From Candidatus Aminicenantes bacterium (lineage in GTDB: Bacteria; Acidobacteriota; Aminicenantia; Aminicenantales; UBA4085): a stretch of 64,000 bases of DNA. The position numbers were made by a program, and so were the translations under genes. Below, one piece after another: positions 1 to 64,000 of the stretch. The notes beneath the pieces were generated by a model that searched no databases, had not been told where the DNA came from, and worked only from the letters and a program-made list of their open reading frames with translations. The stretch covers positions 14,556-78,555 of the forward strand of contig JAPKZG010000013.1 of the NCBI GenBank assembly GCA_026393895.1. The letters run 5' to 3'. Numbering within the stretch: the first letter of the stretch is position 1; each line of letters begins with the position of its first letter.

Positions 1-2148
1 CTGGGCCACCGCCTCTCTCTTCGCCTTCTTCTCTTCTTCTTTGGTCGCCGTGTATTGGACTTTGACCTTATACCCCTTAACCCGTTCTTCCCTTGTCATT
101 TCCGCGGCCGCATCCTCCTCAAGGAACGACAGCAGATCTTCTGGCTGGAAAAAGAAAATCTTGGACTGATCGGATTCGGATGTACTTTGGAATACCAAGA
201 CCTTAATGCTCTCAAGCATCTTTTTATCCGGGGAACAGAGAACCACTGTCTCATACCCTGCGGCGAGGCACTTCTGAACATTCTTCAATTCTTGCTCATC
301 GGACGATGAAATTGAGATTTCGCAGGCTATCTTTCTTCCATTCCGCTCAAGGCTGACATCGACTCGACCTGATCCGTCAAGAACGGGAAGCTCGATTGTC
401 GCCTTGTAACCCTTATCCTCCGCGATCTTCTTTATAAGATTCTGAAGGTAACGATGCTGAGAAATCGCTTTATCCTTTGCAGGCGGTGTCTCCACTTTGG
501 GCGGGACTACGACCGCTTCAACGTCAATTACCCTTCCTCCGGCCGGTAATTCTGCTTTCGGCACAGGCTTTGCTGGTGCTCGTTCTTTTCTGTAAAGCGT
601 CTCTTTTTGATACGGCCTGGCTTCCCTTTGAATCTCCGCTTCTCTCGCTGCACATTCAGCCTCAAGCTTTCCCCGCTCCACAAGATATTTCCGGCCAAAA
701 GGAATACCTTTGAACCATCTATCGAACTGTTCTTCAGTCTGCCCAAGTATCTCCGTAAATACTTCTTGGGCCGTTTCAATATAGGCAGTTTGAATCGGGA
801 TAACCCCGCCTTCGATCTTGTGCTTCACATAGCAAATTCTCGGCTCTAACGTCTGAAGCTCTTTCGTATGTTGCTCCCATTCTTCTCCCAGACTCCAATA
901 TCGAGGCTTAAACCCACTGACGTTCTTCACTTCAAAACCCGAATATTCGAAAGCTTCTTTGGCGAGAATCGAAGCGTCGTGCCGATTGAGCCGAAAATAG
1001 ACTTGAATTCCAGCATTCCCCAAGATCAAACTCCTCAATTCTTCGGGAATTTGGGCGAGCGTCTGATGAGCCATGATTAAGCTAAGGCCATATTTTCTCG
1101 CCTCAGATAAAACGACAGAGAACGATTCGCTGGCAAAGTTCTGAAATTCGTCAATATATAGATAAAACGGTAAACGCTTGGTTTGGGGAAGATCCGATCT
1201 TGAAAAAGCGGCCATCTGGATCTGGGCCATAAGCAGCGATCCAAGAAGATCAGCCGAGTCTTTCAACTTTCCCTTATCGAGTTTGATCAAGAGGATTTTT
1301 CGAGAATCCATGATCTCTCTGAGATTGAAAGAGCTTTTTGCGGATGAAAAAATATGCCTGATTCTCTCATCTGAGAAAAAGGCATTGATTTTATTCATCA
1401 CCGGCTCGATCCAGGTAATCTGGCTCCTGTCGGTTATGGTATCGAATCTTCGGAAATACTCTCTCGCTAAAGGATGACTGACTTTCTCCAAGATGCCCTG
1501 CCGAACGGCCCGATTGCTCAAGAATGCCGGTAGTTCGATTAAGGTCAATCCGGCCTCTCCCAAAGCAATCAATGAATTCCGCATCAGGTCTTCCATCCTC
1601 ACGCCCCAGGAGTCGGACCAGATTTTTCGGAAAGCGCAGATAAGTTCATTTGCCTGTTCCGCAAGAGGGACGCCAGGCATTTTTTCCAAAGGATTGAAGG
1701 TCACCGTGAAAATCGGATCAGTAGGATCAATGAGAATGACCTTGTCGGTTAATTCTGGCTCATCCGGGCTGAATTGCAGGATCAATAATCCTTTGACATC
1801 CTCGATCAAGTCCCCGTGCGGATCAATGACCCCGAAGCCGTTTCCTTTCTCGATATCTTGCTGAATCAGGTATTCTAGAAATTTTGTCTTGCCCGTTCCG
1901 GTAGCCCCGACAACGTAGAAATGCGTTGCTCTGTCTTTTTCTGAGATTTTAGCCAGCTGATAATCTTCTTTGTTCTCGGAATAATACCAGCCGAGATTGA
2001 GAGTATTGTCGGATACCTTATCGGATTTGCCTTCTTCCTGATTTATGAATTCTTCGTCATTGGATTTTATCTCTGTTTTTTCTTCGGGCGAAGCAGACTC
2101 ATTGGGATCTTCAAAAAGCTTTATTCTCTTTCTTTTAAATATACTCAT
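1..2148 (-). CDS. VirD4/TraG/TraD-like P-loop NTPase (coupling-protein family) with C-terminal PD-(D/E)xK-like (DUF4143/DUF234-like) domain; partial, 3' end beyond window start
   Basis: Manual translation of minus strand from ATG at 2148 gives uninterrupted ORF to window edge; Walker A 'GATGTGKT', Walker B 'YIDEFQNF'; paralogous to 13517..14836 product; C-terminal 'GRVDVSLERNGRKIACEIS' restriction-endonuclease-like fold signature; not in ORF track because no stop in window. Confidence 0.6.
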   Translation of the reverse strand, partial: MSIFKRKRIKLFEDPNESASPEEKTEIKSNDEEFINQEEGKSDKVSDNTLNLGWYYSENKEDYQLAKISEKDRATHFYVVGATGTGKTKFLEYLIQQDIEKGNGFGVIDPHGDLIEDVKGLLILQFSPDEPELTDKVILIDPTDPIFTVTFNPLEKMPGVPLAEQANELICAFRKIWSDSWGVRMEDLMRNSLIALGEAGLTLIELPAFLSNRAVRQGILEKVSHPLAREYFRRFDTITDRSQITWIEPVMNKINAFFSDERIRHIFSSAKSSFNLREIMDSRKILLIKLDKGKLKDSADLLGSLLMAQIQMAAFSRSDLPQTKRLPFYLYIDEFQNFASESFSVVLSEARKYGLSLIMAHQTLAQIPEELRSLILGNAGIQVYFRLNRHDASILAKEAFEYSGFEVKNVSGFKPRYWSLGEEWEQHTKELQTLEPRICYVKHKIEGGVIPIQTAYIETAQEVFTEILGQTEEQFDRWFKGIPFGRKYLVERGKLEAECAAREAEIQREARPYQKETLYRKERAPAKPVPKAELPAGGRVIDVEAVVVPPKVETPPAKDKAISQHRYLQNLIKKIAEDKGYKATIELPVLDGSGRVDVSLERNGRKIACEISISSSDEQELKNVQKCLAAGYETVVLCSPDKKMLESIKVLVFQSTSESDQSKIFFFQPEDLLSFLEEDAAAEMTREERVKGYKVKVQYTATKEEEKKAKREAVAQ

Positions 2149-2188
2149 TCGCCTGATTATATTCTACACAAAGAAAAAAGGAATTTTT

Positions 2189-2818
2189 TTAAGAAATTCC
2201 CAAAAAGCCTTTTGTCCTTCGATCGATTTTTGATGTATCCAATCCCTTTCCTGACATCATTTGTTCTACTGCTTCAATCATACATTGATGAACGCAGGTT
2301 ACGTAGGCCGTTAAATCCTGCTGATTAAATAGATTCAGATCGTCAAGGCCAACTGCTTTCCTTGTCCCTGGAAAAAGCGAAGCGATTGTCTGCCATACGT
2401 CCGGCATATATGTAAGATACCAAGAAACAAAAAGGGCATCGCCATAGTCATTTGCACACAGGTATGCTTTATAACAGCCCAGTTTAAGGTTTCGTCTATC
2501 AGCAACGACTAAAAAGGCTCTTGTTTCGCCTATTGCAGAAGAAGCAAAAGTTGGCCCTACCATAACTTCGTTCATTTCGATTGATGGAGCTTTAGATATT
2601 TCAATCAACTCTTTTGTTTTTGATATGACCTGATCTCTATTTCCTTTTGCTCCTCGAATTAAAGCTGACCAATTATCAAGGACTTCGGCTTTTCGTTCTG
2701 CGATGAGAATCAATATGCCGATCGCGGCAAACGTGAGCACTATAACGCTGGCCTTAATAGAAACGATTAAAAGCAGAATTCCTACGATTAAAAGCAAAAG
2801 AACGATTGGTTTTTTCAT
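2189..2818 (-). CDS. hypothetical membrane protein (two N-terminal TM helices)
   Basis: ORF 209 aa; hydrophobic N-terminus 'LLLLIVGILLLIVSIKASVIVLTFAAIGILILIA'; operonic with downstream ATPase gene (stop 2189, next start 2148). Confidence 0.45.
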   Translation of the reverse strand: MKKPIVLLLLIVGILLLIVSIKASVIVLTFAAIGILILIAERKAEVLDNWSALIRGAKGNRDQVISKTKELIEISKAPSIEMNEVMVGPTFASSAIGETRAFLVVADRRNLKLGCYKAYLCANDYGDALFVSWYLTYMPDVWQTIASLFPGTRKAVGLDDLNLFNQQDLTAYVTCVHQCMIEAVEQMMSGKGLDTSKIDRRTKGFLGIS

Positions 2819-2864
2819 ATTTCCCTCCTAAAATACCTTTATTTTATATATATTTATGATTATA

Positions 2865-3359
2865 TCAAGAATTTTTCTTCCGAGAGCAAGATGCAGCCAG
2901 GGCTACGGCTTCGATCATCCGCAGATGATATGCGTTTTTATGCGATTTCTCTTTATTTAACTCATGTATAAGGGCTGGATATTCCAAAATAATCCTCTCG
3001 GCCAGATTTCGCTTATTCGCCTTCCCATCCACTATAAAGAATTTCTCAAGCTCTTTGATGGAATGACTTTGAACCTTGATCCGCTTCTTCTTCCCCAATA
3101 CTTTTATTCTTGAAAATAAGAGTTCTAGATTCTTAGACGATCTCGAAGGATGGAGCCTTTTAATCGCCATTGCGCTTATGTCATAAAGCTCGATCTGTTC
3201 CCAAATGATATCGAGAATTCGATCCGCCTTTTCTTTTGTCCATTTTCCCGTAATAGTTTTCACTCGCCATTCCAAAAGATTGGAGCCGTCGAATATCGCA
3301 AGCCCGAGATACCGGGTGCCTGGATTGATTCCCAATATTCTATTATGTTCTCTGGTCAT
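2865..3359 (-). CDS. RuvC-like Holliday-junction resolvase family protein
   Basis: N-terminal 'ILGINPGTRYLGLAIFDG' matches RuvC/YqgF catalytic motif 'ILGIDPG.R.TG.A'; 164 aa typical size. Confidence 0.5.
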   Translation of the reverse strand: MTREHNRILGINPGTRYLGLAIFDGSNLLEWRVKTITGKWTKEKADRILDIIWEQIELYDISAMAIKRLHPSRSSKNLELLFSRIKVLGKKKRIKVQSHSIKELEKFFIVDGKANKRNLAERIILEYPALIHELNKEKSHKNAYHLRMIEAVALAASCSRKKNS

Positions 3360-3801
3360 AGCGTTTTAGCAGTTGTCGCAAAGGTTTTAAATTATTAAAA
3401 CCGTCCGTTCTGTTATTCTTGTTAATTAATTTTATTTCTTTATTATTGTTTGTGTGATCCTGCGTCACATACCTTGTGATCCGTCCGTCACATAGTTTGT
3501 GATTTAAAATCACATCTGGCTTCAAAAGAAAATATAGGCAGCGTCCATTAAGCCGTTTTTCTGCTAACAACTTGACTTTACGGTTGACTGTCTCCCGGCA
3601 GAGCCCGATTCGATCTGCTATCGTCTTTTGAGACGGAAAACACGTTTGGCTCTTGGAATTCGCATAAGAGGCCAAGACATTATAGACCGCAAGCCCGGTC
3701 GGCTTTAGAATATTGCCATATTGTTTCAAAATAGATTGGCTGATCCAATACCAATTCTTGTCATCTATTCGTCGAATATGATTTTGGGACTTGTGAATCA
3801 T
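3343..3801 (-). CDS. winged-helix/HTH DNA-binding protein (replication-initiator/DnaD-like N-terminal HTH); 3' end of ORF reads through a repeat array and may be over-called
   Basis: 'LAVYNVLASYAN...CFPSQKTIADRIGLCRETVNRKVKLL' classic wHTH; low-complexity Asn/Lys tail encoded by AT-rich repeat region 3441-3506. Confidence 0.45.
   Translation of the reverse strand: MIHKSQNHIRRIDDKNWYWISQSILKQYGNILKPTGLAVYNVLASYANSKSQTCFPSQKTIADRIGLCRETVNRKVKLLAEKRLNGRCLYFLLKPDVILNHKLCDGRITRYVTQDHTNNNKEIKLINKNNRTDGFNNLKPLRQLLKRYDQRT
3441..3506. repeat. array of GTCACATA-N2-TTGTGAT imperfect palindromes / TGTGAT half-sites (operator- or iteron-like)
   Basis: Read directly: tgtgtgatcc tgcGTCACATACCTTGTGATccgtccGTCACATAGTTTGTGATttaaaATCACAtc. 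Confidence 0.6.
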
Positions 3802-3953
3802 ATCTTCAATAATACTTCTTTCCTCAAACGTGCTCGCAGATGATTTGAGCGACGAGACAAAGATTCCGCCTCATTTCATTTATAGATTTACGAGACAGAC
3901 CCTGCATTTTAAGAATGCGGCGATATTTTTCATATATGTCGGGTCGTTTTCTT

Positions 3954-4232
3954 CTAGGCATGCTTTCGTCTCAGATATTCTTCCCTTTCTATTATCTTTC
4001 TCTTAATCATCCGGATAAGAGGAAAAAACAAAGCATCCACCAATACACTGTATATGCCTGACAATTTAATCACGTTAGTCAGGCTCGGCAGGCAAATGCC
4101 TTTTTCCCAGCGGGAGATCATTCCCGCACTCTTAAGATTCAGGATTTCCGCGACTTCCTTCTGCTTCAATCCGATAGCTTTTCTATATCTCCTTAGATTA
4201 TTCGGAATCTTTTTTATCTCGACCTTTTTCAT
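3954..4232 (-). CDS. XRE-family (Cro/CI-type) HTH transcriptional regulator
   Basis: 'LRRYRKAIGLKQKEVAEILNLKSAGMISRWEKG' canonical XRE HTH; 92 aa. Confidence 0.8.
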   Translation of the reverse strand: MKKVEIKKIPNNLRRYRKAIGLKQKEVAEILNLKSAGMISRWEKGICLPSLTNVIKLSGIYSVLVDALFFPLIRMIKRKIIEREEYLRRKHA

Positions 4233-4300
4233 ATGCTCTTGAATTAAGAATGATGTCTTTTCAGCTTAGGTCGAATGAAAATACAAAACAAGACGTAAAA

Positions 4301-4320
4301 AATTGCTTAAAAAGGCAATT
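4301..4320. promoter_or_regulatory. AATTGC-N8-GCAATT palindrome in divergent promoter region (candidate XRE operator)
   Basis: aattgcttaaaaaggcaatt read in sequence between divergent genes 3954..4232(-) and 4424..(+). Confidence 0.35.
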
Positions 4321-4423
4321 TTAGAGGATGTCTATGTAGAAATTGGGGATAAATCCATTTATTTATCGGATTACGCATTTTTTCCTGTCTTATATTCGAT
4401 TTATTCCTGCGTTATTCTGACTA

Positions 4424-4612
4424 ATGATGATTCTAAGCAAACGAGTAATTGAGGAATTTAAAGAGATCTACTATCGGGAATATGGAAAGAAAATCTCCGA
4501 CGAGGAAGCTCAAGAGATGGGACAAAATCTCCTTACTTTTTTTAAGATTATCTATCGGCCGATACCCGAAGATAAAAATAAGGAAAACAAAAGCCTCTCG
4601 GAATCCTCATAA
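4424..4612 (+). CDS. small hypothetical protein (62 aa)
   Basis: ORF divergent from XRE regulator, upstream of serine recombinase; no recognisable motif. Confidence 0.25.
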   Translation: MMILSKRVIEEFKEIYYREYGKKISDEEAQEMGQNLLTFFKIIYRPIPEDKNKENKSLSESS

Positions 4613-4665
4613 TTTCGGGCGCTTTTTTTTGACAATATTAATCTTCGCGCTACAATTAAATTAAT

Positions 4666-4687
4666 AAACCTTTTTATAAAAAGGTTT
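4666..4687. repeat. perfect 22-bp palindrome AAACCTTTTTATAAAAAGGTTT immediately upstream of serine recombinase gene (candidate recombination/operator site); second hairpin GGTCTCTTTGAGACC at 4706..4720
   Basis: Read directly in sequence; centred on TA dinucleotide. Confidence 0.5.
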
Positions 4688-4750
4688 GGGAATCTTTATC
4701 AAAAAGGTCTCTTTGAGACCCATTAACGGGTTCCCATGCCTTAATATCTT

Positions 4751-6520
4751 ATGCTTCGCTATTTCATCTACTGCCGAAAATCTACAGAAGCCGAAGACCG
4801 ACAGGTCCTTTCGCTTGAATCTCAAATAAACGAACTAAAACGACTCTCCGAGAGATTAAATCTCTCCGTTATTGACATCCTTATTGAATCTCGGTCAGCA
4901 AAGTCGCCAGGCCGACCGCATTTTAACGAAATGCTAAAACGAATTAGTCAGAAGAAGGCCGATGGGATTATCTGTTGGAAACTGGATCGCTTGGCAAGAA
5001 ATCCTATTGACGGAGGCCAGATCAGTTGGATGCTCCAAAAGGGGATTATTAAACATATCCAGACCTTCGATAGAGCCTACTTTCCTGAAGACAATGTCCT
5101 ATTGATGAATGTCGAGTTCGGAATGGCAAACCAATTTATCTTGGATTTGGGAAAGAACGTTAAAAGAGGGCTTAAAACGAAAGCTGAAAAGGGTTGGCTT
5201 CCAACGCTTGCGCCTCTTGGTTATTTAAATGAAAAAACAAGGGAAAAAGGAAAAAAAGAAATTCTTAAAGATCCCGAAAGATTTTCTCTAATAAAAAGGA
5301 TGTGGGACATGATGCTCACAGGAAATTACACCCCGCCAAAGATCGCTTATATAGCAAATAACGACTGGGGATACAAAACTCGGCAAGGAAAGCCATTGGT
5401 AAAAAGCACCATCTACCGGCTCTTTTCCAATCCTTTTTATTCGGGCTGGTTTGAATACCCGAAAGGAAGTGGCAACTGGTTAAAGGGAAGCCACGAACCG
5501 ATGATTACTCAAAAGGAATACGATAAAGTTCAAATACTTCTGGGTAAAAATGGCAAGCCTAGACTCAAAAAACACGAATTTGCGTTTACTGGTCTTATTC
5601 GATGCGGAGAGTGCGGAGCCACGGTCACGGCAGAAGAAAAAAACCAAATCATCTGCTCGAAGTGCAAATACAAATTCTCTTTAAATAACAGATACGAATG
5701 TCCAAAGTGTGCTACTCCTATTGAGATAATGAAGAAACCCACTATCCTCAATTATGTCTATTATCATTGCACAAAGAAAATAATGCCAGATTGCTCCCAG
5801 GGATATATAGAAGTAAATGAACTCGAAAAACAGATTGATTTTTATCTATCAAACATCCATATCTCGGAAGGATTTAAAAATTGGGCTATAAATAATCTAA
5901 AAGAAGAAAACGAGAAAGAAGCTTATTCAAGAGAATCAATCTTTGCTTCTCAAAGAAAAGCTTATGACAACTGCCTTAAGAAACTCGATAATCTTTTCCA
6001 ATTGAAAATCTCTCCTGCAAATACTGATGGGAGTCTTCTATCAGACGAAGAATACGGAAAACAAAAAATCGGATTTTTAAGAGAGAAAACCCGACTTGAA
6101 GAAATTATAAATGATAAAAGCGGCGGTATCGAGAAGTGGCTCCAAAAAGGAGAAAGAACTTTCAACTTCGCACTCAATGCTCGATATTGGTTTGAAAATG
6201 GGACACTCTTGGAGAAGTTTAAGATTTTAAAAGCTCTTGGCTCGAACCTGATTTTAAAAGACAAAAAACTTCATATTGATCTTAAAATACCTTTCACGGC
6301 TATAGGAACGGTCGTGAAGGAGGTTCCTACGGCCAGGTACGGGTTCGAACCTGAAAAATCAGACCAAAATGAAGCTAAACAAAACGATCTCTACTCCAAT
6401 ATTCCCATCGTGCTCCGCGCAATGAAGAAAGTTCGAACTTGGATCATCAGAAATGCTGATGCTTATGACGTTCCTGATTTGGAAAAGCCAACCGAGGATG
6501 CGCTTCCAATCCCCTTCTGA
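4751..6520 (+). CDS. large serine recombinase (resolvase/invertase catalytic domain + recombinase domain + zinc-ribbon)
   Basis: N-terminal 'YCRKSTEAEDRQVLSLESQ' (catalytic Ser region), 'DGIICWKLDRLARN'; Cys-rich zinc ribbon 'CGECGAT...CSKC...CPKC...YYHC'; 589 aa. Confidence 0.85.
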   Translation: MLRYFIYCRKSTEAEDRQVLSLESQINELKRLSERLNLSVIDILIESRSAKSPGRPHFNEMLKRISQKKADGIICWKLDRLARNPIDGGQISWMLQKGIIKHIQTFDRAYFPEDNVLLMNVEFGMANQFILDLGKNVKRGLKTKAEKGWLPTLAPLGYLNEKTREKGKKEILKDPERFSLIKRMWDMMLTGNYTPPKIAYIANNDWGYKTRQGKPLVKSTIYRLFSNPFYSGWFEYPKGSGNWLKGSHEPMITQKEYDKVQILLGKNGKPRLKKHEFAFTGLIRCGECGATVTAEEKNQIICSKCKYKFSLNNRYECPKCATPIEIMKKPTILNYVYYHCTKKIMPDCSQGYIEVNELEKQIDFYLSNIHISEGFKNWAINNLKEENEKEAYSRESIFASQRKAYDNCLKKLDNLFQLKISPANTDGSLLSDEEYGKQKIGFLREKTRLEEIINDKSGGIEKWLQKGERTFNFALNARYWFENGTLLEKFKILKALGSNLILKDKKLHIDLKIPFTAIGTVVKEVPTARYGFEPEKSDQNEAKQNDLYSNIPIVLRAMKKVRTWIIRNADAYDVPDLEKPTEDALPIPF

Positions 6521-6684
6521 GATTTATTCTAGGTCTGAGTTGGCTTTAAAACAAGTAGGGAGAATTTGCCGGATTCGGTAAATTGGGCTTAGCATTTCAA
6601 TTTGTAACCGATGTTTCCAGATGGAAATCAAGGGTTTTGGCGGTGTTTCACTGGTGCGTCTCGGTTTCCTAAAAACTATCCAGC

Positions 6685-8592
6685 CTAATCTTTATTGATC
6701 TGTCTTACAGATTTTACGGCCTTTAAAAGGCTCGCGAAGATATACGAAAGTGGGGCTATAATTTGAGCGATAATCTGAACGACCTCAAAATTATTCTTGG
6801 TCGCAAAAGCGCTTACAAAATTGTCCCAGAGATAAAAAAACAAAATATAATCAACGAGCAATGCTACGGCCGATTTTATAGTAAAGCAAAGCCAAACTAC
6901 TTTTTTCTTGGAGATTTTCTTTTCTGCCCTCTCGTTAGTTAATTGCGATCCGAGATCGGATATCGTTGATTCGTGTTCCCGAATCGTTTGGTCTTTGGCT
7001 ATGTCATCCTGACGTAAAGTCCTTTCAATTTCTACCACTGCATCGTGCATCATAGCGGCGTTATTGGAAAGACGAGCCCTATGGATAATTAAAAGAGTCG
7101 CTTTTATTTTTGTTTCGGGGAGCTCTCTCACTCGTTCCGTTTTTTCAGACAGTAATATTAAGTCACGCTTATCATATTTTTCTTTATTCGTTAAATCGTC
7201 GAAATCAGCGAATATCCTAAAGAGAGGGGCCAGGTCAGATGGATCATATGTAGCACCGCCACCATTCAAGGCAAGAATTTGAACCAACCCGAAAAGGTTT
7301 TGCCATAAGGGGTCGTCTTTTGGGCCGGCTTCTTTAAGGGCTAATGCGGTCATTGTTTGATCAACGGTCAACACGAATGCATTCCTATGTTTATCGCGTG
7401 ATTGAGCTAATTTCCAAAGGCGCGTATCGTGCCTTGCGGGCCCTTCAGATTTTTTTCTACCCGCAAATTCTTCATATATGCCTTGGATCTTATTGAATAA
7501 CACGCTATCTGCTGACGCGTTAAATTCAGTTCCTTCGACATTGATGCCTGTCAACATCTCGATATCAACCTCTCCCAATTTCGATGGAGTTTTTAATCCC
7601 TCGTCAAAAAATCTTTCAACGTCCTGTGTGGTACGGCATCCTGTTCTTAAAAGTCCTTGCGAAAAGATATCTTTCCGGTCCATGCCCTTAAGGGTCTCGA
7701 AGCTAAAGCTTTTCCAAAGATTGATTGAAACCGCGCGCTCTCTCATTCTGACAGTTTCATATTCTTCCGTTGTAAAATCAGCAATATAAATATTTATTCC
7801 AAGCGCCTTAGCTGAACGTCCCAGTGCTTTTAAAGCGTTTTCGGTCGTTTCGTTTTTGTATGCGGTCATTGCAAACAAAACATTCGTATCTATGATGAAA
7901 TCCGCATTTTTGTAACGATCCAATGCTAGCACTTCCGGGCTAATCTCGGCAGAGACGATTTTGGCCGACAGAAGCGAACCCATGAATCTAAACACTCTAT
8001 CTATGTCGTCGCTATTGTCGCTTGTTAAGAATTCTTTGTATCCTTGGAGCAGATCTCCCTCAAATTGATTCATCTTAAAATGTTTTATTAACGGCCGGAT
8101 AACTTCGTCAACGCGAAGCATCGGCATATTTCCATCGTTATATAGCGATAAAAGATTCTGTGATTGCGCGCCGAAATATACCTTGTTCGCTTCATTAAAC
8201 CAATGCCGGAGGGCTTCTCGGTCAATTTTCTTACTAAAATGACGATTTAAAATATCCTCTGTAACTTCTTCCGAATGCTTTAATGTTTTCTCAAGGTTCT
8301 CTTTCTCTTTGGGAACAAGTGACCACAATTCCTCTTTTTTAACGACCATTCGCCTCCCTTGTAAAATCTCTATAGCGGTTTCAAACGATTCAACAGGCAA
8401 GGAAGCTACCTGTATGAGCTCGGCCCCCTTTTTTGCTATTTCATCAATCTGCAGAGAGCGATCGTATTCAATAAAAAGAACCCAAAGAATCACTTTGGCG
8501 TAAGCAATGTCTCTAAGATGTGCTGTTTCTGGCGATAAACATAAAAAGGCATTTAATAATGCTTCCCTGATTTTTTCTAAAGAATTTTCCAT
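6685..8592 (-). CDS. large PIN-domain protein with C-terminal coiled-coil and transmembrane anchor (candidate nuclease/defence protein)
   Basis: 'FIIDTNVLFAMTAY' and 'INIYIADF' PIN acidic motifs; C-terminal hydrophobic segment 'VVWLCFTIKSAVALLVDYILFFYLW'; 635 aa. Confidence 0.55.
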   Translation of the reverse strand: MENSLEKIREALLNAFLCLSPETAHLRDIAYAKVILWVLFIEYDRSLQIDEIAKKGAELIQVASLPVESFETAIEILQGRRMVVKKEELWSLVPKEKENLEKTLKHSEEVTEDILNRHFSKKIDREALRHWFNEANKVYFGAQSQNLLSLYNDGNMPMLRVDEVIRPLIKHFKMNQFEGDLLQGYKEFLTSDNSDDIDRVFRFMGSLLSAKIVSAEISPEVLALDRYKNADFIIDTNVLFAMTAYKNETTENALKALGRSAKALGINIYIADFTTEEYETVRMRERAVSINLWKSFSFETLKGMDRKDIFSQGLLRTGCRTTQDVERFFDEGLKTPSKLGEVDIEMLTGINVEGTEFNASADSVLFNKIQGIYEEFAGRKKSEGPARHDTRLWKLAQSRDKHRNAFVLTVDQTMTALALKEAGPKDDPLWQNLFGLVQILALNGGGATYDPSDLAPLFRIFADFDDLTNKEKYDKRDLILLSEKTERVRELPETKIKATLLIIHRARLSNNAAMMHDAVVEIERTLRQDDIAKDQTIREHESTISDLGSQLTNERAEKKISKKKVVWLCFTIKSAVALLVDYILFFYLWDNFVSAFATKNNFEVVQIIAQIIAPLSYIFASLLKAVKSVRQINKD

Positions 8593-8836
8593 GTATAGAT
8601 TACATCACAATTTTATTTAAAAATAAAGTGGCGAGTGATCCGTCTCGGTAGCTCGATAATGCGCTGACTGTGGCTGCGAATTAAATAATATTCGAAAATG
8701 GATTATGGAAAATTCAGACAATCCCTCTATCCTCTTTTCTAAATCTGAGGATAAAAATCAGCTAAATATAAGGATAACAAGCAATTAATATTTCGTAAAG
8801 ATTAAGAAGGCTTCACTAGGGCTCATTTGGCTTTAA

Positions 8837-8868
8837 TAAAAAGGCACAAACGCGCACGTGCCTTTTAT
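8837..8868 (-). terminator. rho-independent terminator downstream of surface-protein gene
   Basis: AAAAGGCAC-loop-GTGCCTTTT hairpin; T-run on minus strand. Confidence 0.55.
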
Positions 8869-8974
8869 ATTAATATCGGAAAAACATTTATTGTTTGTCA
8901 ATTCTTGAAAATAAATATTCACAATTGTTATTTTCGTAAATAAATTATATCTCACAATAATTTTATCAATAAAA

Positions 8975-11443
8975 TTAAAAGGGTAAAATTTCTTTCCACG
9001 TCGGCATAGGATAATTGGCGTTTAATGATTTGGTTTTAGAACAAGCAAATCCATCACTATCACTAACCTGCAATGTAACATTGTGTTTTCCTGGGGTCAT
9101 AAATCTGCTGGTCGGATTTTCAAGCGTCGAAGAGCCTGGCGTTCCGCCCGTAAATATCCAATTATAACTGTCGCCGGTTGCTGTTGAACAACCACTGCCA
9201 ACAGGATTATCATCAAAACATTTTGAAGCATCGGTAAATTGCACCGTTTCATCAACATTTGGTCTTGCGGGTACGTTTGTAAAATCGGGCATTGGATAAT
9301 GATGAGCAGGAGTGATAAATGAAGAACCATTTACCCAATTAGAGGTCGCGCCGTATTCATCTATTACTCTTGCTCTCCAATAATATTTTGTGTTAAACGA
9401 TAAGTAGCCATCGGTTATAATTGTGGCCAAGGTTACCGTTTGATTATTAGAGCTCGGACTTGGATAATCTACGCTGATTGACCTGTCAATCACTGGCGAT
9501 GAAAAATTGCTATTATTGTCTATTTGAAACAAAAATTGCGATTCATTATCATCATCAGAATCCGAATATGTCCAAGAAAAACTGTAATATGGAGCAGTAA
9601 TACATTGGCTGGATGAAGTAACGCTTAAACCGCTGGCAACAGGAGGATCATTTGTAACCGTAACCGTTTTTTGGCACTGGGTTGGTACTGCGTTGCTTCT
9701 TTCTACAATAACTTTGGCCGTATAATTTCCAGAATTGGCATACACAGAATTACAAGTAGTTGCTGGCGCCGAATAAGGTTCCGTGGTTATACCGTCTTTT
9801 TTATAATTCCAGGGAGGATTAGGAGGAACAGGATTAATAGCAGTACTAGTATCATTACGATTACAATAAAAAGTATAATTAATTGTTCCCGTGGCTGTGC
9901 CGGAAACATCAGCTTTTAATATCACACCACTTAATGGGTGTGAGCCCGAATATGGAGTAGCTGAAAGTGTACAAGAAAGAGTAGGAGCGTAAAGTGTAAC
10001 CGTGTTTGTACAAGTAACTGGATCACTACTCCCCCTGGTTACTTCTGCCTGAACCATATGCGTTCCCACTTCATAATAATTGCATAAATCGGATTTAGTA
10101 TAAGAAGTGGCAGAAGTGGACGGCGACGTAAAATCATAGGGCATAAGACCAGTACAATCCATTTTATAAACAATATTACCCGTGCCTCCAGTTACATTAA
10201 CTGTTAAATCAACATCGCTTAATGCTTCCTTGCCTGAATCTGGATTGGCTGTAATTGTGCAAGAAACCGGAACAGTAATATTTAAAGCATAAACAACGGT
10301 ATCGCTTGCACTAGCGCTAGTTCCTTTTACAGTAATGTTATATGTACCAGGCGAAGCAGAATTGGTAGTGGTAAGGGTAAGTATAGAAGTGCAAGTGGAA
10401 TTTGGAGTGCAACTCGTTGGAGAAAAACTTTTCGTTACTCCCGTTGGAAGGGTGCTGGAAATAGAAAATGATACTGCTTCGGCAGTTCCAGAAGTTTTCG
10501 TTGCTGTTATAGTAGAGGTAGTAGAGTGACCCTTTACCACCGAACCCGAAGATGGATTTGCTGTAAGATTAAAATTAAAAGCAACAGGAACAACAACGGT
10601 CAAATTATATGTAGTGCTGTGAAATGTAGCTCCGCTCGTGCCAGTAACGGTAATAGCATCACTTGTAATTGCCGGAGCAGTAGAATTGGCAGAAAGCGTA
10701 AGAGTAGAAGTGCAGGAAGAAGTACCAGGATTGCAACTAGATGGATTAAAAGAAGCAGTTACTCCTGTTGGTAAACTAGTAGCAGTAAGATTTACTGTTG
10801 CTCCAGTTCCAGCAGTTTTGGTAACGGTTACAGCAGTGGTAACAGAATTACCCCTTGTTACTGAACCAGAAGTTGGATTTGTCGTAATATTAAAATTAAA
10901 AGCAGGAACAGTACTAACCGTGACTGTAGCCGAACAAGTTGCTGATTCTGTGCTATCACAAACATTTTTACAAGTAAGATTATATGTGGTGGTGGATGTG
11001 GGATAAACTGTTTCATTCCCTGTTTTTGTTTTAGTCCCTGACCAGCCACCAGAAGCTGTACAACTGGAACCAATGGAATCGATGTTTGCTGACCAGGTTA
11101 AAACAGATGAATCGCCCAGACTAATAGATGAGGGTGAAGCAGTAATGGAGCAAATAGGGGGAATTGCCGCATAAAAACATTTTTGCACACGAAATCCTGG
11201 TCCGTGGCAATAGGCACATTCATAGTTATCTAAAGGTGGACACTCTTGGCTTGTATCCTTACACTGTACAATACATCCAGCACGAGTATCAGGACAATTA
11301 ACAGTTTTTGGAAGACAACCGGATTTACAACAACCATCGGAACCAAGACACCCTAAATCGGCTCCTCCATATGCGCGAACCAAAATTGGTGTAATTAAAA
11401 TAATAAATAAAAATATTGTAAAAATTAAATATTTGTATTTCAT
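8975..11443 (-). CDS. secreted Cys-rich, Thr/Ser-rich cell-surface protein with tandem Ig-like repeats, FN3-like and C-terminal PKD domain
   Basis: Signal peptide 'MKYKYLIFTIFLFIILITPILVRA'; Cys-rich N-term; ~100-aa internal repeats ('AFNFN.T.NP.SGSV...TLPTGVT.SF.P.SC'); PKD-like 'KHNVTLQVSDSDG' at C-term; 822 aa. Confidence 0.7.
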   Translation of the reverse strand: MKYKYLIFTIFLFIILITPILVRAYGGADLGCLGSDGCCKSGCLPKTVNCPDTRAGCIVQCKDTSQECPPLDNYECAYCHGPGFRVQKCFYAAIPPICSITASPSSISLGDSSVLTWSANIDSIGSSCTASGGWSGTKTKTGNETVYPTSTTTYNLTCKNVCDSTESATCSATVTVSTVPAFNFNITTNPTSGSVTRGNSVTTAVTVTKTAGTGATVNLTATSLPTGVTASFNPSSCNPGTSSCTSTLTLSANSTAPAITSDAITVTGTSGATFHSTTYNLTVVVPVAFNFNLTANPSSGSVVKGHSTTSTITATKTSGTAEAVSFSISSTLPTGVTKSFSPTSCTPNSTCTSILTLTTTNSASPGTYNITVKGTSASASDTVVYALNITVPVSCTITANPDSGKEALSDVDLTVNVTGGTGNIVYKMDCTGLMPYDFTSPSTSATSYTKSDLCNYYEVGTHMVQAEVTRGSSDPVTCTNTVTLYAPTLSCTLSATPYSGSHPLSGVILKADVSGTATGTINYTFYCNRNDTSTAINPVPPNPPWNYKKDGITTEPYSAPATTCNSVYANSGNYTAKVIVERSNAVPTQCQKTVTVTNDPPVASGLSVTSSSQCITAPYYSFSWTYSDSDDDNESQFLFQIDNNSNFSSPVIDRSISVDYPSPSSNNQTVTLATIITDGYLSFNTKYYWRARVIDEYGATSNWVNGSSFITPAHHYPMPDFTNVPARPNVDETVQFTDASKCFDDNPVGSGCSTATGDSYNWIFTGGTPGSSTLENPTSRFMTPGKHNVTLQVSDSDGFACSKTKSLNANYPMPTWKEILPF

Positions 11444-11487
11444 TTATTTAAAATTATTTAAAATATATTAATTATGTATTAATTATA

Positions 11488-11531
11488 TCATAAAAATAAA
11501 AAGAGGGCGATAGTTATCATCTACCGCCCTT
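11488..11531 (-). terminator. rho-independent terminator of lipoprotein gene
   Basis: AGGGCG...CGCCCT stem followed by T-run on minus strand. Confidence 0.5.
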
Positions 11532-11999
11532 TTAATCCTTTCTGAGTTCGTCTTCTCCTACAACGAACTTAGCCATTTTGCCAGACATCCAGGTGTTGTC
11601 AGAAGCGTCTAATTCAATTTCGGGGTAACCTTCATAGCAGGCAAAAACCAGTTCTGCAATTGTATTTTCGGAATCAACCTTGAAATCCCTGACACAAAAG
11701 AAATATGTGCTATTGTCGCAATACATACTTCTTTGAGAGATCCATTCTTCGCTTCCAATCTGAACAAATTGAGAAGTTTGTTCGATCCCTTTTGATTCGC
11801 TTAATAGCGTCCCGCCCCTACTGGTCATATCCGGGCAGGTCGAACATGTTATCGTAAAAATTCTTACGTAACGAAATTTTACGATTCTGGTGGGATAAAT
11901 GTCGGGCCCTTCCGTCAGATTACAACCGATACTGAAAATCATCCATCCTAGCGTCACACCCATCAACATCATTGAAAAAATCTTTTTCACCTGAATCAC
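11532..11999 (-). CDS. putative lipoprotein (signal peptide + lipobox 'FSIGC')
   Basis: N-terminal hydrophobic segment ending in Cys; 155 aa, Cys-rich. Confidence 0.45.
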   Translation of the reverse strand: MIQVKKIFSMMLMGVTLGWMIFSIGCNLTEGPDIYPTRIVKFRYVRIFTITCSTCPDMTSRGGTLLSESKGIEQTSQFVQIGSEEWISQRSMYCDNSTYFFCVRDFKVDSENTIAELVFACYEGYPEIELDASDNTWMSGKMAKFVVGEDELRKD

Positions 12000-12210
12000 C
12001 TCCTTTCTTTTTTTATTTTATTGTCCTGCTAATTCTGGTCGCAATAGCAAGACAGATTTTTGACCGCGCTTGCGGATCAATATGTAAAGTACATCATCAA
12101 TGAAATACACCGCTTCTCTGCATCCCTAATGATATTAGTATAGCACCTAATTTTATTCTAGTCAAGGAGTTAGAGCGTTTTTTCAATTTCAAATTGATTT
12201 ATTTTAGAGA

Positions 12211-12245
12211 AAAAGGAAGCAGATTTCTGCTTCCTTGTTTTGTTT
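12211..12245. terminator. bidirectional rho-independent terminator (GGAAGCAGA-TTT-TCTGCTTCC + T-runs)
   Basis: Perfect 9-bp stem read in sequence, 15-45 nt downstream of stop of 12256..13044 gene. Confidence 0.6.
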
Positions 12246-12255
12246 AAAAAAAGAG

Positions 12256-13044
12256 CTAATTCCCTTTCCACGTTTTGCAGTTCTCTCGGTACTCACAGTC
12301 CTTACACATGAAACTGGTTCTCGGGAAAAAGACGCGCTGCTGGATTCCTTTGAGAATCTGTCCGGCCAGGAGGTAGAGCCGTTGGTAGTCGTCTTTGTCT
12401 CGCATTGTATCCATCGTGATCAGCTTAGGCTTCTTGGATTTGACGAAATTAACGATCTTTAAAGACTTAGCCGGCTTGTGGCTGATCCTTTCGAAAGCAT
12501 AGCTGTAGATTGTCAGTTGGAGATGGTTTTCGACTTCCTGAGGGTCCATGGTCTGGGCCGAGGTCTTGAATTCCGTGATCGAGTCATCCTCCTCGATTAG
12601 ATCAATCACCCCTTCCAGCTCGATGGCGGCGCTATGGCCGTTCTCGGAATTGAAGAGCGGGACAGAAAACGGAATTTCCGTACCCTTGACTTTCTTTTTC
12701 GGAAGCTCGAAATACTGAGCCAGCATCTCCTTTCCCAGGACGACAAGCTTCATCTCTTCTTCCCCGGCTTTGAAGCGAATCTCATTTTCCGTTTTCAGAC
12801 TGTACCAGTCCGCATCGAAAATCTTATGCAGGCGGTCGATCGTCACTCCGTTTCCGTTCATCATCTGCTTGTGATACCAGGAGAGAGCAGAATGGATCGC
12901 GCTGCCAAAAGCCAGTCCTGAAGATTTGAAGCGTTTCGGGATCTCATCAATGTACTGGAACTTGTACTTCAGACCGCAAAGCAGATAAAGATTGATTTGA
13001 GAGCTAGAAAGGTATGGCGTCATGGCTTTCGCCTTTGGCTTCAT
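12256..13044 (-). CDS. PD-(D/E)xK nuclease, Cas4/RecB-like with C-terminal Cys cluster
   Basis: 'IDLIEEDDSITEFKTSAQ' (D...ExK), N-terminal Cys and C-terminal 'CKDCEYRENC' (Cas4-like Fe-S ligands); 262 aa (start may be Met8 at ~13023). Confidence 0.6.
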   Translation of the reverse strand: MKPKAKAMTPYLSSSQINLYLLCGLKYKFQYIDEIPKRFKSSGLAFGSAIHSALSWYHKQMMNGNGVTIDRLHKIFDADWYSLKTENEIRFKAGEEEMKLVVLGKEMLAQYFELPKKKVKGTEIPFSVPLFNSENGHSAAIELEGVIDLIEEDDSITEFKTSAQTMDPQEVENHLQLTIYSYAFERISHKPAKSLKIVNFVKSKKPKLITMDTMRDKDDYQRLYLLAGQILKGIQQRVFFPRTSFMCKDCEYRENCKTWKGN

Positions 13045-13378
13045 CGAGAAGCCGTTCGATCATCCGCGAAGCTTCAAGCTTCGTGACCTCTTTCAGAGAA
13101 TCGACCTGGAAAAGCTCTTTGAGTTTGGCGTATCCTTGGTCGTTCTCGTAGCCTTTCTCAGCCATAATCCTGAAGAGATACCGCTTCTGGGCGTCAGTCA
13201 TCGGAGGATTCTCTTTTGACGGGCTGCTGTTTTGGGGCTTGGCCTGGCCAGCGTCCGGCTTCGGGCTTTCTTTTGCCTTCGGTTGATCCTCTAAGGCTAT
13301 CTCTTCGTAGAGATAGAGAACGAGGATAACCTTTCCGTCCACAGTTCTGACTTCCATCCGTCGTGCCTTGTCTTTCAT
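13004..13378 (-). CDS. hypothetical protein
   Basis: 124-aa ORF co-oriented with nuclease gene; no motif recognised. Confidence 0.35.
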   Translation of the reverse strand: MKDKARRMEVRTVDGKVILVLYLYEEIALEDQPKAKESPKPDAGQAKPQNSSPSKENPPMTDAQKRYLFRIMAEKGYENDQGYAKLKELFQVDSLKEVTKLEASRMIERLLDEAKGESHDAIPF

Positions 13379-13516
13379 TTTTTTTCTCCTTTGAATTTTA
13401 AAGATCTACTTTCAGCTTAGCGCACTGATAGAGACAAACAAGACGGGAGAAAATGCTGAAATAGCGAATTATTCCCGTCTTTTATTGGATTTATTGGGGA
13501 CTTATGATGAAGATAT

Positions 13517-14836
13517 ATGGAGAATTCTCAGAAAATTAATCGCATCACTCCGTTTGCCTTAACCGATTACCGCGACATCAGAAAGCTATTCGGCATTAAA
13601 CAAAAGAACCGGCGCGGCCATATGTACATCATCGGTAAGACCGGTACCGGAAAATCTACCTTAATCGAGAATATGGCGATCTCGGATATCAAGAACGGCT
13701 ATGGCGTTGCATTGATCGACCCTCACGGCGACATGGCCGAAGAAATTCTGGATTACATACCCAAGAAAAGAATCAAAGATATCATCTATTTCAATCCCGC
13801 AGATTTGGATAATCCCATAGCGTTCAACCCATTAGAAAAAGTACCAAGAGATTTTCATCATCTAATCGCTTCGGGAATTATCTCGACTTTCAAAAAGATT
13901 TGGTCAGAATCCTGGGGGCCGAGATTGGAGCATATTCTAAGTCACTCGCTTCTTTCGCTTCTCGAATATCCGAATAGCACACTTCTGGATTTGCCAAAAC
14001 TACTTACGAATAACGATTTCCGAAAGAACGTTCTAACTTACATCACTCATCCCCAGGTCAGGGAATTTTGGCTCTCGGAATTCGAGAAATATTCAGCTTG
14101 GCTCAAGTCAGAAGCGATTTCTCCGATTCTCAATAAGATCGGCCAATTCTTAATCAGTATTCCGCTAAGAAATATTGTCGGCCAGAAAGAAAATACTTTT
14201 AATGTTCGGCAGGCAATGGATGAAGGCAAGATCCTCATTGTTAACTTGGCTAAAGGAAAGATCGGAGAAGACAACTGCTCTCTGCTGGGCGCGTTGATTG
14301 TTACTAAGATTCAACTAGCCGCCCTGAGCCGTACGGATCAGCCTGAAGAGCAAAGAAAGCCGTTCTATTTCTATGTGGATGAAATTCACAACTTCATCAC
14401 CTTATCCTTCGCTGACATCTTGTCCGAATCTCGCAAGTACGGATTAAACCTTATTCTCGCCCATCAATATATCGAACAATTGGATGAAAGAATCCGGGCC
14501 GCAATTTTCGGGAATGTCGGGACAATCATTTCCTTCAGGATCGGCGCTGAAGACGCGAAGTATTTAGCCCAGGAATTTTCGCCGGTATTCAATGAAGAAG
14601 ATTTAATCAAGCTCCCGAATTTCCATATCTACCTCAAACTCATGATCGACGGAGTCACCTCGCAGCCTTTCAGCGCAATCACACTTAAACTAAGGGAAAT
14701 GAACACATCGCACAAAAAAGAAATTATCGAGTTTTCAAGGAAGCAATATACAAGGCCGAAAAGTGTTGTAGAACAACAAATGCTTTCTCAGCCATATCAT
14801 CTTCATAATTCAAATGGTCAACAATTATCTTTCTAA
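13517..14836 (+). CDS. VirD4/TraG/TraD-like P-loop NTPase (type IV secretion coupling-protein family)
   Basis: Walker A 'GKTGTGKS', Walker B 'FYVDEIHNF', 'AHQYIEQLD'; paralog of 1..2148 product; 439 aa. Confidence 0.7.
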   Translation: MENSQKINRITPFALTDYRDIRKLFGIKQKNRRGHMYIIGKTGTGKSTLIENMAISDIKNGYGVALIDPHGDMAEEILDYIPKKRIKDIIYFNPADLDNPIAFNPLEKVPRDFHHLIASGIISTFKKIWSESWGPRLEHILSHSLLSLLEYPNSTLLDLPKLLTNNDFRKNVLTYITHPQVREFWLSEFEKYSAWLKSEAISPILNKIGQFLISIPLRNIVGQKENTFNVRQAMDEGKILIVNLAKGKIGEDNCSLLGALIVTKIQLAALSRTDQPEEQRKPFYFYVDEIHNFITLSFADILSESRKYGLNLILAHQYIEQLDERIRAAIFGNVGTIISFRIGAEDAKYLAQEFSPVFNEEDLIKLPNFHIYLKLMIDGVTSQPFSAITLKLREMNTSHKKEIIEFSRKQYTRPKSVVEQQMLSQPYHLHNSNGQQLSF

Positions 14837-15323
14837 AAATAGATCATTTCTTCTGCCCAATGAACAAATTGTCTTCCAAGCCAATCCGCATTGGCTGTTC
14901 CTTCTCGTCTCCATTGGCCAGATATTTCTGTTTTTCTTTTTATACTATTTTTTCGCCTGCCCGTTTTTGGAATTTATAGTAGGTTCTCTCGAGCACTACT
15001 GCTATATCGCTGCTTTGTTTGTTCTTATTTTTATCAGTCTCATCTTTTATCTGGATTGGAAATTTAATCGACTTTATTTAACGAATTTCCGGCTCATAAA
15101 AGAACGTGGCATTATCGGAAAGCGATATATGTCTGTTCGATTACCGAATATTGAAGATATGACCTGTACCTTCGGAATTTTGGGAAGAATCCTGGGCTAT
15201 GGCGATTTAGCAATTGAATCAGCCGGAACCTATGGACAGATGAATTTTAAAGGAATTCCAAAACCGAGAAAAATAAAAACGCTCATTGAAAAATGGCGAT
15301 ATTATTCAGGCGTTGGGCACTAA
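14814..15323 (+). CDS. bacterial PH-domain membrane protein (bPH_2/YdbT/DUF304-like)
   Basis: Two TM helices then 'LYLTNFRLIKERGIIGKRYMSVRLPNIEDM...ILGRILGYGDLAIESAG' matching bPH_2 consensus. Confidence 0.7.
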   Translation: MVNNYLSKNRSFLLPNEQIVFQANPHWLFLLVSIGQIFLFFFLYYFFACPFLEFIVGSLEHYCYIAALFVLIFISLIFYLDWKFNRLYLTNFRLIKERGIIGKRYMSVRLPNIEDMTCTFGILGRILGYGDLAIESAGTYGQMNFKGIPKPRKIKTLIEKWRYYSGVGH

Positions 15324-15377
15324 AGCACCTTAACACTCTTTTATTTATATATATCCTCTCTGCCCCGCTCTTTCTCT

Positions 15378-16394
15378 ATGTTCTTTAACAATCTACCAAT
15401 GGAGGTCCTCATGAAATTAGAAAGTCTGATTCAGGAACTGGAAACCCAGAAGCCCTTGAAATGGGACAAAAAACTGAATTCTTCGCAGATCAAGATGGTT
15501 CTGGACGAAAACAGGCCGAGATTCCAAATTAAGGCCGACAAGCTCTTTCCGATCAATGAATCCTGCCACAACCAGATCGCGGACAAGCTTGAAATCCCCT
15601 TGAAGTACTATCACCGGATGGAGGAAGAAACGCCGGACCTTCTGGCCCGGAACGTGAATACCTGGCTCGAAAGAAGCAAAAAAGATTTCTTCATCCGTGG
15701 CCTGGGAGATTCCATCCGCGCTTTTCTCAGCGATCGCTACCGGGTTATCGACCACTTGGACGTTCTGCTCTGCGCTTTGAATGAACTGCAAGCCCATTCA
15801 GCAGAAATCGAAGACTGCTTCCTTTCCGGGATCGAGATGAATATCAAGGTCAAAAGCCAGAGCCTGAGGGACTTCGTCCGTCACAAGGACGATTTGATCA
15901 CCGGCGGCCTGTTTCTTACCAATTCCGAGACCGGTCATAAAGCCCTTAGGGTTGAACCCCGGCTTTTCCGGGTCAAATGCTCCAACGGCCTGATCGTCGA
16001 GGAACTGGTAACGCGGGAGATCCATATCGGAAACGGTGACGAGCTGGCCGATGAGATGGTTTATCTCTCGCTCCGGCGTTCGATTCGGGAGCTTTTCAAA
16101 GGATTCGGAGGGATCGTTGAGGTTCTACGGGAATCCACAGAAATCAAGGTCAGAAATCCACAGAAAGTCATCAGCAACGTGGCCGATCACTACAAGCTCA
16201 GCGAAATCCAGAAGAACAACATCCTTATGGCCTTCGGAGCGGAGCCGGAATTCGACAAGTACGGGATCGCCAATGCTCTGACGTTCGCGGCCCAGAAAGA
16301 AGAATCCTGGGAAAAGTCCGTGGAAATGGAGCGGATCGGGGGGCGTCTCATCACCCTGCCGGTCGAGGAATTCAAGGCCCTGGATGAGCCGTAG
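15378..16394 (+). CDS. conserved hypothetical protein of plasmid/phage type (DUF932-like assignment tentative)
   Basis: 338-aa ORF in operon with ATPase and bPH_2 genes; family assignment from memory only. Confidence 0.4.
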   Translation: MFFNNLPMEVLMKLESLIQELETQKPLKWDKKLNSSQIKMVLDENRPRFQIKADKLFPINESCHNQIADKLEIPLKYYHRMEEETPDLLARNVNTWLERSKKDFFIRGLGDSIRAFLSDRYRVIDHLDVLLCALNELQAHSAEIEDCFLSGIEMNIKVKSQSLRDFVRHKDDLITGGLFLTNSETGHKALRVEPRLFRVKCSNGLIVEELVTREIHIGNGDELADEMVYLSLRRSIRELFKGFGGIVEVLRESTEIKVRNPQKVISNVADHYKLSEIQKNNILMAFGAEPEFDKYGIANALTFAAQKEESWEKSVEMERIGGRLITLPVEEFKALDEP

Positions 16395-16446
16395 ATTTGT
16401 TCTTTAAATCCTTATAAGCCCGTGTTTTTAATAAATGGCAGAGCGG

Positions 16447-16480
16447 AAAAGGAGATGCACTAGCATCTCCTTTTTTTTTC
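16447..16480. terminator. bidirectional rho-independent terminator (GGAGATGC-ACTA-GCATCTCC + T9)
   Basis: Perfect 8-bp stem and T-run read in sequence between convergent genes. Confidence 0.7.
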
Positions 16481-16500
16481 CTAGGAAGTGAATAGCATAT

Positions 16501-19311
16501 TTATATTTTTGTTAAGTTGTATTTATTTCTCCGATGTTCAAAAGCTACTTCACCACCATCTAATATGTCGCAAGCATGTTCACGAATGCCTTGCGCTTTC
16601 AACGTGTCTTCACATTTTTCGTCTCTTTCTTTTGTATTTTCGATGCTGCCAGTTAAATAATTAAATTGTTTGCCATCGGTGTTTTTTCTATCGCTACCAT
16701 ATCTATTAGCTACAATAATTTGCTCAGAATCGGCTTCTATAACAAGATTCGCATTATGGCTAACCATAATGAGCTGGCGTTCCCTTTTCTTCTTTTTTAA
16801 AAACGGCACTATCTCCTTAGTAATAGACCTACTATCTAAATTATCTTCCGGTTGATCAATAAAGATTGGCCAAGTATCTTCCGATTCAGCCAAAATGAGT
16901 TTTAAAAGGAATAGCGCGCGTCGTCCGGGTGTCATAGTCGTTTCCGAAAATCCTCCTATTCGATCTCCTTCCATTTCAGCATTAAATAGGATATTTTCCG
17001 TTAGCATTAATATTTCCTTTACAACTTCGTTTTTTTCATTACCAATATTTATTTTCTGTTTCCCATAATAAATTGCTTGTATAAATTTTGCTGGTTGATT
17101 TCTAGTTAATTCAATATTTAGTTCGTTCTTTTCAACAAAATCTGTTTTATCTCTCAAATTCACTTTCTTCGCAACTTTTTCTATATCATTTAGATTTAAT
17201 CCATATTCAATACCGAATCTAATATCTTTAATTATGCTTTGATTCGTAGTTTCTAAGAATTCTTTTAGCTTAATTAGAGTAGATTGCTTCTCTTTTATTT
17301 CTGCTTTGATGGACTTTTCATACTCTTCCATTTTCTTTTGATTTTTTATCTTTTTCTTTTCAGTATCATCTATATATTTTATAGTCTCTTTGTATTCAAT
17401 AAGCTTCTTTATAAGCCCTTCCAGTTCAACATTTTTTTGATATCTTTCTAATAGGTCTTTATGGTCTTCTTTATTCTTTGATATTTTTTCCTCAATATCC
17501 TTTTTCTCTTTTTCAGCAGATTTTTTGTATTCAATAACTTGTTGGTTAGCTTTTTCTATGAGCTTATCTCTAATTTCTATTAATTCTTTTTTGATCGCCT
17601 CATGTAATTTATCAGGCAAATTTTCTAGATCGGGAGTAAATTTCCAGTTTAATCCGCTAAAGTAATGAATTTCTTCTGATACGTGCGCAAGTTGAGAAAT
17701 ATCTTTTTTAATTTGTTTAATTTCTATTTCATACTCAGATATTTCAGCGCTAATATCCTGATACTGTTTTACGTCATCTCCGCTTAGCTGATATTTTCTT
17801 TTGAGGGTCTCTATCTTTGATTCGATCTCTTGTTTTTCTTTCTTAATAATTTCCTTATTCCCAATATTTCTTAAATCTTCTTCAATTGATACGATTGAAT
17901 CAGATGATCTGAGCCAGTTTTCAACTTTCTCTAAAATATGTTCATTACAATTATCTAACTGGCTTTTTGCTTGCTTGTATCTTATTTCAAATTCAGGAAA
18001 ACGTTTAAACAATACTGGCTCAATTTTCTTTTTTATTTCTTCGGAATCTTTACTTTTATTAAATAGATAATTTTGAGGTATATAAACAATCTTTCCAAGA
18101 CTTTCGTCATTAGATAAGCCATTACCCCATTCAATTGTATGATCTATCTTTATTTTGTCCCAATGATATTCTTCGCCTTCTCCTGGGCCGTCAATTAATT
18201 TTTCGACTAATTCTTTATCAATAGCGTGTGCTATATAAGCAAGTAAAGCAGACTTACCGGCTGACCTGCTTCCTATAATTGAACAAAGGTTTTTATTGAA
18301 TACAATCTCATCCGGAAAATCTTTACTATTATTAAATTTTATTTTCTTTATAACCTGGTATTCGTTCTTTTTATCAGGTTCAATAGGACCAATCCAAACA
18401 CGTTCCCCGGGTTCCGGTTCATAAATTATTTGTTTTAAACCTTCAAAAGTGGGATCTGCTTTTATCCAAGTTACATCTTTAATAATTATTTCCTTGCCAT
18501 TTTTGTCTTTTCTTAAAGCTCTTTTGCCCAAATATTTATCTAGATCATCAAAAGAATGTATATCGCTACCTGCAATGACTGGCTTTTTACCAATTGTCAA
18601 CTCGTTATCCTCAAGTCTTTTAGTATTTAGAAAGTATTCCTGGTTTTGGGTGCCTCCGAAGAATCCATCGCTGAATTTGTCAATCTCGTCACTGATACTT
18701 TCCTTTCTTTTTACACCTCGCTCCGGTCGAATACCATCAGAATTAGCAGCTGTAAAAATAAGGAAGTGATTGCGTTGTATAGCTTTTTTACCAAAAGTTT
18801 CTTCAAAAGCACTTTTGATAGCTTGCCTCGTAACTGTCGCTGATTCATAATCAAGTTGGTTTTTTAATTCCGAACATTTTATTGGCCTTTCATCCTTTCC
18901 TGTTTTGATAACTTTTAATTCGCTCAAATATTTATCTACTTTATCCAGAGTTGATGGATTAAATATTAAATGGACATTAACTTCTTCTGGTATTTTATTT
19001 ACCGATTCATTAAGTTTTAATTCGATATTTAAAAAAAATTTCTTTTTCGATTCGGGATATTTACTTTGATATTTCTCGATAAAAGTCTTATAACAGTCCG
19101 CAGAGAAATAATCAGTTATACCAAAAACCTCGACATCGGATTGTTCTATCTTATCGCAGAATACATCACAGGCGTCTTTATTATCACTAAATTTATATCC
19201 ATCATTAAGTTTTGTTCCTGGTATATGAATATGCAAATCCCACTTTCTCCATTCAGATCCTCTCGGCCAAGGAGTTATTTGCTTAAGGATATCGCTATTG
19301 TTTGTTCCCAT
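16501..19311 (-). CDS. PHP-domain phosphoesterase fused to Rad50/SbcC/RecF-like coiled-coil ABC ATPase (TrlF-like; candidate defence ATPase)
   Basis: N-term 'WDLHIHIPGT...FGITDY' PHP His motifs; Walker A 'GSRSAGKSALL'; Lys/Glu-rich coiled coil; C-term Walker B/D-loop 'IFIDQPEDNLD' and H-loop 'LIMVSHNANL'; 936 aa. Confidence 0.7.
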   Translation of the reverse strand: MGTNNSDILKQITPWPRGSEWRKWDLHIHIPGTKLNDGYKFSDNKDACDVFCDKIEQSDVEVFGITDYFSADCYKTFIEKYQSKYPESKKKFFLNIELKLNESVNKIPEEVNVHLIFNPSTLDKVDKYLSELKVIKTGKDERPIKCSELKNQLDYESATVTRQAIKSAFEETFGKKAIQRNHFLIFTAANSDGIRPERGVKRKESISDEIDKFSDGFFGGTQNQEYFLNTKRLEDNELTIGKKPVIAGSDIHSFDDLDKYLGKRALRKDKNGKEIIIKDVTWIKADPTFEGLKQIIYEPEPGERVWIGPIEPDKKNEYQVIKKIKFNNSKDFPDEIVFNKNLCSIIGSRSAGKSALLAYIAHAIDKELVEKLIDGPGEGEEYHWDKIKIDHTIEWGNGLSNDESLGKIVYIPQNYLFNKSKDSEEIKKKIEPVLFKRFPEFEIRYKQAKSQLDNCNEHILEKVENWLRSSDSIVSIEEDLRNIGNKEIIKKEKQEIESKIETLKRKYQLSGDDVKQYQDISAEISEYEIEIKQIKKDISQLAHVSEEIHYFSGLNWKFTPDLENLPDKLHEAIKKELIEIRDKLIEKANQQVIEYKKSAEKEKKDIEEKISKNKEDHKDLLERYQKNVELEGLIKKLIEYKETIKYIDDTEKKKIKNQKKMEEYEKSIKAEIKEKQSTLIKLKEFLETTNQSIIKDIRFGIEYGLNLNDIEKVAKKVNLRDKTDFVEKNELNIELTRNQPAKFIQAIYYGKQKINIGNEKNEVVKEILMLTENILFNAEMEGDRIGGFSETTMTPGRRALFLLKLILAESEDTWPIFIDQPEDNLDSRSITKEIVPFLKKKKRERQLIMVSHNANLVIEADSEQIIVANRYGSDRKNTDGKQFNYLTGSIENTKERDEKCEDTLKAQGIREHACDILDGGEVAFEHRRNKYNLTKI

Positions 19312-19521
19312 GTTTTAATATTATCCCCCTTTTATTAATTTTTCAATTTAATCCAATTAAATGAGAATATATGGAATCCCCTTACGTCTATAATAATGAG
19401 GCGCAACATTCCGCTGTCATGCGGCCACTGTCTCAGCCGGAAGGCCGAAAACAACCGGCCTCCGGCCGCCTCAATTTATAAGTCTTTCTATTTTTCTTAT
19501 TTCGTTTCTATTCTTCTATAT

Positions 19522-20376
19522 CTATCTACCAACGAATTCTATTATGCATTCTTTTGTTTTTGGCGATACCATGAAGCATGTGTACCAGACAGAAATGTCA
19601 TTGTAAAAACGGTGCTTAAACATGATATTCATCCCATTCCATTCTTCAGGATAATCAAAAAAGCACAATTCAAAAGCATAAATATCCTTTGGATATTCCC
19701 TCGGTTTTGCAGTCCATCCGAGATGCCAGTTAAGAACATTCAGTTTTGATTCGATATTTTTGTTTTGAATAAATCTTTGTGTTGCTTCTTCTCTTGTAAG
19801 TGGACCAGAAGTTGAAACATACCCTGGACTCCATACCCATGTTTTATCCCAATTAAAATATGAATCATGCTTTCCGATTATGCTCCAAATCATGGCCGCA
19901 GTTAGTTGGCGTAACCAAGCATGGATTTTCGTTTGGGGCTTAATATAGGGAAGATTAAAGTCTTTAGTTGGAGGTGGATCGACTAAAAGTTTTTGAAGTT
20001 GCACCTCATTCATAGCTTGAGAAAAATGCGGTTCAACTGCTTTAATCGCTCGTAAAACATTATCGGTAATCCTCGTGCTTTGGGGGTAATTAATTAAAAC
20101 TTGGCGTGCACCCATAATCATTGCTGTCACAATAGCTCGATCGCCTATATTCTTCTTCGTATTATGATCTTCACATGCCGGAACGGTAATGCTATTGCAT
20201 TCAAAGCATTCAAACATCATTTTTGGCGGCGCGTGCTCTCTGCTGTGACGCATTTTGTCTTGAGTAGGTCTGCCGCAATAATAACAGGGCTTTTTCCCAG
20301 AGTACTGATATAGCCTATTTTTCTGAGCCTTGTGTTTTTGTGAGTATCTTAAAACCATTTTTTTAATAAACCCCAC
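19522..20376 (-). CDS. HNH endonuclease
   Basis: 'CYYCGRP...HSREHAPPKMMFE..CFECNS...CEDHN' HNH/Zn-finger motif; 284 aa. Confidence 0.75.
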   Translation of the reverse strand: MGFIKKMVLRYSQKHKAQKNRLYQYSGKKPCYYCGRPTQDKMRHSREHAPPKMMFECFECNSITVPACEDHNTKKNIGDRAIVTAMIMGARQVLINYPQSTRITDNVLRAIKAVEPHFSQAMNEVQLQKLLVDPPPTKDFNLPYIKPQTKIHAWLRQLTAAMIWSIIGKHDSYFNWDKTWVWSPGYVSTSGPLTREEATQRFIQNKNIESKLNVLNWHLGWTAKPREYPKDIYAFELCFFDYPEEWNGMNIMFKHRFYNDISVWYTCFMVSPKTKECIIEFVGR

Positions 20377-20384
20377 CTAAATAT

Positions 20385-20418
20385 TAGAACAACTATTAGA
20401 ACAAATCAATATGTTCTT
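20385..20418. promoter_or_regulatory. LexA-box-like operator: TAGAACA direct copy plus AGAACA-N8-TGTTCT palindrome
   Basis: tatTAGAACAactatTAGAACAaatcaataTGTTCTtgaca read in sequence; GAAC-N..-GTTC is the Gram-positive-type LexA box core. Confidence 0.55.
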
Positions 20419-20444
20419 GACACAACAATTATATATGTTAAAAT
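20417..20444 (+). promoter_or_regulatory. sigma70-like promoter of LexA-like repressor operon (-35 TTGACA, 16-bp spacer, -10 TAAAAT)
   Basis: Hexamers read directly; -35 overlaps the palindrome; ATG at 20463. Confidence 0.55.
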
Positions 20445-20462
20445 ATATACAGAGTCAATTTT

Positions 20463-21071
20463 ATGTATAAAGAACTCCATCCGATTCAAAAGAAGCTGTT
20501 AGATATTTTGAAAAACAATATCGAAGATCCCCTGACGATCCGAGAGATACAGGGCATGCTGGACGCTTCATCTACGAGCGTAGTTGCTTATCATATCGCT
20601 CAACTGGAAAAAAGAGGATTCTTGAAAAAGAATCCGCTGAATCCAAAGGATTATCACATATTGAAGGATGGGCCGGAAAAGCAAATCGTCTATCTAAACC
20701 TATACGGCCTGGCTCACTGCGGAGCTAGAGGATCGATTTTAGAGGGCGACCCTATTGACAGGATTCCTCTATCGGCCAGGCTGATTTCCTTTCCAGCAAG
20801 CGAAGCATTCATGGTGAAGGCTAAAGGCGATTCCATGGAGCCTCTAATCCATGAAGGAGATTTGATCATAGCCAGAAAATGCAATTCGGCTGAAAACGGT
20901 AGAATCGTTGTCTGCATTAACAACGGAGAGGCGCTGATAAAGAAAATTAAAAGAGAAAGCAAAAATACGATCCTCATTTCAGAAAACTCCAAACATCCTC
21001 CCTTTCTGGCCTCCAAAAAGTTCAGGATTGAAGGCGAAGTCAGAGGCATTATAACCAGCAGAGTCGTCTAA
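20463..21071 (+). CDS. LexA/CI-like repressor (winged HTH + S24 peptidase domain)
   Basis: C-terminal 'AKGDSMEP' (Ser nucleophile) and 'LIKKIKRE' (Lys) S24 motifs; 202 aa; stop overlaps vsr start (TAATG). Confidence 0.8.
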   Translation: MYKELHPIQKKLLDILKNNIEDPLTIREIQGMLDASSTSVVAYHIAQLEKRGFLKKNPLNPKDYHILKDGPEKQIVYLNLYGLAHCGARGSILEGDPIDRIPLSARLISFPASEAFMVKAKGDSMEPLIHEGDLIIARKCNSAENGRIVVCINNGEALIKKIKRESKNTILISENSKHPPFLASKKFRIEGEVRGIITSRVV

Positions 21072-21472
21072 TGGATAATCTGACAAAAGAACAGCGAACA
21101 CTTTGCATGTCTCGAATAAGAAGCAAGAACACAAAGCCTGAGCTGGTCGTCCGCAAGGTGCTTTCAAAAATAGGGATTCGATACCGCCTCCATAATTCGA
21201 AACTGCCTGGAAGGCCCGATATAACGATTTCTAAAGCCAAAACGATTATTTTCATCAACGGCTGCTTCTGGCATCAGCATAAGAACTGCAAAAAGCAAGC
21301 TTTGCCCGCGTCCAACAAAGATTACTGGGAGAAGAAACTGAAAAGAAATATTAAAAAACAGAAACAGGATGTTCGGGCTCTAAGAAAGCTCGGCTGGAAA
21401 GTCCATAAGATATGGGAATGCCAGACGGCAGACGAAACAAAATTAACTAAAAGAGTTATGCAAATACTATGA
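21071..21472 (+). CDS. vsr: very-short-patch repair endonuclease
   Basis: 'TKPELVVRKVL...GIRYRLH...LPGRPDI....IFINGCFWHQH' canonical Vsr motifs; 133 aa. Confidence 0.85.
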   Translation: MDNLTKEQRTLCMSRIRSKNTKPELVVRKVLSKIGIRYRLHNSKLPGRPDITISKAKTIIFINGCFWHQHKNCKKQALPASNKDYWEKKLKRNIKKQKQDVRALRKLGWKVHKIWECQTADETKLTKRVMQIL

Positions 21473-22593
21473 AACAGGAAATAATATTCAAATTGGCTGA
21501 GTTATTCTGCGGACCGGGCGGCCTGTCTTTTGGGGCGATGTCCGCTTTTGTCACCGATTCAAAGGGCAAAACATATAAAGTCAAGCCCGTCTGGGCAAAT
21601 GATATTGACCCTGACGCCTGCAAAACCTTTGCCCGCAATATCCACGGCGGGAATGCCAAAAGGGTTATCTGCGCTCCAATCGAATCCGTTGATTTTGATG
21701 ATATCCCTGCTTTTGACGCCTTGGCGTTTGGCTTTCCCTGCAACGATTTCAGCGTTGTCGGAGAGCAAAAAGGTTTTCACGGTAAATACGGGCCTTTGTA
21801 TACTTATGGCGCAAAAGCAATAGACCTTTGCAATCCAAAATGGTTTATTGCTGAAAACGTTGGCGGGCTGCAGAGCGCCAACAACGGATCTGCATTTTCA
21901 AAAATTCTCCATGATCTCGAACACGCGGGCAAAGGGTATCGCCTGATTGCGCATTTATACAAATTTGAGGAATACGGCGTTCCTCAAACGCGGCACAGGA
22001 TCGTGATAATTGGAATTCGGAAAGATTTAAATCTGGAATTCAAAGTCCCCGCTCCGACTACGGTCAATAAATACGTTTCCGCTAGATCGGCCATTGAAAA
22101 CCCTCCCATTCCAGCTTTTACGCCGAACCAGGAGATGACTGCTCAATCCAATCGTGTCGTTGAAAGACTTAAGCATATACCTCCGGGCGAGAATGCCTGG
22201 TTCAGTGGCCTGCCCGAGCATTTGCAGTTGAATGTGAAACAAGCTAGATTAAGCCAGATATACAAAAGGCTAGACCCAGACAAGCCGTCCTATACCATTA
22301 CAGGCAGCGGAGGGGGCGGAACTCATGGATATCATTGGAGTGAAAACAGGGCTCTTACCAATCGAGAACGGGCCAGAATTCAGACCTTTCCCGATGATTT
22401 TGTATTTGAAGGCTCCAAAGAATCCGTCAGGAAGCAAATCGGAATGGCCGTCCCGCCGCAGGGTGCAAGGGTGATCGTTGAAGCGGTTCTGAAAACGTTT
22501 GCCCGCATTCCCTACAAATGGGTTTCACCCAAGCTAATCAACAGTGATTCGGCTAACAGCGGCCAGAAGTTACTTTTTGATGCGCGGGCTTAG
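21469..22593 (+). CDS. dcm: DNA (cytosine-5)-methyltransferase
   Basis: Motif I 'FCGPGGLSFG', motif IV 'GFPCNDFS', motif VI 'ENVGGL'; 374 aa; ATGA overlap with vsr. Confidence 0.85.
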   Translation: MKQEIIFKLAELFCGPGGLSFGAMSAFVTDSKGKTYKVKPVWANDIDPDACKTFARNIHGGNAKRVICAPIESVDFDDIPAFDALAFGFPCNDFSVVGEQKGFHGKYGPLYTYGAKAIDLCNPKWFIAENVGGLQSANNGSAFSKILHDLEHAGKGYRLIAHLYKFEEYGVPQTRHRIVIIGIRKDLNLEFKVPAPTTVNKYVSARSAIENPPIPAFTPNQEMTAQSNRVVERLKHIPPGENAWFSGLPEHLQLNVKQARLSQIYKRLDPDKPSYTITGSGGGGTHGYHWSENRALTNRERARIQTFPDDFVFEGSKESVRKQIGMAVPPQGARVIVEAVLKTFARIPYKWVSPKLINSDSANSGQKLLFDARA

Positions 22594-23429
22594 AGCAGTC
22601 CTAAAAGCTCCTGCCAGCTTTCCTTGTTTTTATGCAATTGTCCTGATTTCTTAACGAAGCGCACCCCGTCAAATTCCTGGCCTGGAATGCTGTTCACTTT
22701 CTCCAATTCATTGATACGGCACCAGCCCGCGATTTCGCAGAACATATTGGAGAAATCAGGCATTTTATCCTTGTAGCTTGGAAAGTGCTGTTCGCCTTTG
22801 ATGACTTGTATTACACGATCTTTTGTCAACCTCAGCAAATGATCGTCGGGGATGTCAGGGCGGCAAAAGATATAAAACTCAGACCTTCGCTCTTTTATAT
22901 TTATTTCGTTCTCTCCCAAAACAAGATACGCGCTCTTCGGCTTTGATGATTTAATCCCTATTCCTATCTTCGGATCGCGCTTTTCTCCTTTTTCAATGAC
23001 ACCGATAATATCTTGAGGAACGATATTATCATGGATTCCAAAATCCAATTCGACGCTGACATCAAATTCTTTTTCGAAGAATTTTTTAACTGCGACTTCC
23101 GCCAGCTGGCCTTTCACCCAGTTCGTTATTTTTTGTCCGAATTCTCTCTGCCTTGCCGTCCCCCAATCAGATAAGACGTACCCTCTGAAATGCTGAGCCA
23201 GGGCGAAATCCAAACAAAGGGAGTAATCCTCGAACGTCAGCTCTACAGTCCTCCACTTAAAAGCTACGGCCCATTCTGCTAGCTCGTCCTTAATGAAATA
23301 ATACCGGCCCCGGCCGCTTTTCCTATCCATGCACTTGAATTCATCTGCATTTTGAAAATAGTTGGCGAAAGTCTTCTCGTCCAATGACAAATATTCGGCA
23401 GCTTCTTTTTTGGACAAGGGTTTGTTCAT
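22590..23429 (-). CDS. putative type II restriction endonuclease (cognate of adjacent m5C MTase)
   Basis: Convergent with MTase, immediately downstream of C-protein gene; possible PD-(D/E)xK 'VELDFGIHD...IGIGIKSSK'; assignment by context. Confidence 0.4.
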   Translation of the reverse strand: MNKPLSKKEAAEYLSLDEKTFANYFQNADEFKCMDRKSGRGRYYFIKDELAEWAVAFKWRTVELTFEDYSLCLDFALAQHFRGYVLSDWGTARQREFGQKITNWVKGQLAEVAVKKFFEKEFDVSVELDFGIHDNIVPQDIIGVIEKGEKRDPKIGIGIKSSKPKSAYLVLGENEINIKERRSEFYIFCRPDIPDDHLLRLTKDRVIQVIKGEQHFPSYKDKMPDFSNMFCEIAGWCRINELEKVNSIPGQEFDGVRFVKKSGQLHKNKESWQELLGLL

Positions 23430-23433
23430 ATAA

Positions 23434-23658
23434 TTACTTGTTCAGAAAATAATTAAGATTTCTTTTATAAATATCCGCAAATTTCTTCAGTTGAATTACA
23501 TCTACCCGTCTTTGTCCAGATTCGATTTTTGAGATGTATGACTGCGATTTTTTCAACAGCTTAGCTACGGCCGCTTGATCAAGGCCAGCCTCAAGCCGAG
23601 CCTTCTTCAGCCTGTCCACCAAGGAGCTGTGTTCTTTTGAATAAATGGTATTTGCCAT
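23434..23658 (-). CDS. controller (C) protein-like XRE HTH regulator of R-M system
   Basis: 74 aa, 'LKKARLEAGLDQAAVAKLLKKSQSYISKIESGQR' XRE HTH; directly upstream of putative REase on same strand. Confidence 0.65.
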   Translation of the reverse strand: MANTIYSKEHSSLVDRLKKARLEAGLDQAAVAKLLKKSQSYISKIESGQRRVDVIQLKKFADIYKRNLNYFLNK

Positions 23659-23753
23659 AAATTATAGCTTATGTTATAAGTATATATTCCATTATGTAAT
23701 ATGCCAAATTGGAATACGAACTTTCTTCATTTCCGCTTGGCGGATTTTTATAA

Positions 23754-24653
23754 TTAGTCGCCAAGCCAGTTCTGCCGCCTTAGCATCTTTTCAAACTTCA
23801 ATCCCCACCATTTATATTTGCCCCAAGGCCTATAATGCCTATGGACAAAGCTCGTAACGTTTCGGCACCTAAAATTTTTCTTTATATAGGAGTTGACCTC
23901 AGAATCCACTGGAATCCGATCATAATATCCGGCAAGGATTAATAGATGGGCAGCGGCATATGGCCCGAAGCCTCGTAATCGAACTGCCATTTCGTAGGCG
24001 ACATCATAGGGCAGCGTGGCGTTTTCCAAGCTGGCTGGACCGGAATCGTTAGAAAATGACCGGGCTAGCTGTTTTAACGCTACCGCTCGATAACCTATTG
24101 GAATTCTGCGGCGCAGATCGTCAAGACGCTCATCAGCCAGCGCAGAAGCCAAAGGAAAAGGAAATCTTCCGCTGGGAGCAGGAGCAGAATAGTCAGCAGA
24201 ACAAATCTTCTCGCACATCTTTTGCGTTAGCGCCCAGGAGCAGTTTGTCGTAAATAAAGTTTTTGCGGCATCCTCCCATAGTGTTACGCCGCGCAGAAGA
24301 CGGCCTGCCCCCTTTCGTACCAGTCCTGGATATGGATCACCTATTTTTAAGGCGATCTTGAAAAGCCCTGTTGTTTCCTCTTTCAAACCGAGAATCCGAG
24401 CCAGCACAGCATCAATTCGTTTTAAAGAATTTGATTCGATCTTCTTTTTAGAGCAGATAACTCCTGAGATAGAGCGCTCGTCCTGCTGAATCGAAACATC
24501 GACGGCTTGGCTGTCAATAAGAAGAGCAAATTCCAAGCGGCTGTGCTTTTTATCCCAGGAGAACGGAGCAAGATTAACCCAGCCGTGCGTATGACAGGTT
24601 ACAAAAAGATCGTACCATTTGGGGCAGGGATATTTTCTATATGCTTTAAACAC
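23754..24653 (-). CDS. HhH-GPD superfamily DNA glycosylase (AlkA/Ogg-like)
   Basis: 'LRGFGPYAAAHLLILAGYYDRIPVDSEV' helix-hairpin-helix + Pro/Asp catalytic motif; 299 aa. Confidence 0.5.
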   Translation of the reverse strand: MFKAYRKYPCPKWYDLFVTCHTHGWVNLAPFSWDKKHSRLEFALLIDSQAVDVSIQQDERSISGVICSKKKIESNSLKRIDAVLARILGLKEETTGLFKIALKIGDPYPGLVRKGAGRLLRGVTLWEDAAKTLFTTNCSWALTQKMCEKICSADYSAPAPSGRFPFPLASALADERLDDLRRRIPIGYRAVALKQLARSFSNDSGPASLENATLPYDVAYEMAVRLRGFGPYAAAHLLILAGYYDRIPVDSEVNSYIKKNFRCRNVTSFVHRHYRPWGKYKWWGLKFEKMLRRQNWLGD

Positions 24654-24784
24654 AATTCTTTCGTCTGGATAGCTTTCTTAATTTATATTTTACAAATTGA
24701 AATTTCAATAGCAACCGCTTTTCTCAATCCTCCTCCCCGCATTGATTATTGTGATAAAATATCTCAAGTGCAAGAGTGAAGTAG

Positions 24785-26287
24785 ATGGAAAAGAATAAGC
24801 CCGTCGGCATTTGGATTCGGGTCTCGACCGAAGACCAAGCCAAAGGCGAAAGCCCGGAACATCACGAGAAGCGCGCCCGATACTATGCCGAATCCAAGGG
24901 CTGGCAAATAAAAGAGATATATCACTTAGAGGCGGTCAGCGGGAAGTCGGTCATGGGTCACCCGGAGACCCAGAAAATGCTCGATCATATCAAGTCCGGC
25001 CATATCACCGGACTCATTTTTTCCAAACTGGCCCGACTCGCCCGAAATACCAGAGAATTGCTGGAATTTGCAGACATTTTCAGAAAATATAACGCCGACC
25101 TGATCTCTCTCCAAGAAGCTATCGATACCTCTTCCCCGGCTGGACGGCTTTTCTATACCATGATTGCAGCCATGGCCCAATGGGAGCGGGAAGAAATATC
25201 CGATCGGGTCGCGGCCTCCGTCCCTATTCGGGCAAAACTCGGAAAACCGACAGGCGGACAAGCGGCTTATGGCTACCAATGGGTAAACAAACAGCTTGTG
25301 CCTGACCCTAAAGAAGCGCCGATACGGAAACTGATCTATGAGATGTTTCTTGAACACCAGAGGAAAAAAACCATAGCACGGCTCCTGAACGAGGCCGGAT
25401 ACCGAACCAGAAACGGCTCGAAATTCACGGATACGACCGTAGGAAGACTTTTAAGAGATACCACGGCCAAAGGGTTTCGCCGGGCGAATTGGACCAAAGG
25501 ACCGCCCGATAAAGGCCAAAAAAGGATAATCAAAGCCCAATCCGAATGGATAAATGTTCCGGTCGAGCCCATAATCTCTGAAGAACTCTGGAATCGGTGC
25601 AACGCGATCCTCGACGACCAGGAGAAAAGAGGCAAGAGACCAACTCGGAAAACCGTTCAGCTGTTTGCCGGATACACCTTCTGCGAGTGCGGAGACAAGA
25701 TGTACGTTCCCTCGAACTCTCCAAAATACGTCTGTTACAAATGCCGGAATAAAATCGGAACAACTGATTTAGAAGAAATCTTCCACCAACAGCTTAAAAC
25801 GTTTTTTTTCTCTTCGGGTGAGATCACTAAATATCTCAGCCAGGCTGACCAAGTGATAAAAGAAAAAGAGAACCTACTAAAGACAAATGGAGAAGAAAAG
25901 CGGAAAACGGAACAGGATATGGATAAAATATATCGGGCTTATACCAATGATGAGATCTCTATGGACAGCTTTGGAAAGCATTACCGGCCACTCGAAGAAA
26001 GGCTTAAACAGATAGACAATCAGCTTCCCGAGATTCAGGGAGAAATCGACTTCCTTAAAATCCAGTATTTATCCTCTGATCAGATATTCAATGAAGCCAA
26101 AGACCTTTATTCCCGCTGGCCTCAGCTTACTTCTGAAGAAAAAAGAAAAATCATTGAAAACATTACAGAAAATATAAAGATCGGAAAAGAAGACGTTACG
26201 ATCAACCTCACTTATCTTCCCTCTTCTTTCGAATTGATGGCAACTGAGCAACGCAATCACAGGGATTCATCGCCGCAACGAACATGA
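24785..26287 (+). CDS. large serine recombinase / integrase of the island
   Basis: '[21 protein letters not shown]' catalytic Ser region, '[13 protein letters not shown]', recombinase domain, zinc ribbon 'CECGDKMY...CYKC'; last ~8 codons and stop lie in GC-rich host sequence. Confidence 0.85.
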
Positions 26288-27308
26288 ACGCGGCCGGAAA
26301 TGTGGCGCTGTGGGCTGACCGGACCACCGTCACGGTCCCGTCCTCCAACGGTTGACGCAGATCCTCTAAAACCTTGCGTCGGAATTCGGGTAATTCGTCG
26401 AGAAACAAAACCCCAAGATGGGCCAAACTGACCTCGCCGGGTCGGGGCACCGCGCCCCCGCCGATCAATCCGGCATCGGTGACCGTATGATGCGGCGCGC
26501 GAAACGGCCGGCGGCCGACCGCTCCCTTCCCTTTCAAATACCCGGCTGCGCTGTAAACCTGGGTCACCTGGATGATTTCCTCGAACGTCATGTCGGGAAG
26601 GATCGAGGGCAGGCGCCGGGCGATCATGGTTTTGCCCGAACCCGGTGGGCCGATAAGGAGAACGTTGTGACCGCCGGCCGCGGCTACTTCCAGGGCCCGT
26701 TTGACGTGATGCTGGCCCTTGACTTCGCGGAAATCCGGCCCCGGAGGCGGTTCCTCGACCAACTCGGAAAGCGCGTACCGACTCGGTGGAAGCCGGCCCG
26801 GGTCGTGGAGGAAGGAGACGACCTGGGGCAGGTCGGACACCCCGAACACGTCGAGGCCGTCGAGCAAAGCCGCCTCTTTTTCATTGTCCTTGGGGACGAC
26901 GATGCCCTTGAATTTCCGGGTCCTGGCCAGGATGGCCGCCGAAAGGACGCCCTTGACCGGTTTGATCCTTCCGTCCAGGGCCAACTCTCCTAAAAAACAA
27001 TAATCCTGGAGCGGCGGAACCGGGACGATGTTCAGGAAGGCGAGATGCCCGAGGGCGATAGCCAGGTCGAACGACGGACCTTCCTTCCGGCGGTCGGCCG
27101 GGGCGAGGTTGATCGTAACCTTGCGGGGCTGAAAATCATAGCCGCAATTCTTGAGCGCCCCCTTGACCCGCTCCTTGCTTTCCCGGACCGAGGCGTCGGG
27201 AAGCCCGACGATGATGAAATCGGGCAGGCCGTTGCCGATGTCGACTTCGACCTCGACGATGTAGGCCTCGATGCCCTGGAGGGCGGAACTGGACGTTTTT
27301 ATGAGCAT
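26208..27308 (-). pseudogene. comM: comM/yifB Mg-chelatase-like AAA+ ATPase, 3'-truncated by island insertion (frame reads into island after 'AAMNPCDC')
   Basis: '[13 protein letters not shown]' Walker A, '[10 protein letters not shown]' Walker B, 'AAMNPC' sensor region then divergence; C-terminal ~140 aa missing. Confidence 0.8.
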
Positions 27309-27342
27309 GGCGCCACTTGGAAAGACGGCGCCTGAGGCGGGT

Positions 27343-27990
27343 TTATATCAGTTCGAGGTCTTCTTTTCGGCCGACCCGGGGGGAATCCCCTCCCTCGGGA
27401 CCGAAGATTTTTTCCCGGACCCGGGGCACGGTCAGCCGGGCGATTTCCTTGAGCGTTTCGAAAACGCCGAGGCCGGAAATCGCGGCCGCTTCGACGTACG
27501 GCGCGCCCTGGGGGTTGAGGAGATTGTTGAGCGTCTCGACCGGGACCAGATTGCTCAAATCCCGTTTGTTATACTGAAAAACCAGCGGAAACGCCGCCAG
27601 ATCGGTTTTCTGTTCCTTGAAATTCCGGCGGAGGCTTTCCAGGCTCTCCAGGTTGGCGTCGAGAAGCGGGATCTGGGAGTCGGCCACGAACACCAGGCCG
27701 TCCGTCCCCACCAGGACGTTTTTCCGCGACGCTTCGTAATAGACCTGGCCGGGCACGGTCATCAGCTGGAAGGTGGCCTTGAAATGGCCGATATATCCCG
27801 CCCGGATCGGAAGGAGGTCGAAAAAGTATGTCCGCTCGGTCTCGGTCTCCAGGCAAATCAGCTCGCTCCGCGAGGCCGGATCGATTTTTTCCTGGATGCA
27901 GCGGAGATTGGTCGTTTTCCCCGATAAACCCGTTCCATAGTAAACGATCTTTATCGTCAGTTGGCTCGTCGTATAGTTGATGAAAGCCAT
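27343..27990 (-). CDS. mglA: MglA-family Ras-like small GTPase
   Basis: '[26 protein letters not shown]', 'VPGQVYY', 'FQYNKRDL' nearly identical in pattern to Myxococcus MglA. Confidence 0.85.
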
Positions 27991-28010
27991 TTTTTACGGC
28001 GCCCTACGGA

Positions 28011-29174
28011 CTACAATGCCTTGAGAAGTATATCATATTTTCCCAAAACGCAATCCCAGGTATATTGTTTTTTTACATACCGGAGGCCGTTTTCTCCAAG
28101 TGCGGCCCGGAGCCGCGCATCCCCGGCCAGAAGGGACAGGGCGGCGGAAAACTCCGACCCGTTGGAAAAATAGAGCCCGCCGTCGCTGTCCAGGCAATGC
28201 TGTTTGAGCGGGTCGGAACCCTCCTGGACAAGGACGGGGGTGCGGACGGCCATGGACTCGAGCACGGCCATGCAAAGACTCTCGTAATGCGAGGGATGGA
28301 CGGTGGCCAGCGCCCCGGCCATCGCCGCGTTCTTTTCCTCGGGAGAAACGAAGCCCAGGTAACGGATCCGGGGGCTCTCGGGGAGTTTCATCAAAAGCTT
28401 TCCGATCAGGACCAGGTTCAGGCCGGGAAACCGCTTTTCGGCCGTCTGAAAATAATCGAACATTTCCGCGCAGCCCTTTCCGGGTTCGATCCGGCCGGCA
28501 TAGAGAACATACGGTTCCAGGGATTTGAACTTGGGGAGAAATTCCCGATAACCGGCCGGGTCGGGGATGTCCACGCCGACGCCGACGATATCCTGGACCT
28601 TGCCTTCGAAGGAAAAGCGGGAGGCCAGCATCGCCCGTTCCGCCGCGGTGTTGAAGACAAACCCCGCCGGGCAGGCGAAGACTTCGTTCATCAGGCCCAA
28701 TCGCAGGGCCGGCTCGTCGTGGGCCGTCGGGACCAGGAGCGATTTTCCCTTGAGCGTCTTCAGTCCCCAATAGGTGTTGTAGTAGAGATACGTGAAAAAA
28801 ATGAAACGGTCGTGGAGATGCTCCTCCCGCTCCAGCGCGAGGATGAGGTCGAGGCTGAAGGGGCCCTGTTTCTCCATCCACTGAAGTTCGTCGGCGATCG
28901 TGTGGGGATTGGCGAAAATCCAGTCCGAGTAGGCGTTGAAGGAGTCGATGTCGCGCGGCCGTTCGACTTTGTAACGTTTGATGACGACTCCGTTGAGGAG
29001 GAATTCCCCTTCGGGATACTCATTCTTCCACGTGACATAATCTTTAGCCGCCGAAGTGTAAACCGTGCAATCGTGACCGAGCTTGACCAACCGCTCGGCC
29101 ACCATTCGGCAATGGAGTTCGGAGCCGCCCATCACTTCCTTGCCGTAGCGCTGGACGACGAACGCAATTTTCAT
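28011..29174 (-). CDS. glycosyltransferase family 4 (paralog A)
   Basis: Starts '[22 protein letters not shown]'; ORF-track 707-aa N-terminal extension is spurious (overlaps next gene); ATGA overlap with upstream GT. Confidence 0.75.
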
Positions 29175-30244
29175 TTCAGCCCCCGGAGCCCCGAGATCCG
29201 TTCGCGGAGAAAGGCCTCCCGGGGGAATTCCTTCAATCGAAGGAGCTCCCGGCGGCCGCTTTTGACAAGGGCCTTTCGAATGGCCGGATTTTTGGCGACG
29301 TAGTCGACCGTTTCGGCCGTCCGGTCGGGCCGGAATTCCCGGAGCAGCAGTCCTGCTTCGCCGAGGGTGTACGGAACGGCGGCCGCCCCGAGGGCGACGA
29401 TCGGCAGGTCGAAGATCATGCTCTCGACAAGCGGCAGGCAAAAGCCCTCGTGTTCGCTCAGGGACAGGAAGACGTCGGCCGCCCGATAAAGGGAAAACAT
29501 CTCGTCGTCCGGGACATGGCCGAAGAACCGGACTTCCTCGGGCTTGAGGTAAAACTCGTCGGCCATCCGGGAGACGGCGGCGTAATATTTCGGAAACGTG
29601 TCGGTCTTCCCGACGACGATCAACTGGACCAGCGGGGAAATGTATTTCTTGTAATAGAACGCCGTCTTGACGAGGTTTTCGATTTTCTTGTTGGGCGCGA
29701 CCCGACCGACGAAGAGGATGTTCGTCCGGTCGTCCCGGTACAGGTCGCGAAGCGGGTTGTTTTCGGGTAAAGCATATTTCTCGAAATCGACGAACAACGG
29801 AAAAACATGCGTCTCGCGAAAACCCAACGCTTTGAGTTCCAGCCGGTTGTATTCGGAATCGGCCAGGCTCAAATCCGTCGTCGGGGCCAGGGAAGCAAGC
29901 TCTTCCCTCCCCAGCCGGGCGATCCGGGCGAATTCCGGATTGATGTCTTCGAAAAATTCGGCCGGGGTGATGTTGTGGTAGATGATCGCTTTTTTCGAGG
30001 GGAGCCCGGCCAGGACCCCGGATAACGGCGACGGCAGGGCGAAATGGAGAATCGTCACGTCGGAGGCGGAGGGCGGGGAAAACTCGGAGAAGAGCCGGGA
30101 GCTGCCTTCCAGCCCCCGGTCGCGGCTCAGACAATAGATTTCGCTCTCGAATCCCTCGGCCTGAAAAAAGGACCGCAGTTCCCAGGCCTCGTCGCCGATC
30201 GCGTCGCCGCGGTGAAAAACCGGGACGAGCTGGTCGATTCTCAT
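29171..30244 (-). CDS. glycosyltransferase family 4 (paralog B)
   Basis: '[16 protein letters not shown]' GT4 motif; 357 aa. Confidence 0.75.
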
Positions 30245-31308
30245 CCCTCAGCGACCTTCGCGATCTGGGCCAGGAGAACGCGGCTGACGTTATCCCTGAG
30301 ATACGGTTTCAGGGCTTTCTTCTGCCCGTCGATCAAACTCTTGCGGAGCGCCGGGCGGCGTTCGATTTCGTCGATCAGCCCGGCCGTCCGGAGAAAATCC
30401 TTTTGCCGGAGAACGACTCCGCCGCCGTTCATGGTTTCCTCGACCGCTCCGGCGGCGAAGGCGATGACCGGGATCCCGAGGTGGAAGGCTTCGAGGAGGG
30501 GCACGCCGAAACCCTCGTGTTCGCTCAAGCTGAGATAATAATCGGCGATCCGGTAATAGGCGAGCAATTCGGGAAATTCCACGTGGCCGGTCAAATGGAC
30601 GTCGGTGATCCGGAGTTCGGCGATCAACGCCTGAAGCCCGGCCAGGTACCGGTCCTGACCGCGGTAGTCCCCGGCCAGAATCAGCCGGGCCTCCGGGTTG
30701 AAATGCTTTTTATAGAAATAAAAGGCTTTGACCACGTCCTCGAATTTCTTGTTCGGGATCGCCCGGCCGACGTACAGGATCGTCGTCTTCTTTTTTTCAT
30801 AGAGCGCCCGGACGACCGGATCACCGGGACCGTCGAATTTCCCGAAATTCATCAGAATCGGAAGGACCCCGGTGTTTTTATACCCGACGGCGGCGAGTTC
30901 CCGGCGATTGAAATCGGAGTCGCCCAAGGCCAGGTCGACCTTGTCGACGAACATGTTGATTTCGAGCCGGCCCTTGTAACATTCCCGGGTCAGAGTCCGG
31001 TGGAAATCGAAGAAAAATTCCGCCGGGGTGATGTTGTGGTAAATCATCATCTTGCGGTCCGGGATCCGGAGAAACATCTTGCTGACGGGCGAACCGATTG
31101 AAAAATGAAAGATGACGACGTTTTTCGGGCCGCTCCAGTTCGGGTATTCCCGGTAGTCCTTGACTGCGGACGCGGAGCGCGGGTCGAACTGCCGGACGAA
31201 AATCTCCGAGCGGTGGCCGTGCTCCCGGAGGACGGCCTGAATTTCCAGCATCTCGTCGGAGATGGCGTCCCCATAGGTCAAGGAGGTCGCGAATTGATGA
31301 ACGTCCAT
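30241..31308 (-). CDS. glycosyltransferase family 4 (paralog B')
   Basis: '[16 protein letters not shown]' GT4 motif; paralog of 29171..30244. Confidence 0.75.
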
Positions 31309-32483
31309 TAGGGCTCCCGGCCGAGACGGCTTACGATTTCGAGATATTTTCCCTCGATGATGTCCCAGGTATAGTTAGCTTCGAAATAGCGGCGGCCATG
31401 GTCACCCAAGGCGCGGCGGAGCCTGTCGGAAGCGAGCAGCAGCTTCAACGATTCCCGGAATTCGGGATAGTTCTCGTAAGTCAGGCCGCCGTTGGAGCGG
31501 CGGCATTGGCCCTGGAGGACTTCACAGCGGGCGTTGGCTATGACCGGCCGGCCAAGGGCCCAGGCCTCGAGGGTGACCATGGACAAGCTTTCGTAAAACG
31601 AGGGCATAATCAGCGCCTCCGCCCCGGCCAGCGCATCGAACTTGTCCTGTTCGGGCCGAAAGCCGAGGGCGAAGATGTCCGGATGGTCGGGGATGGGCAG
31701 AATCGAATTCCCGATCAGGACAAGTCCGACGTCCGAACCGGTTTCCTTTTTGAACCGGAGAAAATACTGGAACAACTGAGGGAAGCCCTTGTTCTGGTCG
31801 ATCCGGCCGAGGTAAAGAAGATACGGTTTTTCGATCCGGTGGTTTTTCCGGAAACGCTCGGCGACGGAATCGTCCGGGACTTCGGTCCCGACGCCGACGA
31901 CGAGCCCGGGAACGGCCTGGTTTCCGGAAATCGTCTGGATCATCTCCCGCTCTTCCTCGGAGTTGTAGATGAAGGCTCGGGGCAGGCGGAACAGGTCCCT
32001 GAAAATTTTCAGGTCGATGACGGGGTCGTGTTCCGCCGTGGGCACCAGGATCGCCTTTCCGGGGACGGCCCGGATGCCCCGATAGGAATGCCAGTAGCGG
32101 TAGCTGAAAAAAATGAAATAATCATAGGCGGCCGCATGACTTCGGATGAAAGCGAGCAGGTCGGGAGATTTCGGTCCCTCTTCCTCGAGCCAGGCCAGCT
32201 CGTCCCGTTCCGTGTGTTCATGCTCCAGGATAAAATTCTGCAACCATCCGAACCGTTCCGGGGATCGCGGCTTCGGTACGGAAAACCGCCGGACCGCGAT
32301 CCCGTTGATCGTCTCCGTTCCGGCCGGGTATTGGTCGGCCCAGGTGACGTAGTCGTGAGCCCGGGTGGTCAGCACTTCGACATCCCAGTGCCGGGCCATA
32401 TGTTCGGCGACCCACCGGCAGTGGAGCTCGGCCCCCCCGTTGATCTCGAGGCCGTAGCGCTGGACGACAAAGGCGATTTTCAT
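31308..32483 (-). CDS. glycosyltransferase family 4 (paralog A')
   Basis: '[22 protein letters not shown]' paralog of 28011..29174; 391 aa. Confidence 0.75.
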   Translation of the reverse strand: MKIAFVVQRYGLEINGGAELHCRWVAEHMARHWDVEVLTTRAHDYVTWADQYPAGTETINGIAVRRFSVPKPRSPERFGWLQNFILEHEHTERDELAWLEEEGPKSPDLLAFIRSHAAAYDYFIFFSYRYWHSYRGIRAVPGKAILVPTAEHDPVIDLKIFRDLFRLPRAFIYNSEEEREMIQTISGNQAVPGLVVGVGTEVPDDSVAERFRKNHRIEKPYLLYLGRIDQNKGFPQLFQYFLRFKKETGSDVGLVLIGNSILPIPDHPDIFALGFRPEQDKFDALAGAEALIMPSFYESLSMVTLEAWALGRPVIANARCEVLQGQCRRSNGGLTYENYPEFRESLKLLLASDRLRRALGDHGRRYFEANYTWDIIEGKYLEIVSRLGREP

Positions 32484-33373
32484 GAACCGAGCCGCTTCTC
32501 CAGGATTTTTTCCCTTTGCGACTGGGCGTCCAAGTCCTTTTCCAGAATCCGGGCCCGGCTTTTCAAGGTTTCGAATTCGATCCGGAGCTTGGTGATTTCA
32601 ACGACGAGGTTGTGGTCCAGGTTGTGAAGAAGCTTGATGTATTCCATGCTCCGGTCGGCGAACAGGTCGAGCCGGTCCCGGAAGTTGTCGAATTCCTTCA
32701 CGACGTCGTGGAAACGCGCGTCGATCCGATCCTGCATATCGTCCATGCGCCGATCCGTCCGATCCTGCATATCGTCCATGCGCCGATCGGTCCGAATCTG
32801 CAACTCGTCGAAACGTCGATCGGTCCGAACCTGCAACTCGTCCAGACGTCGATCGATCTGCTTGTGTATCACTTGTTCGTGCTCGTCCATCCTCCGGTTC
32901 GTCGCGTCGATCAGCCGAAAGGCGGCCTCGATGTCTTCATGCAGAGGCAGCCCCAACAGGCGGATGGCCGGAGCAAACGGCCGGATCGCCCGGGAGAATT
33001 TCGCCTTGAGCCTGGCTTTCAGGCTGGGAGCGGGGGGACCCGGCGGCGGACCGGCCGGTGCGGGAATCACGGGTGATGCGGGCGGCTCCGCCGACGGTGC
33101 CGGCTCAGGAATCACCGGTGAAGCGGGAGGCTCCGCCGGGGGGGGCGGCGGCTCGTCCGGGCCGGCTTCGAGCGGCTCGCCGGGATTCCGGGCGGCGACG
33201 CGTTTGACTTGCGTCATGATCGCGGCGACGTCGAGGTGATCGTAGTCGATTTCGATCCCTTCAACCGTCTCCCTGCCGGAAGGATTTTCGGCGTCCATCG
33301 TTTCCTCCTCGGGAAAAATTCCCGGGTCATCCGCGTTTCGGATACAGGTGGTTTTCGTAAACGACCTGGACAT
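32480..33373 (-). CDS. proline-rich / coiled-coil repeat protein (hypothetical); true start may be internal Met ('MDAENPSG')
   Basis: PPPPAEPPASPVIP repeats then tandem 'TDRRxDE(L/M)Q(V/D)R' 11-aa repeats; ATGA overlap with GT gene. Confidence 0.5.
   Translation of the reverse strand: MSRSFTKTTCIRNADDPGIFPEEETMDAENPSGRETVEGIEIDYDHLDVAAIMTQVKRVAARNPGEPLEAGPDEPPPPPAEPPASPVIPEPAPSAEPPASPVIPAPAGPPPGPPAPSLKARLKAKFSRAIRPFAPAIRLLGLPLHEDIEAAFRLIDATNRRMDEHEQVIHKQIDRRLDELQVRTDRRFDELQIRTDRRMDDMQDRTDRRMDDMQDRIDARFHDVVKEFDNFRDRLDLFADRSMEYIKLLHNLDHNLVVEITKLRIEFETLKSRARILEKDLDAQSQREKILEKRLGS
32717..32870. repeat. tandem ~33-bp direct repeats (4-5 copies) inside coiled-coil protein gene
   Basis: cgatccgtccgatcctgcatatcgtccatgcgc repeated with variants, read directly. 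Confidence 0.7.
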
Positions 33374-33539
33374 CCAGGATGTCGGGAAGAGGTCGAAGCG
33401 GCATTTCCACGATTTCCCGGACCTCGCGGTCCGTCAAGAGTCCCTCTTTTTTTCGGGCCGCGATCCGGACCTCGATTTCCTTTTCGATTTGGACGGTTTC
33501 GGCCTCACCGAGGCATTTGATCGTCAAGAAATCGGACAT
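33327..33539 (-). CDS. small hypothetical protein (70 aa)
   Basis: ORF only; no motif. Confidence 0.25.
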   Translation of the reverse strand: MSDFLTIKCLGEAETVQIEKEIEVRIAARKKEGLLTDREVREIVEMPLRPLPDILDVQVVYENHLYPKRG

Positions 33540-33624
33540 CGTTCCTCTCCTCGAGTTCCTCTCGGGTAAAAATATCCGCCCCCATTCTATTCAAATCCCG
33601 ACAACCTGGCAACCGGACACTATT

Positions 33625-33654
33625 GGAGAGAAACCCTTTTCTGGGTTTCTCTCC
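33625..33654. other. perfect 12-bp stem hairpin GGAGAGAAACCC-TTTTCT-GGGTTTCTCTCC in 400-bp divergent intergenic region
   Basis: Read directly. Confidence 0.6.
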
Positions 33655-33942
33655 AACGCTCCGGCCTCGCATCTCCAAGGTCGATTGCGAGACGCCGTCG
33701 CTGCCTCTTTTCCGAAGGAAGCCTTACGCAATGACTCATCTTAGGTTGTTCACATTTTGATCTTCCGGCGGCATTCCCTTTTCAGGGTTCCCCCTAAGTC
33801 CTACGCGACCCTTGGGAGCAAAGGCCCCGTCCTTCATGACGGGCTTTGCCCGGAATCAGGACTGTCCGCAAAAACCGCGTTCCCTTCGCAGCTTAAAATT
33901 GTATCTCCCCGATATCTATGGTACTTATCATCCGGAGTAGTC

Positions 33943-34422
33943 ATGAGCCATAAGGAAATACGCTCGCTCATCCGGATCGGCGTCATCGGCGGTTCCCGGG
34001 CCAAGACCGGTTTTCTCGCCCAAGCCCGCGAAGTCGGCCGTCTCATCGCGGACCGCGGCGCCGTCCTCGTCTGTGGAGGTTTGGGCGGCGTCATGGAGGA
34101 GGCCGCGCGGGGGGCCCGGAGCCGCGGCGGATTGACGATCGGAATCCTTCCGGGGACGCAGCCGTCCGAGGCCAATCCCCATATCGACGTGGCTCTGGCG
34201 ACCGGCCTGGGATACACCCGCAATTCGCTGGTGGCGATGAACGCCGACGTTTTGATTGCCATCGACGGCGAGTACGGGACGTTGAGCGAAATCGCCTATG
34301 CCCGAATTTACGGAAAAACGGTCATCGGCCTCGGCACCTGGGAGGTCAAAGGCGTCGTCCCGGCCGCTTCGCCCGAAGAGGCCGTCCGCCTGGCCGTCAA
34401 AGCCGTCCCGGACGGGCGCTGA
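33943..34422 (+). CDS. TIGR00725/LOG-like (SLOG) Rossmann-fold protein
   Basis: 'IGVIGGSR...LVCGGLGGVMEEAARGA...GIL' Rossmann/LOG-like motifs; ATG at 33943 (ORF-track upstream extension unlikely). Confidence 0.55.
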   Translation: MSHKEIRSLIRIGVIGGSRAKTGFLAQAREVGRLIADRGAVLVCGGLGGVMEEAARGARSRGGLTIGILPGTQPSEANPHIDVALATGLGYTRNSLVAMNADVLIAIDGEYGTLSEIAYARIYGKTVIGLGTWEVKGVVPAASPEEAVRLAVKAVPDGR

Positions 34423-34426
34423 CCTC

Positions 34427-35155
34427 ATGACCAACTATAAAATCGTCCTGAGCTACGACGGGACGGACTATTTCGGCTGGCAGCGCCAACCCCGGCTGAA
34501 GACGATCCAGGGCACGGTGGAAGACGCCCTCGCCCGATTGTCCGGAAATCGCATCGATGTCGCCGGCGCCGGACGGACGGACGCGGGTGTGCACGCCCTA
34601 GGCCAAACGGCCTCATTCAAGGCCGACCTCAAACTCGGCGACACGGAATTATTCAAAGCGCTCAACGCCGTGCTCCCCCCCGACATCCGGCTTCTGTTCT
34701 TGGATCGGGTCCCAGCAGGTTTTCAAGCCCGGCGCGACGCCCGGGGCAAGATCTACCAGTACCGCATCTTCACCGGCAAGGCGATCAGTCCGTTTATCTT
34801 CCGCTACGCGCTCCATTGGCCGTACCCGCTCAATCTCCGCAAAATGAGGGAGACGGCGGCGCTGTTTGTCCGCGAAGCCGATTTTTCTGGATTTTCGTCG
34901 AACAAGGAGCTCTATCCCGTCAGGCGGGTCATCCGGTCGGAACTCCGAAAGCGGGGCGACGAGTTGATCTATGCGGTCGAAGCGACCGGATTTCTCCGGT
35001 ACATGGTCCGGACTATCGTCGGGACGCTGCTGGAGACCGGGCGCGGGAAGATCGGCCCGAAAGATATCGAAAACGTGTTCCGGACAAAGACGCGGACCCT
35101 GGGCAATCCCACGGCCCCGGCCAAGGGGCTATGCTTGCTTAAGGTTCTTTACTGA
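34427..35155 (+). CDS. truA: tRNA pseudouridine(38-40) synthase
   Basis: 'IVLSYDGTDYFGWQRQP', 'AGAGRTDAGVHALGQ' (catalytic Asp), 'IYQYRI'; 243 aa. Confidence 0.85.
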   Translation: MTNYKIVLSYDGTDYFGWQRQPRLKTIQGTVEDALARLSGNRIDVAGAGRTDAGVHALGQTASFKADLKLGDTELFKALNAVLPPDIRLLFLDRVPAGFQARRDARGKIYQYRIFTGKAISPFIFRYALHWPYPLNLRKMRETAALFVREADFSGFSSNKELYPVRRVIRSELRKRGDELIYAVEATGFLRYMVRTIVGTLLETGRGKIGPKDIENVFRTKTRTLGNPTAPAKGLCLLKVLY

Positions 35156-36584
35156 TTGCGGCCGTGCCCCGGCTTACGGCGGGAAAAAAGCCGGCGTTCG
35201 GGCTCCACGCCTCGGGCCCGGACAACGCGGCGGTCGCGGTATAAGGCTTGGCCAGAACGGCCACGGTGGCCAGGGAGGCCTTGGTCACGGACACGCAGAA
35301 ATTCAGGTTCAACTTGTCCAGGGTGTCCGTCGTCCGATGATAATAGGGATTCCAATCGGCCGCCGACTCGATGCCGCACAGGGCGTAAAATCCGTAATCC
35401 CAGAACGACCAATGGTCGCTCCAGTCGGCCGAGCCGTCGACGTACTTCGCAATAGGCAGGGGCGCGTAGGTCGCGGCAGTCTGGATAAACTTGCTGCCCA
35501 GCCAATTCGAGGACGAATTGACGTAAATTTCCAGTTTTTTTCGAGTCGCATCGGTATACGAAACCATGTCCATGTTGATGACCCCGACGATTTTTTCGCC
35601 GCGATTCTTGGCCCGCCGGGCATAGTTTTCGCTTCCGTAAAGCCCCCACTCCTCGGCCGAAAAACAGATGAATTTGACGGTATATTCGAAAGACTTGCCG
35701 GCCAGGACGCGGGCGATTTCCAGGACTGCCGCCGTCCCGCTGGCGTTGTCGTCCGCGCCCGGGGCAAGCAGAACGGGCCTGTCGCTGATGGAATCATAAT
35801 GGGCGCAGACGATGACGACCTGCCCCGGATACTTTTTCCCCGGCAACCGGGCGATGACGTTCCGGGTGGAAATCGAACTGCGCGAAAACGTGAACGGCTC
35901 GTAGGAGCAGGAGAGTCCCATCTGAATGAATCGATTGTATAGATAGGTCCCGGCGCTCTGGCAGGTCCCGGTCGAGGTATAGCGCGACTTGAAATTCTGA
36001 AGGCTCTGGATGCTCGCAGTTAGGTTGACTTTGGCGACCTTGGCGACCCACCCGGTAATCCACGGGTCCGAAAGAACGTCCGCCCGGGCTTCCGGGGGTT
36101 CCGCGACCGCCTTGCCCGGCCGCGACCAGGCGATCTGGCGATCGAGCCAGAGCCTTTTAATTTTAAAAACGGACGGCAGGATTTCCCTGGCCTCGGCAGC
36201 CCCGGACCAGAACAGACAGGTCCGCTCGTCCAGGGAGACCGCCGTTCCGAATTTTTTAAGGACGTCGGGATCCCCCGGCCTCGGCGTATAAACCAGAAAG
36301 TATGCTTTTCCGTCAGCATCGCCGTCCAGGACCTTGCCGGAAATCCCAAGGCCGGCCAGGCCGTCCCAACGGGAGGAAGGCACGACCGCGATCAGGGAGG
36401 TCCGAAGTTCCTGGACGATAAGGATGTCGGCTTCCATCTCCACCGGAATTCTTTCCGCGTCCGTTTTTTCGATCCGGACAAGAACCGTGTCTTCCGAAGG
36501 AACGGCGAAAACGAGGAGACAAAGAAAGATCATCGCCGGGACGGCCGCACCCCAAACCCGCCGGCGGACGCTCATTCGGATCAT
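35139..36584 (-). CDS. M28-family zinc aminopeptidase (secreted)
   Basis: Signal peptide; 'CAHYDSI', 'GADDNASGTAAVLE', 'FSAEEWGLYGS' M28 metal-ligand motifs. Confidence 0.75.
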   Translation of the reverse strand: MIRMSVRRRVWGAAVPAMIFLCLLVFAVPSEDTVLVRIEKTDAERIPVEMEADILIVQELRTSLIAVVPSSRWDGLAGLGISGKVLDGDADGKAYFLVYTPRPGDPDVLKKFGTAVSLDERTCLFWSGAAEAREILPSVFKIKRLWLDRQIAWSRPGKAVAEPPEARADVLSDPWITGWVAKVAKVNLTASIQSLQNFKSRYTSTGTCQSAGTYLYNRFIQMGLSCSYEPFTFSRSSISTRNVIARLPGKKYPGQVVIVCAHYDSISDRPVLLAPGADDNASGTAAVLEIARVLAGKSFEYTVKFICFSAEEWGLYGSENYARRAKNRGEKIVGVINMDMVSYTDATRKKLEIYVNSSSNWLGSKFIQTAATYAPLPIAKYVDGSADWSDHWSFWDYGFYALCGIESAADWNPYYHRTTDTLDKLNLNFCVSVTKASLATVAVLAKPYTATAALSGPEAWSPNAGFFPAVSRGTAAISKEP

Positions 36585-36610
36585 TTTTCCTCCTCTGCGT
36601 TTTCCCGCCG

Positions 36611-37099
36611 TCAAGTCCGAACCGCGCCGAACGTCAACCCCATGACGACGGCGTCCTCGGCGGGATTCGAATAATATTCCTTCCGGAGGCCGATCGGTTT
36701 GAATCCGAGCTTGTCATAAAGAGTCCGGGCGGCGATGTTTCCGGCCCGGACTTCCAGCGAGATGAATTGAATGCCTTGTTCTTCCAGAATGTCGAGCATG
36801 CCGCGGAGCATGTCCTCGGCGATCCGGCGCCGCCGGTAATCGGGATGAACGGCGATGTTATTGATCTGAACTTCGTCACGTATGATCCAGTAGATGAGGT
36901 ATCCGAGGATCCTGTCCGTCGTCTCATCCGTCGCGACGATGGGATTCGAAAGCCCGATGTTCTGGATTTCCCCCTCAAATGTCGAAGACAGCCAGGGATT
37001 GGAGAACGACAGGCGTTCGATTTTGAGCACCTCGGGGAGGTCTCGGAGGGACATCCGGCGCAGACGAATGTTTTTTGAGCCGGCGGAAGTTTCCATCAA
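36611..37099 (-). CDS. rimI: ribosomal-protein-alanine N-acetyltransferase (GNAT)
   Basis: GNAT motifs 'INNIAVHPDYRRRRIAEDML'; overlaps tsaB stop (operon rimI-tsaB context). Confidence 0.75.
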   Translation of the reverse strand: MMETSAGSKNIRLRRMSLRDLPEVLKIERLSFSNPWLSSTFEGEIQNIGLSNPIVATDETTDRILGYLIYWIIRDEVQINNIAVHPDYRRRRIAEDMLRGMLDILEEQGIQFISLEVRAGNIAARTLYDKLGFKPIGLRKEYYSNPAEDAVVMGLTFGAVRT

Positions 37100-37776
37100 C
37101 GGCCTTCTTCGGCCTGGGATCGCCTCAGATAGAGAGGCTCAAGTTTGTCGGGCGCAATCCCTTTCCCCGCGGCGATGATTCCGGCGCCGAGGAGCCCGAC
37201 CTCGGGAGCGATGAACGGAGTTCGCGGGGAAAGGACCGCCTTGTCTTTTCGGCCGCCGTCCATCGCCGAAACGAGGAGCGGGTATCCGCCCCCGATAAAA
37301 AGGATTTTCCGGCCTTTGGGAAGAAGCTTTAATAACCGTTCCGGGGTGTACGCGCCTTCCGGAACGAGGGCCTTCATTTTCGTTTTTTCGAACGAATACA
37401 AGGCCGCGTATATTTCACCTTTTTTCGCGTCATGGAGGGGACAAACCGACGGAACGCCGTCATTTCGGAGTTTCCAGGCCATGGCCCGGAGGGAAGAAAC
37501 GGGCGCGACCGGTTTTCCCGAAGCGAAGGCGAACGCCTGGATAGTGCTGAGGCCGATGCGGATTCCCGTGAACGAGCCCGGACCGGGCGTGACGGCGAAT
37601 CCGTCCAATTCGGCCAGGGTCCAACGGAGGGATTTGAGAAGAACGTCGATTGAAGCCGGAAGACGGGCCGAATGCGTCCCGAAGGAATCGACCCCGATCT
37701 CCGCCCGGACCCGGCCGTCTTCGACAAGCGCCGCCGACCCGCTCCCCGTCGTCGTGTCGACCGCTAAAATCCGCAT
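37096..37776 (-). CDS. tsaB: tRNA threonylcarbamoyladenosine biosynthesis protein TsaB (YeaZ)
   Basis: 'MRILAVDTTTGSGSAAL', 'GPGSFTGIRIGLS'; ORF-track N-terminal extension overlaps leuD and is spurious. Confidence 0.8.
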   Translation of the reverse strand: MRILAVDTTTGSGSAALVEDGRVRAEIGVDSFGTHSARLPASIDVLLKSLRWTLAELDGFAVTPGPGSFTGIRIGLSTIQAFAFASGKPVAPVSSLRAMAWKLRNDGVPSVCPLHDAKKGEIYAALYSFEKTKMKALVPEGAYTPERLLKLLPKGRKILFIGGGYPLLVSAMDGGRKDKAVLSPRTPFIAPEVGLLGAGIIAAGKGIAPDKLEPLYLRRSQAEEGR

Positions 37777-37784
37777 TGGACGGA

Positions 37785-38318
37785 TCAGCTCCTCTTTAAC
37801 CGGAAGACGTTCCCCGCCTCGTAGATTTCGGCCTGGATGGCGCTCATCGGCTCGAAGGAAATCGATTCGTTCCGGGTGACGTTGCGGCCCCGGCCGGAGG
37901 AAAGGTCGATTTCGATTTCGTCGCCGGAGCGGAGGAGGCCTTCGGCCGCCGGCCGTTCCAGGCCTTCGCTGCGCAGGACGGGAAAGCCGGCGTTGACCGC
38001 GTTGCGGAAATAGATCGCCGAGAACGACGGCGCCATGATCCCCTTGACGCCCAGGGCGACGAAACAATCCACCGCCTGCTGGCGCGAGGACCCCGCCCCG
38101 AAATTGCGGCCGGCGACGAGAATGTCGCCCGGTTTGGCTTTTTGGGGGAAGTCCTTCCAGCCCTCGAGGTTTCCCAGGGCATAAGCCCCCATTTGGGAAA
38201 TTTCGGTGATGTGAAGATGGGAGTTGTGAAAGATCTGATCGGTGTCGATGTCTTCGATGAGCCGGCCGTCGGGCCAAGCCAGGACCCAGACCCGGCCGCG
38301 GAGGATCTGGCTGCGCAT
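37785..38318 (-). CDS. leuD: 3-isopropylmalate dehydratase small subunit-like (LeuD/aconitase swivel domain)
   Basis: 'VLAWPDGR..IDTDQI', 'AGRNFGAGSSRQQA'; 177 aa. Confidence 0.75.
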   Translation of the reverse strand: MRSQILRGRVWVLAWPDGRLIEDIDTDQIFHNSHLHITEISQMGAYALGNLEGWKDFPQKAKPGDILVAGRNFGAGSSRQQAVDCFVALGVKGIMAPSFSAIYFRNAVNAGFPVLRSEGLERPAAEGLLRSGDEIEIDLSSGRGRNVTRNESISFEPMSAIQAEIYEAGNVFRLKRS

Positions 38319-38319
38319 G

Positions 38320-39570
38320 TCAAATCTCCCCGGGCGAGACGATTTCGCCCTTGACGCAGGAGGCGGCTACGGTCACGGGCGAAGCCAGATAAACCGAACC
38401 TTTCCCCTGCTTGCCCGGAAAATTCCGGTTTCCGGTGCTGATTTCGACCTCGCCTTTTCCCGTCAATCCGGCGTGGCCTTCAGCGCACCCGCCGCATCCC
38501 GGATTAAGAACGATGGCCCCGCTTTCGAACAACGTTTTCAGGATCCCCGTGGACAGAATATCCTCGTAAACCCGGCGGGTGGCCGGGACGACCTTAAGCA
38601 TGACGCCCGGCCGAATTTTCCGACCGCGGAGGACCGCGGCCGCGGCGGCCAGGTCCTCGATCCGGCCGTTGGTGCAGGATCCGATGAAACCGGAATCGAT
38701 CCGGACGCCCCGGGCTTCCGAGACGGGTTTCACCGTGTTGGGGGACGGAGGAACGGCGATTTGGGGTTCGAGGCCGTCGACGTTCACTTCAATCGTATCG
38801 GCGTATCGCGCGTCCGGATCGGCGGCGACCGGTGGCTCTCCGGCGGAGGCAAACGCGGCGGCGGATTTCCCGGGGTTGACGATTTCCTCCGGGATGAAGC
38901 CGATGATTCCAGCCATCTCGGTGATCATGCTGCAGAGCGTGATTCGGCCGGCCAGGTCGAGAGCACGGACGGCCGGCCCGTAGAATTCGGCCGAGCGGAG
39001 GGCGATTTTCGACGTTCCGAGCTTCAGGCAGAGAAAGAGGGCTAAATCCTTGGCCGTCGCCCGCGGCGACGGGTTTCCCTTGAGAACGACGTTGACGCTT
39101 TCCGGAACTTCAAACCACGTTTTTCCCATCCGGAAGGCGAAGGTGATGTCGATGTCGCCCATCCCCTGGCCGAAGCACCCGATCGCCCCGAGGATGTTCA
39201 TGTGACTGTCCGTACCGACGGCCGTTCCGCCGGGGCGGGCCAGCCCCTCTTCCATCAGGACATGCGAGCCGATGCCCTGGTCCACATCGTAAACGCGCAC
39301 CCCGCGCTTGCGGGCGAAAACGCGGCAGGCCTGCTGGTTGTCGGCGTATTTCAGCGTGCAGGCCGGAGCGCAGAGGTCGAAGGTGAAGACCGTCCGGGCC
39401 GGATCGTCGAGGGCGGCCCCGCCGTATTCCCGTTCGTAGTTCTTGACGACGTTCGGGCCGCCGAAATCGCGGGCGGACCGGACATCCAGGTCCATCCAGA
39501 CGATCCGGCCGGCGGAGACGTCCTCCCGCGAGTGAGCCTGAATGATCTTTTCGATGACGGTCTTGGCCAC
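38320..39570 (-). CDS. leuC: 3-isopropylmalate dehydratase large subunit-like (aconitase family, archaeal-type LeuC/HACN)
   Basis: 'GTDSHM', 'GSCTNGR', 'NPGCGGC' Fe-S cluster ligand motifs; 416 aa. Confidence 0.75.
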   Translation of the reverse strand: MAKTVIEKIIQAHSREDVSAGRIVWMDLDVRSARDFGGPNVVKNYEREYGGAALDDPARTVFTFDLCAPACTLKYADNQQACRVFARKRGVRVYDVDQGIGSHVLMEEGLARPGGTAVGTDSHMNILGAIGCFGQGMGDIDITFAFRMGKTWFEVPESVNVVLKGNPSPRATAKDLALFLCLKLGTSKIALRSAEFYGPAVRALDLAGRITLCSMITEMAGIIGFIPEEIVNPGKSAAAFASAGEPPVAADPDARYADTIEVNVDGLEPQIAVPPSPNTVKPVSEARGVRIDSGFIGSCTNGRIEDLAAAAAVLRGRKIRPGVMLKVVPATRRVYEDILSTGILKTLFESGAIVLNPGCGGCAEGHAGLTGKGEVEISTGNRNFPGKQGKGSVYLASPVTVAASCVKGEIVSPGEI

Positions 39571-39588
39571 GGGAGCTCCCCCCTCCGG

Positions 39589-40704
39589 TCACAACTTGGC
39601 GACGACGGCCTGCCCCATCTCGAGCGACGTGGACTTGCCGCCCATGTCGTAGGTCCGCGCCTTGCCTTCCTTGATGACTTCGGCCACCGCCCCGTCCAGG
39701 GCCCTGGCCTTGGCCGTTTCTCCCAGCCATTCGAGCATCAGCTCGGCCGCCAGAAACGTGGCGATCGGGTTGACCTTGTACATCCCGGCGTATTTCGGGG
39801 CGGAGCCGTGGGTCGGTTCGAACACGGCGTAGTCGGTTCCGATGTTGCCGCTGCAGGCAAAGCCCAGGCCGCCGACCAGCTGGGCCGCCAGGTCGGAGAT
39901 GATATCGCCGAAGAGGTTTTCGGCGACGAGGATTTCGTAGTCGAACGGATTTTTCAGGAGCCACATGCAGATCGCGTCGACGTTGGCGTCCTTGAAGACG
40001 ATGTCGGGAAATTCCTTCGCCACTTCACGGGCGGTTTCCAGCATCAGGCCGCCGGTCTCCCGCAAGACGTTCGGTTTTTCGACGAGGGTGACTGACTTGC
40101 GGTTTTTCGCCCGGGCATACTCGAATGCGGCCTTGACGATCCGGCGGCAGCCGTTTTTCGTCATGATCCGGGTGGAGACGGCGATCTCCTCGGCCGGGAC
40201 GTTGGCGAACGGCTTGAATTTCGAATGCGTCGCCAAGGCGCTCCGGACGACGTCCGGAAGGGGGCGGAACTCGACCCCGGCGTACGACCCTTCGGTGTTC
40301 TCGCGGAAAATGACGAGGTCGATGTTTTCCTTGTAGTTAAGCGGGTTTCCCGGGTAGGCCTTGCAGGGCCGGAGGTTCGTGTACAGGTCGAACTCCTGGC
40401 GGAGGCGGACGATGGGACTGAAATAGGACAAACCCTTGCCCCGGAGCGAAGGATCGAGCTCGGCGGCTGCATCCTCCTTGGGTTTCGAGGTGATTGCCCC
40501 GAAGAGGCAGGCGTCGGTTTCCTTGAGAAGTTTTTTGGTCCTGTCGGGGAGCGCGTTTCCTTCCTTGCGCCAGAAATCCCAGCCGATGTCGCCGTAGATA
40601 TATTCGGCGTCGACGGCCAGTTTTCTCAAAACGGGCATCGTCGCTTCGATGACGTCCTTGCCGACCCCGTCGCCGGGGAGAATCGCGATTCGATACTTCG
40701 CCAT
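39589..40704 (-). CDS. leuB: 3-isopropylmalate/isocitrate dehydrogenase family
   Basis: 'IAILPGDGVG', 'NLFGDIISDLAAQLVGGLG'; start at 40704 (ORF-track N-terminal extension spurious). Confidence 0.75.
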   Translation of the reverse strand: MAKYRIAILPGDGVGKDVIEATMPVLRKLAVDAEYIYGDIGWDFWRKEGNALPDRTKKLLKETDACLFGAITSKPKEDAAAELDPSLRGKGLSYFSPIVRLRQEFDLYTNLRPCKAYPGNPLNYKENIDLVIFRENTEGSYAGVEFRPLPDVVRSALATHSKFKPFANVPAEEIAVSTRIMTKNGCRRIVKAAFEYARAKNRKSVTLVEKPNVLRETGGLMLETAREVAKEFPDIVFKDANVDAICMWLLKNPFDYEILVAENLFGDIISDLAAQLVGGLGFACSGNIGTDYAVFEPTHGSAPKYAGMYKVNPIATFLAAELMLEWLGETAKARALDGAVAEVIKEGKARTYDMGGKSTSLEMGQAVVAKL

Positions 40705-40924
40705 GGAAAACTCCTCGTAATGATTGCGCGCCCTAAACGCGCCCCGAAATTTTAACACAGAACGCCGGCCGCGGCGAATTCCGGCCAAAAGCCGGACCGC
40801 TTCTACTCCTCCATGATTGATTTGATCCGGATTGATTTTGTTCTTAGTCCGGATAACGCTGGCCTTCACCTGCAGCCGCACAGCGGCTGGCAGGTGCAAG
40901 GCCTTGTTGGACAGGACCGTGCAA

Positions 40925-41701
40925 CTATCGTACAGTCAGCTCCCCGAGGTAGAAATGGACTTCACCATTATTGTCTGCCGCCGATGCTGACCATGCGAAA
41001 GCACCGATAACGTTGGAGAGATCTGCTCCTGAGAGATCGACTCGGTATTCCTGCCAGGTGGGCTGCAGACGGATGACGTCCAGGGACCGCTCATAGGTAT
41101 CAGAGTACTTCTTGCCCCGAACACCCCCAGACTTGAACTCAATAAGCTCGCCACCTCGTCCCCCCTTGGCACGGAAGGTGATGGCCCTCGCACCCACTAA
41201 GCTCTTGCCAGGGAAGTTACCCCAGTTCTTATCGGGATAGAGCCAGTAGATTCCAGCCGAGCCGTTCGGTCCAGCGCTGTATTTCACCTCGATGTAGATT
41301 CCTCCCTCCATATCCGGTGAAGCCTTGCGCGCTAAAGTTAAGTACTTCGTTCCATATTCGCCATCACCCATCCAGCCCGAGGGATAGAACTGTGTGTCGA
41401 GCTGGAATGGTAGAGGTGCTTTTACCTCGAGACCGGCCTTTTGGACGATCGCTGCGGCATCGTCTTCTGATAGGTACCGAGTGAGCTCTGTGGGCGTGAT
41501 TCTGCCCTCGGAAGTGCCGCGTTGCAGCAGCTCGAAGGCCCTGCGGTTCCTTTCTTTCTCCGTCTGAAGTTCACGCTCGCACACCGTAAGAGTGTTTCTT
41601 GTGTCCATATAGTTGAGAACAAAGGTGACAAGCGCTCCAATGGCCACAAGCCCCGCGAGAATAGCTCCACTAAGTTCCAGGACCTTGCGCCGATCCTTCA
41701 T
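40925..41701 (-). CDS. membrane-anchored hypothetical protein in lower-GC insert
   Basis: N-terminal TM 'VLELSGAILAGLVAIGALVTFVL'; noticeably lower GC than flanks. Confidence 0.4.
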   Translation of the reverse strand: MKDRRKVLELSGAILAGLVAIGALVTFVLNYMDTRNTLTVCERELQTEKERNRRAFELLQRGTSEGRITPTELTRYLSEDDAAAIVQKAGLEVKAPLPFQLDTQFYPSGWMGDGEYGTKYLTLARKASPDMEGGIYIEVKYSAGPNGSAGIYWLYPDKNWGNFPGKSLVGARAITFRAKGGRGGELIEFKSGGVRGKKYSDTYERSLDVIRLQPTWQEYRVDLSGADLSNVIGAFAWSASAADNNGEVHFYLGELTVR

Positions 41702-42131
41702 CTTTCCTCCTCTGGTTGAACCAATCGTATCGTGCGTGGCATGGCATTTATGCTGTCCAACTATGTTTATATGGGTCCACTTAAAAACCTAAACACCGCA
41801 TTTTGTGCCGTATAAACCTCCTTTGAAACATTAATTGGATCGACCATAACCTTTGGAATGTCAGCCGGTTGTGGCCAAGTGCCTTTATTATTAAGGCAAT
41901 TTATACGGATCAGCATAAAATCCTCCATGACATCCTCAAAGAGCATCGACCTGGCGCCGAACACCAGTCTCGCGGGCCAGCACATGCCGATAGAGGAACA
42001 GGAGCGCGCAGAGCGCCTGGTTCTGAGTCGAGGCACGGTTTGAAGATATTCCCCCCGTTAACATGGGCGAAGTTTATCGCACCGATTCAAAGGATGTCAA
42101 GAAAATGGTCGGGGCTGGCCCGTAAAGCCGA

Positions 42132-42620
42132 TTACAATCCGAGCTTCTTCTTCGTGTACTCGATCAACCCGCCGGCCTGGACGATACCGATCACGGATTC
42201 AGGCAAGGGGAAGAATTTAAACGTCCGGTTCCCGCTCGTGATCGTCCCGGCGGAAAAATCAACGTCGATCTCGTCGCCGGAGGCGAGTGAATCGGCCGCC
42301 TCGTCGCATTGGAGAACGGCCAGCCCGAGGTTGATCGCGTTGCGGAAGTAAATCCGGGCGAAGGACTTCGCCACGACGGCCTTCACCCCGGCCGCCCGCA
42401 GGCAGGCGGCCGCCTGCTCCCGGGAGCTCCCGCAGCCGAAGTTTTTGCCGGCGACGATCACGTCGCCCGACTTGACCGACTTGGCGAACTCCGGGTCCAG
42501 ATCCTCCATTGCGTGCCGGGCCATTTCCTCGAGCGGCATCAGCGCGTAAGTGTAGCGTCCCGGGAAAATGACGTCCGTGTTGACATTGTCGCCGTATTTC
42601 CAAACGCGTCCGGTGCTCAT
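42132..42620 (-). CDS. second LeuD-like aconitase-family small subunit
   Basis: '[15 protein letters not shown]'; 162 aa. Confidence 0.75.
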
Positions 42621-43870
42621 AAGCGTGTCCTCGGGTCGGTGATTTTTCCCTCAAGGGCCGTGGCCGCCGCCGTCGCCGGCGAGGCCAGGTAGATCTCGGA
42701 ATCCCGGTTTCCCATCCGGCCCCGGAAATTGCGGTTCGACGTCGAAACCACGGTCTCCCCCGCCGCGAGCAGCCCCTCGTGGGCCCCGAGGCACGGACCG
42801 CAGCCGGGATTCATGATCACACACCCCGCCTCGCTCAGTATTTCGATCGTCCCTTTGCGCAGAGCTTCAAGAAAAACCACGCGGGAGGCCGGGAAAACCA
42901 GGGCCCGGGTTTGGGGATGGACCTTCCGCCCCTTGAGGATCCGGGCGGCGATTTCCAGGTCTTCGAGCCGCCCGTTCGTGCAGGTCCCGATGAGGACCTG
43001 CTGGACGGGTTTGCCGGCGACCGCGCTCACGGGCTTGACGTTGTCGACCGTGTGCGGGCAGGCGATCTGCGGTTCGAGCTTCGAAAGATCGTAGGACAAG
43101 ACCGCTTCGTAGGTTGCGCCGGGATCGGAGAGGACCACCTCGAATTCCTGGAGCGTGCGGGCCTTGACCCAGGCGATGGTCAAAGCGTCCGGCTCGAAGT
43201 ATCCGTTCTTGGCTCCCATCTCGGCAGCCATGTTGGCCAGGGTCATCCGCGAGGAAAGGCTGAATTCCCCGGCCGCGGGGCCGGCGAATTCGATCGCCTC
43301 GTAATTCCCCCGGTCGGCGCCCTGATCCCCGATGAGTTTGAGAACGGCGTCCTTGGCGAAAACGCCCTCCGGGAAACGGCCGTGGAACTCCACCCGGAGC
43401 GTTTCGGGAACCCGCAACCAGATTTCGTCGGTCGCCCAGATCGAGGCGGCCTCGGTCCGGCCGATTCCGGCGGCAAACGCTCCGAACGCGCCGTACGTCG
43501 TTGTGTGGGAATCGCTGCCCACGATCACCTTGCCCGGCAGGGCCAACCCGGACTCGGGCAAGACCTGGTGGCAGACACCGTGCTGGATGTCGAAAAAATG
43601 CGGCAGGTTCTGTTCCCGGACGAACTCGCGGATCGTCTTGTGGTTCTGGGCGTATTTCTCATCGGCCGCAGGGACGATATGGTCGAGGATGATGATGATC
43701 TTCTCCGGCGCCTTGACCTGGGGAACGCCGATTTTTTTGAATTCCCCGATGATGGCCGCCGAGTTGTCGTGGGACAGGCAATAATCCGGGGAAATCGTGA
43801 CCACTTCGCCCGCCCGGACGACCCGTCCGGCCTTCCGGCCGAGGATTTTCTCGCTGAAGGTCTGACCCAT
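42617..43870 (-). CDS. second LeuC-like aconitase-family large subunit
   Basis: 'GSDSHT', 'GTCTNGR', 'NPGCGPC'; 417 aa. Confidence 0.75.
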   Translation of the reverse strand: MGQTFSEKILGRKAGRVVRAGEVVTISPDYCLSHDNSAAIIGEFKKIGVPQVKAPEKIIIILDHIVPAADEKYAQNHKTIREFVREQNLPHFFDIQHGVCHQVLPESGLALPGKVIVGSDSHTTTYGAFGAFAAGIGRTEAASIWATDEIWLRVPETLRVEFHGRFPEGVFAKDAVLKLIGDQGADRGNYEAIEFAGPAAGEFSLSSRMTLANMAAEMGAKNGYFEPDALTIAWVKARTLQEFEVVLSDPGATYEAVLSYDLSKLEPQIACPHTVDNVKPVSAVAGKPVQQVLIGTCTNGRLEDLEIAARILKGRKVHPQTRALVFPASRVVFLEALRKGTIEILSEAGCVIMNPGCGPCLGAHEGLLAAGETVVSTSNRNFRGRMGNRDSEIYLASPATAAATALEGKITDPRTRL

Positions 43871-43883
43871 GGAGCGCCCTCTT

Positions 43884-44423
43884 TTATTTAAAGACGTCGA
43901 AATTGACGAAGTCGGCGTGATTCACGATGATCGCCTCGATCGTCCGCCGCCCGCCGTCCCCTTCCTTCGAGTGGGCGGCGATGATATGGACGACTTCCTC
44001 CGGCACTCCGTATTGAAAGGCGAAGGCCGCGCCGGAAATCGGGTGACGCAGAAGTTCGCCGGCCCGGCTCTTGACGAAGACGCCGTTCTCGAGCGCGTAC
44101 TCGAAAAGCTTTCCGACGTCGTGGAGTATCGCCCCGGCCAGGAGGGCGTCGCGGTCCACCCGGACCTTGCCGTGGTATTCCTTATGGAGGACATCGCCGA
44201 TGCCGACGGCGGTCATGGTCACGGACCGGGTGTGTTCGATGAGGCTGACGGCCGTCGTCTTGATGAGGAGCGTGAACGGCATCCGGGTCAGGTCGTATTC
44301 CGACCAACCGCTTTTTTTGACGGCCTCGAACCAGACCTTGAGCGTGAGCTCCTTCAGGCCCGAGTCGGCGATCTGCCCGATCTCGGGCAAAAGTTCGAGA
44401 ATTTTTTCGCGGGAAACGCTCAT
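43884..44423 (-). CDS. HD-domain phosphohydrolase
   Basis: 'GAILHDVGK' HD motif; 179 aa. Confidence 0.65.
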   Translation of the reverse strand: MSVSREKILELLPEIGQIADSGLKELTLKVWFEAVKKSGWSEYDLTRMPFTLLIKTTAVSLIEHTRSVTMTAVGIGDVLHKEYHGKVRVDRDALLAGAILHDVGKLFEYALENGVFVKSRAGELLRHPISGAAFAFQYGVPEEVVHIIAAHSKEGDGGRRTIEAIIVNHADFVNFDVFK

Positions 44424-45205
44424 GGAATCTTCCTTTCAACCGGGCCGTCGTAGACATAATCTTCCGGATCGATTTTCCGCATGGGCTTCATCCGGGTTTT
44501 TTCCTCGTGGACGTGGGCCACGAGTCCCGGGACGCGGGCGATCATGAAAAAGGCGTTGCCGATCTCGGGCGGGATGCTCAGGTCGCAGAACAGGGCGGCG
44601 ATCGCCCCGTCGACGTTGATCGGCAGGGGTTTCCCCAATTGCCCGGCCAGGACGGACTCGGTCAGGCGGGCGATCCGGACATGACGTCCAGCCAGGCCGA
44701 GTTCCTCGGCCAGGCCGAACAATTTCGCCGTCCGGGGGTCTTTCGTATGAAGGCGATGCCCGAAACCCGAGGCCCGTTTGCCCTTGGCCTTCATCTCGTC
44801 CAGAACGGCCTTGACCGCGGCCGTCTCGTCGCCGTCTCCGGCGTCGGCCTTTTGGGCGATGGCCAGAAACATCCTCTGGCCCTCCTCGATCGCTCCGCCG
44901 TGAAAGCGGTTGATCGCCAGGATTCCGGCCGCGACGGCGGCGTTCAATTCCGCGCCGGTCGAGGCGACGGTCCGTGCGGCCAAGGCCGACGGCGGGCTTG
45001 CCCCATGGTCGATGGACGAGACGAAAATCGCGTCAAGGAGCTTTCCGACGGCAGGCGTCGGCAACTCCCCTTTGAGGATGAGATATATGGCCTGGGCGAA
45101 GGTGACCTTCCCCATCAATTCGTCGATGAGATAACCCCGGGCCATGATCCGGTTGGGTTTCACTTCGGTGATCGCCGTCGGCCACTTTTCGGTGTTTTCG
45201 GGCAT
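44420..45205 (-). CDS. citryl-CoA lyase-like (citrate-synthase-fold small domain)
   Basis: 'SGFGHRLHTKDPR' citrate-synthase active-site signature; 262 aa; ORF-track N-terminal extension spurious. Confidence 0.65.
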   Translation of the reverse strand: MPENTEKWPTAITEVKPNRIMARGYLIDELMGKVTFAQAIYLILKGELPTPAVGKLLDAIFVSSIDHGASPPSALAARTVASTGAELNAAVAAGILAINRFHGGAIEEGQRMFLAIAQKADAGDGDETAAVKAVLDEMKAKGKRASGFGHRLHTKDPRTAKLFGLAEELGLAGRHVRIARLTESVLAGQLGKPLPINVDGAIAALFCDLSIPPEIGNAFFMIARVPGLVAHVHEEKTRMKPMRKIDPEDYVYDGPVERKIP

Positions 45206-45240
45206 CGTGATCCTCCTTCGCCTCCCGGCCCTCCGGCCGG

Positions 45241-46143
45241 TTATTTCTTCGCGGCCAGGAGTTCGGCGACCCGGCCGGGGATGTCGGCCGCGGCGTCGAC
45301 GACATGGACGCCGACTTCCCGCAGCCGTTTGACCTTGCTCTCGTAGGATCCGCGATTGCCCTCGACGATGGCCCCGGCGTGGGAAAACCGCGTTCCGGAT
45401 TTGGCCGCCTTGCCGCCGATGAAGGCCACCAGCGGCTTCGTGAACTTCTTCTGCTCGATCAGGTCGGCGACTTGTTCCTCCTGCGTCGTGCCGATCTCGC
45501 CGAACACCGCCACAGCTTTCGTTTCCGGGTCCTGTTCGAACAATTCCATGACTTCGGGGTGGGACGTACCTACGATCGAGTCGCCTCCGACGTGGACGAT
45601 CGTGCTCAAACCCAGCCCGGCCCGGCTCAGATCGTAGGCGATGGCGGAGGTCATCCCGCCGCTGCGGGAACTGACGCCCACCGGCCCGGGTTGGAACCAT
45701 TCCCTCGCCCGCTGGGCCCGGCCGCCGATCATTCCCAAAACCGCCTTGCCCGGGACCAACAGGCCGAGGGTGTTCGGGCCTACGAACCGGGCCCCGGCCG
45801 ATTTGGCCGCGGCCGCGATTTCCAGGACGTCGTAGATCGGGACCCGGTCGGGGACGATCACGAGCAGTTTCACCCCGGCCGCCAGGGCTTCCAGGGCGGC
45901 GTTCTTCACCAACGCCGCAGGGACGAAGATGACGCTGGCGTCGATCGACCCGACCTTCTCGCAGGCCTCCTCGACGGCGTCGAAGACGGGAATGCCGTAA
46001 ACATCCCGGCCGCCACGGCCGGGCGTAACCCCGCCCAAGACGTTGGTACCGTAATCCTTCATCAACTGGGCCCGGACGATGCCTTCGCGGCCGGTGATCC
46101 CCTGGATCAGGACTTTGGTTTTTTCGTCGACTAAAATGGCCAT
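45241..46143 (-). CDS. succinyl-CoA synthetase alpha-subunit-like (CoA-binding; citryl-CoA synthetase small subunit candidate)
   Basis: 'LIQGITGREG', phospho-His loop 'RFSHAGAIV'; 300 aa. Confidence 0.75.
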   Translation of the reverse strand: MAILVDEKTKVLIQGITGREGIVRAQLMKDYGTNVLGGVTPGRGGRDVYGIPVFDAVEEACEKVGSIDASVIFVPAALVKNAALEALAAGVKLLVIVPDRVPIYDVLEIAAAAKSAGARFVGPNTLGLLVPGKAVLGMIGGRAQRAREWFQPGPVGVSSRSGGMTSAIAYDLSRAGLGLSTIVHVGGDSIVGTSHPEVMELFEQDPETKAVAVFGEIGTTQEEQVADLIEQKKFTKPLVAFIGGKAAKSGTRFSHAGAIVEGNRGSYESKVKRLREVGVHVVDAAADIPGRVAELLAAKK

Positions 46144-46159
46144 TGATTTATCCGTACGC

Positions 46160-47779
46160 TCAAGACTTTTTCCGGATCCGGTCGCGGTATTCCTTCAGGC
46201 CGGGAATCGGCAGCTGAATGAAGATCGCCTGTTTTTCGTGGTAATTGCAGAAGATCTCGCAGGCCAGGCACTCCGTGCACTTGCCCTTTTTCACCTCCGC
46301 CTCGGGAATGGCCAGGACGGGCTTGCCTTCCTCGTCGAGTTTGAGGATCTTCGGAACGCAGGCGCCGACGCAGCCCTTGGACGCGCAATGGAGGCATTGG
46401 GAATGGTCGAAGGAAATCCGGCCGGTGAACGTGGCGAAGGAATACGCGCTGGTCGGGACCCTCGGCTCCTCCATGGGTTGGACCTCATGGACCATGCCGC
46501 CGTCCTCGGCGATCATCCCCGCCAGCCGGGCCGCACATTTTTCGGGCGCGTCGTCCCGGCCGTATCCCTCGACTCGGCCGGGTAGGTCCTGGAGGTACGT
46601 GTCCAGGATCCGGATCGCTTCCTCTTCGAAATTTCCGCCGAGGCGGATGACGGCCGGAATGTTCAGCTGTTCCTCGGCGAAAGCCTTCACCAATCCGCGG
46701 GCCGAGTTGTATTGTTCCTGGGAGGCCGCGCCCGAGCCCGAGGCAAAGTACCCCATGAGACCGGCCTGGCTGAGGATGACCTTGGCCGCCCGGTATACTT
46801 TGCTCGCCGGGGGGTTGCCGCTGGTGTCGCAATAATCGGCGATTTTAAAGCCCTTGGCCAAAACGGCGTCCATGGACATCATCGAACCGCCGCCGCCGGC
46901 CCCGTGAAACCCGATCAGCGTCTCGCCGGGTTCGGCCTGGTCGGCCATCTGGAGAAAGTAAAACGTTCCGCGGTGGTCCTTTTCCTCGACCCTGTAGGCG
47001 ATCCGCTCAAGTTCGGTCGGGGGACGGTCGAATTCGCGGGCGACTTCGATGCCCAGCTCCGGATGGCGGTAGACGGCATAATCGTCGACGACCAGGTGGC
47101 AATCGGCCGCCAGGATCCGGCCGTCGGCCGTCCGGACCATGGGATTGATCTCGACCGAGCGGGCGTCGGCCGCCCGGGCGATCGCGGACAATTTCGTCAA
47201 TATGTCGGCGATCTGGACTAGGGTCGGTCCGGAGATCCCGGCCTTCCGGACCATGTTCAAGGCCTCGAATTCGCGAAGGCCGGTGCGGACGTCGATCAAC
47301 CGGCGGACGATCCGGTCGGGGTGGAGACGGGCGATTTCCTCCACCCCCGTCCCGCCGACGGAGCTGAAAACGAGGAGGGGGCACTTGGCCGCGTCGTCCA
47401 TGACGATCCCGGCGAAATATTCGAACTCGATGGCCAGTTTTTCCTCGACCAGAACACGGTCGACGACATAGTTATTGACCTTCATTCCGAGCAGGGACGC
47501 GGCTTTCGCCTCGGCTTCGGCGGGCGAATCGGCAAACTGAATGCCGCCGAGACCGGCCCGGCCGGTCACCCAGACCTGGATCTTCAAAACGACCGGGCGG
47601 CCAAGCCGTTCGGCGATCGCCCGGGCTTCGGCCGGAGAGGAGGCGACGGCGCCCTCGGGAACGGGGACGCCGCCTTCGCGGAGGAGCTTTTTACTCTGAT
47701 ATTCATATAAGCGGGCCAAGGGAATCTCTCCACCAATGATTGAATCGACAGTATAGCGAAAATCCGCCGTTTTCGCCAA
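46160..47779 (-). CDS. ATP-grasp succinyl-CoA synthetase beta-like subunit with C-terminal 2x[4Fe-4S] ferredoxin domain
   Basis: 'LYEYQSKKLL' SucC-like N-term; C-terminal 'CLHCASKGCVGACVP' and 'CTECLACEIFC' ferredoxin motifs; 539 aa. Confidence 0.65.
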   Translation of the reverse strand: MAKTADFRYTVDSIIGGEIPLARLYEYQSKKLLREGGVPVPEGAVASSPAEARAIAERLGRPVVLKIQVWVTGRAGLGGIQFADSPAEAEAKAASLLGMKVNNYVVDRVLVEEKLAIEFEYFAGIVMDDAAKCPLLVFSSVGGTGVEEIARLHPDRIVRRLIDVRTGLREFEALNMVRKAGISGPTLVQIADILTKLSAIARAADARSVEINPMVRTADGRILAADCHLVVDDYAVYRHPELGIEVAREFDRPPTELERIAYRVEEKDHRGTFYFLQMADQAEPGETLIGFHGAGGGGSMMSMDAVLAKGFKIADYCDTSGNPPASKVYRAAKVILSQAGLMGYFASGSGAASQEQYNSARGLVKAFAEEQLNIPAVIRLGGNFEEEAIRILDTYLQDLPGRVEGYGRDDAPEKCAARLAGMIAEDGGMVHEVQPMEEPRVPTSAYSFATFTGRISFDHSQCLHCASKGCVGACVPKILKLDEEGKPVLAIPEAEVKKGKCTECLACEIFCNYHEKQAIFIQLPIPGLKEYRDRIRKKS

Positions 47780-47925
47780 TATCCCGGACCTGTCCGGAAG
47801 GTCGGGATGGGGGCCGGACCGAAGGCCGGCCGTTCTGCCGAAGACTCCGGACGGCCGCGTGGTTCATTGACTTCATTCTCCCGTCTTTATATATTATTAA
47901 CAACGCTGGGATTAGAGCAAACCGG

Positions 47926-50900
47926 ATGAGCGCTTCAGCCGAGGGAAAGACCTGCCCGAAGTGCCAGGCCTTCAATTTTTCCGGCGACGTTTTTTGTTTC
48001 AATTGCGGGACGAATCTCGGAGACCAGGGGACTCTTTCCCTGCCCGGAGCACCGGGTCCCTCCCCGGCGGCGGCCGATCTTCCGGATTTGCCTTCCGGGA
48101 CGCGTTTCGCCGACAGGTATCTTATCATCGAAGAAATCGGGTGCGGGAGCATGGGCCGGGTCTTCAAGGCCAAGGACCTGAAGCTGGACCAGACCGTCGT
48201 CCTGAAGATGATCCGGCCGGAGCATTCTTCGAGTCCGATGGTCGTCAACCTCTTTAAAAAAGAAACGTCGCTGGCCCGGTCCCTCTCCCAGGAAAACATC
48301 ATCCGCGTCTTCGACCTGGGCGAAAGCCAGGGGGTGACCTTCATCTCCATGGAATATGTCCCCGGGCAGAATCTCGAGCAGCTCCTGCAAGCTTCCGGGA
48401 CATTGACCGAGGCCACAGCCGTATCCATCACCCGCCAGATATGCCGGGCCCTGGACGCGGCCCACAAACGGGGGATCATCCATCGGGACCTCAAACCTCA
48501 AAACATCCTGATCGACGCCAACGGCCGGGTTCGGGTGGCCGATTTCGGGTTGGCCCAAACCATTGAGGTTTCGTCCAAAAATGTTCCGGGCCGCATCGTT
48601 GGCACTCCGGCATATCTGTCTCCCGAGCAGGCCCGAGGAGAGGAGGCCGACGCCCGCTCCGACATTTACGCCCTGGGCGTCATCATGTACGAGATACTGA
48701 CCGGCCGTAAGCCCTTTACGGCCGATACCATTGCGGGGTATCTCGAAAAGCACCTCCATGAAAAACCGAAGTCGCCCAAAACCTGGAATCCGGGCCTCTC
48801 TCACCGCTTGGAGATGACGATTCTCCGTTGCCTGGAAAAAGACCCGGACAAGCGCTTCCCGAGCGCCGGACGGGTCTTACAAACCCTGGAGGAGCGGCGG
48901 CTGCCGGCTTCGGCGGACGCGACCAAATCGCGTCGCCGTAACAGAAACCGGTTTGTCGTCTCCGCGGCCGCCCTCGGCCTTACCGCGCTCGGAATTTACT
49001 TTTTTTTCCTCCGCAACCCCGCCCCCCCCGCTCCTTCAAGCGACCGTACATCCGTGGCGGTCATGTACTTTGAGAACAACACCGGAGACCCGAACCTCGA
49101 ATACCTGCGCAAGGGGTTGTGCTACCAGGTCATCCAATCCCTCCTCCAATCCGCGCGCCTGCGGGTCATCACCACCGACCGGTTGTTCGACATCCTGAGA
49201 GACCGGAATCTTCTCGGGAACGAAACCTACTCCACTAATGACCTTAAAAAAGTGGCCGAGCGGGCCCAGGTTCGGTATATCCTTCAGGGCAACTACGCTA
49301 AAATAGGCCGAATGTACAAGGTCAACTCGTTCCTGCTCGACACGAACACCTGGGAATCGGCCGGATCCATCCAAAGCGAAGTGGAGGACCTGAATCAACT
49401 GAACTCCGTGGTCGAACGGATGACCCCGGAGATCAAGGCCGCTCTTCCGATTCCCCGCGACCAAATATCCGCGGAATCCGCCCGACGCCTCGATAAAATC
49501 ACGACGAGTTCCCCCGAAGCTCTCACGCATTACATCGAGGGGGAAACGCTCTTCAAGGAAGGAAAGTTCCGGAAAAGCTCCGACGCCTATCGCCAAGCGA
49601 TCGCTCTCGACCCCGAATTCGCCCGGGCTTACATGAACCTCGCCGAAAACTCTTTGACGCTGGGGTTGCGGGCCGAAGCTAGAACCCAAGTGGAAAAAGC
49701 GATCGACCTGGCCGCCGCCGGCCGGGCCTCACTTCGCGATCAGCTTCTATTCCAGGGATTTTACAGCATGACTTTCGGGACGTCCGTTCGGGAAGCCGTC
49801 AAACATTATCAAAAGCTCCTCTCCCTCTACCCGGACGATGAGGACGGCCTGATATTCCTCGGATCCCTCTATCGAACTCTTGAGGAATGGGACCTGTCCC
49901 GGGAATGCTTTGAACGGCTTCTTCGGCATAATAAATTCAACCCCGTGATTTACATCAACCTTTCCACGATTTACATGGCCCGGGGTTTCTATGCAAAGGC
50001 GGCCGACATCCTTCCTTCCGACCCCGATCGATTATCCGAATCCTTTCGCAATTTTTATCTCAGCCTTGTGTATCTTTGTCAGGGCCGATATGAAGAAGCG
50101 TTGGCCGAAATCGAAAATAAACTGAAGCCGGAGCCGGAGCGGCTCGGAAATCTTCTCATGAGGGGGAATATCCGCCAACTCAAAGGAGACCTCGCTTCGG
50201 CCGAGTCCGACTATCTTCAGGTCTTCAAAAACTCCGACATCGGCATGCAAACCCTCGGATTGAGCTCCCTGGCTCATCTGTACCTCCAGGAAGGCCGCTT
50301 CATAGAATACCGGGTTTTGATCGCCCAGGGGATCGGCCTCGCAAAAAAAACGGACATGAAGGAAGACGAATTCTACTTTCGTGCTCGTGAAGCCTCCGAA
50401 ATCGCCTCCCGGGGTGATTACGCCACAGCCGAAGAAAGCGCCCTCCAGGCCGTCCGTTTGGCCGAGGAGTTGGATGACATGAATTTTCGAGCCGAAGCCC
50501 TGAACCTTCTCGGAAAACTCCAGGCCGCCCGGGGGAAAAAGGCCGAAGCCGAAAAGACCGGAGACCAACTCAAGCGACTCATCGATGAAACCGGGCGAAA
50601 TTATCTGCTGAGATATTATCATCATTTAAAGGGGATGATCGCGCTAGCCGAAGGGGATCTTGCCTCGGCTTCGGATTATTGCCGAAAGGCGGGCGAAGGG
50701 CTGCCGTTTGAAAATAATACGTACACTGATATGCACGCATATTTTGACGAATCCCGGGCCAAGATCGCCGAGGAAGCCGGAGATACGGACAAGGCGATTT
50801 CCCTTTTCCGGGTCCTCATCGCCCGAACTTCGGGACGGCTCTGTTACGGCGATTTATTTGTCCGGAGCTACTATCGCCTGGGAAAACTGTTGCTCAAGAA

Positions 50901-51060
50901 AAATCTCCGGGCCGAGGCCGCCGACGCCTTCGAGACGTTCCTCCGGATGTGGGCCGGGGCCGATCCCGGTCTGGCCGAAGTGACCGACGCCCGGGCCGAG
51001 TTGGCCGCCCTCAAGTCCCCCGTTCGGCCGCCTGCGCCCAAAACAACTCCCGCTGTTTGA
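47926..51060 (+). CDS. Ser/Thr protein kinase with N-terminal zinc ribbon, TM segment and C-terminal TPR repeats
   Basis: Zn-ribbon 'CPKCQ...CFNCG'; kinase 'HRDLKPQNIL', 'DFGLA', 'GTPAYLSPEQ'; long TPR region; ATG at 47926. Confidence 0.8.
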   Translation: MSASAEGKTCPKCQAFNFSGDVFCFNCGTNLGDQGTLSLPGAPGPSPAAADLPDLPSGTRFADRYLIIEEIGCGSMGRVFKAKDLKLDQTVVLKMIRPEHSSSPMVVNLFKKETSLARSLSQENIIRVFDLGESQGVTFISMEYVPGQNLEQLLQASGTLTEATAVSITRQICRALDAAHKRGIIHRDLKPQNILIDANGRVRVADFGLAQTIEVSSKNVPGRIVGTPAYLSPEQARGEEADARSDIYALGVIMYEILTGRKPFTADTIAGYLEKHLHEKPKSPKTWNPGLSHRLEMTILRCLEKDPDKRFPSAGRVLQTLEERRLPASADATKSRRRNRNRFVVSAAALGLTALGIYFFFLRNPAPPAPSSDRTSVAVMYFENNTGDPNLEYLRKGLCYQVIQSLLQSARLRVITTDRLFDILRDRNLLGNETYSTNDLKKVAERAQVRYILQGNYAKIGRMYKVNSFLLDTNTWESAGSIQSEVEDLNQLNSVVERMTPEIKAALPIPRDQISAESARRLDKITTSSPEALTHYIEGETLFKEGKFRKSSDAYRQAIALDPEFARAYMNLAENSLTLGLRAEARTQVEKAIDLAAAGRASLRDQLLFQGFYSMTFGTSVREAVKHYQKLLSLYPDDEDGLIFLGSLYRTLEEWDLSRECFERLLRHNKFNPVIYINLSTIYMARGFYAKAADILPSDPDRLSESFRNFYLSLVYLCQGRYEEALAEIENKLKPEPERLGNLLMRGNIRQLKGDLASAESDYLQVFKNSDIGMQTLGLSSLAHLYLQEGRFIEYRVLIAQGIGLAKKTDMKEDEFYFRAREASEIASRGDYATAEESALQAVRLAEELDDMNFRAEALNLLGKLQAARGKKAEAEKTGDQLKRLIDETGRNYLLRYYHHLKGMIALAEGDLASASDYCRKAGEGLPFENNTYTDMHAYFDESRAKIAEEAGDTDKAISLFRVLIARTSGRLCYGDLFVRSYYRLGKLLLKKNLRAEAADAFETFLRMWAGADPGLAEVTDARAELAALKSPVRPPAPKTTPAV

Positions 51061-52123
51061 TCAAAATCCGGTTGATCCGGCAGACGGCAACCGGGATCAT
51101 CCCGATTTTCCCGCTCTTCAAAGAGGCGGCGGGGGGACAGAACGCGCAGCGGTCGAGATACGGACAATTCCCGCAGGCCCGTTCGGACGTCTCGGCCCAA
51201 TCCATCCGTCCGCGGGCGTATTGGACGAGGACGTTCTTGTCGAGGTCCCCGGCGGATCGGAGAAAATCTCCGACCGTCCCGAAACAAAAACGGCGGGCCA
51301 CGTCCGCGGTCGGATGGACCCTGAAAAAATCCGCATAAAAATAACAGCCCCACAACCGCCCGTCGGGCGCCAGGGCGAGGCGGTCCCGCCCCGCCGAGCA
51401 ACCGAAAACACCGGAAGCGGCCGGGTGCCGGAAATTGATGAGCGGCATAGTCCGGCGGGCCCGCGGAAGGCGAAGAAAATATTTCCGGACCGACCGAAGC
51501 TCATGGGACAGCCGGTCCAGGGATCTTTTCCGCCACTCGACCTGATAATCAAACGACAGGAGCATGTTCGGGATTTTCCGTTCGGCGATATAGGCGATCG
51601 ATTTCGAAAGCAACCCTACGGTCCGGGGGCCGAAGACACTGTTCGTGGCCGGTTTGATACCCGGGTAACGGGGAAGGTCGTCAAGCAGCGATGACAATAT
51701 CCGGAAGCTTCCTTTCTGTCTTTCTTTTTCCTGGGCCAATCCGTCAAAGCTCAACATCAACTCGAAGCGGCGCTCGTTTAAAAAAGACAGAATCTCCGGG
51801 CTGAGAAGGGCGCCGTTGGTGGTCAGAACGTAGCGCAAGCGTTTCCGGGAACTTCGGTTCTCTTTCTCCAGACGCAGAACCGCCCGGCGGACCAGATCGA
51901 AAGCAAGGAGCGGTTCTCCGCCGTAAAACTGGATCACGGAGGAAGCGGACAAGAAGGGAAAAACCGCGGCACAGGCTTTGTCCAGGATTTTCCCCTCAAG
52001 AACCCTTGTGCCCCGGCGTTGATAACAATAACCGCAATGCCAAGGGCATCGCTCAGTCAGAATCAGCGAAAATGCGGAAAACTTCCCCTTGCCGGGAGGT
52101 TCCTTCAACGGCGGCCGGCTCAC
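51011..52123 (-). CDS. radical SAM / SPASM-domain enzyme (anSME-like peptide-modifying maturase)
   Basis: 'CPWHCGYC' CxxxCxxC; C-terminal Cys clusters 'CGNCPYLDRCAFCPP'; 370 aa. Confidence 0.75.
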   Translation of the reverse strand: MSRPPLKEPPGKGKFSAFSLILTERCPWHCGYCYQRRGTRVLEGKILDKACAAVFPFLSASSVIQFYGGEPLLAFDLVRRAVLRLEKENRSSRKRLRYVLTTNGALLSPEILSFLNERRFELMLSFDGLAQEKERQKGSFRILSSLLDDLPRYPGIKPATNSVFGPRTVGLLSKSIAYIAERKIPNMLLSFDYQVEWRKRSLDRLSHELRSVRKYFLRLPRARRTMPLINFRHPAASGVFGCSAGRDRLALAPDGRLWGCYFYADFFRVHPTADVARRFCFGTVGDFLRSAGDLDKNVLVQYARGRMDWAETSERACGNCPYLDRCAFCPPAASLKSGKIGMIPVAVCRINRILIKQRELFWAQAAERGT

Positions 52124-52141
52124 GGATTGGGGCGACGATAT

Positions 52142-52405
52142 TTATTTTTTAAAAAGCGTGACCACGATCGGGGGGACGATCGGATACTGCACACCACACC
52201 CGTGGTGCAGCATGTATGTTCCGGTCAAAACATTTTTATCTTTAAAGAGCCCATCCAGTTTAATAATGCATTTAAGGGCTTGGGCATAACGGTCCTTTTG
52301 GATCCTTGTGGCGTCCCGACCCGGTTTTTCCTTCCGAAGGTAGTCCTTGATGTACGCCACCAAGGGGTAGAAGTTGTCAATCTTGACGGGTTTTTTTCTT
52401 TTCAT
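52142..52405 (-). CDS. small protein (87 aa) immediately upstream of radical SAM/SPASM gene; candidate precursor peptide
   Basis: Position and size; C-terminal 'HHGCGVQYPIVPPIVV'; lower GC than flanks. Confidence 0.35.
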   Translation of the reverse strand: MKRKKPVKIDNFYPLVAYIKDYLRKEKPGRDATRIQKDRYAQALKCIIKLDGLFKDKNVLTGTYMLHHGCGVQYPIVPPIVVTLFKK

Positions 52406-52513
52406 GGGATCCCTCCTGATGGCCTCATCATGCGCTGAAGAAAAACGTTTGTCAACCGCATCAAGTCCGATTTTCCGGCTTCTTAGCGTAAGGGAAAAAG
52501 GGTCGAAGGGAAA

Positions 52514-55030
52514 TCAATTCCTCCGGCCGGCGGGTTTTCCAGACGGAGAAGGCCGAGCTTTCGCCCCCTGTCGTCCGCTTCCGAGTTTTGCCGGCGGGGG
52601 AACGGCGGCTTCGATTTTCATCCGGACTTCGCGCAAGGCCTCGGTCAGGCGTTTGGCCGAGACCGGACCGGCGGTCCCGATTTCGGGAGCGAACACCGCG
52701 ATTTTATATTCCTCGATCAGCCAACGAACTTCGTCCAAAGCCGCCCGGATTTCGGCCGGCTCCGCGGTCCCAAATCTTTTATTGAGCCCGGCCAGCGACT
52801 CGGCGAACGGAGCTATTTCGGCCGCTTTATTCCGGTCCTTTTCGGGGCTGTTTTTAGCCCGTTCGGCCCGGATCCGGAGCGCTTCAAGATAAGCGGGCAG
52901 CCGGTCGAGGCGGCCGGGCGGATAGATTTCGGCGAAATTCCGGGGCATCAAAGTTTCCAGTTCTGCCCGGATCGTCTCGACGAGCCCCTCGACCGCCTTG
53001 TTCCCCTGGTGGGTCATACCGATCGTATAAAGATCTGCCCGGACACCCTGATACCCGGCGAGCGCGCGTTTAACCGTTTCCATAAGAAGCTGGCCTTCGG
53101 CGAAAAGCGTTTTTACGAGACCGTCGGCGAAGGCCTGGCCTTCCGCCCGGTCCCGGATGTCCTTGCGGAACACCCGGACGCGGAGAGCTTCGAGCAGGGA
53201 TTTTTCGACCGCTGCTTTTCCGCCGAAATAAAGCGCCGCCCGCTGATGCTCCTCGGGAAAGACCAGAACCCGCTCCATAAATTTCAGGTCGCGGGCAAAT
53301 TTCCGGGAGAGCAGGGCTTCGACACCGCGCGGATGGGCCGCCGCGGCCTCCTCCGCGGTTTTATAGAGCCGGAGACCGACGTCTTTCGGCCCGGAAACGA
53401 GCGCGGGGTAGGCTGAAACGCCGCCGCCAATCCTGATTTCCACGGGAATCGAGTCCCAGTCCCAATCCGCGACGGCCGGCCGTTCCCATTGTTCGCAGAC
53501 TTTTTTCCAGGAAAATGAGCCGGTGTCGGCCACCGGCGCTTTCGGCCGTAAGCCAAGGAGCGGACCGTAATCCCGGCCGGAGGAGACTTCGTTGTCGGCC
53601 GCGTCCAGAACGGACAGCCGGATCTTCAAATGCTTCGGCATGTCGACGGCTTCCCAAATTTCGGCCGGGACTTCGGCCCGGAACCTGCGCCGGACGAATT
53701 CGGAAAGAGCCGCGGACAACGAACCCGGAGTCCGGGGCATTTCCCGGATGATCACGTCCGCCCGTTCGGCCGCCGGAACGAGCGTTTTCCGGTAGCGTTG
53801 AGGAAGCCCCTTGACCAGGGCGTGGATTTTCTCCCGGAAATAACCCGGAATCCCCCATTCGAGGGTCCCGATTTCGAGTTGGGGCAGGACGTCCGCCTTG
53901 ACCCTGATCGTCGCCCCGTCGTCCTCGGCGCCCGGAAGGAACCGGTATTGCACCCGGATTCTCCGGCCGCCGAAATTCAACTCGTCGGGATAGAGAGCGA
54001 CTTCGAAGACCGCGGGCCGGGACCGGACGACGTCCTCCTCGCTCATGAAGAGAAACGACTCCCCGCCTTGTTTTTCGATGAATTTGCGGAGGCCCTTGAG
54101 GTCATAGATCCCGGCCAGGCGCTCGGCATAGAAATTCGCGGCCTCGGCCTCGGGAACGACGATATCCCGCCGGCGCATTTTTTCCTCGAGCGCCTCGAAT
54201 CGGGCGCGCAGTTCCAGGTTGTGTTTGAGAAACCCGGGCGGTTCCTTCACCTGCCCGGCGAGCAACGCATCGCGGAAAAAAATTTTCCCGGCGGCCTCCG
54301 GGTCGACCGGGCCGTACGGCAATTCCCGGCGCGAAACGATCTCCAGGCCGAAGAGGGTCACCCTCTCGTCCGCCCGGACTTCTCCCCTGTTCCTGTCCCA
54401 GCGGGGATTTTCATACGCTCGCTGACAGAGATCACCGGCCAGGGCTTCGAGCCAGCCGGGCTCGATCCGGGCCGCCGTCCTCACGTAGAGCCGGCCGGTC
54501 TGGACGATCTCGGCCGCGACGATCCACACCGGAGGTTTCCCGAACAGGGACGAACCCGGAAAGAGCATAGCTTCCCGGCCGCGGGCGGCCGTATACATCT
54601 TTCCTTCCTTGAGGACGGCGACGTGAGACAACAACCCGGCGGCCGCGGCGCGGTGGATCGCGCCGTAGAGTTGTTTGGACATCGGAACGGGTTTGGATCG
54701 GCCGGGGGGGAATTTCTGCTCCCGGAGGATTTCGAGGATTTGGTCGTGGATGTAGACCCATTCCCGCATCCGCGGGAAGGACAGGAAATGTTCGCGACAG
54801 AACCGCCGCTTTTGGGTCGTGGAGCGGAGGCCCTCCCAGTCGCCGTGATAGCGGTCCCAGATGTTGAGGAGCGTCAGAAAGTCGGAATCGGGTTCGCGGA
54901 ACGGCGCGTGGCAGGAGTCGGCCTGAGCGGCTTTTTCGAGGGGCCGTTCGCGGGGATCGCGGATGCTGAGGGCCGAGGCGACGACCGCGGCCTCCCTCAG
55001 GCAATTCTCGGAAACGGCTTCGATCAACAT
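52514..55030 (-). CDS. hrpA: ATP-dependent RNA helicase HrpA, C-terminal part (HA2/OB/DUF3418-like)
   Basis: 'EAAVVASALSIRDPRERP' matches HrpA HA2 region; 838 aa. Confidence 0.8.
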   Translation of the reverse strand: MLIEAVSENCLREAAVVASALSIRDPRERPLEKAAQADSCHAPFREPDSDFLTLLNIWDRYHGDWEGLRSTTQKRRFCREHFLSFPRMREWVYIHDQILEILREQKFPPGRSKPVPMSKQLYGAIHRAAAAGLLSHVAVLKEGKMYTAARGREAMLFPGSSLFGKPPVWIVAAEIVQTGRLYVRTAARIEPGWLEALAGDLCQRAYENPRWDRNRGEVRADERVTLFGLEIVSRRELPYGPVDPEAAGKIFFRDALLAGQVKEPPGFLKHNLELRARFEALEEKMRRRDIVVPEAEAANFYAERLAGIYDLKGLRKFIEKQGGESFLFMSEEDVVRSRPAVFEVALYPDELNFGGRRIRVQYRFLPGAEDDGATIRVKADVLPQLEIGTLEWGIPGYFREKIHALVKGLPQRYRKTLVPAAERADVIIREMPRTPGSLSAALSEFVRRRFRAEVPAEIWEAVDMPKHLKIRLSVLDAADNEVSSGRDYGPLLGLRPKAPVADTGSFSWKKVCEQWERPAVADWDWDSIPVEIRIGGGVSAYPALVSGPKDVGLRLYKTAEEAAAAHPRGVEALLSRKFARDLKFMERVLVFPEEHQRAALYFGGKAAVEKSLLEALRVRVFRKDIRDRAEGQAFADGLVKTLFAEGQLLMETVKRALAGYQGVRADLYTIGMTHQGNKAVEGLVETIRAELETLMPRNFAEIYPPGRLDRLPAYLEALRIRAERAKNSPEKDRNKAAEIAPFAESLAGLNKRFGTAEPAEIRAALDEVRWLIEEYKIAVFAPEIGTAGPVSAKRLTEALREVRMKIEAAVPPPAKLGSGRQGAKARPSPSGKPAGRRN

Positions 55031-64000: not shown

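Follow-up and report, generated by a model that had tools for sequence, protein, structure and literature searches.

Type II restriction-modification (R-M) systems of the PvuII, AhdI and Esp1396I type encode a small HTH_3 controller (C) protein directly upstream of the restriction endonuclease (R) and co-transcribed with it, and tandem palindromic C-boxes lying over the -35 element delay the expression of R. M.SsoII, M.EcoRII and M.MspI are self-regulating C5-methyltransferases with an N-terminal HTH, in which the promoter of the methyltransferase (M) gene is repressed by a DNA-binding module that is either part of M or made together with it. In E. coli dcm-vsr, the genes of the C5-methyltransferase and of Vsr, which repairs the T:G mispairs arising from deamination of 5-methylcytosine (5mC), overlap and are translationally coupled. 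The monofunctional HhH-superfamily glycosylase Mig.Mth (MIG) of Methanothermobacter provides the precedent for an enzyme of this kind tied to a 5mC R-M system (PMC9945173). Each of these arrangements has a counterpart in the locus described here, found in a window of 64 kb (the whole stretch of DNA that was analysed). The parts of the cassette are familiar; it is their wiring that is unusual. The reading that we favor, with some reserve, is that of a self-contained mobile type II 5mC R-M cassette with two control circuits and an adjacent, separately transcribed repair-type glycosylase.

The six-gene R-M module lies at one end of an integrative element of low GC content, sited in yifB/comM of a Candidatus Aminicenantes genome (Table 1). 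The element was inserted into this gene by a large serine recombinase, the 3' end of which overlaps the truncated yifB, a layout that is also observed in locus L067. The composition profile shows a GC jump at the truncated gene, from ~0.47 to 0.56-0.60. All six open reading frames of 20463-24653 are present and intact, exactly at the coordinates first given, with M and R in a convergent tail-to-tail orientation and overlapping by 4 bp. The same gene order is repeated in L001, L003 and L008, each time with different flanks, and the arrangement is therefore not a chance juxtaposition. When islands with different cassettes are compared, the homology stops at the stop codon of the glycosylase gene and resumes at a GC-rich conserved element with a predicted fold of -44 kcal/mol (z -4.5) and no match in Rfam. 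The integrative element also encodes recombinases and a TraG-like coupling protein, and a Ppl/TrlF-like ATPase is encoded in the same cargo region as the R-M system and the glycosylase.

Table 1. Features of the R-M module and its surroundings (positions in the window).
Feature	Position	Strand	Basis or remarks
GC-rich structured conserved element, marking the far end of the exchangeable R-M slot	19392..19476	-	
Putative operator of the LexA-like repressor	20382..20417	+	Repeat search; direct repeats and palindrome
Sigma-70-like promoter of the lexA-like-vsr-dcm operon	20417..20444	+	-35 TTGACA, 16-nt spacer, TG-extended -10 TAAAAT
LexA-like repressor, winged-HTH and S24 peptidase domain	20463..21071	+	Pfam PF01726, PF00717
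Vsr very-short-patch T:G mismatch endonuclease	21071..21472	+	PF03852 3.9e-30; start overlaps repressor stop (TAATG)
C5-cytosine DNA methyltransferase (M)	21469..22593	+	PF00145 4.3e-72; start overlaps vsr stop (ATGA)
Type II restriction endonuclease (R), 279 aa	22590..23429	-	N-terminal excisionase/MerR-type HTH and C-terminal PD-(D/E)xK domain
C (controller) protein, 74-aa XRE/HTH_3	23434..23658	-	PF01381 3.9e-14; PADLOC Control_protein 6e-6
C-boxes and C/R promoter	23679..23716	-	OL, OR, -35, -10
Terminator-like hairpin and T-run	23732..23752	+	Consensus scan alone
AlkA/OGG1-fold HhH DNA glycosylase, 299 aa, predicted monofunctional	23754..24653	-	GTG start
Glycosylase's own promoter	24680..24714	-	TTGAAA, ~17 nt, TA(A/T)AAT
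Large serine recombinase at the element end	24785..26287	+	PF00239, PF07508; context
Truncated yifB/comM, insertion target	26208..27308	-	TIGR00368 model positions 3-350 of 499

The first gene of the forward operon encodes a LexA-like protein that matches LexA_DNA_bind (1.3e-6, 28.6 bits, cut-off 23.7) and Peptidase_S24 (3.7e-22, 78.7 bits). Its score of 91.7 bits against the LexA equivalog TIGR00498 is below the cut-off of 110.95, and it is therefore not the host chromosomal LexA. In an alignment with E. coli LexA, the C-G of the cleavage site falls on A84-G85, the Ser of GDSM on S119 and the Lys of IKK on K156, and the (A/C)-G site, Ser and Lys are invariant in 27 relatives that are 24-97% identical, fusions included. 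The putative operator consists of two direct repeats, TATTAGAAC, at 20382-20390 and 20394-20402, and a palindrome, AGAACAAAT/ATATGTTCT, at 20398-20417, the right arm of which abuts and overlaps the -35 element of a promoter matching 11 of the 12 consensus positions, the best in the region. The pattern TAGAAC..TAGAAC..GTTCT is kept upstream of the orthologous repressor gene in 10 loci, with varying spacers. Within the 64-kb window the palindrome is present in a single copy, upstream of its own operon, and repeated SOS-type boxes of a multi-gene regulon are not found there.

The preliminary description placed translationally coupled vsr and dcm genes behind an S24 repressor, and the overlaps are indeed present in the sequence (TAATG, 21069-21073; ATGA, 21469-21472). 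Its proposal of a methyltransferase under an SOS-type repressor turns out to be stronger than first supposed. In 22 of 48 related loci an S24 gene precedes (vsr-)M in the same orientation, in-frame LexA-like::methyltransferase open reading frames occur in L022, L046, L055 and L059, and at least 25 protein clusters in the database combine PF01726, PF00717 and PF00145, the S24 repressor being fused in frame to the methyltransferase. No description of an M controlled by, or fused to, an S24 repressor was found in the searched literature. Vsr scores 134 bits against TIGR00632 (cut-off 97.85) and contains the RPD and GCFWHQH motifs. The terminator-like hairpin listed in Table 1 could end the transcript of this operon after an antisense run through R and C.

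The M protein matches the PADLOC MTase_II model (3.2e-116), and its translation contains motifs I (FCGPGG), IV (PCNDFS), VI (ENV) and VIII (QTRHR). The convergent gene had been called a putative restriction endonuclease, and nuclease homology is present: the protein combines an N-terminal HTH_17 with a PD-(D/E)xK fold in which E111, D140, K160 and E175 are invariant, and is recognised by the PADLOC model of a type II REase (4.7e-16). In 55 of 55 related genome loci R has M as its neighbour; the two are an obligate convergent pair, the core of the type II system. Around type A systems (671 kb), 352 GCWGC sites are observed for 951 expected (O/E 0.37, z -19.4), several 16.8-kb loci having 0-1 sites where ~30 are expected. 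GCSGC shows no depletion, and the O/E of GCWGC is 1.00 in the control loci, a set that does not include CPR genomes lacking the system. The depletion is found in both host groups (0.34 in Patescibacteria (CPR) and 0.47 in non-CPR), the signal coming mainly from CPR genomes. It leads us to predict an ApeKI/TseI-like specificity, the target of the system being probably GCWGC, a sequence for which 5mC methylation is already known (M.ApeKI, PMC8557920). In the host part of the window, 55 GCWGC sites are observed for 56 expected, i.e., no depletion, which fits recent acquisition but lends the predicted specificity no support from the locus itself.

The C gene is located 4 nt upstream of R in the same orientation, and a C-protein is found in 20 of 56 related loci. 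A search for C-box palindromes upstream of 23658 yields a tandem pair on the minus strand, OL TATTCCAATTTGGCATA (23700-23716) and OR TATTACATAATGGAATA (23685-23701), overlapping the -35 element of the C/R promoter (TTGGCA, 23707-23702; -10 TATACT, 23684-23679). The boxes are unique in the window and kept in ~30 loci, and in a variant clade both arms are changed together (TATCCCA..TGGGATA). The initial C-protein call is thereby supported, and the protein is predicted, from these conserved tandem boxes, to control R. The layered control by a C-protein and a LexA-like protein suggested at the outset is plausible.

The glycosylase gives no match in Pfam at E<=0.01, HhH-GPD included, and a weak Ogg match (TIGR00588, 3.6e-11). 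Structure modelling yields an AlkA/OGG1 fold, with an N-terminal TBP-like beta domain and a two-lobed HhH helical domain. The HhH hairpin (G-x-G) is formed by GFG at 228-230 and is followed by the catalytic Asp; D250 aligns with D268 of OGG1 and is invariant in 103 sequences. An assignment as Ogg (8-oxoguanine glycosylase/lyase) was considered and rejected, as an invariant Tyr232 stands in place of the lyase Lys and the score of 42.7 bits compares with a TIGR00588 cut-off of 397.85. A possible excision of alkylated bases of the AlkA type (3mA, and 3mC/1mA in AfAlkA) is suggested by the structural rank and by an aromatic side chain at the position of W218; hhalign against E. coli AlkA gives a probability of 57% and an alignment that is weak outside the HhH motif. 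The protein is predicted to be monofunctional and AlkA-like, and would have been drawn from a family that is for the most part of the housekeeping kind. The gene is intact and not a degraded pseudogene. Its dN/dS is 0.13-0.20, ~30 residues are invariant across both glycosylase clades, and a V-to-E change two residues past the catalytic Asp is specific to the present clade and fully conserved in it.

According to the mechanism that we propose, entry into a naive cell, where no repressor is present, would let the strong promoter fire, and the repressor, Vsr and M would be made together. The LexA-like repressor, once made, would then damp its own operon, and the expression of R would be delayed until C accumulates on the C-boxes. 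Should the chromosome become under-methylated and be cut by R, or suffer other damage, RecA filaments would trigger self-cleavage of the repressor, and M and Vsr would rise. Such damage-to-protection feedback would correspond, in a type II system, to restriction alleviation. The RecA-dependent cleavage, the operator binding and the cleavage and methylation of GCWGC are what we infer from the sequences. The glycosylase is most likely an accessory that would act with Vsr in clearing the lesions that cytosine-5 methylation causes as a side effect. C5-methyltransferases are a source of alkylation-type damage, which requires AlkB (bioRxiv 10.64898/2026.01.24.701492), and the AlkA enzymes of A. fulgidus and D. 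radiodurans excise 1meA and 3meC (PMC4437013). In such a division of labour, Vsr would handle the T:G from 5mC deamination, and the glycosylase the alkyl lesions made by the methyltransferase, for instance 3-methylcytosine, or else U/T:G mispairs; the AlkB route, being O2-dependent, would be closed to an anaerobic host. A point against this role is that T:G repair is already covered by Vsr.

The repressor could also be a plain autorepressor that uses S24 for dimerisation only, without any DNA-damage link, and limits M and Vsr like the HTH of the M.SsoII type. Autoregulation alone would account for the operator-promoter overlap and for the fusions to M, and the sub-threshold TIGR00498 score sets the protein apart from the host LexA. 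We nevertheless consider this unlikely, because the conservation of the cleavage residues in all 27 sequences is not expected if self-cleavage is unused. That the protein instead governs the entire integrative element as its master repressor, in the manner of ImmR or CI, and is next to vsr-dcm by chance is very improbable: S24 repressors do commonly control prophages and integrative elements, and this element carries recombinases and a TraG-like coupling protein, but many unrelated genomes without this element have the S24 gene together with the R-M pair, the gene is fused to M in the clusters mentioned above, and within the 64-kb window its operator palindrome occurs solely upstream of its own operon.

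The link of the glycosylase to the R-M genes is the weakest step of the explanation. The preliminary description regarded the gene as wired into the R-M operon, which does not hold: a TTGAAAT...TATA(A/G)ATTAAG block upstream of every member of the clade, the non-island L074 and L075 included, provides it with a conserved promoter of its own, the C-box promoter sits between it and C, and it is absent from 43 of 44 related R-M loci. The glycosylase may thus be a mere neighbour with no functional tie, either the conserved end of the island by the serine recombinase or the flank of an R-M exchange hotspot, a reading to which we attribute a substantial chance, if less than an even one. Besides the separate promoter and the patchy occurrence, it is favored by the course of the island homology, which breaks off exactly with the stop codon of the glycosylase and is taken up again beyond the cassette, as expected for an exchange hotspot, and by a discordant history: between the window and L001, dS is 0.07-0.16 for the R-M genes and 1.16 for the glycosylase, so that they are not always co-inherited. 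Of the 114 genes that neighbour distant members of the family, most are, in addition, housekeeping or metabolic genes, which points to a repair-type ancestry. On the other hand, in the clade of at least 57% identity, a C-R-M-Vsr cassette lies directly downstream of the glycosylase at every locus with enough sequence. The partners in this one small clade belong to two unrelated cassette types, each of them a 5mC+Vsr system, and in every case C follows directly downstream of the glycosylase in the same orientation. The five-gene unit Glyc-C'-R'-M'-V' is also found outside the island context, in L074/L075, where the homology to L067/L071 (71-73% nucleotide identity) runs without a break through the glycosylase and the type B cassette, with neither a recombinase nor island backbone nearby. 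As the clade is small (~16 clusters) and probably one lineage, the association may represent one capture and one cassette swap. A further reading, close to the action on modified bases in foreign DNA that the preliminary description suggested, is that of a modification-dependent antiviral "restriction glycosylase" like Dag, which would excise hypermodified bases (e.g., 7-deazaguanines) from phage DNA escaping the type II enzyme; it appears rather improbable. Defence against phages that carry modified guanines is a known function of HhH-fold glycosylases (bioRxiv 10.1101/2025.10.29.685425), and the cargo-region setting with the Ppl/TrlF-like ATPase, an evolution faster than that of the neighbours, the clade-specific V-to-E change and the presence of type IIG and type III R-M systems next to distant members (L141, L143) would all be in line with such a role. 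Against it, the family neighbourhood is mostly metabolic or housekeeping and not enriched in defence genes as would be expected of defence glycosylases (Dag, Brig), PADLOC gives no match for the protein, the residues invariant across both clades argue for unchanged chemistry, and the dN/dS values show no diversifying selection overall.

Returning to the reading as a damage-responsive cassette with an accessory repair enzyme, a wider generalization can be offered as a tentative and somewhat doubtful one: a widespread R-M family, mostly of CPR, would have M under a RecA-sensitive, self-cleaving LexA-type repressor, in some cases fused to M, and an anaerobic lineage would have added a kit of Vsr, for deamination, and the AlkA-like glycosylase, for lesions of the 3-methylcytosine type, replacing the O2-dependent AlkB. 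If true, DNA breaks, self-inflicted restriction included, would automatically raise methylation, and type II systems would have their first described "restriction alleviation" circuit that senses damage.

Compared with the PvuII, AhdI and Esp1396I type, M is here neither constitutive, C-regulated nor self-regulated, but forms part of a second operon headed by the gene of a separate S24 repressor, and the C-box TATTCCA-N3-TGGCATA is specific to the present family. With ApeKI/TseI, the system has GCWGC and C5 methylation in common, as predicted from site avoidance; M.ApeKI is much larger (56 kDa), and the likeness is one of predicted specificity. The LexA-like::M fusions have the same architecture as M.SsoII, M.EcoRII and M.MspI, whereas the module is here an entire LexA-type repressor, whose self-cleaving S24 domain adds a potential DNA-damage input. 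The winged-HTH and S24 domains, the (A/C)-G cleavage site, the Ser-Lys dyad and the palindromic operator are common to LexA, lambda CI and UmuD; unlike LexA, which its score does not reach as an equivalog, the present protein appears to be a dedicated regulator of one R-M operon and not of an SOS regulon, with an operator of the form AGAAC-N10-GTTCT and extra direct repeats. The sequence identity of the glycosylase to AlkA of E. coli and A. fulgidus is just 13-17%, with the default-threshold Pfam HhH-GPD match lacking. Dag1 and Dag2 are likewise HhH superfamily enzymes in mobile or defence contexts; Dag1 has a catalytic Lys (K118), and the wider family of the present enzyme looks like housekeeping repair. 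In contrast to E. coli dcm-vsr, the order is reversed, vsr preceding M, and the pair belongs to a complete R-M system behind a repressor. MIG, finally, is likewise a monofunctional HhH-superfamily enzyme linked to a 5mC R-M system and has, like the present glycosylase, a Tyr at the position of the lyase Lys (PMC9945173).

The six open reading frames of the preliminary description were borne out on the sequence, as were the strand of each one and both overlaps, TAATG and ATGA. For the R-M core, made up of a 279-aa endonuclease (R) and a C5-methyltransferase (M), a relative is encoded in 62 loci when each species is represented by a single genome; most are in Patescibacteria (the candidate phyla radiation, CPR), with a few in archaea and other phyla. 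M adjoins R in all 55 loci that are long enough to judge, and the two almost always converge. Every one of the 617 R homologues is annotated as "hypothetical", and neither a PDB sequence match nor a plasmid match was found by which to name the endonuclease. The restriction-modification (R-M) assignment is well supported, as are both regulatory anatomies, that of the controller protein (C) and that of the S24 repressor.

Features of the R-M cassette and its surroundings in the window
Feature	Position	Strand	Description
Second large serine recombinase	4751-6520	+	589 aa, with zinc-ribbon domain; within the same low-GC element
TrlF-family ATPase	16501-19311	-	936 aa, PHP+AAA
Structured element	19392-19476	-	~85 nt, conserved, GC-rich; predicted fold three-way-junction-like, -44 kcal/mol, z -4.5
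Cys/His-rich ORF	19522-20376	-	284 aa; between cassette and structured element
LexA-like repressor	20463-21071	+	LexA_DNA_bind and Peptidase_S24 domains
vsr	21071-21472	+	Vsr family, scores above NCBIfam cut-off
dcm (M)	21469-22593	+	C5 DNA methylase family
Endonuclease (R)	22590-23429	-	279 aa; HTH_17 and PADLOC type II REase match
Controller (C)	23434-23658	-	74 aa; HTH_3
Second palindrome	23685-23701		TATTACATAATGGAATA
First palindrome	23700-23716		TATTCCAATTTGGCATA
Hairpin and T-run	23732-23752	+	oriented to end + strand transcripts just past antisense R and C
Glycosylase	23754-24653	-	299 aa; weak Ogg match as sole family match
Large serine recombinase	24785-26287	+	500 aa; at low-GC/high-GC junction, overlaps truncated yifB/comM

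The specificity of M could not be taken from PDB methyltransferases, since the alignment with M.HaeIII and M.HhaI covers the core motifs only and leaves the target-recognition region unaligned. In the 671 kb around systems of the window's kind (type A, loci L005-L066), GCWGC occurs 352 times vs 951 expected (O/E 0.37, z -19.4), several 16.8-kb loci having 0-1 sites vs ~30 expected, while the control loci give an O/E of 1.00. The depletion is seen in both CPR (0.34) and non-CPR (0.47) hosts; GCSGC is not depleted around type A systems, and none of the six-base and four-base palindromes tested is avoided to a comparable degree. On the basis of this depletion, we predict that the R-M target is GCWGC, ApeKI/TseI-like and with C5 methylation, a strong but indirect prediction; in GCWGC, the second C is the base methylated by M.ApeKI (PMC8557920). 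Within the window, 19 sites vs 39.8 expected lie in the island (1-26200) and 55 vs 56 in the host part, a pattern that fits a recent arrival of the system. A probable function and target are now assigned to more than 600 "hypothetical" proteins that are common in Patescibacteria.

The C-box palindromes that had been suggested as a check upstream of 23658 are present as two abutting 17-bp elements, and the block is conserved in ~30 loci. The promoter -35 element, a good match, sits inside the first palindrome, and in a variant clade, where the C proteins are only 54-58% identical, the arms co-change to TATCCCA...TGGGATA. Judged from the sequence, the tandem palindromes and their overlap with the -35 element correspond to the anatomy of the classical C-protein switch. 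The C gene is found in 20 of 56 related loci. The placing of the hairpin, where + strand transcripts would just have crossed R and C in antisense, is a hint that transcription continuing out of the vsr-dcm operon could disturb the expression of C and R.

What makes the system most interesting is that a LexA-type repressor, either as a free protein or as a fusion, serves as the regulator of the methyltransferase. The promoter of the repressor gene is the strongest match of the region (TTGACA, 16 nt, TG-TAAAAT), and directly 5' of it, overlapping the -35, TAGAAC stands twice in direct repeat, accompanied by GTTCT in inverted orientation, a putative operator whose elements are kept in 10 loci with repressors 56-97% identical, while the spacers drift. 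An S24 gene stands directly upstream of (vsr-)M on the same strand in 22 of 48 related loci, and in four of these the LexA-like ORF runs in frame into the methyltransferase (L022 8835-10676, L046 2525-4240, L055 8834-10549, L059 8842-10548). A database search with one fusion ORF as the query returned 25 clusters of PF01726+PF00717+PF00145 fusions (P0241-P0265, 562-578 aa), which carry the annotation "cytosine methyltransferase" only; Vsr::M (P0287, P0294) and HTH_17::M (P0313) fusions occur in the same family. The fusion to M and the recurrent adjacency show that the repressor is part of the R-M system and not of the island. A role as master repressor of the island is disfavoured, because the operator palindrome occurs once in the 64-kb window and the gene accompanies the R and M genes from locus to locus. 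An alignment of 27 sequences with E. coli LexA shows no variation at the (A/C)-G cleavage site or at the Ser and Lys positions. That the residues for self-cleavage have been kept in this way favours a link to the SOS response; an SOS feedback is our hypothesis. The motif TGTGGATAA(C), which on the other strand reads as the DnaA-box-like TTATCCACA, recurs shortly 5' of the start codons of regulator and fusion genes in Patescibacteria loci (L005, L009, L010, L011, L015, L019, L022, L046, L055, L059).

The known control of type II R-M systems works via C-proteins, methyltransferase self-repression, antisense RNA, or promoter methylation. A self-cleaving LexA-type repressor dedicated or fused to M would tie the balance of restriction and modification to DNA damage, and type II systems would thereby possess a means of alleviation, which to our knowledge has so far been described only for type I systems. 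A review of R-M biology published in 2025 mentions neither LexA nor S24, and no account of the LexA/S24-methyltransferase arrangement came up in targeted searches of the literature.

The GC content of the window is 0.28-0.47 up to ~26,200 and ~0.56-0.65 in the remainder. At this junction yifB/comM is broken off after model position 350 of 499; the second half was not found within the window, and the low-GC element extends past its left end. The yifB-recombinase-glycosylase junction (24785-27308) recurs in another genome (L067 5347-7702), and this, together with the abrupt GC change, indicates site-specific integration into yifB. The low-GC part also encodes a TraG/TrwB-like coupling protein, a DUF932 protein, a Cas4-like nuclease, and a TrlF/Ppl-like PHP-AAA ATPase. 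From the recombinase/yifB junction and the mobility-type genes, the six-gene region is placed among the terminal cargo of an integrative element that sits in yifB and is probably mobilisable. The ATPase (NCBIfam 8e-145), which weakly resembles Ppl, an anti-phage protein, is variable defence-like cargo, being missing at this position in L001, L003, and L008. The Cys/His-rich ORF, with a weak PHD-finger as its sole match, is missing from the otherwise collinear L001. An Aminicenantes MAG (L008 6700-11040, 1.4-Mb contig) has the same six-gene cassette in a seemingly decaying state, the glycosylase and LexA-like genes matching piecewise across frames and the endonuclease being called as a 227-aa fragment (P0042).

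Just past the R-M cassette, whichever its type, lies the structured element, which has four further copies (L001 4491-4575, L008 11546-11627, L071 4771-4857, L072 5277-5364) and a different gene 3' of it in each locus. It matches neither Rfam nor viral contigs, and may represent either an RNA or the boundary of a recombining segment.

The glycosylase is 100% identical to a protein of a Candidatus Aminicenantes MAG. In alignment with OGG1, its D250 falls on the catalytic Asp268 and a tyrosine, Tyr232, takes the place of the lyase Lys249; the same Tyr matches W218 of AlkA. Neither D250 nor Y232 varies among 103 homologues. The Tyr in place of the lyase Lys leads us to predict a monofunctional enzyme and, with a score far below the family cut-off, rules out a bona fide Ogg. 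Although the gene evolves faster than its neighbours, its dN/dS vs five relatives (0.13-0.20) indicates a working gene, and with an intact ORF and a pLDDT of 94 the degraded pseudogene considered earlier is ruled out.

The preliminary description had the glycosylase wired into the R-M operon, which does not hold: the gene starts with GTG/TTG behind a conserved promoter of its own, and is separated from C by the C-box promoter. Nor is it a core R-M component, being present in 1 of 44 related R-M loci. That it is a mere passenger beside the cassette is a reading we find somewhat doubtful but take seriously, since distant relatives (at most 55% identity) have mostly housekeeping neighbours and only occasionally R-M ones, inter-island homology stops exactly at the glycosylase stop codon and resumes at the structured element, as it might at a cassette-exchange slot, and the dS vs L001 is 1.16 for the glycosylase and 0.07-0.16 for the R-M genes. 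A link is favoured by the clade of at least 57% identity, in which each sufficiently long locus has a C-R-M-Vsr cassette directly downstream and a Glu two residues past the catalytic Asp is fixed (Val elsewhere in the family). These cassettes are of two unrelated kinds, type B combining a Vsr distinct from that of type A and a C5-methyltransferase 24-25% identical to the type A enzyme with an orphan protein of 281 aa and a bona fide controller (PADLOC 4.7e-26). The glycosylase and the type B cassette form one homology block inside the island (L067, L071, L072), which is also found in L074 and L075 without the recombinase or island backbone, further arguing for the link.

As to its role, both cassette types pair a C5-methyltransferase with Vsr, and the structures nearest to the glycosylase are AlkA enzymes. 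AlkB requires O2, and Aminicenantes are anaerobes. The damage that C5-methyltransferases cause is of the alkylation type, and in E. coli AlkB deals with it (bioRxiv 10.64898/2026.01.24.701492), and A. fulgidus AlkA removes 3meC and 1meA (PMC4437013). On these grounds, our preferred hypothesis is that the glycosylase, side by side with Vsr, would act as a repair accessory for the collateral damage of methylation. A function in defence, like that of the Dag HhH enzymes (bioRxiv 10.1101/2025.10.29.685425), appears unlikely. The analysis also raises the testable idea that 5mC systems may bring their own lesion-repair accessories, which bears on the cost of cytosine methylation. A precedent for the association of an HhH glycosylase with 5mC restriction-modification is MIG, which has a Tyr at the same position as the present enzyme (PMC9945173).

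Follow-up and report, generated by a model that had tools for sequence, protein, structure and literature searches.

A ferredoxin-like module marks a widespread family of putative citrate-handling CoA ligases in anaerobic bacteria

Within the 64-kb stretch of Aminicenantes DNA analysed here (the window), a gene for a SucC/CcsA-like beta subunit with a C-terminal ferredoxin-like module (beta-Fd) lies in one operon with genes for an alpha subunit and a citryl-CoA lyase (CCL), and this module is a hallmark of a large family of putative citrate-handling enzymes from anaerobic bacteria of more than 15 phyla. Judged from sequence, the best explanation, to which we give about an even chance, is that beta-Fd/alpha and CCL represent a third lineage of citryl-CoA synthetase/lyase feeding a citrate-to-2-oxoglutarate branch, with the Fe-S module in a non-catalytic role. 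Beta-Fd would then be the beta subunit of a distinct and widespread lineage of ADP-forming hydroxyacid-CoA ligases, and the three proteins together would catalyze citrate + CoA + ATP <-> acetyl-CoA + oxaloacetate + ADP + Pi via citryl-CoA, making up an ATP-citrate-lyase-like system assembled from separate parts. What is observed is the layout of the genes and proteins, their conservation and their association, whereas substrate, direction, cluster content and the role of the module are inferred. The features on which this reading is based are collected in Table 1.

Table 1. Features of the beta-Fd operon (positions in the window; the beta-Fd entry uses the probable TTG start)
Feature	Position	Strand	Remarks
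Beta-Fd gene, SucC/CcsA-like beta subunit with ferredoxin-like module	46160..47719	-	519 aa plus stop
Promoter-like site TTGGCG-18-TATACT, 5' of the beta-Fd gene	47750..47779	-	consensus scan only
ATP-grasp nucleotide-binding domain, aa 3-215	47075..47713	-	Pfam ATP-grasp_2, E 5e-51
C-terminal substrate/CoA-ligase-type domain, aa 240-400	46520..47002	-	clade signature FHGAGGGGS, DTSGNPPAS, SGSGAASQE, VIRLGGN
Ferredoxin-like module, aa 421-519, predicted 2x[4Fe-4S]	46163..46459	-	
Cys motif 1, CLHCASKGCVGAC, Cx2Cx4Cx3C	46358..46396	-	x4 spacing in 80/80 species loci
Cys motif 2, CTECLACEIFC, Cx2Cx2Cx3C	46247..46279	-	
Alpha subunit, SucD/CcsB-like, 300 aa	45241..46143	-	Pfam CoA_binding and Ligase_CoA; SHAGA phosphohistidine motif at aa 254
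Citryl-CoA lyase (CCL), citrate-synthase fold, 261 aa, ATG at 45205	44420..45205	-	contains GFGHRLHTKDPR
HD-domain protein, 179 aa	43884..44423	-	Pfam HD; start overlaps CCL stop by 4 nt
Aconitase-family large subunit (LeuC/HacA type) 1	42617..43870	-	NF001614, 573 bits, cut-off 385
Aconitase-family small subunit (LeuD type) 1	42132..42620	-	TIGR02087, 200 bits; overlaps LeuC stop by 4 nt
Isocitrate/homoisocitrate/isopropylmalate-type dehydrogenase, 371 aa	39589..40704	-	Pfam Iso_dh, E 9e-88
Aconitase-family large subunit (LeuC type) 2	38320..39570	-	NF001614, 405.7 bits, cut-off 385
Aconitase-family small subunit (LeuD type) 2	37785..38318	-	TIGR02087, 118.9 bits

The mechanical open reading frame of beta-Fd (46160..47779, minus strand) is free of internal stops, and its homologues, about 515-520 aa in length, cover 96% of it. 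The real protein probably starts at the in-frame TTG at 47719, because a Shine-Dalgarno-like sequence, GGTGGAGAG, and the promoter-like site lie 5' of this codon, the latter within the part of the mechanical frame that extends beyond it. The AF2 model was confident throughout, the ferredoxin part included (pLDDT 94.6, pTM 0.88). A frameshift or a separate ferredoxin gene in the window is thus ruled out by the continuous frame, the same-length homologues and the confident model, and the fusion of an ATP-grasp beta subunit to a ferredoxin domain, as claimed in an earlier note on this DNA, is real.

The C-terminal module is a domain of the (beta-alpha-beta)2 ferredoxin fold with eight cysteines, which most likely binds two [4Fe-4S] clusters. 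All eight cysteines are invariant (100%) in 121 Aminicenantes homologues of 67-92% identity and are also present in 80/80 species loci from many phyla, which rules out a chance pattern. Both cysteine spacings that the earlier note had read from the sequence, CxxCx4CxxxC and CxxCxxCxxxC, were borne out, whereas the Cys-Pro that it had placed at the end of the first is absent, V-P following instead; motif 1 is spaced in a non-canonical way, and the canonical Cys-Pro is rare among the modules of the species loci. Profile matches were weak: Fer4_7 scored 20.8 bits at the C-terminus of beta-Fd against a Pfam gathering cut-off of 27, and relatives scored 15.7-19.7 bits with Fer4_9 and Fer4_7. Foldseek returned no significant structural match to the ferredoxin domain, which, like the sub-threshold Pfam score, counts against our explanation. 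The fold resembles small electron-transfer modules such as FixX of EtfABCX (7koe_H), PFOR delta (9bt4_H) and FwdG. The window module differs from these in its Cx2Cx4Cx3C motif 1, in the rarity of Cys-Pro and in its sub-threshold Fer4 scores; moreover, they serve oxidoreductases, whereas the window module sits on a redox-neutral ligase.

The GTDB species genomes were searched with a 10-sequence module alignment and the pattern C[TI]ECLACE, and at least 458 relatives were confirmed, a biased lower bound since cysteine-less variants were excluded by design. Of the best 80 of the 458, 74 have the module fused to beta, showing that the fusion is conserved in relatives, and in the remaining 6 it is a separate adjacent gene. 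In these six split-form genomes, labelled Bacillota or Armatimonadota, the gene of the module encodes 88-100 aa and lies between those of beta and alpha; the order beta, ferredoxin, alpha was observed in 6/6 stand-alone copies examined, several of them with overlapping stop and start codons. The ferredoxin fusion, taken earlier for the oddity of a single gene, is therefore a widespread family mark that also exists in separate-gene form. In our reading the ligase would have the module as a stoichiometric third component, supplied through fusion to beta or by a gene lying between those of beta and alpha.

The gene order common to the related loci is beta-Fd, alpha, CCL, HD, aconitase-family gene, isocitrate-type dehydrogenase and often PrpD. 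On the 3' side of beta-Fd, alpha was present in 72/75 loci and CCL in 60/67; the HD gene followed CCL in 33/61, and among loci with enough sequence an isocitrate dehydrogenase (IDH)-type gene was found in 20/43 and PrpD in 15/43. In Planctomycetota and Chloroflexota alpha and CCL are fused in an AclA-like manner (loci L006, L019, L056, L065 and L083), whereas in the window they are two separate genes, CCL beginning 35 nt after alpha. The link of the ligase to citryl-CoA is drawn because alpha and CCL lie downstream in nearly all loci and because of these alpha-CCL fusions. The HD and duplicated LeuCD neighbours described earlier are likewise present, within an operon conserved among relatives; no solved sequence relative of the HD protein was found.

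The lyase passed the cut-offs of two NCBIfam models (NF004866, 262.2 bits, cut-off 245; NF004869, 254.4 bits, cut-off 212), and its best solved relative is the Hydrogenobacter thermophilus CCL 6hxp_A, matched over the full length at 195 bits, whereas citrate synthases reached at most 71 bits and Pfam Citrate_synt covered only the C-terminal part of its profile. The neighbouring citryl-CoA lyase that the earlier note had named is present and is a genuine CCL relative. The ligase, on the other hand, is not an orthologue of the Aquificae CcsAB and is nearer to the succinyl-CoA synthetases (SCS) of Thermus and archaea (beta: 225 bits with Thermus 3ufx_B, 117 with CcsA 6hxq_B and 93 with AclB; alpha: 272 bits with the best archaeal SCS alpha and 169 with CcsB 6hxq_A), and in the motif comparison the CcsA-like sequences, with NNTR, form a separate group.

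This nearness to SCS counts against our explanation, since full-length alpha and beta are both closer to the Thermus and archaeal enzymes than to CcsAB or AclAB, and it leaves room for another reading, in which beta-Fd/alpha is an SCS that has gained an accessory domain and CCL has a job of its own, perhaps that of a minimal citrate synthase. The resemblance to SucCD (Thermus aquaticus 3ufx; archaeal 2yv1/2yv2) comprises the best full-length sequence match, the best fold match (3ufx chains, TMt 0.86-0.87 by Foldseek), two subunits and the catalytic His motif; in addition, genes for fumarase and succinate-dehydrogenase-like proteins adjoin in Desulfobacterota and Bacillota. However, both subunits fell below the curated cut-offs: beta scored 236.6 bits (cut-off 370) and 232.6 bits (cut-off 375.6) with the SucC models NF001913/TIGR01016, and alpha, with its SHAGA loop present, scored 290.8 bits (cut-off 336) and 293.9 bits (cut-off 353.2) with the SucD models NF004230/TIGR01019. 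Beta showed no match to Pfam Ligase_CoA at E<=0.01 and a weak one to Citrate_bind (24.5 bits, cut-off 26.8), and it reached 151 bits with the malate-CoA ligase beta model of NCBIfam (cut-off 604). At the substrate site it carries DTSGNPPAS and SGSGAASQE where SucC has GGGA and FGGI(V/T)R, and it shares GNP with the CCS/ACL-like groups. Unlike SucCD, the system also includes an Fe-S module and has a lyase as its obligatory neighbour, the adjacency of CCL being near universal and alpha-CCL fusions being known among relatives; Caldithrix abyssi, moreover, has a separately annotated SCS (Caby_3467-8). Taken with this evidence, we consider the SCS reading improbable. An ordinary SucCD is rejected on the curated cut-offs, on the domains present, on the tree and on the site motifs.

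The beta subunits accompanied by the module form a clade distinct from canonical SucC, AclB-like and CcsA-like sequences on the sequence comparisons made here: they split from other SucC-like sequences as a clade of their own in a quick, midpoint-rooted neighbour-joining tree, for which the E. coli SucC reference was an approximate sequence, and they share the site motifs DTSGNPPAS and SGSG[VA]ASQE, in place of which canonical SucC has GGGA/FGGI[VT]R, the AclB-like group ANFT and the CcsA-like group NNTR. The E. coli row of this motif comparison was likewise approximate, but canonical-type database representatives carry the same SucC motifs. When the substrate domain of beta was compared alone, its top solved relative was Hydrogenobacter CcsA (6hxq_B, 45.5 bits), followed by Thermus SCS (45.2 bits). 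In H. thermophilus CcsA, citrate is bound by F270, G296, G297, A327, N328, N329, T330 and R363 (bioRxiv 10.1101/2022.10.25.513756). Of the seven of these that could be mapped, only G297 and A327 are identical in beta, where G296 is replaced by Ser, F270 by Ala, N328 by Ala, N329 by Ser and T330 by a gap, R363 falling outside the aligned stretch, which counts against our explanation; the GNPPA flank is common to both.

Compared with CcsAB and Ccl of H. thermophilus (6hxq, 6hxp), the window system has the same three-gene composition of an ATP-grasp beta subunit, a phosphohistidine alpha subunit and a lyase of about 260 aa, and GNPPA occurs in the substrate domain of both beta subunits. CcsA (429 aa), however, has no Cys-rich domain, and its citrate-site motif NNT(R) is replaced by ASQE in the window. 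The overall chemistry would be the same as that of AclAB (Chlorobium 6hxj, Methanothrix 6hxi and also the proposed type II ACL), but AclB (398 aa) is without a ferredoxin module, and the ANFT and VRRGGP motifs of that family are absent from the window beta, which together with the unfused alpha and CCL places the system outside AclA/AclB. Such genes in Planctomycetes were placed between Aquificae CCS/CCL and type II ACL by Thiel et al. 2017 (PMC5459899).

Genes of this kind in Planctomycetes, Syntrophobacter, Desulfofundulus and Caldithrix were read before as possible citrate cleavage of the reductive TCA cycle (PMC5459899; bioRxiv 10.1101/2022.10.25.513756), and the earlier note had likewise suggested reductive-TCA autotrophy. 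An autotrophic cycle as in Aquificae, with beta-Fd/alpha/CCL as its citrate-cleaving step, would agree with the homology of the genes to CCS/CCL and ACL, but it seems to us an unlikely role, only slightly less so than the SCS reading. The ligase is not orthologous to Aquificae CcsAB, neither 2-oxoglutarate synthase nor fumarate reductase is encoded within the 64-kb window, and, in contrast to the hosts of CcsAB, most carriers are anaerobic heterotrophs that ferment or respire, many of their lineages being described as such (Aminicenantes, Calditrichota, Marinimicrobia, WOR-3 and KSB1). Autotrophy is thus not the obvious role. The carriers include abundant uncultured sediment and subsurface phyla as well as cultured anaerobes, for example Desulfofundulus thermobenzoicus.

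As to the pathway, the operon would connect the citryl-CoA reaction with enzymes of the aconitase family and a dehydrogenase of the isocitrate type, and what had been hinted to be a non-canonical organic-acid pathway looks instead like the ordinary branch from citrate via aconitate and isocitrate to 2-oxoglutarate. In fermentative Aminicenantes we infer that citrate synthesis, with the thioester energy recovered as ATP, is the more likely direction. The substrate might conceivably be another hydroxy-tricarboxylate, 2-methylcitrate or homocitrate, and the cluster an ATP-conserving methylcitrate or 2-oxoacid-elongation pathway. The frequent PrpD neighbour fits 2-methylcitrate-type substrates as well and counts against our explanation, and some loci contain PrpF or PrpB-like genes (L004, L001/L009); furthermore, the window contains two LeuCD/HacAB-type pairs, and its Iso_dh dehydrogenase, although below every NCBIfam equivalog cut-off, scored best with homoisocitrate dehydrogenase models. 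On the other hand, relatives often encode a full-length aconitase, along with an IDH-type enzyme, at the equivalent operon position, CCL is closest to the characterized citryl-CoA lyase, and no propionate-related genes were found among the annotated genes of the 64-kb window, so that a substrate other than citrate appears to us the least probable of the alternatives.

The role of the module can be read in two ways. In the preferred explanation it is structural or serves for docking, and its clusters would make assembly or activity of the ligase dependent on redox state or oxygen. A non-catalytic role is proposed because some lineages retain the ferredoxin domain although its cysteines suffice for just a single cluster or for none (Planctomycetota), in an otherwise similar operon, and because no redox partner recurs near the genes: in 80 loci no recurrent ferredoxin-dependent oxidoreductase was found beside them, the commonest unannotated neighbour occurring in at most 8/80. 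Alternatively, the module may be a working electron-transfer domain that connects the ligase, by wiring or docking, with a ferredoxin-dependent enzyme, for instance PFOR or 2-oxoglutarate:ferredoxin oxidoreductase, or that maintains the operon's [4Fe-4S] enzymes of the aconitase type in the reduced state. The strict retention of eight cysteines across phyla fits true electron transfer too, with a partner that could be encoded elsewhere, and speaks to that extent against our explanation; the likeness of the fold to FixX, PFOR delta and FwdG points in the same direction, the carriers are ferredoxin-using anaerobes, some loci of Desulfobacterota and Bacillota have Fe-S flavoproteins close by, and 4 loci contain a gene resembling 2-oxoacid:ferredoxin oxidoreductase gamma. 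Set against these are the missing recurrent partner in the operons of the 80 loci, the one-cluster and no-cluster variants in the same operon type, and the redox-neutral reactions of ligase and lyase, as established for the SCS/ACL family. Electron transfer is therefore doubtful in our view, yet the strongest of the competing readings.

To our knowledge, the succinyl-CoA synthetase/ATP-citrate lyase superfamily is redox-neutral and no Fe-S clusters have been reported in it. If the clusters are real, the step joining acetyl-CoA and citrate could be under redox or oxygen control; alternatively, the Fe-S module could reflect an unrecognised physical tie to ferredoxin-dependent metabolism. We found no mention of the ferredoxin module in openly searchable papers, whereas the CCS/CCL-like genes themselves had already been noted (PMC5459899; bioRxiv 10.1101/2022.10.25.513756). 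At present the genes are annotated as 'succinyl-CoA synthetase', 'acetate-CoA ligase family' or 'hypothetical'; in metagenomic surveys they are scored as enzymes of an ordinary TCA cycle or taken to indicate carbon fixation by the reductive TCA cycle, neither of which would seem justified from the sequences.

A sister subfamily of the ferredoxin-bearing clade encodes beta, ferredoxin, alpha and an HpcH/CitE-like lyase, often together with malic enzyme. It follows the ligase-plus-C-C-lyase logic of MtkAB with a CitE/HpcH-family lyase, unlike the window system, in which the lyase has the citrate-synthase fold; MtkAB is not known to us to have an Fe-S subunit. A tentative and rather speculative extension would be that many anaerobes make citrate by a reversible, ATP-conserving ligase/lyase pair without citrate synthase, that the sister subfamily does likewise for malate-type acids, and that the Fe-S subunit gates activity or direction by redox state or oxygen. 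If ligase/lyase citrate synthesis is true, it would constitute an unrecognised, energy-saving and redox-controlled entry into a TCA branch in more than 15 phyla. Our main explanation, for its part, is also favoured by expression data: in Desulfitobacterium hafniense, five genes ordered like those of the CitE-lyase subtype were up 5-30x in pyruvate fermentation (PMC9888536), and the 'hypothetical protein' ACL21111, encoded there between SCS beta and alpha, is probably the ferredoxin module, judging by gene order.

The open reading frame (ORF) reported earlier as a SucC-type ATP-grasp beta subunit fused to a C-terminal eight-cysteine ferredoxin-like module (Fd), hereafter beta-Fd, is real and contains no internal stops. 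Since GGTGGAGAG precedes an in-frame TTG, a promoter-like TTGGCG-18-TATACT lies upstream of this codon, and homologues are approximately 515–520 aa long (spanning 96% of the ORF), the protein was taken as a predicted 519-aa product. A Pfam scan gave ATP-grasp_2 (E 5e-51) and weak matches to Citrate_bind and, at the C-terminus, Fer4_7, whereas Ligase_CoA was not found. The cysteine motifs are CLHCASKGCVGAC and CTECLACEIFC, in which 8/8 cysteines were invariant across 121 homologues of 67–92% identity, nearly all labelled Aminicenantes. The AlphaFold2 model, for which an alignment of 117 sequences was used as input, had high confidence across the whole protein (pLDDT 94.6, pTM 0.88), including the linker and Fd domain (pLDDT 93–97). 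Residues 1–400 superposed on beta subunits of succinyl-CoA synthetase (SCS), with Thermus 3ufx chains at the top (TMt 0.86–0.87), and the extra C-terminal domain was covered by no solved structure in this comparison.

When the C-terminal 131 aa of beta-Fd was searched against database proteins, the matches were fragments of the fusion and stand-alone proteins of approximately 90–99 aa. One of the latter, P0164 (source label Desulfotomaculum sp.), has its gene flanked by those of a 412-aa beta and a 299-aa alpha (SucD/CcsB-like subunit), both of which it overlaps, and a 257-aa citrate-synthase-fold gene adjoins; the order beta, Fd, alpha was also found in all five further stand-alone copies looked up. 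A profile of stand-alone modules retrieved 743 database proteins at E ≤ 0.001, and scanning GTDB genomes, one for each species, with C[TI]ECLACE gave 458 confirmed relatives, a count biased toward cysteine-bearing modules, which this pattern favours. According to record titles, the best 80 of the 458 came from Aminicenantes and other Acidobacteriota, Calditrichota, Marinimicrobia, WOR-3, Hydrothermota, Chloroflexota, Desulfobacterota including Syntrophobacter, Bacillota including the cultured Desulfofundulus thermobenzoicus, Zixibacteria, KSB1, Gemmatimonadales, Ignavibacteria, Eisenbacteria and others.

These 80 loci were annotated by our own ORF calls and blastp against references from the window and tool-annotated loci. 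The fusion, whose conservation in relatives had been raised as a question by the earlier note, was present in 74/80; in the remaining 6, from records labelled Bacillota or Armatimonadota, the module is a separate gene. Downstream, alpha was found in 72 of the 75 loci with enough sequence, a citrate-synthase-fold lyase in 60/67 and an HD protein in 33/61, and among the 43 loci with at least 6 kb downstream, an aconitase-family gene in 20, an IDH-type gene in 20 and PrpD in 15. The full Cx2Cx4Cx3C...Cx2Cx2Cx3C pattern occurred in 80/80 loci, where cysteines 1–3 of motif 2 were preselected by the search pattern and the other five were free of selection. Judged from sequence, the module is an independent and widespread unit.

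Many stand-alone modules were found in clusters of beta, Fd (87–98 aa), alpha and an HpcH/CitE-type lyase (loci L005 and L089–L093), often near malic enzyme, fumarase or glycolate-oxidase-like Fe-S flavoproteins, and in the beta of this sister subfamily the Arg of VIRLGGN is replaced, giving VILLAGN. Desulfitobacterium hafniense ACL21112 to ACL21108 have the same order of beta, small protein, alpha, CitE-type lyase and malic enzyme, and all five proteins were 5–30x more abundant in pyruvate-fermenting D. hafniense (PMC9888536); from the gene order, we infer that ACL21111 is the module. Since clusters with the HpcH/CitE-type lyase keep it too, the module accompanies the ligase irrespective of the lyase fold that comes after.

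The proposed likeness to citryl-CoA synthetase (CCS, CcsAB) and citryl-CoA lyase (CCL) held for the lyase by score, but the full-length ligase is nearer to SCS than to CcsAB. The lyase cleared the curated NCBIfam citryl-CoA lyase cut-off (262 vs 245 bits), and its top solved relative over the full length was Hydrogenobacter thermophilus CCL (195 bits; citrate synthases ≤71 bits). Alpha and beta scored under the NCBIfam SucD and SucC cut-offs, and over the full length both resembled the SCS of Thermus and of archaea more closely than CcsAB of Hydrogenobacter or ATP-citrate lyase (ACL, AclAB) of Chlorobium. For the beta substrate domain alone, the top solved match was CcsA (45.5 bits), with which it has a GNPPA motif in common, followed by Thermus SCS (45.2 bits) and E. 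coli-type SCS (~30 bits). In one relative from Planctomycetota, beta is followed by a gene whose 566-aa product joins alpha to a citrate-synthase-fold domain, which is the architecture of AclA, with HD, aconitase, Iso_dh and PrpD genes downstream, and ORF analysis found the alpha–lyase fusion also in four Chloroflexota loci. These fusions, together with near-universal adjacency, argue that ligase and lyase share one intermediate, putatively citryl-CoA.

In a neighbour-joining tree of beta, which is quick and crude, Fd-associated betas, fused or split, formed their own clade, separate from the other SucC-like sequences; two very divergent fused sequences were outliers. Site motifs of beta sorted sequences into four groups: canonical SucC [GGGA, FGGI(V/T)R], AclB-like (YSGNP, ANFT, VRRxGP), CcsA-like (IGGNP, NNTR) and the Fd-associated clade [DTSGNPPAS, SGSG(V/A)ASQE]. 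E. coli SucC carries the canonical motifs, with which canonical-type database representatives agree. At locus L007, a very divergent fused beta-Fd (P0282, 29% identity) has a weak alpha-like neighbour and lies next to genes for radical-SAM/SPASM, PqqD and peptidase proteins, such as typify clusters for peptide modification; a lyase was not detected there with the reference set used, and the ligase–Fd pair may have another use at this locus.

The reactions of ligase and lyase are redox-neutral, no recurring ferredoxin-dependent oxidoreductase was found near the genes in the 80 loci (commonest unannotated neighbour ≤8/80), and some distant fused members keep the domain with few or no cysteines. 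In P0181 and relatives from Planctomycetota the domain is kept with no cysteines in an otherwise identical operon, and the distant fused P0182 and P0177 keep it with cysteines for one cluster only. Overall, the reduced-cysteine variants (P0181/P0329 of locus L006, P0207, P0238, P0182 and P0177) have either lost all cysteines (Planctomycetota) or kept those of one cluster, namely three Cys of motif 2 and the last Cys of motif 1. For these three reasons, we favour, over a catalytic or obligatory electron-transfer role, a structural or docking role of the module, in which its predicted clusters would confer redox or oxygen dependence. The strict conservation of 8/8 cysteines in most lineages would also fit a true redox function.

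Earlier papers (PMC5459899; bioRxiv 10.1101/2022.10.25.513756) already noted the gene family, as a putative CCS/CCL, from Planctomycetes, Syntrophobacter, Desulfofundulus and Caldithrix, and in our full-text literature search a ferredoxin or Fe-S module was nowhere mentioned for CCS/CCL-like genes or any SCS-family enzyme. By sequence criteria, the genes are best read as a widespread third CCS/ACL-type lineage, defined by a predicted Fe-S module and directly testable.

Conservation of the HD, aconitase-family, IDH-type and PrpD genes downstream places the system, putatively, at the citrate/2-oxoglutarate branch. Earlier papers interpret related genes as possible citrate cleavage of the rTCA cycle. 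Carriers are mostly described as anaerobic heterotrophs, fermentative or respiring, and annotation of the 64-kb window found neither 2-oxoglutarate synthase nor fumarate reductase. Since the ACL reaction is near equilibrium and Desulfobacter postgatei reportedly uses ACL to make citrate, gaining ATP, ATP-conserving citrate synthesis would be, by analogy, the likelier direction in the Aminicenantes host.

The neighbours listed in the earlier note were all recovered, and gaps among the first six genes of the operon were −4 to 35 nt. The HD protein had no solved sequence relative, and its gene was also found in one locus of the CitE-lyase subtype; its conserved place (L005, L006, L013 and others) suggests that it acts within the system, perhaps on a phospho-intermediate. 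A 258-aa ORF that separates the first LeuD gene from the dehydrogenase gene (flanking gaps, 430 and 220 nt), with a promoter-like site nearby, had no match in Pfam or NCBIfam and was not found in related loci.

Features of the window and their positions
Feature	Position	Strand	Description
beta-Fd ORF	46160–47779	−	
beta-Fd protein	46160–47719	−	TTG at 47719
Promoter-like site	47779..47750	−	upstream of TTG
alpha			SucD-like, SHAGA phosphohistidine motif; neighbour of beta-Fd
CCL	ATG at 45205		citrate-synthase fold, 261 aa; neighbour of beta-Fd
HD protein	43884–44423	−	small, HD domain
Two LeuCD-type pairs			neighbourhood of beta-Fd
Dehydrogenase			Iso_dh family; neighbourhood of beta-Fd
258-aa ORF	40925–41701	−	
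Promoter-like site	42100..42071		
Putative mobile-element region	1–27308		
Serine recombinase	4751–6520	+	large
Serine recombinase	24785–26287	+	large
AAA_21/AbiEii-like ORF	16501–19311	−	936 aa
Mg-chelatase/ComM-like gene	26208–27308	−	366 aa, apparently truncated
1106-aa ORF	47740–51060	+	divergent from operon
Radical-SAM protein	51011–52123	−	adjoins 1106-aa ORF
HrpA-like helicase	52514–56229	−	two ORFs
HrpA-like part	55024–56229	−	DEAD, Helicase_C
HrpA-like part	52514–55030	−	HA2_C, OB_NTP_bind, DUF3418
1054-aa ORF	57479–60643	−	APH-type kinase, Peptidase_M23, class-III aminotransferase

Elsewhere, the first ~26 kb has a GC content of 0.34–0.47, compared to ~0.60, and this region, which carries both recombinases and the AbiEii-like ORF and ends beside the ComM-like gene, looks like an integrated mobile element. 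The two HrpA-like ORFs lie in different frames with a 7-nt overlap, explained by a frameshift or by a true split of the gene. Read by eye, the translation of the 1106-aa ORF resembles a Ser/Thr protein kinase whose C-terminal half is rich in TPRs, and the domain combination of the 1054-aa ORF is unusual.

Follow-up and report, generated by a model that had tools for sequence, protein, structure and literature searches.

Radical SAM/SPASM enzymes paired with a precursor peptide are already known, and several described systems lie close to the locus reported here, in which what is new is a family, of enzyme and of peptide, that scores under all curated family cutoffs. PapB, which together with PapA forms the freyrasin ranthipeptide system, belongs to the SPASM radical SAM enzymes and modifies repeatable Cys-containing units, and its model (NF047865) is the best curated match of our enzyme (E 1.2e-30 over residues 15–266). 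The freyrasin motif is C-x3-D. The SCIFF maturase CteB (thermocellin; PDB 5wgg/5why), a thioether-forming SPASM enzyme with an N-terminal RRE, is the best match among solved structures both by sequence profile (E 1e-28) and by fold (5wgg, E 2e-19, TM 0.75). The sulfatase maturase anSME (PDB 4k36–4k39; fold match 4k37) has the same size and fold as our enzyme (TM 0.73), carries the full set of auxiliary-cluster cysteines and has no RRE. In anSME, eight C-terminal cysteines correspond to two fully Cys-ligated auxiliary clusters, and the reaction catalyzed is different from thioether formation. ChlB, a SPASM radical SAM enzyme of ∼375 aa that was crystallized with the leader of its precursor according to the entry title (PDB 9gm3), performs its chemistry on aromatics in three-residue motifs and is a multiple cyclophane synthase of triceptides (PMC12912966).

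Sensors have also been found beside peptide-modifying enzymes. In streptococci, radical SAM RiPP operons (shp/rgg plus RaS-RiPP) lie next to a TPR-type peptide-sensing regulator in ∼600 clusters (PMC9389541), and SCIFF ranthipeptides are reported in quorum sensing in work cited within the same paper. Large kinase-TPR or cyclase-TPR proteins, namely the TOMM kinase/cyclase fusion (TIGR03903) and the putative peptide modification system cyclase (TIGR04510), are tied by NCBIfam to peptide-modification clusters. Literature searches on Aminicenantes together with radical SAM, SPASM or ranthipeptide, and on the coupling of radical SAM enzymes to a kinase or TPR receptor, returned nothing relevant.

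The window, by which we mean the whole 64,000-nucleotide stretch of DNA analyzed, comes from Candidatus Aminicenantes, an uncultured phylum. A sequence-only reading of it had proposed that a small ORF and a radical SAM/SPASM enzyme form a RiPP precursor and its maturase. The features of the locus are as follows.

52427..52455, minus strand: sigma-70-like promoter (TTGACA-17 nt-CATGAT) of the precursor/enzyme operon, from promoter scan and conservation.
52411..52417, minus strand: RBS AGGAGGG, 5 nt ahead of the precursor ATG, read from the sequence.
52232..52405, minus strand: leader part of the precursor gene, residues 1–58 (Lys-rich N-terminus, predicted helix 13–25, conserved K-P-G loop, predicted helix 34–55).
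52142..52231, minus strand: core part of the precursor gene, residues 59–87 and stop (...HHG-C70-GVQ-Y74-P-IVPPIVVTLFKK).
52196–52198, minus strand: codon of precursor Cys70, in the core part.
51011..52123, minus strand: radical SAM/SPASM peptide-modifying enzyme of 370 aa without an RRE, from Pfam match, Cys motifs and AlphaFold2 model.
47926..51060, plus strand: receptor-type Ser/Thr kinase of ∼1044 aa, convergent to the enzyme gene, from Pkinase and TPR matches and a single TM helix.

The 87-aa ORF described earlier was found upstream of the enzyme on the same strand (52142..52405, minus); it begins MKRKKPVK, which agrees with the Lys-rich N-terminus then noted, and its C-terminal segment contains HHGCGVQYPIVPPIVVTLFKK. 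The distance between the two genes, formerly given as 19 bp, is 18 nt (52124–52141) with the enzyme start at GTG 52123, or 33 nt with the alternative start at TTG 52108 that is implied by the 365-aa database protein P0001. The small gene is indeed lower in GC than its surroundings (0.458 for the precursor ORF, 0.588 for the enzyme, 0.63 for flanking genes), and this is common, not universal, among GC-rich relatives. A promoter scan of positions 50800–52700 (1.9 kb) yielded TTGACA-17-CATGAT as the sole sigma-70-like site. When nine upstream regions of window-clade precursors were aligned, TTGACA and GCGCATGAT were found to be kept in all nine, and the AGGAGGG RBS was likewise conserved. Due to the RBS, the conserved promoter/RBS block and leader dN/dS values of 0.13 to 0.47 in most pairwise comparisons, we conclude on sequence grounds that the precursor ORF is not a chance ORF. 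A strong conserved promoter drives a bicistronic operon of precursor and enzyme, and this operon runs tail-to-tail into the kinase gene, with the 3′ ends of the kinase and enzyme genes overlapping by 50 nt.

A single-sequence search with the small ORF matched two proteins only, and its conservation appeared on reading the DNA upstream of enzyme homologues. There the small ORF recurs in more than 55 loci; in nearly all homologous loci an ORF of 60–130 aa lies upstream of the enzyme on the same strand. A lack of conservation in syntenic loci had been named as one outcome that would refute the earlier proposal; conservation was observed in syntenic as well as distant, non-syntenic loci. Only Met1 and the core Cys are invariant in an alignment of 55 precursors (Cys in 55/55), and the Pro of the leader loop is kept in at least 90% of these. 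The window-type leader is conserved in loci L001 (two copies), L003, L005, L086, L088, L090 and L092. Note that an HMM of the window-clade leader gave weak similarity to distant precursors (L007, E 0.07); because this is not significant, the family membership of the distant ORFs rests on their position, architecture, invariant Cys and loop Pro. Selection is purifying on the leader and relaxed on the core, the C-terminal tail being hypervariable with dN/dS values of 0.5 to 1.8. An AlphaFold2 model of the precursor predicts two leader helices arranged as a helical hairpin (pLDDT 73–84) and a disordered tail (pLDDT <50).

The core motif in the window clade is C-x3-[Y/W]-P. L005 and L086 carry two copies of this unit and L021 three; other multi-core precursors are those of L013, with six copies of GCEGGKPVIK, and of L045 and L030, with four cores each. 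Tandem precursor genes are present in L001 and L023. Across precursors the residue at +4 from the core Cys is variable (Y, W, R, K, V or T). None of the 55 precursors matched a family in Pfam or NCBIfam scans, and no signal peptide conserved in the module was found by hydropathy. The precursor-then-maturase logic proposed earlier is thus supported by the conserved leader, the hypervariable core, the invariant Cys and the repeated cores in several relatives. Small gene and radical SAM enzyme constitute a true, conserved pair of peptide and modifying enzyme, belonging to a family that has not been described.

The enzyme was matched by the Pfam Radical_SAM model (PF04055) at 41.2 bits (cutoff 29.5), which places it in the superfamily. 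The CxxxCxxC and C-terminal auxiliary cysteines that had been pointed out correspond to C26-x3-C30-x2-C33 (CPWHCGYC) and to Cys 242, 260, 280, 317, 320, 326, 329 and 348. Seven of the latter form the SPASM motif (C242-x12-G-x4-C260, C317-x2-C320-x5-C326-x2-C329 and C348); the full SPASM set is invariant in 36 enzyme homologues and C280 is present in at least 90%. A Pfam scan at E ≤ 0.1 reported Radical_SAM and Fer4_12, with the Pfam SPASM model not among them; given that motif and fold are present, this model probably misses the divergent domain. The AlphaFold2 model of the enzyme (pLDDT 92) has a SPASM-like fold over its full length and aligns with CteB and anSME over 378–389 columns (TM 0.73–0.75). 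The closest solved structures are CteB, anSME, ChlB, TigE and SuiB.

In comparisons with curated family models the enzyme passed no family cutoff. The nearest families are all peptide maturases (PapB, HxsB, nif11-like peptide maturase, CcpM, SCIFF maturase and QhpD), and PapB, the best NCBIfam match, reached 106.9 bits against a cutoff of 340. The pair falls outside the SCIFF family, with 63 bits against a cutoff of 425 for the maturase model TIGR03974 (E 2e-17) and precursors that have one core Cys and no family match. Of the sactipeptide/ranthipeptide-type assignment made earlier, the RiPP pair is supported and the subclass is not established, the enzyme scoring under every curated family cutoff. 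These subclasses are defined by chemistry, namely a thioether from the Cys sulfur to Cα (sactipeptides) or to Cβ/Cγ (ranthipeptides) of an acceptor residue, and of this the sequences show the invariant donor Cys. Membership of a known non-RiPP family had been named as an outcome that would speak against the proposal; the anaerobic sulfatase maturase model TIGR03942 scored 32 bits against a cutoff of 349 (E 5e-08), and the sulfatase signature (C/S-x-P-x-R) was absent from every frame of the window. A sulfatase-maturase reading was rejected on these two results.

No PqqD-like RRE was detected in the enzyme N-terminus or as a neighboring gene. In our enzyme the radical SAM core begins at residue 15, while the aligned part of CteB starts at residue 97 and that of TigE at 108, and the enzyme was therefore classed as lacking an RRE. 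Maturases of the sactipeptide/ranthipeptide kind usually have one.

Each known system differs from this pair in definable ways. The C-x3-X spacing of the window clade is the i to i+4 spacing of freyrasin, but the acceptor Asp of PapA is absent here (Y, W, K or R). Unlike PapA, the precursor has a long two-helix leader; in addition, a receptor kinase is conserved and a transporter or protease is not. Relative to CteB, the enzyme lacks the RRE and the precursors usually contain one Cys, not six. The partner of anSME is replaced by a dedicated small peptide without C-x-P-x-R, and the window has no sulfatase gene. ChlB is a possible model, by analogy, for direct binding of a leader by a compact enzyme; its chemistry is on aromatics, whereas here the Cys is invariant and aromatic residues lack family-wide conservation.

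The sequence-only reading overlooked a third conserved component, a receptor-type Ser/Thr kinase encoded convergently to the enzyme, whose presence changes the likely biology of the cassette. The protein comprises, in order, a zinc ribbon, a Hanks kinase domain (48124–48858), a single TM helix (48949–49014) and an ectodomain, spanning residues 364–1044, in which a weak FlgO/TolB_N-like region is followed by TPR repeats. The Pkinase match (188 bits, cutoff 31.7) and the motifs IHRDLKPQN and VADFGLA identify it as Hanks-type, and many TPR models match the protein. It contains one hydrophobic segment, RFVVSAAALGLTALGIYFFFLR, preceded by RRRNRNR; the TPR domain faces outward (extracytoplasmic), and the zinc ribbon and kinase domain are cytoplasmic. 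Kinase homologues start at the equivalent of M63 in the 47740 ORF. Compared with Rgg, a cytoplasmic HTH-TPR receptor that senses the separate unmodified peptide SHP and whose clusters include a peptidase/transporter, the sensor here is membrane-anchored with its TPR repeats outward and a Ser/Thr kinase or HTH output, and no separate signal-peptide gene was seen. The kinase matches TIGR03903 (E 1e-50, 172 against a cutoff of 706) and, over residues 404–934, TIGR04510 (E 1e-29, 103 against a cutoff of 400), but it has no cyclase domain and the enzyme it accompanies belongs to the radical SAM/SPASM group instead of the cyclodehydratases.

Clustering of neighboring genes across ∼90 loci identified the enzyme and the kinase/sensor as the only conserved neighbors; no protease, transporter or RRE protein was conserved, and a HlyD-like adaptor occurred in five loci only. 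Of the 34 loci in which both genes are full-length, 31 show a tail-to-tail arrangement of kinase and enzyme, separated by −85 to +81 nt. Among 51 loci with enough flanking sequence, 31 have the kinase-sensor and 13 have an HTH-sensor. In the latter, a sister clade, the same sensor ectodomain is fused to a putative HTH and not to a kinase, and the sensor gene immediately precedes the precursor gene in the same orientation. Note that the HTH and TolB_N/FlgO assignments are consistent but sub-threshold, and should be considered putative. The trio persists where both flanks differ (L090) and in paralogous copies inside one MAG; precursor, enzyme and kinase are inherited as a unit across distant paralogues. 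Enzyme and sensor identities are correlated (Mantel r = 0.90, 0 of 2000 permutations), and the TPR part tracks the enzyme more strongly (r = 0.91) than the kinase domain does (r = 0.73). Covariation of core and TPR with phylogeny controlled was not significant (partial r = 0.09, 160 of 2000 permutations). The cores evolve too fast, and for this reason the test neither supports nor excludes a ligand-receptor pairing. What is unusual about the system is this systematic, co-inherited coupling to a receptor-type sensor in which the ectodomain is retained and the output domain exchanged.

The best model is a sensor-coupled cassette for a Cys-crosslinked peptide, which we regard as probable, its chemistry, export route and ligand-receptor aspect being inferred. 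The helical leader would be bound directly by the RRE-less enzyme, which would then apply 5′-deoxyadenosyl radical chemistry to the core around the invariant Cys70. The likeliest product would be an intramolecular thioether ring between Cys70 and a residue that follows it by 4–7 positions; the foremost candidate acceptor is Tyr74 in the C-x3-[Y/W]-P unit, which would parallel the C-x3-D rings of PapB. The modified peptide and the sensor would be functionally linked. We favor a route in which the peptide is exported, and possibly trimmed, by unlinked factors and then sensed by the TPR ectodomain in the manner of an autoinducer; alternatively, the sensor may control peptide production on another cue. 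Given that a membrane receptor-type kinase accompanies the pair in almost every case, the pair may serve peptide signaling and be more than an antibiotic-like cluster. In its most specific form, this proposal would make each cassette a private ligand-receptor pair, the crosslinked peptide being released to the periplasm or outside and recognized by the TPR ectodomain of the sensor encoded beside it, which is the kinase or, in the sister clade, the membrane-bound HTH regulator; this form we put forward tentatively, as possible but rather doubtful. Several observations count against the model: the acceptor position is not conserved and the chemistry is drawn from relatives alone; the eight conserved C-terminal cysteines equal the anSME-like count; and the module has no conserved protease, transporter or signal peptide that would bring the peptide to a periplasmic TPR domain.

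The same pair could carry out other chemistry, such as an anSME-like oxidation of the invariant Cys (for example to formylglycine) or another Cys-centered modification that is not a thioether. anSME ranks with the best structural matches (E 4e-16), is of the same length and also lacks an RRE; its complement of eight C-terminal cysteines is matched when C280 is included; and in many cores Arg occurs at +4 and Pro at +1 or +5, which loosely recalls the sulfatase C-x-P-x-R. That motif itself is missing from the cores, no sulfatase is encoded in the window, CteB tops both the profile and the fold matches, and by sequence the enzyme is nearer to thioether-forming maturases (PapB 1e-30, SCIFF maturase 2e-17) than to anSME (5e-08), so that we consider such chemistry unlikely, if a serious contender. 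The small ORF might instead be an accessory protein, for example a chaperone standing in for the RRE, with the enzyme modifying something else, such as the kinase. A long (∼58 aa), folded and conserved leader beside an enzyme without an RRE fits this idea, but neither a hypervariable disordered tail in which one Cys is invariant nor two to six tandem repeats of a Cys unit would be expected of an accessory protein, and the kinase C-terminus has no Cys-containing motif; we hold it to be very improbable.

Whether the peptide is the ligand of the sensor is a separate question. The TM-TPR kinase or HTH protein could control production of a peptide that acts elsewhere, as an antimicrobial, a metal/redox factor or an intracellular effector, or the kinase could phosphorylate the precursor or enzyme. 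The HTH-clade sensor gene, placed immediately before the precursor in the same orientation, has the usual layout of a local regulator; the module has no conserved exporter; no covariation of core and TPR was detected; and window-clade leaders share a Ser/Thr after the invariant Ala32. Across the precursor family as a whole, however, no Ser/Thr is conserved, and a non-ligand role leaves unexplained why the ectodomain type is kept while the output is swapped between kinase and HTH, and why every paralogous cassette retains a sensor of its own, whose TPR part correlates best with the enzyme. We give such a role a minority share of our confidence. An anti-phage defence pair of viperin-like radical SAM enzyme and Ser/Thr kinase was suggested by PADLOC pVip models matching the enzyme (E 3e-11 and 5e-07) and by PD-T4-6 and mad6 kinase models matching the kinase domain. 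The pVip matches span enzyme residues 20–139 only, which is the generic radical SAM core, and the kinase matches span the generic Hanks domain only (residues 58–335); viperins have neither the full SPASM domain nor the cognate peptide of this enzyme, and the small ORF had no match among defence models. Since the matches were to generic domains only and a SPASM domain is present, the defence (pVip) reading was rejected, and we regard it as barely credible.

Should the sensor-coupled peptide model hold with the peptide as ligand, the cassette would provide the first ligand class for the widespread orphan TM-TPR receptor kinases of bacteria and several orthogonal peptide signaling channels per Aminicenantes genome, a bacterial counterpart of plant peptide hormone/receptor kinase pairs. 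Even otherwise, a compact RRE-less maturase with short, repeatable C-x3-X-P units would be attractive for enzymology and peptide engineering. The module is found mainly in Candidatus Aminicenantes. The enzyme family comprises ∼1000 clusters at 50% identity in public data, and a scan of metagenome contigs contributed at least ∼20 further family loci.

The radical SAM/SPASM enzyme, the small ORF before it and an adjoining TPR sensor form a sensor-coupled radical SAM peptide cassette not described before, and literature searches found no published work on this precursor/enzyme family. Its features in the window, which comes from a Candidatus Aminicenantes MAG, are as follows.

51011..52123, minus strand: enzyme ORF, 370 aa (translation)
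52142..52405, minus strand: precursor ORF, 87 aa (translation), reading MKRKKPVK...HHGCGVQYPIVPPIVVTLFKK
5 nt before the precursor ATG, minus strand: ribosome binding site AGGAGGG (sequence)
52455..52427, minus strand: sigma-70-like site TTGACA-17-CATGAT upstream of the precursor, the only one in a 1.9-kb scan
47926..51060, plus strand: kinase-sensor gene, convergent with the enzyme gene and overlapping its 3′ end by 50 nt

Translation recovered the arrangement proposed in the sequence-only reading, an enzyme with CxxxCxxC and C-terminal cysteines preceded on the same strand by an 87-aa ORF. The enzyme carries CPWHCGYC (C26/C30/C33) and eight more cysteines in its C-terminal third. The short gap between the genes exists but measures 18 nt rather than the 19 bp claimed, while the lower GC of the small gene was correctly described (0.458, versus 0.588 for the enzyme and ∼0.63 for flanking genes). 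A deposited hypothetical protein is identical to the precursor.

The small ORF proves to be a real gene, organised as leader and core. Conservation beside homologous enzyme genes, which had been offered as a check, was found at both distances: close enzyme homologues (62–81% identity) each have one or two small ORFs at the equivalent position, and nearly all distant homologues (31–43% identity, sampled from GTDB genomes and metagenomes) have an ORF of 60–130 aa directly upstream on the same strand. Among close loci the leader, comprising the first ∼58 residues, is conserved (a basic N-terminus, F/Y-P-L-V-x-Y-L-K-x-Y-L, a K-P-G loop and K-D-R-Y-x-x-A-V-K-C), whereas the last 20–40 residues are not, except for a Cys in a C-x3-[W/Y]-P unit. 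Values of dN/dS were 0.13–0.47 for the leader in most pairs and 0.5–1.8 for the core, and the DNA sequence of the block containing the promoter and ribosome binding site is conserved across nine upstream regions. An AlphaFold2 model of the precursor has two helices (residues 13–25 and 34–55; pLDDT 73–84) and a disordered tail.

When 55 such upstream ORFs were aligned, only Met1 and one C-terminal Cys were invariant, with an inter-helix Pro in at least 90%. The core anchored on this Cys has the consensus [P/G]-C-[P/L]-G-G-x-[P/L]-[I/R/L]-[I/V], and 7–20 residues lie downstream of the Cys. The Cys unit occurs twice in the precursors of loci L005 and L086, three times in L021, four times in L030 and in L045 (where the gene lies downstream of the enzyme), and six times, as GCEGGKPVIK, in L013; L001 and L023 have precursor genes in tandem. 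None of the 55 precursors matched any family in Pfam or NCBIfam scans. Because of the leader/core pattern, the invariant Cys, the repeated units and the tandem genes, these ORFs bear the hallmarks of a family of RiPP precursors in which the Cys would be the modified residue, which supports and extends the precursor/maturase reading proposed earlier. That the small ORF is instead an accessory protein is much less likely.

Pfam identified only Radical_SAM and Fer4_12 in the enzyme. Its best NCBIfam matches, all far under cutoff, were PapB (1.2e-30, 107 bits against a cutoff of 340), HxsB, the nif11-like peptide maturase, CcpM, the SCIFF maturase and QhpD, without exception maturases of peptides or proteins. 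C242-x12-G-x4-C260, C317-x2-C-x5-C-x2-C329 and C348 are invariant across 36 homologues and C280 is present in at least 90%, and by sequence these cysteines make up a complete SPASM set. The solved structures nearest to the AlphaFold2 model (pLDDT 92) are CteB, anSME, ChlB, TigE and SuiB, and a profile search returned the same order. The radical SAM barrel begins at residue 15, whereas the CteB and TigE alignments begin at their residues 97 and 108; the enzyme accordingly lacks the usual N-terminal RRE.

Searching 1.84 billion representative proteins with the enzyme profile gave 1013 clusters (E ≤ 1e-30). Enzyme-family loci belong mainly to Aminicenantes MAGs, with a few from Omnitrophota and a few from MAGs labelled Clostridia; among the 80 best matches, at least nine MAGs hold 2–4 copies. 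Six database proteins of 700–1300 aa (P0178, P0226, P0231, P0236, P0242 and P0252) each contain 2–4 separate enzyme-family stretches; they may represent tandem copies that have fused, or gene calls that read through.

When the neighbours in ∼90 loci were clustered all against all, only two families proved widely conserved, the enzyme and the kinase/sensor, with no conserved protease, transporter or RRE protein. The kinase-sensor consists of a zinc ribbon, a Hanks kinase domain (188 bits, with HRD and DFG motifs), one hydrophobic segment after RRRNRNR, and ∼680 residues with a weak FlgO/TolB_N-like region and many TPRs. This last part should face the periplasm, given the positive-inside rule and the kinase's need for ATP. 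Enzyme and kinase lie tail-to-tail, with gaps of −85 to +81 nt, in 31 of the 34 loci having both genes full-length, including loci whose enzymes are merely 31–43% identical and L090, where both outer flanks differ. The 3′ overlap (51011–51060 in the window) recurs in L003, L005, L007, L027, L086 and L088, reaching 85 nt; with converging, overlapping ends that leave no space for a terminator, transcription of one gene must run antisense into the other, which could be a regulatory feature.

In a sister clade the kinase is absent, and a protein of 600–640 aa is encoded directly upstream on the same strand instead. Its N-terminus has a conserved SWKEIS..RTC.RWEK..GLPVHRI and gave sub-threshold HTH_23/HTH_28 matches in all four proteins tested; one TM segment, a TolB_N-like region (22.0 bits, cutoff 22.4) and TPRs that align with the sensor part of the kinase follow. 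Of the 51 loci whose flanks extend at least 2.5 kb on the upstream and 3.3 kb on the downstream side, 31 have an adjacent kinase-sensor, 13 the putative HTH-sensor, one (L109) a kinase of another type and six neither; other large signalling proteins adjoin two of these six (L036 and L045) and the short locus L040. Identity between enzymes closely tracks identity between sensors (Mantel r = 0.90, 0/2000 permutations), more strongly for the TPR part (r = 0.91) than for the kinase domain (r = 0.73). Shared phylogeny accounts for part of this; however, the cassettes of a single genome are ancient paralogues (e.g. L039 versus L052: enzyme 38%, sensor 32% identity). Precursor, enzyme and sensor are inherited as a unit. 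Upstream of the intact cassette in L029 (2894–5560, plus strand), three adjoining ORF fragments match consecutive kinase-sensor parts, which suggests a decayed second sensor gene.

We propose that the helical leader is bound directly by the enzyme, as suggested by ChlB, which is of similar size and was crystallised with the leader of its substrate. The enzyme would then crosslink the core through its Cys, most probably by a thioether joining Cys70 with a residue 4–7 positions downstream. Freyrasin contains C-x3-D rings, and the C-x3-X-P repeated in multi-core relatives has the same spacing. Weaknesses of the thioether proposal are that the acceptor residue in the core is not conserved and that eight C-terminal cysteines is an anSME-like count; a rival is that the enzyme oxidises the invariant Cys in the anSME manner. 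A sulfatase maturase, the non-RiPP alternative raised earlier, is opposed by the failed anSME cutoff and by the lack of any sulfatase signature throughout the 64-kb window.

Peptide and sensor probably act together. Perception of an exported peptide by the TPR ectodomain is favoured because the ectodomain is kept while the output is swapped and every paralogous cassette retains its own sensor. Counting against it, the precursor has no signal peptide, no exporter or protease is conserved with the cassette, and no covariation between core and TPRs was detectable; the sensor may merely regulate peptide production, or phosphorylate the peptide. A private pair of peptide ligand and receptor kinase is a tentative, rather unlikely version. 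A viperin/kinase defence pair is much less likely than any of these. In a few cassettes that have no kinase, among them L017 (4365–8141, plus strand) and L063 (7514–8749, plus strand), an HlyD-like adaptor lies downstream, with a MacB/FtsX-like permease also in L017 (from N-terminal sequences alone); at this minority of loci the peptide might be exported by that route.

The module appears to work like a ranthipeptide or sactipeptide pair but belongs to no curated family: its enzyme falls short of the cutoffs for PapB, the SCIFF maturase and anSME, and has no RRE. The enzyme resembles CteB, its best solved neighbour, but lacks the N-terminal extension of that protein. Streptococcal radical SAM RiPPs under shp/rgg control are likewise associated with a TPR sensor (PMC9389541), and the kinase-sensor matches, under cutoff, TIGR03903 and TIGR04510, which are models of kinase/cyclase-TPR proteins that NCBIfam connects with peptide-modification systems. 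The cassette sensor, by contrast, is membrane-anchored, predicted to face outward and built on a Hanks kinase.

Upstream of the cassette, an HrpA-type helicase gene (52514–56229, minus strand) is split into ORFs of 401 and 838 aa. Relative to the intact 1282-aa helicase of L005, residues 1–399 are in one frame and 431–1269 in another, with ∼31 residues absent at the junction near 55033–55069; either the gene is disrupted or the MAG is misassembled here. The first ∼26 kb of the window (1–26000) has a GC of 0.34–0.47, versus 0.56–0.64 in the remainder, and resembles a mobile element or an island of foreign origin, which probably explains why the sequence-only reading placed the locus in the 'host chromosome'. 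Beside the kinase, a three-gene cluster (44420–47779, minus strand) encodes succinyl-CoA-synthetase-like beta (539 aa, with a ferredoxin-like Cys-rich C-terminal tail) and alpha (300 aa) subunits and a small citrate-synthase-like protein. The set, followed in syntenic L003 and L005 by an HD protein and aconitase, resembles citryl-CoA synthetase/lyase from a reductive variant of the TCA cycle.
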